Shown: positions 1 to 64,000 of the stretch, piece after piece | Position numbering within the stretch: position 1 is the stretch's first letter | How the letters are laid out: the number at the start of each line of letters is the position of its first letter | NCBI RefSeq assembly: GCF_032062105.1 | Contig: NW_026931427.1 | Location: forward strand, 1 to 64,000 | DNA from: Saccostrea cucullata | Lineage: Eukaryota | Length of the DNA stretch: 64,000 nucleotides | Direction of reading: 5' to 3' | Position numbers and translations under genes: made by a program | Notes under the pieces: generated by a model | What the model saw: only the letters and a program-made list of their open reading frames with translations | Database searches by the model: none | Told to the model about the DNA's origin: nothing

Positions 1-176
1 GTTGTAAATTGTGCTTTATAAATAATAATTAATTTCATTACAACATGTATTGGTAACAATCCTCTGTTAAAACTAATGTCCAAATAACTGTATCTCACTT
101 CTATTCTCAATGACCGTGTAGTGTAGGGCAGCGCCGCGAGAATTCCATCGGCATCGAAAGCAAGTTTTTTTGACTT

Positions 177-264
177 GCCTAGATAGCCGAGCGGTCTAGC
201 GCGCTGTTCCTGCACTGCTAGGAGACAGATTCCGAAGGTCGAGAGTTCAACCCCGGGCTGGGGC
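177..264 (+). mobile_element. tRNA-derived (Pol III) SINE-like head
   Basis: A-box TAGCCGAGCGG, B-box-like GAGTTCAACCC, loosely pairing ends GCCTAGA/CTGGGGC; irregular anticodon region, so not a bona fide tRNA. Confidence 0.55.
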
Positions 265-366
265 GGAAGTGGGTATCCATGTAAAAGTGAATTTCTTTGT
301 GCTTTCTATATTAATATTTCTTCACTTAGGGCAGTTATGTTAGTTTAAGAGTTGTTGTAAATTGTG

Positions 367-369
<3 letters not shown>

Positions 370-447
<78 letters not shown>
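370..447. repeat. (TA)n microsatellite
   Basis: Perfect TA run. Confidence 0.98.
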
Positions 448-449
<2 letters not shown>

Positions 450-628
450 TGACTTCATAATAACGACGTCATACACTCCGCCAGTTATTGTGTAACGTTA
501 CTGTGTTACTCCAATTGTTTATTTTGTAAAGCTTCTGAACATAGAATGAAAGGCCTAAAGCTTTAGTGAAGTTTTTTTTCGTGTTTTTCTTTTTTATTTT
601 AAGTATTTAATACCGACCACTGAGATTA

Positions 629-630
629 TC

Positions 631-690
<60 letters not shown>

Positions 691-692
691 TC
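629..692. repeat. (TC)n(TTTC)n compound microsatellite
   Basis: Seen directly; explains the spurious ORF 607-795. Confidence 0.97.
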
Positions 693-938
693 CTCGATAT
701 AGGAACGGGCAGGACAATTTGAACATAACTAATACAGTTTTCAATGTAATTTGCAAGAAGTATTCGAGCGTGTTAACAAAAGTGTGTGACGTCACAAGTG
801 AATTTTAAATATATTAATATGTAAATTACTCTGGTCTAAATAGAGCATATATTGGCCTCATATAAAAGTTTGCCTGTGCTAGTGCAAATATTATCGTGAA
901 AGTAGAGATAATCTTTTGACTGCTTACAGGATAACCAG

Positions 939-948
939 ATGTCTTCAG
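939..948 (+). CDS. Putative upstream coding micro-exon (M-S-S-g) of the ART-like gene
   Basis: tgcttacag|gataaccagATGTCTTCAG|gtaaaa; the phase-1 donor joins the 3244 acceptor to give MSSDESW in frame. Confidence 0.45.
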
Positions 949-2059
949 GTAAAAGAGATTTTACATTCATATACATGTAAACATTTATCTGAAACCATTG
1001 ATTTTATTCTTGAGAACCAGGTTATAATTATCACAAAAGGCAGGTTTTATTACAAGTAGAATGAATAATGTCTTTTTTTATGATATAGCATCTATATATT
1101 TGTTGTTCAGTTTTCATTTCATTTGATTTTTAGACTGAATCAGATAGTCCTTTAAATATCATTTTATTCAATTTCAATCCCTTTATGGCATTTTCTTTGA
1201 CAAATATATGCTTTATTACAGAACCACGCTTTGCGTATAAACGCCATTTCTTATTTCCATTGCCTTGCCCCTAGGGTAAAATTGAAATTTTTAAAGACAC
1301 TCCGTACATTTATCATTACAAATTTTCTTAGTTACCCATGAAATGTTACAAAAATAGTTTTAGGACGGAGATACTGTGACAGGTAGATTTTATATATTAT
1401 CATAGCTTAAACTTCTTTAAATTGCCTTTATCATGTAAAACCTTTCAAATACTCGCATTTTTTCGTCATGGACTATTAATTGTAAATGAATCACTTTTGT
1501 ATTGCGCTTTCTCGTCATGGGTTCTTAATTGTAAATGGATCCATAATAGTTTATAAGTTAACAATAAGCTTACTTGTGTGACACTTCCAGGGTTAAAAAA
1601 AACATTCAAAAGACAAAACAATTGCTTGCACTAGTGTGGGTTTAAAGCATAAATTATACATAGAAATGCGCATGCGCGGCTTATGTTCCCTCCTTTTTTG
1701 TTTTTTTGCACCAGTGGAAAACGTAAAGCTAATTTCGAGAAAAAGAGCTCTGCAGTTCAAGAATAAATAGCCTAAAGGTTTCCTTCTTTGTTTAGTCCTT
1801 GTTGCTATATTGTAATATTTTTCATTTCATACCATCCAATATCTTTCAAGGTTCTTTGACGTTCTCAGAAAGGTCTGATATAAAGTATAAATTTTTACCA
1901 AATAAAAGTATTTTAAATTTATTTATTTCAAGAAATTAAGGGCTTTTTATCTAACCATAGATACCAATGTTTTAAAAATGATATGAAATTAGAAGGGATA
2001 AAAAGTGTTTAGCAATGATTAAAAAATTTTGGTAAACTAGGCATTCTAAAATGATCGAA

Positions 2060-2365
2060 GAAGGATATGGAAAAAACGAACAGTATTCAATATTAAAGTC
2101 CATAAAACAATACAAAATAAGAAAAGAGCAAACACGGACCTCCGAAACATCAGAGGTGGGATCAGGTGCCATAGAGAAGTGAGCATCCCCTGCTGACCGG
2201 TCATACCCGCCGTGTGCACCTTGTCATGATCGGGAAATAACGGGAGAATCCGTCGTCAATTCAGTGTATAAATAATGGACTAACAATTAGTATGAAAAAA
2301 AGTCAGTCAGCATGTGACTCAATGTTAAATTGTATTTGCTGGCAAGGTAATTGTATCGACCATAG
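2060..2365 (-). mobile_element. Penelope-like element 3' end fragment
   Basis: Reverse complement closely matches 42730-42975 (ggcacctgatcccacctctgatgtttc), which follows a PLE RT C-terminus. Confidence 0.7.
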
Positions 2366-3243
2366 AACTTAAGAGTTGAGGCCACAGCAGTAAATAATAT
2401 AAATCTAAGTACCTAATGAGTACAAAAAAATTTCGATTTCTTCAAAGGCTTGGATACCTATGATTTAAATTTGTAAAATGTGATTGCTTATAAAATTTTA
2501 ATCAGAAAATACATGGTACATGTAGGTGTAAAGTATAGTTGTATGCATTCCCTGAAAATTTTCCGTACATTATAAATATGATAAAAGAAAGTTTAAAGAA
2601 TTATCTTGGGTAAAAAAGACTAAACACTACTTTGAGAATTCAGAGACATTTTTATGAGCATTTTCAATTATGAATGCCTGATTTTCAGAACCTGAGGTTC
2701 GGGGTACCGTATAAAAATAATAATATAAAAATAAAGTATCTCGCCTTATTTTTTGAGATATTGATCTTTTTAGCTTTACAGCTTATAAGTGAAGTTTTCA
2801 TTTGTCATCTTTATGGGTTCATTATCCTGTCCTTAATGAATTTGTAGCCATAATTTAAAAAAAAAAATGTAATTCTTTAAGTTGGTATGTATATTTAAAA
2901 AACATTGCAGAAAATGAAAAATGTTGTAAAGTTTTAGATTAACTCATTTTCCCTAAAAAATATAATAAACTCTAAAGATGAAGTTTGAAGAATTATCTCG
3001 GGTAAATACAATTTTTTTTTAGAAAAATTCAGAGACATTTTTGTGAGCATTTTCACATTTATGTAGAGATTGATTCGACTAATTTTAAATTAAATGGGAC
3101 GTATTTTTCTTTTTATTCTGTAAAAAATTGGCGCAAAACTGTTTTTTTGGTACCTACTCAACCTTGGTGATAAATATTGCCCGGCTCCTAATAAGGTCAG
3201 AAATTTAAAAAGAAAGAATTGTAAATTTATTTGTGCTTTTCAG

Positions 3244-4316
3244 ATGAGAGCTGGAATGAATTCCATTACACATCAAACGAAGGAAGATATCACCATTGGC
3301 TCCCTAATGACCTAAAGAAATTATTGCCAGGACCCTTACCAGAGGGCGGAGAACTGCCGGAATATTATACAGAATTTGACACATTGATTCATGTTACAAC
3401 TTTAGAAAGTGCCAATGGTATTTTGAGAGATGGTTTCAAACCGAAACCAATTGTCGATTATTCAGTTGTCAGCCAAAAATGTCCATTATTGGATCCTGAG
3501 CGAAACAATCTTCAAACGAGGCCACATCATCCCGTTTACGGTGTCAACGTAATTTGGTATGGACCATATATGAAAGAAAAACTCCGAGATCCTGATTCAT
3601 ATATGGAGAAGTATGGGAATGTTGTTTTCAGCATGTATCGTCTAGATGGGTTCGAAGGGATTATACGTAGTGATCTAAAATTCTACTTCATAGAAGTTAT
3701 AGAGTTTATCACGAGCTCCGCTTGTAGGATATTGGTGTCAACTCGTGATTTTCCATCCTTAAAGAAGTTGGAGCCGTTAGAACTCGGTGGTCCGCTATAT
3801 GTACAGAAAGAAGAAGATACGAACAGGTTGTTCTATATAAATAGACTTAAACGTCATGATGGAAACGTAAGAAAAAATACACTTGAAATAATCCAAGAGG
3901 AAATGTTAGGTGAACCAGGAAATTTTAGTCATAAAGAACATTTTAAAAATCACTTTGTAACTTTTAAACATTGCCTATTTCCTAAGCAAAATGTCGAAAA
4001 ATTGGTTGTGCAGAGGCCTTTGGAAGAGAACATGATATCATTTCTGTTGCCAAACATTTTGAAAGTCGCCATAACTATGGCCACTGTCAGAAATCAAAAC
4101 AAAGTTTTTCTTCTATTACCTTTTGATAATGAAGAAACAGGAAATGAAAAACTTCTAAACGAGCTGAAAAAAGTACACAGAGAAGCAATGATAAGATATG
4201 AAGATCTTATGAAGGAGCGCAAGGTAGATACAAAGTCACTCATTGTCAATGCATTCCAAGGCATCTTGCACATGAGTAAAAAAGACATTGTTGACTCGTA
4301 TCTGGAAATGTTTTGA
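3244..4316 (+). CDS. Large coding exon; uncharacterised protein with a predicted ADP-ribosyltransferase-like N-terminal domain and helical C-terminus
   Basis: About 357 open codons in AT-rich DNA; acceptor ttgtgcttttcag at 3231-3243; motifs LIHVTTLESANGILRDGF, VIWYGP, YGNVVF, TLEII. Confidence 0.75.
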
Positions 4317-4959
4317 GTATTCCAGTTTCACAGCACTCGAAACTAATCGAATGTCTATGGGAAAAAATTGCAGAAATTCTAATGGATCCAATTGCCGAGT
4401 AAGAAAGCGTTCTTAAAAATATCATAACCGCATCATTCTGGACTCCAGCCTTTGAACCATCTAAACCTCAAACATCTGAGTATTAAGTCTTGCAAAGTCT
4501 AGGAATATATTGGTCCAGTCATGAATTATCTTGTTTAATGACTACAAACTGGAACTTTGCTATGCAAGTGAGAGGCCACACCAAGCTGAAAGACTCGCGC
4601 AATCCTCTGTTTTTATTCCAGAAATATCTATCAATATTTTTTTTTTTATTTTTTATTATGATGAAGGACTTTTATCTGGTAATTTATTTCTCCCTCTTTC
4701 TCCCTCTTTCTATCAACTGGCTTGTGCTCAGGTTATGAGAAATGGCCCTTTTAACCTACATCTGTATATTAATACAATATACTTATAGAAGTCATAACTT
4801 GTATGGATCATCTTAAATATTTTTTAACAATCAAACTTCATAAAAACTTTATTACAAGTATGATAGATATTATTCTGTAAATAAAATGATTTTCTGAAAT
4901 CTTAACTTTTTATATTTAAAACTAGTAATATGCCCAAACCAAATATTTTGGTTAAAGTT

Positions 4960-6390
4960 TTTTCTTAAGTAAAGAAATCTTCAAGATCAAGGTCAGAAGG
5001 TCAAGGTTATTGATATTCAATGAAAGGTCTTGTCACAAAAATACATATGTAAATTAGGAAGCCCTAGCCCTTACCATTAAAATTTTATTGCCAAGGGTAA
5101 TGCTTTTTCATAAGTATAGAAAATCTCCGAAGTCAAAGTCAAAAGGTCATGGTTATTAGTATACAATAAAAGGCCCTGCCAAAAAGAATTCATATGTGAA
5201 GTATGGAAGCCCTAGCCCTAACTGTTTAAAGTACATCAGACACAAAGGTCAAAGGGTCAAAGTTCTTGGTATCCAATGAATTGTCTTCTTACAAGGATTA
5301 CAAAGGTGAAGATTGAAAGCTCTTGCCCTTAGCGTTTAAACGTTATGGCTAAGGATAAAGAAGATGGGCGAATAAGGCGGGCAGAATGCCTATAGTGCGA
5401 CAGATAAGAAGTGAAAATTTTAATCTCAATTGAATCCAAAATTTACTTGATATTTCTTCTAATATTAAAGTATACTTTATGTAAAATCTCTACAATTTAC
5501 AAAAATCTCGCAAAGACTAAAAATATTTGCCTATGAAAAAGCCTACACACACTAAAAAGAACAAGAACGATCATTTTCTCATACTTAAACAAAATTTTTC
5601 AATATGGGTGGGTCTTCTCTCCATTTTTTTGAAAGATGGTCCCAAAAGTGTGCGATAAATTACACATTTTTGGGTTTTCAAAAAAATGGAGCGAAGACCC
5701 ACTATACCTTAAAAGTACACTTCTATGACACAACATTAGCATCTTTCTGAGAAATACTTCAAGTGTATTAAGTTGCGGGTCATATCACAAACATAATTTA
5801 AATGCCTAAAATCACCATGAGCGGTGTAGCATAGTGGTTAACGCGTTAATCTCAAAGCAGTATGCTATTGATACGTCGAATTTTTATTGCTAGAGTTCGA
5901 ATCCCACGAATAGCATCTAATAATTTTATGAAAGAAACATTTTTTACGAGATTTTTTTTTTCTCTCAATAAAGTTTTTTTTCCCTCATAATTTCAAAAAT
6001 TTCAATAATTCGACGTTAATTTAAATAATCAATTCACATATTTGGTATGATTTCTTAATATCTGACGCTATAGGCATTCTGCCCGCCTTGTTCGCCCATC
6101 TTCTTTTTTCATAAGTACGGAAATCTTCAAGGTCAAGGTCAAAAGGTCAAAGTTCTTGGTATCCAATGAAAGGTTTTGCCACCAAAAAATACATAAGTGA
6201 AGTATAAAATTTAATGTCCTAGTTACTACTGCTCAAAAGATATAACCAAAGCAAAATTTTGGAATTTTTGTACAATAGTAGGTCAAACTCCAGGGTCAAG
6301 GTCAAAAGGCCAAATTTTGTGGTACCCAAATAAAGGTCTTGTCACAAGGAATACTATGAAAGTCATAGATTCATTAAATCAAAAGTTATG
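4960..6390. repeat. Degenerate satellite-like array (GGTCAAGGTCAAAAGGTCAA...GGTATCCAATGAAAGGT units) of HINE type, split by a TIR insertion
   Basis: Unit recurs near 4985, 5130, 5247, 6128 and 6293. Confidence 0.7.
5360..6103. mobile_element. Non-autonomous TIR element with an internal tRNA-like Pol III promoter
   Basis: TIR GAAGATGGGCGAAYAAGGCGGGCAGAATGCCTATAG at both ends; TAGCATAGTGG...GAGTTCGAATCC at ~5826-5905. Confidence 0.85.
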
Positions 6391-6679
6391 GGCCTTCACA
6401 GGATTTGCTCGTGACTGACCCACTTCAATTTCCATTTAAGTTTATGAACTTATTATTTATTTCTTAGTTATATCTTAATTCGTTGAATCGACTTAAGAGA
6501 CAAAATATTTGTATAAAACAACTCAAAAGAAGGTGTTGCAGAAACTCGCGATTATTCCCCATATATCGAGAAGGTCATTTAAATACTGTGTTATGTCTAA
6601 TTAAGAAATAAATAACAAGTTTATAAAGTTCAATGGGAATAGAAGTGGGTCGGTCACGTGATCAAATCATGTGAAGGCC
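6391..6679. mobile_element. MITE with ~80-bp imperfect TIRs
   Basis: GGCCTTCACAGGATTTG... versus ...CAAATCATGTGAAGGCC. Confidence 0.85.
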
Positions 6680-7040
6680 AAAGGCTACAGAGAAGAACTA
6701 TGTTTACGGCGAGTACTAGTATTTCCTGCTTGATATATAGCGAAGATTTATACAATGAAGCGCATTGAAGTGGTAGAATATTCTATTTGGATCACAGGCC
6801 TTTGGCAAGCTTAAAATATTTATGTGTAAAAAAAAAAATAAATAAATAAAGGTATGGAACTCTTACACTGGGTACCCAATTTCGTTAATAAAATATTTCT
6901 TTATTCTAATGCTCTAAAATTTGACCTTCTTCTTCAATCAATTCATAGAAATACATTCTTCAATTCTACCAAAGCTCATTGAGAAATTCCGTATATTTCT
7001 TGAGATATTAGTAGTACATGTATAAACCGCCTAGACGGGG

Positions 7041-7247
7041 AGGTCAACTGAGTTCACTTTTTATGCAAATGAGGTAAAATATTCTGGATTCTGATTGGCT
7101 AGGGAGATAAAGAGGTCAAGGGAGTGCATTTTTGACCCCCCCCCCCCAAGATCTTGGATAGGGAGGTCAATTAAGTACAAGCCCGGGGGCTAGGGAGGTC
7201 AACTAAGTACAGCCCCTGGGTGGGGATAGGGAGGTCAACCAAGTACA
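7041..7247 (+). promoter_or_regulatory. Array of five AGGTCA-n4-AGTNCA (DR4-like) elements plus octamer and CCAAT box
   Basis: AGGTCA at 7041, 7113, 7164, 7196, 7232, each followed after 4 nt by AGT(T/G/A)CA; ATGCAAAT at 7063-7070; ATTGG at ~7094. Confidence 0.7.
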
Positions 7248-7487
7248 GCCCATGGGGGGAAATAAGTGAGGGAATCCTCCTTAGACGCATAGACTTAAAA
7301 AACCTTAGCCTTCTACACTAGGTATTTGACGTTGGCACTACGTGTTGGCATCGATTCAAGTATTTGATTGTGATGTCACGTTTCATTCACAGTCAGCCTT
7401 GCTGTATTTTCTGAAAACGGAAAAAACAATAACAATATCACACAGTGTGAAAAAGTATTTTATTCAGAGTAAAATACATACAGAATT

Positions 7488-7709
7488 TCAGTCTGGGGAA
7501 GTTTCCTCTTGTGGGTGCTGGTGGGACTCTCCTATATTTTTCTCCTGGTCTGCCTCCATTCCTAGATTACGAATCTCTTTTTTTACTTCTTTTATTTCCT
7601 GCATGATGGTGACCATTTCATCTAAGATACCGCATATCAAACTTCTTTCATCTACTTTCATAAGATCCTGTGTTTCTGGTACGGTCTCTTTGGTATTTTC
7701 TTCTGCCAT
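7488..7709 (-). CDS. Small acidic coiled-coil protein (73 aa), probable Polinton accessory gene
   Basis: ATG-started ORF; minus-strand TATATAAAA ~60 bp upstream (7769-7777); minus-strand AATAAA ~25 bp after the stop; heptad-like MVTIMQEIKEVKKEIRNL. Confidence 0.6.
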   Translation of the reverse strand: MAEENTKETVPETQDLMKVDERSLICGILDEMVTIMQEIKEVKKEIRNLGMEADQEKNIGESHQHPQEETSPD

Positions 7710-7768
7710 ATTTTACGTCTGTCAAGGTCCAAGTGCTAACGAAGAGTGAGCGTAGATTTCCAGCGCTG

Positions 7769-7905
7769 TTTTATATACGGTTTGGTTGTTTAGGGTCGTG
7801 TGCATAAATAAGTTTGACTTACGTTTGATCGTACTGTGTACGTCTTTGTACACAGTCTAGTCAGCGAGCTACCTATGCATTGTGACGTCATACACTGTAT
7901 AAATA
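7769..7905. promoter_or_regulatory. Divergent promoter: minus-strand TATA, CRE site, plus-strand TATA
   Basis: TTTTATATA 7769-7777; TGACGTCA 7883-7890; TATAAATA 7898-7905, ~55 bp before the ATG at 7960. Confidence 0.6.
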
Positions 7906-8215
7906 TAGCTTATCTCCGACTTTCATCTCATTCTACTGTTGGAGCCATCTCCTGTCGGCATGTAATTTACAAGAGAAAAAATGTTACATGCCCAACAACT
8001 GATGAGATGGAGAACAAGGGAGAGAGAATGAGACAGAATTATATCTCGACAGAGAACGAGAGAATTACTTCTTTGGAAAACAAATGCCAAAATATTAGAG
8101 AGAAGAGCTCGACTAGAACAACAACAACAACAACATCAACAAAGGACTAGGGCGCATGAGGGACCAAAGTCACTTATCTATTCACCCCCGAAACCCAAGG
8201 ATATTTCCCAGTATT

Positions 8216-9844
8216 AGAGATGTTTCTGAATATGATTCGAATCCAATCTGAAAATGAATCTGAATCCGAGAGATCCCGATCCCGATTGGAAAACTGAAAA
8301 AAAAAAATTAAAAAAAGAATATTTCCTATTTCTGCTTTTAAAATTTTCACTGGACATGTAAAAATAAGGGAAATGAATAGTGGAAGGTGTTTATATTTTT
8401 TGTCATTGTGATTGTTATTGTTATAAATTGTACAAGTCAAATTCTAATTTTAGACTGAATAACAGAACACGTACCCTTTCAATTCATGGAAAAACCTGTT
8501 CGAAAATATTATTCTTGTATTTTTCATTAGCTTACTTTATTTGTTCCTCGCAGGAATTGTGATCTGAACCTTATTTTGAGTAAATGTATTAAGAATCATC
8601 TTAAATATTTAGACGTATTGGAAATATTATGTGTCGGATATTTTTTTTCAACAACATTATCCTATGGCCATGCACTTTCTCGCAGCCCAATTTTTTGTCG
8701 AAAGCAAATCGATTGATAATCGTCATGAAATCGAAACATCTGACAGTTTTCCCTTATATTTACATGCTCTTGATTCCGCCAATCCACGTGCTACAAGCCC
8801 TGCTTCTTGACTCTATTTGTCCCGCCCTGCACATTTCTAAACAGCACCTTTTGATAACCAGGCCCCAGGATCATTAAACATCTTAAGCCTAAGTCAAAAT
8901 CTACATGTTGTACTTACATGTTGTGGATGTCAAGCAGATCAAAATCAAAATATATGCTTCAACATTAATTCACTGAAGTGTTGTTATTTACAAATTTATT
9001 CATTGTAATTTTATCTCTGACAAAGACTTTAGAAATGTAAATATTGTGAAGTTTACAATGCGACAATTAATAGAAAGGGTGGGAAACCCCCCCCCCCCCC
9101 CCCCCCCCCCAATGTCTCCCTCAGTTCTTATAGACCTATATCATATCATTAATTTCGACGTCTTCAAATAAGAAGCCGATCAGTAGCGATCAAGAGAGCA
9201 AAAAATAGCCCCCTCCCTTTGATTATGTTGTTCATTAAATTGTATGATACTGTGAATTCCTAAATAAACGCGTGGAATTAATTATCGCGTTATTTCGCGA
9301 GAAGCACTACACGGAAACTAAAATTACTCGCCTTTATTTTTATGGTGCTGAAATCTATGTAAAATCTCTTGACAAACCTTCCATTCGCGAATTCTTATTC
9401 TCGCGATTTTTCGCTAAAAAGCACATTCGCGATAATAAGAACTCGCGAAAACTAAGGAATCTACAGCATACATATAAAGTAAACAAATATTACCCCCTCG
9501 TTCCTTGGAAATCACATACCCCTCGCTCATTTGCTAGCGCGAACATGTCACCTCCCATATATATCAGAATTTCTCCCGATTCCCTTGGTCGAAGAGAATT
9601 AAACCCCAACAAACCACGCCTATGGGAGTTTATTGACATGCCCTTCCCCCTTCGTCACCTCCCTTAGCAAAATACATATACAAGTATTTATTGATATATC
9701 AAAGACAAAATATAAGTAATCATACTCTCGGTGTATAATTAAGAGTTATATCTATTTTCAAATTGGGATCGGAATCCCTCCGATTCAGGTTCGTTTCAGA
9801 TTCATTTTCAGAGTCGGATTCGGTTCATATTCAGAAACATCTCT
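8216..9844. mobile_element. TIR element with 3-bp TSD (PIF/Harbinger-like) inserted in polB
   Basis: TIR AGAGATGTTTCTGAATATGA; ATT on both sides; removing it restores the frame cag-tat-tat-taa-gta. Confidence 0.85.
9250..9466. mobile_element. Small nested MITE rich in TCGCG
   Basis: ta|CTGTGAATTCCT ... AGGAATCTACAG imperfect TIRs. Confidence 0.7.
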
Positions 9845-11139
9845 ATTATTAAGTAAGACTCAATCAAGCCAAACATTCCAGAAAATTCAAAACGCATGAA
9901 GATGTCTACACTGTCACTTTTAAAGAGTTTCCAGAGGAGGAAAACAGAGGATTTGTTCGACTATTATTTAGAAACATGCTACAAACGGTCAAATCCGAAA
10001 TGCAGTGTAATCCTAATGATTTCCTACGCCTGAACATACGCCACGATTCTTTGAAATATAACATTTGGTACGAGTTTACGCAATGTAAACATTTGAACGA
10101 GGACGTCATTTTGAACAAAATAGAAGCCGTTCAACACTCCAAGCAAGATTTTAAACTGGGCAACGGCTCCATGGAATTCGACCTGTTTCATGTCAATTAT
10201 CCATATGGCAGTGGTGGGGACAGAACCAAGCACTTGATACTGAATAAGAAGAATTTCAAGAAGAGGAAACAATTCATCGTTCAGATTGACAATCCCTAGA
10301 ATAAGTTTTGTTTGGCTAGAACGATCGTCGTTACCCGGTTACACAGTCAAAAACCGGAACATTCATTCCACGAGTGGGAAAACGATGGCTTCGTATGCGG
10401 AAAGGAGATTTTAAGTCCTTGGACCAGAAAAGAGAAGCCTTAGCGCTCATGTAACAGGTCGGGTTCGATATCACTCAAGCTTGTGGACCCGAAGAATGGG
10501 GGAAATTACAGCAGGTATTAGCCCCTCGTTATCGACTGAAAATATTTCAGTTCAAGTCCACTTCCTCTCAACTCTGTTTAGAGCCGATTTACAAAGGCTG
10601 GGGAGATGGAACTTTTTTGAATGTTTTGTTAGACAACCATCATTACGATGTCATCCTATCTATGCCAGGAGTGACGGGGAATCAAAATTACTGTGATCAT
10701 TGCGATGTGGGTTACAGTCATGTTACAGAACATCGGACTCATCGCTGTAATTTTTGTTTAGGAGTCACGCCATGCCTTGAAGACGGGAGTCGCACTCAAT
10801 GCCAGCAATGCTAAGGATTTTTTTTAAGAACAGGACCTGCTATGAAAACCATTTAAGACCCCATAGTAAGAATACTAGCACCAGTGTATGCAGTTTAATG
10901 GGATGATGCGAGCAATGTCAGTCATGGATGCCTTAGAAATTATTCCCTCATCACAAGTGCAGAAACAGTGTAAGATCTGCAAGAAAATCGTCGATTCCGA
11001 TCATCAGTGCTTCGTTCAATTGAAGCCTGAGAAGAAGAACAAGGGGAAAGACACCTTGCAGGTTTACATCTATTTCTATTTCGAATGCACTCAGGAAAAC
11101 GGTATTCACATCCCTAATCTGTGTGTGGCACACCGCGTA

Positions 11140-11690
11140 CAGTAAACGTGGAAATTTTGACGATATGCTAATTTTGACTTTATTGACGATTTTTCTTTTC
11201 TCGTCAAAATTTACACACTCGTCAAACTTCATATCATATATAGCATCACAACAGACACTGACCATTGCACAACATTACCACTAAATTTTCTCGGGCTTCC
11301 CCTATTAAAACTAGATCAAGGGTATTGTTAATTTCCTCTGCAATTAGTTATAAAAACAGAGTGATATATAATCACATTTTTAAAAAACATTGAATCTTAA
11401 CTGAAATACTGCAGGTGTAACTTAGTGTAATTATAACACCGTGCTAGTTTGTTACCTTGGGAAATTGACCGCTTATAATAAAAAGACATTGCAAGAGGGC
11501 AATTTATTTTACAATTTCTTTTAGATAGTTTATACAATCTTACATATTGTAGATGGTCTGTACAAAACTTAATTTTAGTAATTCAGACGCCGCCTTTTTA
11601 TTCCCTTGAATTCAAAGATAAATAACTCTCGAATTAAATATTTCGTCAAAATTAACACTCGTCAATTTTTGTAAACAAAAAATCGTCAAT
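11140..11690. mobile_element. Truncated MITE replacing part of the polB exonuclease domain
   Basis: Starts ta|CAGTAAAC; TTGACGA/TCGTCAA repeats; polB homology stops after CVAHRV and resumes at WY..QQTGKVLDFQKE; ExoII missing. Confidence 0.7.
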
Positions 11691-13791
11691 TGGTACATGT
11701 ACGAACAACAGACCGGAAAAGTGCTTGATTTTCAAAAGGAGTTTTTAGAGTATTGTATTTCAGACGTCGATATTTTACGACGATGCTGAACTCAGTTTAG
11801 AGCCACCCACAAGAGTTTGGTGCTTGTAGACCCTTTCAACCACGTTTGCCAGTGAAGCCAATTTAGCCTACCGTAGAGGATTCATGCCTTAAGAGACCTT
11901 TGCCATCATTCCTAACCTGGGGTATAAACCAGCGCGACAATATTCAGCCAAAGCCTGCTGGTGGCTCACCTGGATGACTCAACAGAGCGGATGTAACATA
12001 CGACATGCAAGAAACGGGGGCGAAGTCAAAATAGGACTCAAACCGTATACGAATTTTATGGCTGCTATTGGCACGGATGCCCCACCTGCTATCCTAATTT
12101 ATAGATCCTCACCGGACCCAATTTACTTACCAGAAATTAAACGAGGAAACTCTCAGAAGGAGTTCGGTCTTGGAAGGAATGGAGTACACCGTCCGTAGCA
12201 TCTGCGAGCACAATTTCTATCAGCAAGTGCAACGAGTTATGAGTTTACAGAATTTTGCACGAGACCTGGACATTCCCGATCCTTTGACCCTCCGAGAAGC
12301 CCTGTACGGAGGCCGAAACAATGCGATGCGATTACAAGTACATGTATATTGTGAGGAAGTTAAGGAGTTAATTGGACGTCTGTATCTTATTCCCGTACAC
12401 GTTAAAACAAAGACCTTTTCTTCTGGGCATCCTCAGATCATCACAGACGAGTTCCAGGACGTGAGAAGTTATTTTGGCCTCATTCACTGTCGGGTTTTAC
12501 CACCCCAAACCCTCTTCACCCCGTTTTACGTTATCGCATGGGAGGCAAGTTATTATTTCCCTTATGCCGAACTTGTGCTAAACAACAGGACTCTACCTCT
12601 CAGCATCGATGTCAACACACCAACCAGGAACGCAGTCTCAAAGGCACCTGGGTGATGACAGAATTACATATAGCTCTGGACGTGAGATATACCTTAGAGC
12701 GAATATACGAAGTTTGGCAGTATCCAGAAAGCAGTCAGGATTTATTCAGTCCTTACATCGATACCTTTCCCAAGATAAAACAGGAAACTTCCGGACCCCC
12801 CCCCCCCACCCTCGAGTGACAGACCTTAGAACAAAAACAAGATTACATTCGGCAAGTCTTACACAAAGAAGGATTTATGATGGACCTGCTCAGTATCGAG
12901 AAGAATCCAGTGAGAAGAACAATAGCTAAACTCTTTTTAAATTGTCTTTGGGGAAAATTTGCTCAACGATTGTTTTTACCCAAAACCAGATACCTAGCCG
13001 AAGAAGAGGAATTACAACAACTCTTACAAGATTCGACCCTCGACATCAAAGGTGTATAACTCTTAGACAATAAAGAGCAGCCTGATTTGGAAATGATGCT
13101 GATGAATTACCAAGAGAAATAGGAATTCGTAGAAGAGTGTCCCTTTGAAAATGTGGTACTGGCCTGTTTTACGACCGGTCATGCCCGCTTACACCTCTAC
13201 GAGACTTTAGAACCTTTAGGAGATCGGGACCTTTATTTCTATACAGACAGTCTTATCTACCAACATCAGAAAGGAGCCTTTTAATCCTTAACTTTGGGAA
13301 TAATTTAGGGGAATGGACCGACGAATTAGACGGGGACCACATCATCAAATTCATGTCGGGAGGCCCTAAAAATTATACTTATGTCACAGCCAAAGGAAGA
13401 TCCGAGTCAAAAGGCTTGACTCTCAACCATCGAGCCTCCCAGATCGTGTCCCCAGAGACTTTAGAAAAAAAGCTTAAGAAAGAAATTGATGAAATTCAAG
13501 TGGCGTATCCCTACAAAGTACAGAGGACCTGTCAACATGAAGTCAAGACTGTCCCTTTGGAGAAACAATATAGAATTGTGCATGATAAGAGACAATTATT
13601 GTTAACCCATTATAACACTTTACCTCATGGTTATTGATGTGATTGTTCAATGTTGACATTGAATTAAAAATGGATTTGCTGCTATTTTTTTCTTCTTCAT
13701 TACAGAAAAGGTCTTGGTTTTAGGTGAGGGATATATAAAAAGGGTATTGATATGTTTATTGTTGACTTTAAATAAAATGGATTTGTTTTCA

Positions 13792-13793
<2 letters not shown>

Positions 13794-13830
<37 letters not shown>
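13794..13830. repeat. (GT)n microsatellite flanking the 9.2-kb element
   Basis: Seen directly. Confidence 0.97.
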
Positions 13831-13835
<5 letters not shown>

Positions 13836-16800
13836 CGTGAAAGGTGTAAAACGGGGACATTTGTTTGTTTACACACCTTCCAACCGGGGACGACCTTCCA
13901 ACCGGGGACGTCCCCGGTTGTCTTCGATTAAAAATAGCTCCAAATTCGAAATCAGGGATGTCTAATTACCCCAAAAAGCCGAAAAAATCCATTTTTCAAC
14001 ATGTTGAAAAAATGTCCCCGGTTAGTTAGAATTAAAAGATGTGTGTTAGTGTGAACTTTTCATAATTATCGAAAGTTCGTATTTGGGGTTTACACACGTG
14101 TCCCCGTTCGTATAGTGAAAAACGTGTCACGTGACCTTTCCTGAAACAAACATTACCTTGATATATATTCTCTTTCTTGTTTTTAAGTCCATATTTTTTA
14201 AAAGGTTGAATTAACATATATTATTTTTCGTAACTACGTTATGACCATCAGTCAGTCTGACAAACATTAATCATGTCTATGGAACATCTATTTTGGTTAT
14301 AGATGTATTTAGACTTAGTTGTTACGCATACATGTGAATTAAGTTTCTTAATCGAGTCTATCATTTTTCTAAAGGAATGAAGTTTATTTTAACTCAAAGG
14401 CGTCAGAACGGGGGGGGGGGGGGGGCTTAGCCCAACTTTTTTTTTCTAAATATATACTTAAGCTTAGTATAGACATTGAACATTGTTGCCAATAGCCCTC
14501 CCACTTTCCAAAAACACGTCGCAGTATAGGTTCTAACCTCACACCCCACCCCTCACGAAATAGGATTTTCGTGTTCGGGAAATGGACATTTCCCCCCTTT
14601 TTGTGCTTGTCAGAGATTTTTTTGAGGACATATATTAATTTTTTTTTACACTTAGCCCCGCCCACAACTTTCAATTTGCTTCCGAGGCCAATGCAACTTA
14701 TGATATACGATTAATTAACATAATTTGGGGCCGTTTGTGCGTAATAAACTACGTAGTATTACAGTTTAATGATTGAAGAATAAGCAGTCGCGATATATTC
14801 AACATAATATCCGTGGGCGTCAAAAGCAAATTAAACGGGGGGCCACAATGCAATGGGGCTAAACCCCAATAAAACCGTAAACCCCTTTTTTCAATGCACA
14901 ATTAGTGTATATCTGTGCAAAAAAGTAGAGGATGCAAGCTGATAATTCGAAATAAATAATTGTTTACATTAAAGTTTGAAATCTGTAGTAGGGTTGATTT
15001 TCTTAAGCTTAAACATAATTCTTGATTTAGTGGGAAAATTATACCCATTTAGATTAATAAGTTTACGTATTATTTGCAGAGTTAATTAAAGATTTTTTTG
15101 TTAAATAATACACATTTCACCAGAATTGAACTTTGTCATGCATTTTGGTGGGAGGGGGGTTACAGTGGGGTGAGAGTAGGGTTGGGATTGGAAAGTTACA
15201 GCGTACAGTTTTTTACCATTTTATTTGTAAGTTGTTATTTGCATAGCTAAGGATGCTAGTATACATGCATGAGACTAAACTGAAATTCCTTCAATGTGCC
15301 TTGTAATAGTACTGTGGCAAATGCTAGCTGCAGAACTGTAACTCTCCGAAAAAAATATTTTTTCAGACCAGAGAGCTACAATGTACAGCCCCATCCATTG
15401 TAAAAACTGTATATTTATTGCCTGAAAAAAACTGGATTTATTCTTCCATTTTTTTTCCTTAATTGCAAAAAGATATATTTTAAGAAAAATCCTTACTTCT
15501 ATATAAAGTACTCTCCTATACATGTAGGTGACAACTGCACGAAGTACATTGGACCGAATTATCTTGCAATTCAAATAAATAAATAAATAAATAGTCGATG
15601 ATTTTTTTTCATGATATCAACTTCAAGTCCAGGAGGGCTATTAACAAAATTATAACATTTGTTGTTGCGGAAACATTGAAACAATATGTTAGCAACACAC
15701 GGTTAGTAATATTTTGAGATGACACTTGAAAACTATGGAGAAATAAATCAAGAAACAGTGCGCAATAAATATACCGTTTTTACAATGGTTTGCATTGTAA
15801 CTCTCCTATCTGTCAAAATTTATTTTTCCGGAGAGCTACAGTTCTGCAGCTAGTAAGCAAATGCGTGTGGAATGATTAAATTTTAAAATAATGTTTCGAC
15901 AGTCTGAGATTTCTGAAGGGGAGAGATACTGAAGGAATCTAAAAATATCAATAAATCCCTCGCTTTATGAAAACAAAATGTTTAGTGTAATGCTGATGAG
16001 AAGGAAGTGGGGGGAGGGGGGGGGGTCTTATGCTGACTATATACCACAGCGATTTGATCATACCGCTTAGAATTCGAAGTACGTGAAGACGTTATGTTGA
16101 AAAACCCCTATAGATTGAATCTGTGCGATTCATAAAGTCAGCTTATATAGATTTTTACAATAAATCTGATCAATTAAAAGGACACTTTCTCTATAATTAA
16201 CCAGTAACCATTGTATATACTCGTATAACCGTTATATCTCCTACTTCTATTTTTAAATTAAAAAATTCATACTTTTATAATACACAGAATAAATAGCACA
16301 AAGGGTTCTTAATCTAGTGCCATCAGATGTTCATAGACAAAAAATCAGCATGCATTAATTACCAGGGGTTTTTGGAAGATATCAAATTATGAAAATTTTT
16401 GCATTATTCAAAGAAAACTATATAAAAATCATATATCACAATTTCCAGATTTTTTTCATCAAAATTTGTTTTGGAAGAGGTGTACGAATCCATACATAAA
16501 CATTTAAGTATTGCACACAGATCCTTCATTTAGTGAAACTCTTCAACCCTAGGGAAGAGCCCAATAAAGTTCAAACTATGAGTTATAAAGGTCAAAATTT
16601 CAAAGCGGCATCGTCGTTATTCAGTGAGAACATAATGACATTGCGTGCAACAAATTCAGTTTCCAATTATTCAGATAACTTTTATAACACATATAAAATC
16701 TAAAAAAGATGGGTTTTTTTTTAATATAATTGTCTTCTTCTTAAATTTTCTGTTTATACACCATGAAGTTGCCTTTGTTCTATTCCATAGGCAGATCTAG

Positions 16801-17252
16801 GAATTTCGACCGGGGGGGGGGGGTTGTTAGACTACTGATGTCTAATACTTTTTTCTATCAAAAATGTCGGATCGTCATTTAAAGGAAGTAAATAATTTCT
16901 TAACAGCTAAATATAAATAAAAATCTTTTCAAATTGTTTCATGCATATATTTTTAAGAATAGGTACACTTCTGTCGATGTAATGTAATTACTTTAAAATT
17001 GATTTATGCTCTTGTGGGTTTGGTGATATGGGGATGGGGGTTCCACATTTACTGTATTTAATTCCTAAACAAAATGCAAACTCAATTTCAAGCTTTCATC
17101 CGAACAAAACAAAAACAGAATCAAAAGCAATTGTTAACAGAAAATAGTATTTTAGATATCTTTATAATTACTTCCTTTAAAAAAATATTCTAGTCAGTAT
17201 TTTTGAACCTGTAAGAACTTTAAGCCAATTGATTTCGATAATCAACAATGTC

Positions 17253-17715
17253 ACCAGCGTGGCGCAGTGGTTAGAGCGACTGCTCTAGAGTCGCGGAGTA
17301 AGGAGTTGATCCTTACGTCGCGGGTCCGAATCCCAATGGGGGACGTGGAGACTGGACCTTCGGATGAGATCGTTTAAACCTACATCCCGTGTCGCAGTAG
17401 GTGCTGGCACGAAAGAGATCCCTCCATGCTAAATGGCCCTGAGTCGCAGAACTACGCAAGGATTTGATTCTTACGTCGTGGGATTGAATCTTACCGTGGG
17501 ACGCGTGAGACCGGTCCTTCGGAGGAGACCATACAAAGCGAGATCCACTGTTGCAGTATATGCTGGCACGAAAAAATATCCCTCACTGCTCAATGGCCTT
17601 GATGAGTGCCGAAGCTAGGTCAAAATTTGCAGCTCTCCACCGGCAAGTGGTAGCGTATCCATATTACATAATTAGTGAAAAAGTCTCGAGAGGGGACGTT
17701 ATATACAATAAAGAA
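17253..17715 (+). mobile_element. tRNA-derived SINE with a duplicated Nin/Deu-like central domain
   Basis: A-box TGGCGCAGTGG, B-box-like GGTCCGAATCC, CTTCGGATGAGA..TAAACC motif present twice in diverged form; 3' part matches the SINE at 36135-36478. Confidence 0.8.
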
Positions 17716-17924
17716 ATAGAATTCATACACATATTTTCCTCTATTGTATTGTGATTATTTATACACAATTTTCCCCTTTTTTGTAATATTTTTACTCAAT
17801 TCTCCTCAACTGAGGTTTTAGAATAATTCATAAACATGTTGCTTCTTGTACTATTATAAGCCTAGGGTAACGTATACATACATCATTCACATTTTTTTTT
17901 ATATATTTTTATGATTTATACAGG

Positions 17925-18260
17925 AATGTCCCCTTTTGTTTTGTGATCATCTGTACTCACAATGTCCCCTATTGTATTGTTATTTTTTATACACAAATGT
18001 CCCCTATTGTATTGTAAATTTTTACACACAAAATATGTCCCCTATTGTGTTGAAGTTTTTCATACACAAATGTCCCCTATTGTAATGTGGGTTTTTACAC
18101 ACAAAATATGTCCCCTATTGTGTTGTAGTTTTTTATACACAAATGTCCCCTATTGTTATGTGGATTTTTATACACAAAATATGTCCCCTATTGTGTTGTA
18201 GTTTTTTTTATACACAAATGTCCTCCATTGTATTGTGATAATTTTTACACACAGTTCCCT
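17925..18260. repeat. Minisatellite, ~33-35-bp units (AAATGTCCCCTATTGT...TTTTATACAC)
   Basis: About 9-10 tandem units. Confidence 0.92.
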
Positions 18261-21200
18261 ATTTGATTAAGATGTTTTTTTCCCCGAGTTTTATTCACAA
18301 ATGCTTTCTATGGTTTTGCTATATTTTACACGATCTTCTCTCTACTGTACGGCTTACTAATATTCTTTATATCCATTTGTCCTCTAGTTTTCTGTTATAG
18401 GCCTAATTAAATGTAACACATAAAAATATCGGTCTTTCCCCCTTAAAACCTCACCCTTATCGGAAAACTGACTCTATCTAGTAGGATTTCCCTCCGAAAA
18501 TCACGCACCAGAGTCAGTTTTACGTGGGGGAAATCCTACTCTGTGAAGTAGTTATACGAGGGTTATCCCAAAATTTCGTAGACTGAGCTCATATCTTTTA
18601 AAGAAATTAATGTATCTTTATAAAATTTCCGGGGTGGATAAAGCGTGTTCTTGGCAGATAAATTACGAGGTTTTATGATGTTTACTTGAAAACTTTTCGA
18701 GTAATAACATTTAAAGTGATAGCGTTCTTTAACACCCGGAGCAATCTGCAACGTCAAAAAATATCAATGTCAACAGTTCAAATTTTTGGAGAAAATATTT
18801 CAATTACCAGAATCAAATTCTTAAATGAAACGAAACGGTTAATACCCGGTAGTTATAAATGTGAAATATCTTAATTACTATGATATGATCAAACATTAAA
18901 ATATGTAAACAAAGTATATGCATGTACATGTTTGAAATAATACTAATTTGAAAACGCTACATTTCTACGGGCTTTCGTCTGTTTTCTCTAAGGGAGTTGC
19001 ACAATGCAACTCTTGCCCATTTCTTAGCCCCGTCTTTTATTTTAGTTACTGTTATTCAGATATACATAGAGAAACCGATTTAATCATTTAAATACTCAAA
19101 ATGAGATAAAGTTTCCTAGTCTACCAAACCGTTATGACTGGAACATTTTTGTAAGAGTGAATTCAGGATCAAAACACTTGACCAGAGTCCAGTGCGCCGC
19201 CTGTGCCAACGCAGCCGCCATATTACAGAAAGTCGGATTTCAACCTCATGTACATAAAACGTTATAAAAATCATATTTATCAAAGCATAAACACCAAAAT
19301 TTGGGGAAATGTACTTAATAGAGCAGTATTAAGAATTTTCACTTCCATTTAAAAAATACGGGGTAGTAATTACTTTTCCGTAGGATAATATACCAAATTT
19401 TAATTTCAACTCTTGGGTATTGCGCCGCCTACCTACACCAGACAATGAAATGTGTCTTTTAAAATGGAATAATTTGTGTAGTTACTCCATATTCGTCCAT
19501 AACTTTATTAGATAGTGCTGGTTTAATCTATATACGAAGTTTCTTTAATGTATGACATAGGGTTCCTACAAAACAACGCTTGTCTACGGAATTTTGGGAC
19601 AACCCTCGTATAGCGCGATTTCCCCCAGGGCTAATGGTGTTCCCAATAAAAAGTTGCTGTACTTATGGTTTCAGGGGGATGGGGCAGCACATTGCTACAC
19701 GTGTTCTTTCTACAAAATGGTGACCAGATATATGTGTTGTTCACATACGAATACAAAGATTGAAAATAAAAAAAAAATTAAGCTCATTTTTCTCAACAAC
19801 AATCAAATACATTACATCAGTGAAACGGGGTGGGGTAGGGTTGGTTAAGGTCTCCTTTGCGTCTGTCCTTCTGTCTCACTGTCTATCTGTCCCCCCGTTT
19901 GTCTGTCTGTCCCAAAAATTTTTTCACAATTTTTTTTTTCTAAATTTCTGAAATAGTAAGCTGTTTTTGGAATGGAAGTGTATTTTGATGAGTAGCATTT
20001 CACTTTAATATTCTTTTTAAAGAAATACGACCGTTTAAATTTTCAAAGGTTTTCTACAATGTTTTTCTAATCGATTGGATATAGCGAGCTAATTTTTTGT
20101 TTGTGAAATTGCCGTGAATTGACTAATCCCCGTGCATAAGTCAAATGCGCTAATTACTGCTTCGGAAGCTAATTCCCCGTTATCTGTAGATCTCTTGATT
20201 TAACTTTTGTATCGGGAGGTGTTTAAATCAAATGAGCTAGTTGCTGACCCAAAAGCTTCTTCTCAGTTATCCATAATCCTCATTAATATTTTTTTTATTT
20301 TTGTATTGGTATAATTTAACAGTAAAAATGTATATCATTAAGAGACTAAGCAAGATTCCAGTTCCCCTTCTAAACCATGTCCTGACGTTTGGGAACTGGA
20401 ATCTCAGACCTGCGGCGTAAGGATAATTTTACTCCAAGAAAACCATTGTCAACTGAGGCGCAGTAAAGGTTGTCAAAGTTTTCGAAGGTTGAAACACTGC
20501 ATGCTTTATGCATTATAATATTCTTAATATTCTATGAAAATATATTACAATGAACCTTGTGTGCATGAATTCTGCACAGTCAATATTTTTTGTAATATCA
20601 CCGTCATCAAGCAGAGTTGATTGTTGCTACGTTTGAGGGCGTGATTTCATTAGTCAGTGGATAATAGTGGCTGCGTCTCGGGAAATAGTCCTGGTCATGG
20701 GGAATTATAATCTTGCTAACTCACCAATTATATACTTTTTGACTGTTTTATTATATTGATATATAATTAAAGAAAAATACAGGATTACGAATGAACGGGG
20801 ATTAACTTCCGGACTAAACGCACGGGAATCAGTCTATCTTTTGGGGATTAGTCCATTCACATGTACACCTACCGCTGAGCCATAAGATTGATTGATTGAT
20901 TGTATGTTGTTTAACGCCCCTCTCGAGAATTTTTCACTCATATGGAGACGCCCTGAGCCATTAATACTTCTAAACCTTCTAATCTGAGGAGATTTGCATT
21001 TCTTTAGAAAGCTAAACTTTTGGGTTGGGACTCAATGATTTGAAATAAAATTCTAACTACACAAGTTGAAATACACTCATTTTCTTTTAAAAATCTGTTT
21101 GTCGTTTATTTAATAATAATGCAGCTGTGGTTTATATAGACTCTATAACAACGTTGCATAAGAAAGAGAGAAGGCGTAATTTGGCTCTGGGGTGATTTCG

Positions 21201-23002
21201 CCTGGAGGGAGGGGGAGGGATTCTACTCTAGGGGAAATCCATCTCTATAACACAAGTGCTTACTTTTTTCAGATATATTTTTAAACAATGAGGACGAGGG
21301 TGCTCGCTAGTATTCATATCTCAAGCAATCAGATGTTTTGCAAAAAGTTGGTTAAAATTGCCGTATTTGCAGCAGTCGCAACTGAAATGTCTTGTAAATT
21401 TTCTTTTATAATTTAAGCAACGATTTTGCAAAACATATTTTACTCCTGATTTTTTTTTTAATTTACGTTAATTTAGTTCATTTGTATATTTCTTATAAAA
21501 AAAAATGATTTGAATTTAATAAAATGTAGTAGTCATAAAAATCTGTTGCAATTAAAAAACAGGTAATACTTCCGGATCATCGGTTTTCTGTGTGAAACAA
21601 AAAATAGATAATTGTTGGAAGGTTTTGAAATTAAAAGATAAGATAAATTAATTCCTTTCTAAACTGTCTTTGCTTTGAAAGATTTTTTTATTTATTGTTA
21701 TACCTTAAAATAATTGTTCCTATACATATCTGTACGATAAAAAGATTTTAAATGCTTAACTGAGCTGGCATAAAAAAAAATCTATATTAGACGCTGAGTG
21801 AGATGTTGGACCGGTCTATGAGATGTTGAACCGCTTACATCACAGAATGGGCGGAGCTTAATCACATTTTCATTCGTTGGTGTTTAACAGTGACGGATCT
21901 TAGGTTACATTACGGAAGACAGTACAAAATGCATGTATGTCCAAAAAATTAAGAAATGAAAGGTATAACAAAACATTTATTGACTATGTTCTCGAGCAAA
22001 ATGCGTTTTGTCGACCCTCGAACCTAACGGCCTTTTGGTTCTTTAGGTTCTTGGGTCCGAACTTAGTCAATAAATGTGTAATGTTTTTATAAAAGTGCCT
22101 CAAAGATGCAATGTATAAATGTAAATAATTTAAAGAAGTCGTCGAACCCCGCTTCTGTAATAATGACGAGTATACATGTATGTAAATGCACTGGATTTGA
22201 TTTTAAAGTGTTTATCGATTATATTTAATAGCATGACCATAATCAAAAGGCCAAATTAGATTCTTCTCTTCTTTTTTTTCATTTTTAATTGGGTCATTTT
22301 GCGGAGTGGTACTATGATTGCCCTCTTCAGACATTGTGTTATATTTTTATAGTTGCAAGTATGTCAAATGATAATCATTTTACTTGTTCAATACTGAACA
22401 AAATATTTGAAAAATAAAAAAAAAATAAAGCAAATGCATAAACATCAATGTCAGGCGTGAACTTAATTGCAATCACCATATTTAAATGCCATCAATCATG
22501 CCAATGCCACTGCGGCAACAAGGTCAGTGATGTCAAATTGATAAATTTAATGCAGATAGCTTAATTTTAAAACTATATAAGAAAACTTAAATATATATTT
22601 TCACCATGCAATAACTATTCATTATTTCCATATTTGATTTAAAATCTTAAGCATTCAAGTGCCTATGAAGACGGGGGTCTTAATCAGTGATGAAAACCGG
22701 TGGTAATAAGTGAATAAAGGGCACAAAAGAGGGTGTTTTGTTCATTTTGGAAAATGTCCCCGTTTAGATACAATATAACAAGAACTGGTGTGTGAATATT
22801 AATGAGTGTAAAATAGGTCCCCGTTTGTGCTGTGAAATGTGCTGCGCTTAAAATCAAAGATATTGATATGTTTTCATTATATTTGTCATCAGGATTACAG
22901 GGTGATTAATGTTTTAGGTCAAAAGTCAATGAAATGTTAAAAATAAAGAAGTCCCCACTTTGACAGTCTTTAACCCCTGTCCCCGTTTGACACCCTTCAC
23001 AC

Positions 23003-23005
<3 letters not shown>

Positions 23006-23035
<30 letters not shown>
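23006..23035. repeat. (GT)n between the two tandem elements
   Basis: Seen directly. Confidence 0.97.
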
Positions 23036-23039
<4 letters not shown>

Positions 23040-26000
23040 CGTGAAAGGTGTAAAACGGGGACATTTGTTTGTTTACACACCTTCCAACCGGGGACGACCT
23101 TCCAACCGGGGACGTCCCCGGTTGTCTTCGATTAAAAATAGCTCCAAATTCGAAATCAGGGATGTCTAATTACCCCAAAAAGCCGAAAAAATCCATTTTT
23201 CAACATGTTGAAAAAATGTCCCCGGTTAGTTAGAATTAAAAGATGTGTGTTAGTGTGAACTTTTCATAATTATCGAAAGTTCGTATTTGGGGTTTACACA
23301 CGTGTCCCCGTTCGTATAGTGAAAAACGTGTCACGTGACCTTTCCTGAAACAAACATTACCTTGATATATATTCTCTTTCTTGTTTTTAAGTCCATATTT
23401 TTTAAAAGGTTGAATTAACATATATTATTTTTCGTAACTACGTTATGACCATCAGTCAGTCTGACAAACATTAATCATGTCTATGGAACATCTATTTTGG
23501 TTATAGATGTATTTAGACTTAGTTGTTACGCATACATGTGAATTAAGTTTCTTAATCGAGTCTATCATTTTTCTAAAGGAATGAAGTTTATTTTAACTCA
23601 AAGGCGTCAGAACGGGGGGGGGGGGGGGGGGGGGGGCTTAGCCCAACTTTTTTTTTCTAAATATATACTTAAGCTTAGTATAGACATTGAACATTGTTGC
23701 CAATAGCCCTCCCACTTTCCAAAAACACGTCGCAGTATAGGTTCTAACCTCACACCCCACCCCTCACGAAATAGGATTTTCGTGTTCGGGAAATGGACAT
23801 TTCCCCCCTTTTTGTGCTTGTCAGAGATTTTTTTGAGGACATATATTAATTTTTTTTTACACTTAGCCCCGCCCACAACTTTCAATTTGCTTCCGAGGCC
23901 AATGCAACTTATGATATACGATTAATTAACATAATTTGGGGCCGTTTGTGCGTAATAAACTACGTAGTATTACAGTTTAATGATTGAAGAATAAGCAGTC
24001 GCGATATATTCAACATAATATCCGTGGGCGTCAAAAGCAAATTAAACGGGGGGCCACAATGCAATGGGGCTAAACCCCAATAAAACCGTAAACCCCTTTT
24101 TTCAATGCACAATTAGTGTATATCTGTGCAAAAAAGTAGAGGATGCAAGCTGATAATTCGAAATAAATAATTGTTTACATTAAAGTTTGAAATCTGTAGT
24201 AGGGTTGATTTTCTTAAGCTTAAACATAATTCTTGATTTAGTGGGAAAATTATACCCATTTAGATTAATAAGTTTACGTATTATTTGCAGAGTTAATTAA
24301 AGATTTTTTTGTTAAATAATACACATTTCACCAGAATTGAACTTTGTCATGCATTTTGGTGGGAGGGGGGTTACAGTGGGGTGAGAGTAGGGTTGGGATT
24401 GGAAAGTTACAGCGTACAGTTTTTTACCATTTTATTTGTAAGTTGTTATTTGCATAGCTAAGGATGCTAGTATACATGCATGAGACTAAACTGAAATTCC
24501 TTCAATGTGCCTTGTAATAGTACTGTGGCAAATGCTAGCTGCAGAACTGTAACTCTCCGAAAAAAATATTTTTTCAGACCAGAGAGCTACAATGTACAGC
24601 CCCATCCATTGTAAAAACTGTATATTTATTGCCTGAAAAAAACTGGATTTATTCTTCCATTTTTTTTCCTTAATTGCAAAAAGATATATTTTAAGAAAAA
24701 TCCTTACTTCTATATAAAGTACTCTCCTATACATGTAGGTGACAACTGCACGAAGTACATTGGACCGAATTATCTTGCAATTCAAATAAATAAATAAATA
24801 AATAGTCGATGATTTTTTTTCATGATATCAACTTCAAGTCCAGGAGGGCTATTAACAAAATTATAACATTTGTTGTTGCGGAAACATTGAAACAATATGT
24901 TAGCAACACACGGTTAGTAATATTTTGAGATGACACTTGAAAACTATGGAGAAATAAATCAAGAAACAGTGCGCAATAAATATACCGTTTTTACAATGGT
25001 TTGCATTGTAACTCTCCTATCTGTCAAAATTTATTTTTCCGGAGAGCTACAGTTCTGCAGCTAGTAAGCAAATGCGTGTGGAATGATTAAATTTTAAAAT
25101 AATGTTTCGACAGTCTGAGATTTCTGAAGGGGAGAGATACTGAAGGAATCTAAAAATATCAATAAATCCCTCGCTTTATGAAAACAAAATGTTTAGTGTA
25201 ATGCTGATGAGAAGGAAGTGGGGGGAGGGGGGGGGGGTCTTATGCTGACTATATACCACAGCGATTTGATCATACCGCTTAGAATTCGAAGTACGTGAAG
25301 ACGTTATGTTGAAAAACCCCTATAGATTGAATCTGTGCGATTCATAAAGTCAGCTTATATAGATTTTTACAATAAATCTGATCAATTAAAAGGACACTTT
25401 CTCTATAATTAACCAGTAACCATTGTATATACTCGTATAACCGTTATATCTCCTACTTCTATTTTTAAATTAAAAAATTCATACTTTTATAATACACAGA
25501 ATAAATAGCACAAAGGGTTCTTAATCTAGTGCCATCAGATGTTCATAGACAAAAAATCAGCATGCATTAATTACCAGGGGTTTTTGGAAGATATCAAATT
25601 ATGAAAATTTTTGCATTATTCAAAGAAAACTATATAAAAATCATATATCACAATTTCCAGATTTTTTTCATCAAAATTTGTTTTGGAAGAGGTGTACGAA
25701 TCCATACATAAACATTTAAGTATTGCACACAGATCCTTCATTTAGTGAAACTCTTCAACCCTAGGGAAGAGCCCAATAAAGTTCAAACTATGAGTTATAA
25801 AGGTCAAAATTTCAAAGCGGCATCGTCGTTATTCAGTGAGAACATAATGACATTGCGTGCAACAAATTCAGTTTCCAATTATTCAGATAACTTTTATAAC
25901 ACATATAAAATCTAAAAAAGATGGGTTTTTTTTTAATATAATTGTCTTCTTCTTAAATTTTCTGTTTATACACCATGAAGTTGCCTTTGTTCTATTACAT

Positions 26001-26467
26001 AGGCAGATCTAGGAATTTCGACCGGGGGGGGGGGGGGGTTGTTAGACTACTGATGTCTAATACTTTTTTCTATCAAAAATGTCGGATCGTCATTTAAAGG
26101 AAGTAAATAATTTCTTAACAGCTAAATATAAATAAAAATCTTTTCAAATTGTTTCATGCATATATTTTTAAGAATAGGTACACTTCTGTCGATGTAATGT
26201 AATTACTTTAAAATTGATTTATGCTCTTGTGGGTTTGGTGATATGGGGATGGGGGTTCCACATTTACTGTATTTAATTCCTAAACAAAATGCAAACTCAA
26301 TTTCAAGCTTTCATCCGAACAAAACAAAAACAGAATCAAAAGCAATTGTTAACAGAAAATAGTATTTTAGATATCTTTATAATTACTTCCTTTAAAAAAA
26401 TATTCTAGTCAGTATTTTTGAACCTGTAAGAACTTTAAGCCAATTGATTTCGATAATCAACAATGTC

Positions 26468-26930
26468 ACCAGCGTGGCGCAGTGGTTAGAGCGACTGCTC
26501 TAGAGTCGCGGAGTAAGGAGTTGATCCTTACGTCGCGGGTCCGAATCCCAATGGGGGACGTGGAGACTGGACCTTCGGATGAGATCGTTTAAACCTACAT
26601 CCCGTGTCGCAGTAGGTGCTGGCACGAAAGAGATCCCTCCATGCTAAATGGCCCTGAGTCGCAGAACTACGCAAGGATTTGATTCTTACGTCGTGGGATT
26701 GAATCTTACCGTGGGACGCGTGAGACCGGTCCTTCGGAGGAGACCATACAAAGCGAGATCCACTGTTGCAGTATATGCTGGCACGAAAAAATATCCCTCA
26801 CTGCTCAATGGCCTTGATGAGTGCCGAAGCTAGGTCAAAATTTGCAGCTCTCCACCGGCAAGTGGTAGCGTATCCATATTACATAATTAGTGAAAAAGTC
26901 TCGAGAGGGGACGTTATATACAATAAAGAA
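26468..26930 (+). mobile_element. Copy of the dimeric SINE within duplicate 2
   Basis: Matches 17253-17715. Confidence 0.8.
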
Positions 26931-27139
26931 ATAGAATTCATACACATATTTTCCTCTATTGTATTGTGATTATTTATACACAATTTTCCCCTTTTTTGTA
27001 ATATTTTTACTCAATTCTCCTCAACTGAGGTTTTAGAATAATTCATAAACATGTTGCTTCTTGTACTATTATAAGCCTAGGGTAACGTATACATACATCA
27101 TTCACATTTTTTTTTATATATTTTTATGATTTATACAGG

Positions 27140-27475
27140 AATGTCCCCTTTTGTTTTGTGATCATCTGTACTCACAATGTCCCCTATTGTATTGTTATTT
27201 TTTATACACAAATGTCCCCTATTGTATTGTAAATTTTTACACACAAAATATGTCCCCTATTGTGTTGAAGTTTTTCATACACAAATGTCCCCTATTGTAA
27301 TGTGGGTTTTTACACACAAAATATGTCCCCTATTGTGTTGTAGTTTTTTATACACAAATGTCCCCTATTGTTATGTGGATTTTTATACACAAAATATGTC
27401 CCCTATTGTGTTGTAGTTTTTTTTATACACAAATGTCCTCCATTGTATTGTGATAATTTTTACACACAGTTTCCT
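27140..27475. repeat. Copy of the minisatellite within duplicate 2
   Basis: Matches 17925-18260. Confidence 0.92.
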
Positions 27476-30400
27476 ATTCGATTAAGATGTTTTTCCCCCG
27501 AGTTTTATTCACAAATGCTTTCTATGGTTTTTCTATATTTTACACGATCTTCTCTCTACTGTACGGCTTACTAATATTCTTTATATCCATTTGTCCTCTA
27601 GTTTTCTGTTATAGGCCTAATTAAATGTAACACATAAAAATATCGGTCTTTCCCCCTTAAAACCTCACCCTTATCGGAAAACTGACTCTATCTAGTAGGA
27701 TTTCCCTCCGAAAATCACGCACCAGAGTCAGTTTTACGTGGGGGAAATCCTACTCTGTGAAGTAGTTATACGAGGGTTATCCCAAAATTTCGTAGACTGA
27801 GCTCATATCTTTTAAAGAAATTAATGTATCTTTATAAAATTTCCGGGGTGGATAAAGCGTGTTCTTGGCAGATAAATTACGAGGTTTTATGATGTTTACT
27901 TGAAAACTTTTCGAGTAATAACATTTAAAGTGATAGCGTTCTTTAACACCCGGAGCAATCTGCAACGTCAAAAAATATCAATGTCAACAGTTCAAATTTT
28001 TGGAGAAAATATTTCAATTACCAGAATCAAATTCTTAAATGAAACGAAACGGTTAATACCCGGTAGTTATAAATGTGAAATATCTTAATTACTATGATAT
28101 GATCAAACATTAAAATATGTAAACAAAGTATATGCATGTACATGTTTGAAATAATGCTAATTTGAAAACGCTACATTTCTACGGGATTTTCGTCTGTTTT
28201 CTCTAAGGGAGTTGCACAATGCAACTCTTGCCCATTTCTTAGCCCCGTCTTTTATTTTAGTTACTGTTATTCAGATATACATAGAGAAACCGATTTAATC
28301 ATTTAAATACTCAAAATGAGATAAAGTTTCCTAGTCTACCAAACCGTTATGACTGGAACATTTTTGTAAGAGTGAATTCAGGATCAAAACACTTGACCAG
28401 AGTCCAGTGCGCCGCCTGTGCCAACGCAGCCGCCATATTACAGAAAGTCGGATTTCAACCTCATGTACATAAAACGTTATAAAAATCATATTTATCAAAG
28501 CATAAACACCAAAATTTGGGGAAATGTACTTAATAGAGCAGTATTGAGAATTTTCACTTCCATTTAAAAAATACGGGGTAGTAATTACTTTTCCGTAGGA
28601 TAATATACCAAATTTTAATTTCAACTCTTGGGTATTGCGCCGCCTACCTACACCAGACAATGAAACGTGTCTTTTAAATTGGAATAATTTGTGTAGTTAC
28701 TCCATATTCGTCCATAAATTTATTAGATTGTGCTGGTTTAATCTATATACGAAGTTTCTTTAATGTATGACATAGGGCTCCTACAAAACAACGCTTGTCT
28801 ACGGAATTTTGGGACAACCCTCGTATAGTGCGATTTCCCCCAGGGCTAATGGTGTTCCCAATAAAATTTAATTGCTGTACTTATGGTTTCAGGGGGATGG
28901 GGCAGCACATTGCTACACGTGTTCTTTCTACAAAATGGTGACCAGATATATGTGTTGTTCACATACGAATACAAAGATTGAAAATAAAAAAAAAATTAAG
29001 CTCATTTTTCTCAACAACAATCAAATACATTACATCAGTGAAACGGGGTGGGGTAGGGTTGGTTAAGGTCTCCTTTGCGTCTGTCCTTCTGTCTCACTGT
29101 CTATCTGTCCCCCCGTTTGTCTGTCTGTCCCAAAAATTTTTTCACAATTTTTTTTTTCTAAATTTCTGAAATAGTAAGCTGTTTTTGGAATGGAAGTGTA
29201 TTTTGATGAGTAGCATTTCACTTTAATATTCTTTTTAAAGAAATACGACCGTTTAAATTTTCAAAGGTTTTCTACAATGTTTTTCTAATCGATTGGATAT
29301 AGCGAGCTAATTTTTTGTTTGTGAAATTGCCGTGAATTGACTAATCCCCGTGCATAAGTCAAATGCGCTAATTACTGCTTCGGAAGCTAATTCCCCGTTA
29401 TCTGTAGATCTCTTGATTTAACTTTTGTATCGGGAGGTGTTTAAATCAAATGAGCTAGTTGCTGACCCAAAAGCTTCTTCTCAGTTATCCATAATCCTCA
29501 TTAATATTTTTTTTATTTTTGTATTGGTATAATTTAACAGTAAAAATGTATATCATTAAGAGACTAAGCAAGATTCCAGTTCCCCTTCTAAACCATGTCC
29601 TGACGTTTGGGAACTGGAATCTCAGACCTGCGGCGTAAGGATAATTTTACTCCAAGAAAACCATTGTCAACTGAGGCGCAGTAAAGGTTGTCAAAGTTTT
29701 CGAAGGTTGAAACACTGCATGCTTTATGCATTATAATATTCTTAATATTCTATGAAAATATATTACAATGAACCTTGTGTGCATGAATTCTGCACAGTCA
29801 ATATTTTTTGTAATATCACCGTCATCAAGCAGAGTTGATTGTTGCTACGTTTGAGGGCGTGATTTCATTAGTCAGTGGATAATAGTGGCTGCGTCTCGGG
29901 AAATAGTCCTGGTCATGGGGAATTATAATCTTGCTAACTCACCAATTATATACTTTTTGACTGTTTTATTATATTGATATATAATTAAAGAAAAATACAG
30001 GATTACGAATGAACGGGGATTAACTTCCGGACTAAACGCACGGGAATCAGTCTATCTTTTGGGGATTAGTCCATTCACATGTACACCTACCGCTGAGCCA
30101 TAAGATTGATTGATTGATTGTATGTTGTTTAACGCCCCTCTCGAGAATTTTTCACTCATATGGAGACGCCCTGAGCCATTAATACTTCTAAACCTTCTAA
30201 TCTGAGGAGATTTGCATTTCTTTAGAAAGCTAAACTTTTGGGTTGGGACTCAATGATTTGAAATATAATTCTTACTACACAAGTTGAAATACACTCATTT
30301 TTCATTTAAAAATCTGTTTGTCGTTTATTTTATAATAATGCAGCTGTGGTTTATATAGACTCTATAACAACTCTGCATAAGAAAGAGAGAAGGCGTAATT

Positions 30401-32197
30401 TGGCTCTGGTGTGATTTCGCCTGGGGGGAGGGGGAGGGATTCTACTCTAGGGGAAGTCCATCTCTATAACACAAGTGCCAACTTTTTTCAGATAAATTTT
30501 TAAACAATGAGGACGAGGGTGCTCGCTTGTATTCATATCTCAAGCAATCAGATGTTTTGCAAAAAGTTTGTTAAAAGTACCCTATTTGCAGCAGTCGCAA
30601 CTGAAATGTCTTGTAAATTTTCTTTTATAATTTAAGCAACGATTTTGCAAAACATATTTTACTCCTGATTTTTTTTTTAATTTACGTTAATTTAGTTCAT
30701 TTGTATATTTCTTATAAAAAAAAATGATTTGAATTTAATAAAATGTAGTAGTCATAAAAATCTGTTGCAATTAAAAAACAGGTAATACTTCCGGATCATC
30801 GGTTTTCTGTGTGAAACAAAAAATAGATAATTGTTGGAAGGTTTTGAAATTAAAAGATAAGATAAATTAATTCCTTTCTAAACTGTCTTTGCTTTGAAAG
30901 ATTTTTTTATTTATTGTTATACCTTAAAATAATTGTTCCTATACATATCTGTACGATAAAAAGATTTTAAATGCTTAACTGAGCTGGCATAAAAAAAAAT
31001 CTATATTAGACGCTGAGTGAGATGTTGGACCGGTCTATGAGATGTTGAACCGCTTACATCACAGAATGGGCGGAGCTTAATCACATTTTCATTCGTTGGT
31101 GTTTAACAGTGACGGATCTTAGGTTACATTACGGAAGACAGTACAAAATGCATGTATGTCCAAAAAATTAAGAAATGAAAGGTATAACAAAACATTTATT
31201 GACTATGTTCTCGAGCAAAATGCGTTTTGTCGACCCTCGAACCTAACGGCCTTTTGGTTCTTTAGGTTCTTGGGTCCGAACTTAGTCAATAAATGTGTAA
31301 TGTTTTTATAAAAGTGCCTCAAAGATGCAATGTATAAATGTAAATAATTTAAAGAAGTCGTCGAACCCCGCTTCTGTAATAATGACGAGTATACATGTAT
31401 GTAAATGCACTGGATTTGATTTTAAAGTGTTTATCGATTATATTCAATAGCATGACCATAATCATAAGGCCAAATTAGATTCTTCTTTTCTTTTTTTTCA
31501 TTTTTAATTGGGTCATTTTGCGGAGTGGTACTATGATTGCCCTCTTCAGACATTGTGTTATATTTTTATAGTTGCAAGTATGTCAAATGATAATCATTTT
31601 ACTTGTTCAATACTGAACAAAAGATTTGAAAAATAAAAAAAAAATAAAGCAAAAACATCAATGTCAGGCGTGAACTTAATTGCACTCACCATATTCAAAT
31701 GCCATCAATCATGCCAATGCCACTGCGGCAACGAGGTCAGTGATGTCAAATTGATAAATTTAATGCAGATAGCTTAATTTTAAAACTATATAAGAAAACT
31801 TGAATAAATATTTTCACCATGCAATAACTATTCATTATTTCCATATTTGATTTAAAATCTTAAGCATTCAAGTGCCTATGAAGACGGGGGTCTTAATCAG
31901 TGATGAAAACCGGTGGTAATAAGTGAATAAAGGGCACAAAAGAGGGTGTTTTGTTCATTTTGGAAAATGTCCCCGTTTAGATACAATATAACAAGAACTG
32001 GTGTGTGAATATTAATGAGTGTAAAATAGGTCCCCGTTTGTGCTGTGAAATGTGCTTCGCTTAAAATCAAAGATATTGATATGTTTTCATTATATTTGTC
32101 ATCAGGATTACAGGGTGATTAATGTTTTAGGTCAAAAGTCAATGAAATGTTAAAAATAAAGAAGTCCCCACTTTGACAGTCTTTAACCCCTGTCCCC

Positions 32198-32438
32198 NNN
32201 NNNNNNNNNNNNNNNNNNNNNNNNNNNNNNNNNNNNNNNNNNNNNNNNNNNNNNNNNNNNNNNNNNNNNNNNNNNNNNNNNNNNNNNNNNNNNNNNNNNN
32301 NNNNNNNNNNNNNNNNNNNNNNNNNNNNNNNNNNNNNNNNNNNNNNNNNNNNNNNNNNNNNNNNNNNNNNNNNNNNNNNNNNNNNNNNNNNNNNNNNNNN
32401 NNNNNNNNNNNNNNNNNNNNNNNNNNNNNNNNNNNNNN
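32198..32438. other. Assembly gap
   Basis: Run of N. Confidence 1.
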
Positions 32439-33179
32439 ATTCTAAACCCTCTTTTTAAGCCTCTATTCTTTTACTTTTACTTTTTTTAAATATGCATTAA
32501 ATAACTCTGCAGATTCGTGGGGTAGGGGTCTGAAACCCCATCTGCAACCCCAACCGCTTTAGAACTGCGCTTGATGTCATATAAATATTTTTTAAACAAG
32601 AGGCCCATGGGTATCAACAATCACCTGAGCAACTTTGACCCTACTGTTCTTGGTATCTAAACAACCAAAAGATCTCTGGCCCACTGGTTCTTGAGAAGTA
32701 CATTTTTAGAGATTTTTCTTACCTTGCTGAAAAAGAACACGTGTTTCATTAACTTTTATTTTTACTTTTTCTTACAGATCTTCTGGGAAGGCGTGATTGT
32801 TGTGGGGATAGCTAGGGGGGGGGGGGGGGGTTAGTGGTAAACTTTTTCTCAGTCTCAACTACTTTCAGTACCAATTCTAATACTACATTTTCGGTACATC
32901 ACTAAAAGTGGGGGATCCACCAGGCTTTCAATTAACATTTCATATAGTATAAGTAAGGTTGGGAAAAAAAGTGGGGGGCCCCCTGGCCCCCCCCCTGTTG
33001 CTACGCCCCTGATTATTTAGAGAAAATACTAGTAACCAAAATAACTAAGCATGCAAAGAATTTTAGCATGAAGATTTTGAATGAGTTCTTGCAAGTGTGC
33101 TGTGTAAGCACCGATATTTTCAGGAAAAAGTCAAATAGATTGCCGCATAAATAATTACAACAGTCAGCATAAAAATAAC

Positions 33180-33307
33180 AATAGTGTTGCATTATGCATG
33201 TACTATGCCTAAATAGTGGGCAGGGTTTGACACATAGTCAAACCGTGCACCATGTGTCAAACCCTGCCTACTATTTAGGCATAGTACATGCATAATGCAA
33301 CACTATT
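33180..33307. repeat. Near-perfect hairpin (~56-bp arms)
   Basis: AATAGTGTTGCATTATGCATGTAC...GACACAT and its reverse complement with one mismatch. Confidence 0.93.
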
Positions 33308-35039
33308 ATATAAATAATGTTTTGGTTATTCATAAAATGTTAGAGTTATAATTGACGAAGAAAGTGTGACAGGTAGACAGACTGACGGAATAGGCTCATT
33401 ATAACGTACTCGGACTTTCTTTTTTCAGAAAGTGCAGATTCACGTGAAGAAAACATTTGCCTCATATATTTACGAATTTGAAAAAAAAAGATCTAGAATG
33501 ATATAGTTTGTTCATAATTGATTGGTTAAACAATTCTATTACAGCCTAAAGTTCTTTAAATTGTTGGTATCATGTATAAAACCTTGCAAATTATCGCACT
33601 GCTTTTTCTCGTTATGATCTATTAATTGTAAATAGATCCATTTTACTTCATAATAATGAAAACAGCCTTCGCTCGTGACAATTGTTGGGTTTAAAATGCC
33701 ACTCAAAAATGCAGGCGGCTATATCTTTTGAATGGTTAGAGCTACGACTTTCTTAAATAATGCGTGTACATGATGTGACAAGACCTTCCTTGACACTATT
33801 CATTTGACCATATAAACTCGACTTGACATGTGGCTTACTTTTGAAAAATCCCTTGAACGTTGTAATAGTTTTGCAGTGGCCACGGCTAGGGCTTTTATAT
33901 TTAAGGATTATATTCTTTGAAACAAGCTTTGAAACAATCATTTTAGGAAGATAGTGTGACAGGTAGACATACAGATGGGACATGATAAAAACTATTAAAT
34001 TTGACTCATAATTCTAAGATTTGAAGATGACTTTTTTATTACCTATGACTGCCCTTTCTTTAAAACAGAACATTGTATAAACAATTTAGAATGATTTAAT
34101 TTGTTAATAATTGATTATATTACTAACACATTAAAGCCTAAACTTCTTCGAATTGTTTATGTTGTTTGTATCATGTAAAACCATGCAAATTCTTGCGCTG
34201 CATTTTCTCGTCATGGGCTATTAATTGTAAATGAATCCATTTCAATTCATGATAATTAAAACAGCTTGAATGTTTGACAGTTGTGGGTTTAAAATCCCCT
34301 TCAGAAATATAAAGTTTAAAACTGTATAGGCATACATGTTTTAAGCTTATATATATATTCATGCCCTTTTGTTTGTTTACACTAATGAACACTGCTAAGA
34401 GCTTATTCCGCGAAAATGCGATAGAGAAGTTCATTAATAAACGCAGCTTTCTTTATTCGTCTATTTCTTGATGAAAGTATTTTTCTACCAGTTAGCAAAG
34501 AAAAAAATTAAAAACCCTTTCTTATAGGTACAGACCAATAGAGACTGTTTTACATTACGTCCATTCCTTAAAAGTAATGACACCTAATCTCCAAACGTGC
34601 AGATTCCCACTGGAGTACAAGTATGTTATTACATTATAAGAGCCAATCTCTACAATGACTTGAACTTTTATAAAGGAGCTATGGCACTCATAGTCTCTGA
34701 ATTTCTCCAAACTCTTTATGATAAAGGTGTTGACATCATAAACTCAAATCAGACAAAAATAGAAAAATTGGTTTTCTTAGTGTCATGGCAAAATATCCTG
34801 AAGTATAAAATAAACGGCATTTTTCTACATGCATGTTTAGTGTCCCATGGTTAACGTTTGCTGCAAAGCAAACAAATAGCAAAAGCAGTTTCCGAGTTGA
34901 AGGCCTAATAGCTTAAATGCATGATAAACATGCAACTATTATACATGTGCTGCTTTGGAAACACATTAATAAGTAATAAATTCATTCAATTTCATAGGGG
35001 CATAAAAATAAATACAGGTTTAAAAGACCGTTGTTGAAA

Positions 35040-35549
35040 CATAGACCAAGACGAAATATGATATTTCTTTTTCGTTGACAATGGTTGTCATGGTTTAAAT
35101 ACCACAAAGTTTACCACAAAATTACTGTCTGTATATTTTAATCTGATTTTATTTTTTTTTTTTTTTGAAAAAGCATATTTATTTTTAACCAAGAAGGGAA
35201 GATGTTCAATTTTGTTAACTTTATATAAATAGCATCATTTTTTTTAATCTACATACAACGGTACGTGTCCAATGAAACATTTTTTTTTCTCAACGCGAAG
35301 GTTCAATGCATACTTTTGTGCTTATCTCCATAGCAATACTCTATTTTTTTGGGATTTTTTTGAAATGTGAAAACAAGGACCACATCAACGCTTTTTAAAT
35401 TTGTTCAGGAGTTATATAGAAATGTGCCTTTTAGACAGGCGGTATAAAATTCAAGCATAAAGGGAGTAAATTTGAAGTCCTTCGTTGTATTAAAACCAGT
35501 GTATTCATTGCCAACCAATTAGAAACATCATATTTCGTCTTGGTCTATG
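35040..35549. mobile_element. MITE with CATAG...CTATG ends (P- or hAT-like)
   Basis: 23-bp TIR CATAGACCAAGACGAAATATGAT; flanks GTTGAAA / GTTTAAA could be a mutated 7-bp TSD. Confidence 0.8.
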
Positions 35550-36134
35550 GTTTAAAAAGGCTCTTTTATTTATTATTATTTTGTTGAATTACAACCTATA
35601 ATTGATTTAGGAGGCTCATTACACTCACTTTTTTTTTAGTTTTCATTACAACATCACTTATTATGATTTTAAATATCCAAATAGTGGTTATGAAAGGATA
35701 TATATTTTTTAAAAGATGTTTTAACCTACATTTTGTGATATTTCATATTCTCTTCGTGACAAGTACCCCTATAATGACTGAAAAATTTAAGTCACAGTAT
35801 GTAATTACCATTCGAAGTTTCACAGGCTACACTACATTTGATAACAAGGAAACATGACAAAGTTTAAAAATCTTGTGACACACTTCCGACATTTTTTCCT
35901 TTATGTTTTTTTAATGTTGATGAAATGTCTGATTATAGTATTGTAGAATCTCATTGTCCAATGATGGATATCATCTTCAGATACGTAAGCAATATAATAA
36001 CACCTCATAATATTATTCAATGTTATTTTTATTTAAAAAAACAAATTTTCCCCAATAAAGAATTCTTCTTAATGTTTGCAAAGATAATTTGGAAAATCGG
36101 TTATAAAAAACAAGGGATGTATATAAATGAAAAA

Positions 36135-36478
36135 TTTATTGATTGTCTATTGTTTAACGTCCCTCTCAAGAATTTTTCACTCTTATGGAGACGTCACCTT
36201 GTGCCGGTGAAGGGCTTCAAATTTTGACCTATATCGGCACTCAGGGCCATTAAGCAGTGAGGGTTCTTTTACGTTCCAACGCCTACCGTGACACGTGACC
36301 TACGTTTTTAAGGTCATATCCAAAAGACCCGTGACTTTCGCTTCTAGTGCCGAGCGCTTGGCGAAGAAACAGTCACTATCCTTGTTTGCGTCTTAGGTAT
36401 GACGCGGCACCGCGAACGAGAATCGAGCCTCGGCTTTTCACGAAGCGAAAGCTTTACAATTAGGCTACCGTGACCGGT
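36135..36478 (-). mobile_element. tRNA-derived SINE
   Basis: Minus-strand head GGTAGCCTAATTG...TTCGT...GGCTCGATTCTC; 3' end matches 17580-17700 and the fragment at ~20886-20950. Confidence 0.85.
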
Positions 36479-36639
36479 ATAAATATATAACAAATGGCAA
36501 ATAAAATGAAAAATGTTTTAAGGAAATGAAAATTCCGATTAAAAAATATTAATTGGAATAAAAGGACTAATTGCAAGAGTATCTTTATGGCAAGCTCTTT
36601 TACTATTTATTCGTGAAATAAAATTTTATTTTTCTTTCA

Positions 36640-36985
36640 ATAAAAGAGATATCTCTCTAGCATAGAAAGATATCTATTTAGCTTATAGAAATATCGCTTT
36701 CACTAATAGAGATATCTTTAAACCTTAGAGAGATATCTATTTAAACAAAAGAGATATCTCTTTGATTAATAGAGACATCTCTTTTACTTAGAGAGATATC
36801 TTTATAAGCTAGAGAGATATATCTCTTTAAGCGAGAGAGATATCTCTAAAAGTTAGAGAGATATCTTTTTAACAAGGTTAAAAGAGATATCTTTCTTAGT
36901 TAGAGATATATCTCTTTAGATTTTCAAAACGAGATATTTTTCTAAGCTTAAGAGATATCACTTTTAATGAAAGAGATATCTCTTT
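36640..36985. repeat. Array of palindromic AGAGATATCTCT motifs at ~21-bp spacing
   Basis: About 15 imperfect copies. Confidence 0.9.
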
Positions 36986-37321
36986 TCCAGTCATCCTTAA
37001 AATAAAATAATTAATTATTCCCTTTAAAACGAAAGCAAAACAGAAAGTAAAGTCTCTGTAGTAATTTCGGTGTTTTAAGAAAAAAGGCTGAGCATGCAAT
37101 ACCCAGAATAATATATGTACTATGTAGACAAAAATGCTTCAAATCCCTTAAATTATAATCGCAACTTCCTTGATAAAAATGCTAAAATTTTCTCAGCTCA
37201 TGAAATAATTAACTATTTGTCGAACTTTCAAAATACTCAGTGTACTTCCATGAATGAATAACTTACATCCGGTAAAGGGAGAAGTAATTAAAACACAATT
37301 TAGATAAAAATAATAAAAGAG

Positions 37322-39181
37322 TCAAACAGATCAGTCACGATTTTGTCAAAAATCCTATTGTCATATCCACACAATTGCTTATTGGCAGCATCATGTTGTA
37401 AAATTTGAATTTCGCGGGTGGCAGTAAATACAAAATTTACAACATGACGACTCTGACACCCGGTGAATTCAAAATTTTCAACATGACAGCAAGCTAAACT
37501 GGTATTGTTTTTCTATTGTCATTTCGTTGGTGAGCTTAAATAATTCTATGAACACTTAAACGTTTTCTTGAGAATGAAAAGAAAAAAAATTATAATTTTA
37601 AGAATTTTATCTTAAGAATTATCTTTTAACACATATACCCAGACAAACCATGACTGAAAGGCTTGATTATAAACATTTTAGGAACATTCATGAAATATAA
37701 AAAAAATATACGAATACACAAAATAATAATATAGATCACATATATCTACAAGTTTATATACATGTATGTGGTTTGAGTTAGTTCATCTTCTTTCATACAC
37801 ACGAATTTCATTGTTAAGTTTATACAGTTTTTCCTCAAAGGACAAAATAGGGTAACGACCGAATCTGTCCCCTTATCAGATGTAAAAAATTAGAACGCTG
37901 GTAAAATTGTGATAGTTTGTAGTTAAGAAGTTAAAATAATGTTTACTCTAAAACAAACAATATTTTAGATTCAAAGCTTACATTGAAGCCACAATAGGGT
38001 GCAGTAGGACCTTTTCCTGAATTTCTCAATTCTCGTGAAATTTTATCATATCTAAAAAAAACTTTTCTTCGGAAAACACAGAGAACAGGCTTGCATACCT
38101 AAGATTTTTACTCTTGTACCATAGTTGGGTGTGATTTCTTTTGTTAAAAGTGTGGGTTTTCTGTACATAACCCACACTTTTCTATAACTCCGCCTATCGA
38201 GTCGGGACAAAAGAACTGTTTATAAAACGATCATGCACGGTTTTTAAATGAAAAAATCATACGGGCTTGTTATACCAAATTTAGGAGAGTAAAAAGGAGC
38301 CTGTAAAAATTTTCAATTGTATACAGCATTTAGTAATAAATAACAGTTAAAAACGACAATTAATACTTTAACTATAGTTAAAAATGAAGTAAAAAACTTC
38401 AGAATTCGCTTGATTTTTTAAACATATTTTTGAATAGTGTAATGACCAGGGTGACGTTAGCTTAGTAAAAAAATACATTTTTCAACAATCAGGAAAAAAT
38501 CAAAATTTTACTTTCCAAAATGTTTTCAAATACTTTTATGTGTTTTGAAAAGGACAAGATAGGGTAATACCCTTATTTGGCCCCCGGTTTGGGATGTCTT
38601 TCAGAATAATCCAACATATTATCCATAAAAAACTGTTATCACCCATGCCTTAAAATTAGTATTGGTTTTAAAATTTGAATATACAGATGTCACAGAGAGA
38701 TCAAGAAATATGTAAATTTACAGCACATTTTGTTTCGGAAAAACATAGAGCACAAACTTGCATATCTATCAAATTTATATATTTTATACCCTAGTATCAG
38801 ATGCAGTTTATGTAGTAGTTACCCCATATCATACTGTTGGTTAAGTGTAGATTCCCGACGGGCGTGGTCATAATGACACGAGGGAGCGTAATATGTTGGA
38901 TTATTCTGAAAGACACCCCAAACCGGGGGCCATATAAGAGTATTACCCTATCTTGTCCTTTTTAAAACACATAAAAGTAAAATTTTGATTTTTTACTGAT
39001 TGTTGAAAAATGTATTTCTTTAATAAGAGTAATAATTGTGTCTTCTGTGGAAGAGCCAAGTAAAACAGTACATAAATCAAATTTTATGATTTTTCAAGAT
39101 CATGGCACCTGATACCACCTTCGATGTTTTGAAGGTCCGTGGAGCTCCTATTTTGTAATGTTTTATGGAGTTTTTATCTTA
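37322..39181 (+). repeat. Left arm of a large inverted repeat
   Basis: Reverse complement of 40235-41895 with scattered SNPs and a few indels. Confidence 0.95.
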
Positions 39182-40234
39182 AACACTATTCCTTATCTTC
39201 ATATGTTCATTATCTTCATCATCTTGCTGACAAAGAGAACATGACTCATTTCCTCTAATTTTAGACAAAATAGTACTTGTTTGTACAAAGAATTTTCGCA
39301 TATGACTCTAAATTTAACCACAAAGCCTCGAGTCTTTTGTAAATGAATAATATTTTTGTGAATCATTTTCCTGTTAAATTCTTAATGTAACTGCTTTTTA
39401 TTTTAGTCCAATTTGATTCACATTTCGGTGAGGAATATATACAAAGAGACAAATATGTATCTTAAATTGTTTTGGAACCTTTTTTGATTTTGTTCAGAAT
39501 TTCTACAAGTTTTGACAGAATAGGTCTTGTGACAGAATTAATGCATGCATGTACATCTATAATATTAAACAAAAAATGCTAAACAGATTTTTTCATTACT
39601 TCCTGTAAAGTTAGAAAAAAGACCCTTAAGGTACATTCTTTAAAAAGATTTCTATTATCATCAAATAAATCGCCAACTATAATTAATCCCTAGGCCTTTT
39701 TTATACATGTACAATGGTCTTGAAAAAAGATAATTATTTTGAACCATTATTTTAATGTTATAACACTGGGATTCCAACAACATATTTCTTTAGTTCATGT
39801 AATAATTTATTTAGCTGAAAATACATAGAGCTTTTTTTCAAAAAAAAAAAAATCTATTTGGACATGGACACAGTTTCAGCTAAAATTTTCAAATTTATAT
39901 CTTTGTTTTTTATGTTTACAAATATCTATAAAAGATATTTCTAATGATCATCATCAATAATTTGAATTTCAGTCGAGAAACAATACAGATTTAGACATTC
40001 AAATCTTTGTAATATAAACAGAGCCTGTGTAATGCTTTTGTTTAAAAAGGTTTGGTATACTAATATATGTTTATTCAAAGCAATTTTTTTCAAAGGAAGT
40101 TAATTCTAAATACAATTAGAAAGTTTCTAGTAATTTATTTTTATAAATATGATATTCTCTTTATGTAAACAAAAACAATGCATAACGCTACATTAATAAG
40201 AATTTAAGTTCTGTATTAAAATATTTGCTGATCA

Positions 40235-41895
40235 TAAGATCAAAAGTCCATAAAACATTACAAAATAGGAGCTCCACGGACCTTCAAAACATCGAAGGTG
40301 GTATCAGGTGCCATGATCTTGAAAAATAATAAAATTTGATTTATGTACTGTTTTACTTGGCTCTTCCACACAATTATTACTCTTATTAAAGAAATACATT
40401 TTTCAACAATCAGTAAAAAATCAAAATTTTACTTTTATGTGTTTTAAAAAGGACAAGATAGGGTAATACCCTTATATGGCCCCCGGTTTGGGGTGTCTTT
40501 CAGAATAATCCAACATATTACGCTCCCTCGTGTCATTATGACCACGCCCATCGGGTATCTACACTTAACCAACAGTATGATATGGGGTAACTACTACATA
40601 AACTGCATCTGATACTAGGGTATAAAATATATAAATTTGATAGATATGCAAGTTTGTGCTCTATGTTTTTCCGAAACAAAATGTGCTGTAAATTTACATA
40701 TTTCTTGATCTCTCTGTGACATCTGTATATTCAAATCTTATAACCAATACTAATTTTATGGCATGGGTGATAACAGTTTTTTATGGATAATATGTTGGAT
40801 TATTCTGAAAGACATCCCAAACCGGGGGCCAAATAAGGGTATTACCCTATCTTGTCCTTTTCAAAACACATAAAAGTATTTGATAACATTTTGGAAAGTA
40901 AAATTTAATTTTTTCCTGATTGTTGAAAATTTTTACAGGCTCCTTTTTACTCTCCTAAATTTGGTATAACAAGCCCGTATGATTGTTTCATTTAAGAACC
41001 GTGCATGATCGTTTTATAAACAGTTCTTTTGTCCCGACTCGATAGGCGGAGCTATAGAAAAGTGTGGGTTATGTACAGAAAACCCACACTTTTAACAAAA
41101 GAAATCACACCCAACTATGGTACAAGAGTAAAAATCTTAGGTATGCTAGCTTGTTCTCTGTGTTTTCCGAAGTAAATTTTTTTTAAATATAATAAAATCT
41201 CACGAGAATTGAGAAAATTCAGGAAAAGGTCCTACTGCACCCTATTGTGGCTTCAATGTAAGCTTTGAATCTAAAATAGAGTTTGTTTTAGAGTAAACTT
41301 TATTTTAACTTCTTAACTACAAACTATCACAATTTTACCAGCGTTCTAATTTTTTACATCTAATAAGGGGACAGATTCGGTCGTTACCCTATTTTGTCCT
41401 TTGAGGAAAAACTGTATAAACTTAACAATGAAATTCGTGTGTATGAAAGAAGATGAACTAACTCAAACCACATACATGTATATAAACTTGTAGATATATG
41501 TGATCTATATTATTATTTTGTGTATTCGTATTTTTTTTTGTATTTCATGAATGTTCCTAAAATATTTATAATCAAGCCTTTCAGTCATGGTTTGTCTGTG
41601 TATATGTGTTAAAAGATAATTCTTAAGATAAAATTCTTAACATTATAATTTTTTTTTTCATTCTCAAGAAAACGTTTAAATGATCATAGAATTATTTAAG
41701 CTCACCAACGAAATGTACAATAGAAAAACAATACCAGTTTAGCTTGCTGTCATGTTGAAAATTTTGAATTCACCGGGTGTCAGAGTCGTCATGTTGTAAA
41801 TTTTGCATTTACTGCCACCCACATGATGCTGCCAATAAGCAATTGTGTGGATATGACAATAGGATTTTTGACAAAATCGTGACTGATCTGTTTGA
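40235..41895 (-). repeat. Right arm of a large inverted repeat
   Basis: As above; lacks ~170 bp present at ~38318-38486. Confidence 0.95.
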
Positions 41896-41923
41896 ATCTT
41901 CATAATTTTGACACATTAACATT

Positions 41924-42245
41924 TGTCGACCGGTCACACCCGCCGCCGTGTGCTCATTGTCATGATCGAGAAAAAAAATCCATAGCCAATGCAGTGCCTT
42001 TGTTATTTGAAAAACGTCAGTCAGTATTTGATTTAATTAAAGGTTGTATTTTGCTGATAGTCACTGCATCGACTATAAAACTCGCTAAATGAGACTTAAA
42101 ACGAAAATGCAGATATTATTTTTTTTTTCATTTAGTTGTTTGTCAATAACTTGTCTTGTTTTAGGAATTTTTGCATGTTCCTGTGTATCGAAACAACTGA
42201 GAGACATAAACCCCGTGTGCAGATGATAAGGGTTTATTGTTTCGA
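41924..42245 (-). mobile_element. Penelope-like element RT C-terminal/3' fragment
   Basis: Minus strand encodes SSAHGVYVSQLFR (PLE PAYGVYISQLIRY-type motif) and ends in ggcgggtgtgaccggtcgac. Confidence 0.7.
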
Positions 42246-42619
42246 CTCTCTATAATGTGTCGTCTATTTCAAGTTCACTGGGATATATATCGACTCGGCC
42301 TATGAATGGAATTAATTATTGCTAATATCAAAATATCGATTTGAGGGCTACACCCTACAGCAAATGTTTTTTTTTCTTCTCGTGTAGAATTTTTTGAATA
42401 AATTTTGCTTCATATGAAAAAAATCTGCCAATAACGGGGCACAATTTGTACCCAAGGGAAATCAAACGATTGTTAGAAGACCTGATATCCCCAAACTATA
42501 TAGGTACATGTATAAACAATCAAACACTCAAGCATCTTATTAATATCAATCAGAATGTTTTTTTACAAAGATTGCAAATTTTTCATGAGAAGGAAAGTAT
42601 ATTTAGTAATTAACGAGTT

Positions 42620-42975
42620 TCATACGGTAAAATATTGACAAGCAAGTTGATAAAACAAGAATATCAGCAGTCTCTTTTTAAGTTATCAGTTCGTAAGTTC
42701 TATGGTCGATACAATGTCCTCTCAACAAATACAATTTATCATTGAGTCAAATGCTGACTGACGTTTTTCATACCAATTGTTAGTTCATTATTAATACACT
42801 GAATTGACGACGGATTTTTTCGTTATTTCTTGATCATGACAAGGAGTACACGGTGGGTGTGATGGCTCCTGATCCCACCTCTGATGTTTCAGAGGTCCGT
42901 GTTTGCTCTGCTCTTATTTTGTATTGTTTTATGGACTTTGAGATTGAGTACTGTTCGTTATTTCCATATCCTTAT
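42620..42975 (+). mobile_element. Penelope-like element RT C-terminus and 3' UTR
   Basis: GKILTSKLIKQEYQQS..RKFYGRYN..LSQMLTDVFHTNC*, followed by the shared 3' tail. Confidence 0.75.
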
Positions 42976-43399
42976 TCTAAAAGTTCCTTCATAAGTTTAT
43001 AAGCATCCAAATTTGATATACACCGCTTCCCAAATATACTATTGTAAAGTACTCCTGAAATTTCTCTACTTTGATACAGTTATATTTAATGAAGAGTGAA
43101 GATAGAGGCTTGGTGAAGCATGTACTGGAACTCGTAAGTATATACCTTTGTAAGGATTTTATGGAGTTTTTGAAATCCAGTCTAGGAATGATAATTCAAA
43201 TTCATATTCATTGTTTGGATATTCATATTAGAAATATTTAAAATTGACTAATGGCTTTGAAGAATTTCCTCCCGGGAAAGGGAGCTGTGGGTTTAAGTTT
43301 GATCACCACTTGCAGAATAAAATCTTAGTTCCTCTAAAATACAATTAAATACTAGTAATGAGCCTTACAAAGACATTTAGTACGATAAAATTGTTATAC

Positions 43400-44048
43400 A
43401 AAGAGAAATCAAAGGTGGAGGTATTGTCATTTTATATAGGAATACACTACCTTTCAAATTGTCTGTAGTAGGTATTATCTTTGATAGTATCGTATGGTTA
43501 AAACTATGTACCGTAAATCGATGCGGCAAAATTTTTTTTTATATTTAGCATTTTGTTATATACCATCAAATAACAGTTTTTTACGATTCACTTGACATTG
43601 ATCTGTTTCAAATATTAGAAGAATCTTACTGTAAATACAAAGATAGTGAGAATGTTGACATTTTTGGAGATTTTAACACTAGAACAGGTGAATGCATCGA
43701 TTACATTGCTAACGATAAATTACCTCATGATATACTTAACGAGAATACCCTGCTGGTTTATGAAGAAGATTTTGATCTGAATTTTCCAAAAGGAAAAATA
43801 CTGATAAGATATACAATATATTTGGTAGTAGACTGATTGATGTATGTAAGTCTACAGGCCAGAACATTTTCAATGGTAGAATTCCTAATGATGAACATGG
43901 AGGTTTTACATTTTATGAAACAAATGGAAGTAGTTTGATAGATTATTTATTATGTGATTAAAATAATATAGATAAAATTACTGACTTTTCAAGCAGTACT
44001 TTTACACCTTTCTCCGATCACTCATCCGTATCGTTCAGAATTACAGTT
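43400..44048 (+). pseudogene. LINE apurinic-like endonuclease domain (RTE-X/CR1-like)
   Basis: GGGIVILYR, CYIPS, GDFNTRTG, FTFYETNGSSLIDY, FSDH motifs. Confidence 0.85.
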
Positions 44049-44072
44049 AAAGGTAGCATAGATGGTGTCTTC

Positions 44073-44640
44073 TACCTATTCCCACTTTCTAAAAATCTCA
44101 ATTTCACCTATTCCCACTTGCAAATAACATTAGATGTTTAGATAGTTCATTTGTTTTTACAGTAACTATACTAATTACACCAACTCTTTAGATTTACTTG
44201 TATTTTGTACATTTTAAGACAGAAAAAAATGAATACATCTATGAGAAAATATGATTTATTTCGGATTTTTGAAATAATATAAAAGTCTTATAAGAAAAAG
44301 CAACTTAATATCTTAATTTTAAGAACATACAATAGATAGGATTATTGAAAAAAAACATTCAAATAGGAGGATTTTAGAATGAATATTTTAACGGAGAAAA
44401 AATATAATTTAATTTTATTAAAATCAATTTTTTACTTTCAAATATTAGTAAAAAGTCTCATTTATAACCAAACAAAGCAAAAATACATATCCTCTATTCC
44501 AGTTGATGTTCATTAATCATTGTTTGTACAGTAATCATATGTTTTCATAGTTAATTATTTGTTTACTCAAAAATTCCACCTATTCCCACGTCAAATATTA
44601 CCTTTTTCTACCTTTCAAAAAGTGGGAATAGGTAGAATGA
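44073..44640. mobile_element. Inverted-repeat-bounded insertion
   Basis: TTCTACCTATTCCCACTTT at the left and AAAGTGGGAATAGGTAGAA at the right, with internal CACCTATTCCCAC copies. Confidence 0.65.
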
Positions 44641-44701
44641 ACCGCATAAATACCGATGAGAATGACACACAATGTAAACAAAATGCGGGCAGGGCAGCGT
44701 G

Positions 44702-45226
44702 TAGTCCGAAATATCTGACGTTTTCCTGGCTTTTTTACGATTTTGATATTTTACATGCCAGGAAAACGTCAGAACCGGCGCCATTACGAAAACTGGAAAT
44801 TTCGCCGTTTTCAAACGGAGTTCATTTTTACACTTGCGTACCGAACTAAATGCCGAAATTAGAAATCAATAGAACAATGCCTCTAATACTCACCAATATC
44901 GATGAAAAGAAAATATCACTCCACACTCGTTCCAGTACTTGCAAGATTTTAAAATGCACGAAATGAAGATAAATCTCGATTGTATTATTTTATAACTGAA
45001 CAATAAAAACGATATTGGTAAGTACTAAAAGTATTATACTATTGATAACATGTGACTTTGAAATTTAATTCGATACGCAAGCATTTAAAATCAACTCGAG
45101 AATGCCGCCTCCAGTTGGAGGCGGCGATTTCCCAGTTTTCGTAATGGCGCCGGTTCTGACGTTTTCCTGGCATGTAAAATATCAAAATCATAAAAAGGCT
45201 AGGAAAACGTCAGATATTTCGGACTA
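44702..45226. mobile_element. MITE, ~100-bp TIR, TAG...CTA ends, 9-bp TSD (AcademH- or MULE-like)
   Basis: TSD GGCAGCGTG at 44693-44701 and 45227-45235. Confidence 0.9.
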
Positions 45227-45529
45227 GGCAGCGTGTAAATCAGTCAAGTGGAAAGACGAAAACAGTAAATTGATATTTGATAAAATGGTAGAGAGCTATG
45301 ATATTCTTTTTTTTTAATTTATTGTTTTTCCATGTTTTTACAAAAAGAAAAAGTAGAGAGAGAGAGAGAGAGATCAATTGATTAATTCTTCCAATACTTC
45401 CAGGCCTCATCAAATTTTTCTTGTTCATTGTTTTTCTTTGCAATTATCTTATTAGTGTCATATAATATTTTTATGTAGGACATCAACCCAGAGAAACAGT
45501 ATTGTTGGCACATCTCATACTCTAAATAA

Positions 45530-48500
45530 AATACTTAATTTGTAGAGCAATAAGAGTTTTTACTTTGTCTGACTTCACATGTGATCCCAATATAAAATAT
45601 TTCTTTGAATATGTAATATATTTATGAATTCTGCTAAAACATAGAGTTGAAAAGGCTTCTAATAAGCCTTGCTTTACTTCACATTTCCCAAAAAATATGT
45701 TCAATAGTTTGAATTTCTTTTGTACAGAAAGTACAGATATGAGTATCATCTTTTTTAATTTTATGTAGAAATAAATTTGTAGCAAGGATTTTATGATTTA
45801 TTCGGAACTGAAACCATTGAAGTTTTGTATTTTGGGTGAGCTTAAATGGGAGAGAGAAAATATTTTCCCATTCAGCATCACTCAAATCGAAGCTACGGTT
45901 CATCCAATTTTTCCTAAAGGTTCTTCTTGATTACTTTTAAAGATTTCATACAATTTTCTTTATTTTTTGTCATTTAAAATGTAGAACAGTTTTTGAGATA
46001 TATATGAGTAACTAAACTTTGATAAGGGCTTCTTTATTTTTAAATCCATTCTCTAAGAACTGCCAAGACTGCATTATATTCAAGAAAATGAACTTTCATA
46101 TTATATGTTTTATTAAAAGCAATTAAGTTCATAAAGGAGCCATCTTCATTCAATAAATCATTAACACAATAAATGTTATTCTCAAACCATTTTCTATAAA
46201 AAAAAAAAAGGTTTTCTGTCTATTATGAATTTAGTGTTGTAAAAAAGTGGTTGTATAGATACAATATATGTTGAATCTGAGTTTTTTTCTGAAACATATG
46301 CCCATGATTCCAACACATCTTTCCAAAACAAATTTTTAATAAGTTTCAGCTCTCGTTTTACATATTCTCTACCACATATTGTTAATTCTTTAGGTCACCT
46401 GAGTTAACTCAGGTGACCTATTGCTATCTGTTTTTGTCCGTCGTCGTCGTGCGGTGTGCGTCGTGCGTCGTTCGTCGTGTGTTAACATTTGAACATTTTT
46501 AGCTTCTTCTCTGCAACCACTCAACCAATTTCACCCAAATTTGGTATAAAGTATCTATGGGTAAAGGGGAACTAAATACACAGTTATGATGAGCAAGAAT
46601 GCCTCTTTCAAAATTGTGAAGTTTATGGCCCCAGGGTCAGGGATTCTGGTGTTAGGGCGGGGCTCTATTGATTATATAGTGAAAATACATTACATCTTTG
46701 AAAATCTTCTTCTCTGCTCCTGGGTATCAATTAAACTAAGTAAGTACATAGTTATAATGAGCAAGAATGTCTCTTCAAAAATTGTGAATTTTATGGCCCC
46801 AGGGTCAGGGGTTCTGGTGCTAGGGCAGGGCTCTATTCATTATATAATGAGAATACATTACATCTTTGAAAATCTTCTCTGCTCCTGGGTATTAAATAAA
46901 CTAACTAAATACATAGTTATGATGAGCAAGAATGCCTTTTTCAAAATTGTGAATTTTTTTGCCCCATGGTCAGGGCCGGGGATGTAAGGTTAGGGCGGTT
47001 CTCTATGGATTATATAGTGAACATATTTTACATCTTTGAAAATCTTCCTCTCTGCTCCTGGGTAAATAAACTAACTAAGTACATGATGAGCAAGAATGCC
47101 TCTTTCAAAATTGTGAATTTTATGGCCCCAGGGTCAGGGGATCTGGTGCTAGGGTGGGGCTCTATTGATAATATAGTGAAAATACGTTACGTCTTTGAAA
47201 ATCTTCTTCTGTGCTCATTGAAATTAAGCAGATGAATATCTATATAGCCTAATGATGAGCAAGGGCCATTCTTTCTGAATTGTGAATTTCAAGGCCCCTG
47301 GGTCAGGGGTAACAAAGGTGGGGGGGGGTCTTCTTATATATTGAAAATGAATTAAGTGATTGAACCTGCTCCTTGGTATTAATCAAACATTTTTGATAAG
47401 CAAGGATGTATTTTCACAAAATTGTGAAATGCGTGGACCAAGGGTCAGGGGTTTTTGTATGGTAGTAGCACTACTGATTAGTAGAAATGCATTTTTTTTT
47501 TGTTCTCCTACTCTGTCTATGGGTATTAAGTAACCAAAGTAAGCATGCTAAGTGTATAGTTATGATAAGCAATGGTGCATTGTGAATGCCATGACATCTA
47601 CTTTAAAACATGAACCAAATTCAATCGCTGGAAAGTTGTTGCATGATGCTCAGGTGACCTATATAAGGCCCATGGGCCTCTTGTTTCATCTCTAAGTCTA
47701 AATGTGAGTGTATATTGCTCTTTTGCATCACAATTTTCTTCACCCACGTTAGTTTTAAAGACATAATAAATTCCTTGATGCTAACCATTTTTATACCACC
47801 GTCTTTGTATTTTTTATGTATATTAATTTTTTCACTCTAATTATTTTTCCCATAAAAAAAGTAAAAAATTAAAAGTGTTTTTCTAATTCCGTTAACTGAG
47901 CTTTAGAAGGGTTCGGAAGTGAAGCAATAATGTGCTTAAATTGTGGTAGAAGAGTGGTTTTCAACACTGTTAAACGCCCTAGTGGGGTGAGATTTCTGCG
48001 ATTCCAGTTAATCATTGTTTTTTTTTTAATTTTTAAATTTTTTTTGTAAGTTTAAATCAACAATTTTCTGTAAATCAACATCGAAATCAATACAAAGTAA
48101 TATAAAAGTGCTTTTTCCCCATTCTAAATCTTCACCTACATCCAAGATGTGGTTGCTATGTTTCATACTTCCTATCCATATGACTTGTGTTTTACTGTAA
48201 TTGATGTGAAGTCCTGATATTTGAGCAAAATACTTCAAAGTTTTTAAACTTAATTGTAGAGACTGTGCACTACCATCCAATATAAGGGATGCATCATCTG
48301 CTAACATAGTTATCTTAAATTCTTTATCTAATACCTCGATTCCTTTTTTATTTTTGTTATTCCTTATGAAAATTGCTAATATTTCAGCACAGATAAAAAA
48401 TGAATAGGGGGATAGTGGATCACCTTGGCGACACCCGCGGTGTAAGAAGAAGGTTTCAAAAATATGTCCACCTTGATTAACTGCTGCTGTAATATTTGTG

Positions 48501-48818
48501 TAAAATAATTTTACCCACTTCTGAATAGAGTTACCAAATTTAAAAAAATTGGAGTGACTTTTGGATGAATGACCAGGATATTGAATCAAAAGCTTTCTCA
48601 AAGTCAATCAGAAGAAGCAGCCCTGGGATATTTTCCTCTTCTGTACATTGCATAATATCATAGATGGTTCGGATATATTTTCTGATATATTTCTACCTTT
48701 TATAAAACCTGTTTGATCAGAATGAATTATTTTGTCTAAATGTTTTTTAATTCTATTTGCAATTATACCAGATGCTATTTTATATACTGTATTCAATAAA
48801 GAAATTGGTCTCCAGTTT
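45530..48818 (-). pseudogene. L1/Tx1-clade LINE ORF2 (RT and C-terminal zinc finger), 5'-truncated and frameshifted
   Basis: NWRPISLLNTVYK, DQTGFIKGR, GCRQGDPLSPY, ADD, CTFC...TIEHIFWE. Confidence 0.9.
46390..47685 (+). mobile_element. Non-autonomous Helentron (HINE) carrying a ~166-bp satellite array
   Basis: 5' AGGTCACCTGAG with adjacent inverted copy, (GTC)n-like microsatellite, 6-7 tandem units, 3' CTCAGGTGACCT plus palindrome AGGCCCATGGGCCT, T-rich insertion site. Confidence 0.9.
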
Positions 48819-48829
48819 TTTTTTTTTGA

Positions 48830-50995
48830 GAGAACTATGATATTCTAAGTAATATCGTGGACGTTGTAATTCATGAGGGATGTTAATAAATGTGTAGATC
48901 AATTATGCGAAACAATAAATAGGCAGATATTAACTTATTGTGAAGTTAGGGAAATTGATAGCCTTGAAACTCCAGTATTTAGATCAAAGCATCCTAAAAG
49001 ACATAGAGATGATAAACCATGGATTACAAATGAATGTAAAGATTTATATAAAAAATATATGCTTAGTTCACAAAAATAAATATCTATAAGAAAACAGAAG
49101 GGAAACTGATATGCGAGTACAAACGGTATGAGGAATATGCTTGATTACTTGAGAAAACATAATACAAAACATTTTCATTCCCTTTTTAAGAAGAAAATTA
49201 AACGCATACATACTTCTCTGTCCAATGAAGACTTTTTGAACCATTTTAAAGATCTAGTATCTTCAACTAATGCTGAATACGCCAGTTTCAAGATTGTAAC
49301 TCTCCTGCGATAAAGATGCAAAAAGTATCCATTTTAGCATGGAGGTGGGACAGTTTGCTTATGTATACAGACGTGCATAAATAAATGAACGATGTCTATG
49401 GCTTTTAAAATTTATTTAATGTTATAGAAAGATAAAGATGTTAATCAGTGATGCATTTTATGATTTTATCAAGCTCAACTGTGTATATTTATAAATCTAC
49501 TTTCAATTATAGGTACTTAAAAACGAAATAAACGTCGTGGTCTTCATAAAAGAAAAAGATTTTCTTGATTGTACAAACATTCTCTTAAAAGTTAGTGGGT
49601 TTTTTAAAGTTATAATAAGGTAAAAAATCAATGTGTCATTTAGATTGCCGATATGTAATGATCAGATTCATGTTTACGGTATTTATTAGAGGTCCATATA
49701 TATCTCTTCCATCGTCTGAAAAGTCTCACATCCACAGAACGTTCTTTTTTGTGCCGATTTTTTTGCTTTAAAAAATGACACCTTTACTTTAATTCGGTTG
49801 TCCTTGAGTTGAACAGAGCATAGTTACGATAAACCAGTATATCACTGATGCGATATATCCAATAATAAATATCTGTCCCACCTGTTTGTTTACGTGGCAA
49901 CCAAACTCCCCTCCTCAACGAAAGAGCGTACCAAAGGAGATAATCTCAAAACTTGCGTATTAGATAATGATAGCAATTTCGGTATGTATACATCTTATGA
50001 GGAATTAGACCAAGTAATCAGTGAGAAGGAAATTGAAGATGCAATAGGGAAAGTTAAGCATAATAAAAGCTGTGGTGAGGATTATATGCTAAATGAGGTT
50101 TTTTATTAATTGCATAACAATTCTAATATCACTTTTACATAAACTATTCAATTATATTTTTGAAAGTGGGTGCTATCCTGAATCCTGGTCAAAGGGGTTT
50201 ATTGTCCCAGTGTACAAAAAGGGGATGTTAATGATACAAATAATTACAGAGGAATAACTATTTTGAGCTGTTTCGGAAAATTATTTACTACAATTCTTAA
50301 TAAAAGAATTTTAGATTGGGAGAAAAATTATGGTATTTTGTCTGATGCAGAATTTGGTTTTAGAAAAGGGTTGTCAACTGTTGACGCAATATTTGTGTTA
50401 AAATCACTTGTTAACAAATACTTGAGCAAGAAAAAGCGTTTATACTGCTGTTTTATCGATTATCAAAAAGCTTTTGACTCTATAGATAGAATCAAACTGT
50501 GGTGAAAAATATTTAATATTGGTATTCAAGGGAAAATGTTTAAAATAATAAAAGCATTGTATCAAAGTTTAAAATGCTGTGTAAAATACAATGACGTATT
50601 TAGTGAATATTTTACTAGTAATACCAGACTAATGCAAGGTGAAACATTCTCCCCTTTATTGTTTTCATTATACGTGAATGATTTTGAGATGCAATTTATT
50701 AAAGAAAATTGTCAATGTATAGATGTACAAGTAATAAGTTTGTTTCTTCTTATGTATGCAGATGATATGGTGATTATGTCTGAAAGCCCAGAGGGTTTAC
50801 AACAAATGCTGAATTCAAGATGTAATTATACTACTATGTGGAATCTTAAAGTTAATATTCGAAAGACAAAAATAATTATTTTCAGAAATGGTGGTAAGAT
50901 AAGAATGAAAAATGGACGTATGGGAACGATAAAGTTGATATTGTTGACGATTTTAATTATCTTGGAATGCTATTTAATTATAACGGAAAATTTTT
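48830..50995 (+). pseudogene. LINE reverse transcriptase (RTE-X/CR1-like); continuation of the 43400 element
   Basis: KPWITNEC, NYRGITILSCFGKLF, FIDYQKAFD, QGETFSPLLF, YADD, with stops and frameshifts. Confidence 0.92.
49280..49928. mobile_element. TA-flanked insertion interrupting the LINE
   Basis: ta|CGC...GCG|ta; LINE-like coding stops at STNAEY and resumes after the insertion. Confidence 0.6.

Positions 50996-64000: not shown

Follow-up and report, generated by a model that had tools for sequence, protein, structure and literature searches.

The window, a stretch of 64,000 nucleotides from the oyster Saccostrea cucullata, contains near its beginning a spliced host gene from an unnamed family of eukaryotic proteins, and its product is probably an intracellular mono-ADP-ribosyltransferase, which would bind NAD+ and transfer one ADP-ribose. 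The fold of the family is predicted to be that of a divergent ADP-ribosyltransferase (ART).

Gene structure

An open frame of 363 codons extends from stop to stop at 3225-4316 (forward strand, as all features of the gene), and an acceptor AG at 3242-3243 lets exon 2 begin at 3244; the exon start and the single large exon of the initial annotation are thereby upheld. The ATG at 3244 is not in the reading frame. The true start lies in a coding mini-exon of 10 nt (939-948), which consists of three codons, including the start codon, and one base, with a phase-1 donor GT at 949; it was the sole match when positions 1-3243 were scanned for ATG, two codons, one base and GT[AG]A. The same mini-exon was found in contigs C8303 and C11249 and, with equal phase, in the paralog L003. 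The NCBI model of this paralog, P0001, has the N-terminus M-A-S-G and is identical to L003 at 401 of 401 exon-2 residues. The intron (949-3243, GT..AG) has 2295 nt, its counterpart in L003 about 116 nt; a high-copy repeat of 315 nt, with about 91-92% identity to many contigs, is present in the window intron at approximately 2057-2374. Exon 2 (3244-4316) encodes residues 4-360 and an in-frame stop, giving a spliced product of 360 amino acids, whose numbering is followed here. In two members of the P0001 cluster from Logan, with contigs of 1.5-1.9 kb, the M-A-S-G start is already joined, which implies that this paralog would be transcribed and spliced.

The 3' end of the gene, which had been set at 4316, requires correction. 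The stop at 4314-4316 is early compared with relatives, which extend for about 30 residues more, and what corresponds to their last 29 codons and stop is found in another frame at 4313-4402, due to a 1-nt frameshift near 4310. As it reads, the window copy is without its last 29 residues, with the whole predicted ART domain kept. The 1-nt shift is common to the window and C8303, a noisy duplicate (96.5%) of the window's initial 11.5 kb, and is absent from C11249, which shows 91-95% identity to the window, has 1-nt and 17-nt gaps of its own and is probably the other haplotype. Such lesions would suit a decaying copy, whatever the function of the family and separately from the question of its fold, as would the substitutions between window and C11249, which did not differ from neutral expectation (three unbroken stretches, Nd 31.7/801, Sd 5.3/207; p 0.41). 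Decay of the window locus is nevertheless considered the less likely state, though to be reckoned with, since splice sites and every core residue are intact, the assembly is prone to indels, as seen in C8303, and just 1 of 20 residue differences from C11249 in the domain falls on a conserved site (68 of 238 sites conserved; expected 5.7, P 0.0085, post hoc). In comparison with L003, dN/dS was 0.61 for the C-terminal part and 0.25 for the domain (248 codons); together with the avoidance of conserved sites, these values point to a constrained core and a fast-changing periphery.

Family and distribution

The designation of the gene as orphan-like had to be abandoned, as relatives occur in bivalves, decapods and chytrid-grade fungi. 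Searching the genome produced matches on six contigs, representing at least four loci (window/C8303/C11249; C12628; C17514; C12759). A phmmer search of 1.84 billion representatives yielded 56 matches at E<=0.001; 22 were looked up, and the five with an organism given were all from eukaryotes, namely Crassostrea virginica, Mercenaria mercenaria, Penaeus vannamei, the chytrid Gaertneriomyces, and Sanchytrium. A profile search (24 matches among 7,268 candidates) added Homarus, Cherax, Procambarus, Palaemon, Halocaridina and P. chinensis, and the profiles of the oyster and chytrid clades matched each other with a probability of 99.8 (E 2e-30). Every named member is annotated as "uncharacterized" or "hypothetical". 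Pfam contained no family for the query and no consistent family across 36 or 75 members, and no consistent match was obtained with NCBIfam, PADLOC or PHROGs. In the literature covered there was no paper on the family and no mention of six locus identifiers; subscription titles were mostly outside this coverage, and the 82-family database of a Legionella survey might list the family. A quick, unrooted tree of 61 domains, from which 36 near-duplicates were excluded, had no starred clade containing the window sequence, and therefore no claim on origin is made.

The Mercenaria member P0026 (1,106 amino acids) possesses three tandem domains, the third degenerate. Longer fused forms were not detected among 5,700 candidates in a search that was insensitive, since this triple-domain protein exists. 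In the C. virginica gene model P0009, possibly chimeric, a THAP domain is fused to a truncated domain. The divergent paralog P0011 (L012 / G000:C12759:394683-396098, reverse strand) is an open frame of 472 or more residues with Cys in place of His53, and stands on a long branch beside the His-less decapod clade with weak support. On contig C12628, some 6 kb downstream of P0001, an intact paralog, a single frame of 539 amino acids (L021:5665-7281, forward strand) encodes an adenosine deaminase domain (E 2e-15) together with IPT/TIG domains.

Conserved residues and domain layout

All five motifs of the initial annotation were located in the order given and within one exon: HVT at 53, ILRDGF at 63, VIWYGP at 106, YGNVVF at 127 and TLEII at 216. 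Conservation was counted in an alignment of 75 sequences, with the rows possessing a residue in the respective column as denominators. His53 was found in 43/60 (Arg in 15), Thr55 in 43/60, Trp108 in 60/65 (Phe in four), Tyr127 in 54/66 and Gly128 in 64/66, followed by Glu154 (67/71), Arg165 (69/69), Glu218 (64/64), His240 (50/61) and Cys247 (61/64). The motifs are more than a chance resemblance, and the conserved aromatic residue is Trp108; Tyr109, directly after it, is conserved to less than 55%. Decapod sequences have Arg at position 53 in all 14 rows, and the chytrid clade has kept H-x-T in all eight.

The predicted ART-fold domain, delimited from structure model and alignment, comprises residues ~46-250 (3369-3983). 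Strand 1 with H53-x-T55 is followed by a helix, strand 2 with W108, the YGN motif and strand 3, an inserted region (~135-210) with E154, R165 and GGP, the strand with E218, and a last strand with H240 and C247. H53-V-T55 (3390-3398) is the predicted NAD-ribose-binding motif; it fits H17/T19 of DarT1 (PMC11543638), provided that the first aligned segment contains no gaps. W108 (3555-3557; model strand 102-108) occupies, by strand order, the likely place of the H-Y-E tyrosine, and E218 (3885-3887; model strand 208-218, the second-last long strand) is the candidate catalytic glutamate. The C-terminal region (4014-4313) is fast-evolving and appears helical in a low-confidence model (9 sequences, pLDDT 38).

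Predicted fold

The relationship to ARTs, as first proposed, gained support from the model and none from family membership. The predicted structure has the split beta-sheet core of six strands, and the predicted H53 ends strand 1, as expected of an H-Y-E enzyme; neither PARP (PF00644) nor DarT (PF14487) membership was found. A comparison with ART folds likewise gave a divided result, in that model residues ~45-245 aligned onto whole ART cores, while Foldseek searches of PDB and BFVD gave nothing at E<=0.001. Sequence searches of PDB gave nothing below E 0.1. These blanks, and the low Z and high rmsd of the structure matches, would also be compatible with an unrelated or new fold, ART-like only in its strand-helix start. 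That reading is improbable, since the matches cover whole cores, one fold is common to 31 of 34 rows (all rows within ~1.4 Z), and the His register is consistent across unrelated families: structure alignments project H53 onto DarT1 H17, PARP1 H862 and position 333 of RCD1. In the remaining features of the H-Y-E class, Tyr in strand 2 is replaced by the conserved Trp108, placed by strand order, and the Glu that opens strand 5, E988 in PARP1, may correspond to E218 on the second-last long strand.

Proposed mechanism

In H-Y-E enzymes (PMC7955679, PMC10789625), binding of the adenine-side ribose falls to the His, stacking of the nicotinamide to the Tyr of strand 2 and stabilisation of the oxocarbenium to the Glu of strand 5. 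By analogy with this chemistry, H53 and T55 would be the residues that grip the adenine-side ribose, W108 would take over from Tyr the stacking of the nicotinamide, and E218 would stabilise the oxocarbenium intermediate. About 75 residues separate strand 3 from the E218 strand in the model, forming extra hairpins with the invariant R165 and with E154 and GGP; this insertion, or part of it, may be an enlarged acceptor-recognition loop. Acceptor loops of 44 residues in DarT and 37 in PARP1 are given in PMC11281641. No signal peptide, membrane segment or hydrophobic leader was evident in the window protein, and an intracellular location is proposed for this reason. As to the acceptor, our own apportionment places protein first, nucleic acid not far behind and a small molecule last; the predicted domain is not basic, and binding of nucleic acid thus gains no support.

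The structure matches include Tpt1/TRPT1, the NAD glycohydrolase SPN and a Vibrio toxin, which we take to be RES-type, and with all rows within ~1.4 Z an ART fold that hydrolyses NAD+, or removes phosphate like Tpt1, without stable transfer has to be considered. We regard this as rather unlikely, since the invariant Glu on the late strand suits transfer chemistry, a residue that the H-H-h motif of Tpt1 lacks (PMC8120803), and since no Tpt1 Pfam match was obtained. Still less probable is a pseudoenzyme or binding module with ART fold, similar to LRRC9 or RCD1; His is missing in 17 of 60 sequences and the third tandem copy in Mercenaria is degenerate, but E218 and R165 are invariant even in His-less members, and the clade of the window has kept H-x-T. 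An active transferase is our preferred reading.

Origin of the gene and the neighbouring virus-like element

The virus-like neighbour of the gene was confirmed as a DNA polymerase B gene, organellar/viral in type and broken into many frames (~9850-13640), with two PF03175 fragments at 12820-13056 (E 4.4e-8) and 12406-12816 (E 0.006); it is presumably of Polinton-like origin. The element follows the gene also in C8303 and, past an insert of 14 kb, in C11249; a supposed absence from C11249 was rejected, since the element resumes after the insert. This insert (~14 kb, L017:2428 to L026:6392) lies at the place of window 6930-6936, has inverted repeats at its bounds and contains reverse transcriptase and tyrosine recombinase frames.

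Proximity to the element might suggest that the gene is its cargo, or that it was recently captured from a virus or bacterium, and one stretch in a prokaryote genome collection, counted as a relative among five matches to the chytrid-clade alignment (no locus given), may point to a bacterial relative; another pattern scan of prokaryote genomes, which needed near-exact motifs, found none. Cargo or capture is nonetheless very improbable. The phase-1 intron is conserved; at the three further paralog loci, each covered over 20 kb, there was no translated match to the element beyond a dispersed repeat; no long inverted repeat within 5400-14500 encloses both gene and element; and no relative was found in plasmids and phages (tblastn), or in viral contigs by pattern scans needing near-exact motifs. 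On account of the intron, the element-free paralogs and the lack of viral, plasmid or phage relatives in these searches, we read the gene as one resident in the host.

Farther along the window, 13799-22984 and 23003-32197 form a 9.2-kb tandem duplicate (99.3% identity) up to an N run at 32198-32438; the duplicate may be an assembly artefact. A large inverted duplication occupies 37307-41909 (37307-38316 with 40923-41909, 95%; 38479-39181 with 40235-40929, 97%).

Possible role in defence

A role in defence appears plausible, just short of an even chance, given that the family is patchily distributed, has duplicated and changes fast outside its core; tandem repeats and the His-less sister clade, together with these traits, would suit a role in conflict. 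To our knowledge, eukaryotic ADP-ribose writers are few: PARPs, ecto-ARTs, TRPT1, NEURL4 and some pseudo-ARTs. If active, the family would lengthen this list by a writer whose His-Trp-Glu site is unusual and which has a sister clade with a natural change from His to Arg. Pfam, PDB sequence search and Foldseek all miss the family, although its range covers bivalves, decapods and chytrid-grade fungi. Among its carriers are oysters, clams and shrimp that are farmed and of whose antiviral effectors little is known, and the compact single domain with its named residues makes the proposals directly testable. NADAR domains are carried by RNA viruses of crustaceans and annelids/bivalves (PMC9503650), and NADARs, including eukaryotic ones, remove ADP-ribosylation from guanine (PMC11543638). 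One could imagine that the ancient H-W-E family serves molluscs and crustaceans as a DarT-like immune enzyme modifying nucleic acid, and that such a writer on the host side would account for the NADAR erasers of the viruses; we consider this a long shot, because enzymes of the CARP-1 type are known as another possible writer and decapod members are without His.

Comparison with known ADP-ribosyltransferases

The PARP catalytic domain (PF00644, H-Y-E) resembles the oyster family in strand order, which is compatible, and in the alignment of H53 with H862 of PARP1; PF00644 had no match in 75 of 75 members at E<=0.1, and the PARP motifs H-G-S/T and Y-F-A/S contrast with H-V-T and W-Y-G (PMC7955679). 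DarT1 and DarT2, bacterial toxins that ADP-ribosylate bases of ssDNA and are linked to a DarG/NADAR antitoxin (PDB 8baq, 7omv), differ in strand 2, where the oyster family has Trp, in their shorter insertion and in the Q-x-E motif as opposed to T-L-E (PMC11281641); PF14487 was without match in 75 members, and the oyster gene is spliced, eukaryotic and equipped with a helical C-terminal region. Tpt1/KptA/TRPT1, the RNA 2'-phosphotransferases, have the H-H-h motif and an N-terminal winged-helix lobe with RH-R-R (PMC8120803), whereas the oyster family has Trp instead of His in strand 2 and the additional Glu; the lobe was unmatched, with alignment limited to the NAD domain (chain 109-210), and there was no Pfam match. 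From the divergent bacterial ARTs OspC3/CopC and RhsP2 the family is distinguished by the absence of a PF06128 match and by being a host gene without secretion context. Pierisin and CARP-1, a clam protein, are likewise animal ARTs and modify guanine in nucleic acid, but belong to the R-S-E (ARTC) class; the oyster family has His and no S-T-S. Gig2 has PARP-like H-G-T and G-V-Y motifs, and its comparison, by Pfam, gave no family match. The nearest described motif set is that of the Lmac_3114 family, described as DarT/Tpt1-like, with Hxx, FFW and xxE corresponding to His, the motif-II Trp and Glu; the likeness is one of motif description, and that family is reported only in bacteria (bioRxiv 10.1101/2024.07.30.605764). 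The oyster family, though outside PARP, DarT and Tpt1 membership, is predicted to work like an ART of the H-Y-E type.

Follow-up and report, generated by a model that had tools for sequence, protein, structure and literature searches.

The left end of a Polinton copy in the oyster window

Polintons are known almost only from sequence, and what triggers their expression or copying in animals is the question raised by this locus. The window, a stretch of 64,000 nucleotides of Saccostrea cucullata (contig NW_026931427.1, positions 1 to 64,000), contains an AGTAGT end at 7010-7015 that is followed by motifs resembling binding sites of host transcription factors. An initial annotation interpreted this region as a Polinton terminus starting at 7010 and built like a host-factor-driven viral origin, with five DR4-type nuclear-receptor elements and an octamer. 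Position 7010 is the element boundary, as relatives align from AGTAGT inwards, the flanks upstream of AGTAGT are unrelated, and whole copies possess paired TIRs and 6-bp TSDs. All five matches to AGGTCA-n4-AGT(T/G/A)CA were found at the positions first described (7041, 7113, 7164, 7196 and 7232). This motif occurs nowhere else in the 64 kb and gave no match in 100 shuffles. The last three units are copies within a 32-36-bp tandem repeat (7156-7259), thus the five are not independent. The octamer-bearing string TATGCAAATGAGG at 7062-7074 and ATTGGC at 7094-7099, the latter as part of CTGATTGGC at 7091-7099, were likewise present. The features of the copy are:

7010..7040, plus strand: Polinton end core, consisting of the (AGT)2 terminus and a length-conserved, sequence-variable segment
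7041..7056, plus strand: first DR4-type unit, 3' half apparently decayed to AGTTCA
7062..7074, plus strand: optional octamer module ATGCAAAT (7063-7070), found in 172 of 1134 ends
7091..7098, plus strand: CTGATTGG, NF-Y-type CCAAT box in reverse orientation, lacking the NFI palindrome
7113..7247, plus strand: four more DR4-type units (7113, 7164, 7196, 7232)
7488..7712, minus strand: small accessory ORF, 74 codons from stop to stop, pointing toward the TIR
7883..7905, plus strand: CRE (TGACGTCA) and TATA box ahead of the pPolB start, predicted polymerase promoter
7960..13637, plus strand: broken protein-primed DNA polymerase B gene (pPolB), PF03175 in fragments

The polymerase gene is damaged by stops, frameshifts and two large insertions, and its pieces lie at about 7969-8214, 9844-11139 and 11700-13634. 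The copy stops shortly beyond pPolB and is truncated, with the integrase and ATPase genes absent. No right TIR or TSD belonging to it was found in the window, and the one match in the genome with the same flanking 6-mer is a different end type. The window copy is a broken oyster Polinton, of which this region forms the left end. Compared with L003, the same insertion in a second assembly, it carries a private 6-nt insertion at 7016-7021, which explains why its core measures 31 nt compared to about 25 nt across the family. The 3' half of its first DR4 unit reads AGTTCA. As L003 lacks the insertion and has AGTGCA, the T variant and the 6-nt offset look like decay of the window copy. The 74-codon ORF is common to several other copies, and the CRE-TATA block precedes pPolB also in other copies and in a sister lineage.

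An abundant Polinton family in the host genome

The 321-nt end of the window copy matches many sites in the 1.17-Gb host genome. A 19-letter pattern of the end gave 1134 matches, compared to 28 for the reversed control; this number counts ends and not elements, because the assembly holds some insertions twice (judged by their flanks, five of the 93 ends sampled were duplicates). Whole copies are 17-29 kb long. Exact TSDs were found for C159, C1717, C3034, C9120, C15129, C10596, C13135 and C3229, and one with a single mismatch for C10814. C1717 encodes pPolB, a BIR-RING protein, a Pox_A32 ATPase, an integrase with rve and chromo domains and a zinc-knuckle protein, while ORFs of a size fitting capsid or protease gave no Pfam match. 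The pPolB of a long-ORF relative matches PF03175 at an E value of 5e-58, and the subfamily of the window shares approximately 80% nucleotide identity with the long-ORF copies in the polymerase. Among named polymerases, those of Saccostrea (96% and 85%), Ostrea (73%) and Crassostrea (69%) come closest. With pPolB, the rve-chromo integrase, the packaging ATPase, (AGT)2 TIRs and the 6-bp TSD all present, the family is Polinton/Maverick. It resembles other animal Polintons/Mavericks (adintoviruses) in these traits and in its length, and (AGT)2 is reported as the commonest Maverick end motif (PMC8097293).

Members of the family also carry cargo of a kind that counters host defence, namely the IAP-like BIR-RING gene, a PP1-binding gene resembling GADD34/ICP34.5 and an additional ORF, macro-domain-like by eye and with no Pfam match (L064:4926-5456, L066:704-1210, L065:7819-8316).

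Conservation of the DR4 unit

The sample of ends comprised 93 of the first 100 listed matches to the 19-letter pattern, chosen regardless of DR4; after removal of four duplicates and one chance match 88 ends remained. For 330 units the distance to the partner was taken from the 5' half: it is 4 nt in 275, 3 nt in four, 5 nt in one and 8 nt in one, with no partner in 49. Conversely, when the 3' half serves as the anchor, RGKTCA is located precisely 4 nt upstream in 219 of the 253 internal units. The unit thus satisfies the geometry of a DR4 response element, two hexamers in direct repeat with a 4-nt gap. Arrays comprise one to seven units per end, and among the 56 ends of the sample with an exact DR4 within their first 60 nt, the first unit starts at position 26 in 55. 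The 5' half varies between GGGTCA (71 ends), GGTTCA (25) and AGGTCA (12), with the non-canonical forms TGGTCA (6) and GGATCA (5), and the 3' half of the family is AGTGCA or AGTACA.

It had been stated that half-sites and 4-nt spacing are kept while the spacer bases vary. This is correct for the spacing and for spacer positions 2-4 (top allele 43-73%), but not for position 1, which is an A in 244 of 253 internal units (96%). The first-unit spacer reads ACTG in 52 of 55 cases, and a G-rich GATAG stretch upstream is 83-93% conserved, nearly equal to the 5' half-site. Among relatives, conservation extends beyond the half-sites: the DR4 geometry is kept family-wide and in a sister oyster lineage, and bases outside the hexamers are kept too. 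The contrast between spacer and linker lengths is partly unfair, as linker-length variation is inflated by G-runs.

Support from another lineage comes from one contig, the metagenome contig L168, whose polymerase is 59-68% identical to that of this family and closest to the Crassostrea virginica lineage (75%). It harbors a DR4 unit at position 26, again with the ACTG spacer, two extra AGGTCA half-sites and a CRE-TATA block before pPolB. Since an exact DR4 of this type was seen in L168 alone among 82 metagenome or viral loci, DR4 is not a general Polinton feature. Scans of viral contigs gave no match for the DR4+octamer pattern and none for a single pPolB query, and an alignment query returned two loci without these motifs. 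DR4 does not appear to be a requirement in the oyster either, as C3229 (3 kb, both TIRs, TSD) has no DR4 and C9120 (both TIRs, TSD) has a single unit with one mismatch. An exact unit is absent from 10 of the 79 ends represented by at least 250 nt.

Swappable modules behind a short core

At least four different modules occupy one slot behind the core of about 25 nt. The 88 sampled ends comprise 53 with DR4 only, 15 with DR4 and octamer, 13 in which a CCAAT box comes first and 7 in which an ETS motif comes first. Genome-wide, DR4 near the end was counted about 772 times (control 34; with a looser prefix and including the octamer class), the octamer 172 times, CCAAT-first 174 times and ETS-first 96 times (controls 0). 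The two TIRs of a copy are of one module type. Among five copies whose first modules are of three kinds (DR4, ETS, CCAAT), the integrase genes are 97.0-99.5% identical, hence the module type is decoupled from the integrase of the element. Polymerase genes are 89-96% identical across copies with different modules. The modules likely spread through recombination between ends.

Several of these modules correspond to published host sites, which upholds the proposal that the end is built of motifs of host-factor type. The ETS module, a sister of the module in the window copy, includes an ETS-CRE composite with overlapping CGGAAGTGACG; its first 10 letters stand at position 26 in 96 ends, and the full motif was seen in sampled ends. 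The ETS-CRE and ETS-ETS overlaps of this module are both known host composites (PMC3464117). In CCAAT-first ends, which likewise differ from the window copy, E-box and CCAAT box are separated by 11 nt in ten of 12 cases and by 10 nt in the other two, matching the reported NF-Y/USF positioning with the E-box at -12/-11 relative to CCAAT (PMC3730095). The box itself is held at position 33-35 despite widely differing preceding bases. Telomere-like arrays of five or more CCCTAA lie inside the TIR in 20 of the 88 ends and were mostly observed together with CCAAT/E-box or ETS modules (L079, L080, L082, L084, L235 and others).

The octamer, when present, lies at about position 48, and was found at the corresponding place in only 172 of the 1134 ends (control 0). 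Together with the CCAAT box it is absent from both TIRs of two long-ORF copies, which does not agree with the view that it is a fixed part of an adenovirus-style origin. The half-site after the octamer is AGGTCA in most octamer-bearing relatives and AGGTAA in the window copy. In a recurring variant a block containing TCTAGGA before the octamer replaces the 3' half-site region (L083, L051, L091, L252-L253). The ATTGGC of the window had been described as CCAAT/NFI-like. It is a CCAAT box of the NF-Y type, and an NFI site was ruled out, as the second half of the palindrome accompanies none of 32 CTGATTGG boxes.

The TIR consists of a core of about 25 nt and a swappable cassette of motifs of host-factor type. 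Probably, though by no wide margin, this cassette is read by host factors and serves the predicted CRE-TATA promoter of pPolB as an enhancer. Host transcription factors would bind the modules and, once bound, would keep the DNA end open. The cassette would then enhance the promoter 0.4-1.7 kb further inward, with transcription as the presumed output, and ligand or stress would toggle the output of DR4 arrays. RXR heterodimers repress when unliganded and activate when liganded. A host-factor cassette is favored because interchangeable, unrelated motifs of activator type share one slot independently of the enzymes of the element. Counted against it are the conservation beyond the half-sites (spacer base 1, GATAG and ACTG), the recurrence of non-canonical 5' halves and the sparse poly(A) reads described below.

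The same wider unit would be expected of subterminal sites for a protein encoded by the element, i.e. integrase, terminal protein or the zinc-knuckle protein of the family, with mere resemblance to nuclear-receptor sites. Subterminal repeats are common in DNA transposons. However, copies with TIRs and TSD but no exact DR4 (C3229, C9120), the independence of module type from integrase sequence and the identity of the alternative modules with known host composites make this explanation improbable. We consider it no more probable that the DR4 units are a chance product of a neutral G-rich minisatellite or structural repeat homogenized by recombination. The tandem 32-36-bp period, the G-runs and the replacement of the repeat by telomere-like arrays in some ends would agree with such an origin. 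On the other hand, the terminus strand folds no better than shuffled sequences (z = +1.18), for which reason a hairpin or structure reading was dropped. Moreover, the length of the spacer is constant in spite of the variation at its bases 2-4, the unit remains at position 26 in a lineage with only 59-68% polymerase identity, and the other modules in the slot are textbook motifs.

A more serious alternative, although still an unlikely one, is an auxiliary origin of the adenovirus type, in which host factors bound behind the core would aid the loading of the terminal-protein polymerase and promote protein-primed initiation, with transcription being secondary. The modules start at position 26, within nt 23-36 where NF-I is reported to bind in adenovirus (PMC6410123). 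They are anchored to the DNA end and not to the promoter, which lies 388, 874 and 1676 nt away, and the fixed place of the CCAAT box and the shared module at both ends of a copy also fit this analogy. Against it stand the missing NFI palindrome, the octamer confined to 15% of ends, and arrays that reach 200-300 nt inward. Furthermore, because unrelated factor classes fill the slot in elements with near-identical integrases and 89-96% identical polymerase genes, one specific protein contact is hard to square with the data. The enhancer-cassette and origin readings are not mutually exclusive.

The core itself showed a further peculiarity. Positions 11-25 (7026-7040 in the window) resemble a barcode in L031-L148, with 81 different strings of fixed length in 88 ends. 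Copies for which the two ends are available have one and the same string at each, and all four allele combinations occur in 40 of 45 site pairs. Such a pattern suggests that recombination is heavy, or that diversifying pressure acts, directly at the origin.

Ends of distant Polintons

AGTAGT sites pointing at the gene were scored in 80 metagenome loci with related polymerases. At 57 such sites, 43 motif kinds were counted in the 200 nt inside compared to 10 outside (permutation p=0.001), with a motif list that was picked after some ends had been seen and with ends lacking TSD confirmation. Ten sites had two or more motif kinds inside and none outside, against a background of 47 in 2521 tiles. 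With the uncollapsed set, a sign test gave no significant difference (19 vs 9 of 64 sites, p=0.087). Among 11 distant ends examined, a CCAAT box stands at position 31 in five and an octamer at 41 in one, positions that again speak for the origin reading. The 11-nt gap between E-box and CCAAT box occurs in 5 of 16 pairs in the 80 loci. Distant animal Polintons thus have similar clusters of CCAAT, E-box, ETS and CRE motifs, but, among the 82 loci, no exact DR4 of this type outside L168. Dense motif runs were observed in L157, L186, L193, L225 and L227, which we take to be YY1-, RFX-, ETS- and CRE-like.

It is conceivable, though doubtful at this stage, that animal Polintons generally use their TIRs as recombining, LTR-like enhancer cassettes. 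The oyster DR4 array would then be read by an RXR-NR1J xenosensor, so that diet, pollutants or sterol state would induce the element, and the co-circulating ends would be tuned to receptor, POU/NF-Y, NF-Y/USF and ETS/CREB programmes.

RNA from the element

In two poly(A) runs 294 and 194 raw reads mapped to 10 kb of the element, on both strands and mostly below 5x per direction, and no transcription start site was found in this interval. The contigs of two random-primed 'metatranscriptomic' runs of the host, X1 and X2, span all 10 kb (L064:1-10000) fairly evenly, including the TIR. Because such even coverage looks like DNA, neither run is evidence of transcription. The coverage is deep, with one dominant haplotype at many sites, which could be due to many identical genomic copies or to free element DNA.

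Candidate receptors of the DR4 array

TR and LXR had been named as RXR partners on DR4 elements. The 3' half AGTGCA/AGTACA points away from both, and oyster TR is reported to prefer spacings in the order DR3>DR2>DR5>DR0>DR4>DR1, assayed without RXR, which ranks DR4 fifth of six; thyroid hormones did not activate it (PMC4692385). Read in reverse complement, AGGTCA-n4-AGTACA corresponds to the CAR:RXR element NR1 (PMC7555422), and AGTGCA is the half-site of DAF-12, yet DAF-12 binds DR5 and not DR4 (PMC3140985). Oyster NR1J receptors, homologous to CAR/PXR/VDR, carry the signature ESCKAFFR (PMC4070562). The host genome contains four DNA-binding-domain exons of this NR1J type, with zf-C4 confirmed for one. 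The match to NR1, the AGTGCA half, the four NR1J exons and the weak performance of oyster TR on DR4 favor RXR with an NR1J sensor (HR96/DAF-12/CAR-like) as the reader of the array rather than TR. This tentative assignment, somewhat short of an even chance, builds on half-site preferences from vertebrates and nematodes.

The reported repression by unliganded oyster TR, which binds DR0-DR5 (PMC4692385), would also be in line with a silencer or latency lock, whereby unliganded receptors and corepressors quiet integrated copies in most tissues and thereby aid persistence. The very low poly(A) signal over the element would fit, but may in the two runs equally reflect general transposon silencing. 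As the interchangeable NF-Y/USF and ETS-CRE modules are promoter motifs of activator type, a lock of this kind appears rather improbable, and the enhancing cassette is preferred.

Relation to known systems

Published descriptions of Polinton/Maverick ends, in the portions available, cover the 6-bp end motif and TIR lengths and do not mention host-factor sites or swappable modules. Adenovirus ITRs share with the oyster ends a short conserved core followed by host-factor sites at about nt 23-50, and gain or loss of sites by recombination is documented for the NF-I site of HAdV-E4 (PMC6410123). The oyster ends differ in that NFI is lacking, the octamer is optional, the slot takes unrelated classes and a nuclear-receptor array dominates. 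The predicted receptor sites share the half-site pair and 4-nt spacing with the CAR/PXR:RXR DR4 element NR1 of the CYP2B PBREM (PMC7555422) and the 3' hexamer with DAF-12 sites (PMC3140985). Compared to both, they are arrayed one to seven times in a terminus of viral type, and spacer base 1 and GATAG are conserved as well. The other modules have the same composites and spacing as the NF-Y/USF-bound LTR12 and MLT1 enhancers and housekeeping ETS-CRE promoters. Modular turnover of enhancers in a terminal repeat is a trait of retroviral LTRs, whereas the oyster Polinton resembles a DNA virus, its ends are inverted and protein-primed, its TIR modules show no TATA box and its predicted promoter lies further in.

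A literature search covering titles, abstract openings and selected text passages found no account of host-factor sites, module swapping or receptor arrays in the TIRs of Polintons. Both Polintons and the occurrence of host-factor sites in viral termini are already known; their combination with swappable TIR modules is apparently undescribed. The similar clusters in distant Polintons point to a general design common to adenovirus ITRs and retroviral LTRs. With about 1000 ends, near-identical integrases and naturally swapped modules, the family offers a ready comparison set for the controlling host factors, and host signals that likely switch on the polymerase gene would give a handle on what wakes Polintons. 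If a xenosensor reads the receptor array, exposure of oysters to chemicals could influence a virus-like element that is very abundant in them. Every insertion, moreover, places a cluster of receptor, NF-Y or ETS motif sites into the host genome.

Other repeats and reading frames

A group of matches of about 74 nt starting with AGTAGTATAAACAAGA was considered as a Polinton end and rejected, since the 11 retrieved loci have an almost identical flank upstream, contain repeats of about 148 bp and showed no polymerase ORF. It represents a separate, abundant repeat (L071-L078, L085-L088), whose units are rich in E-box and CCAAT motifs and which is possibly a non-autonomous element of the Helitron type. 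Within the window, an intronless ORF of 363 codons with no Pfam match lies at 3225-4316, 2.7 kb outside the element, and a 4.6-kb foldback at 37317-41900 has inverted arms of about 2 kb with 97-99% identity.
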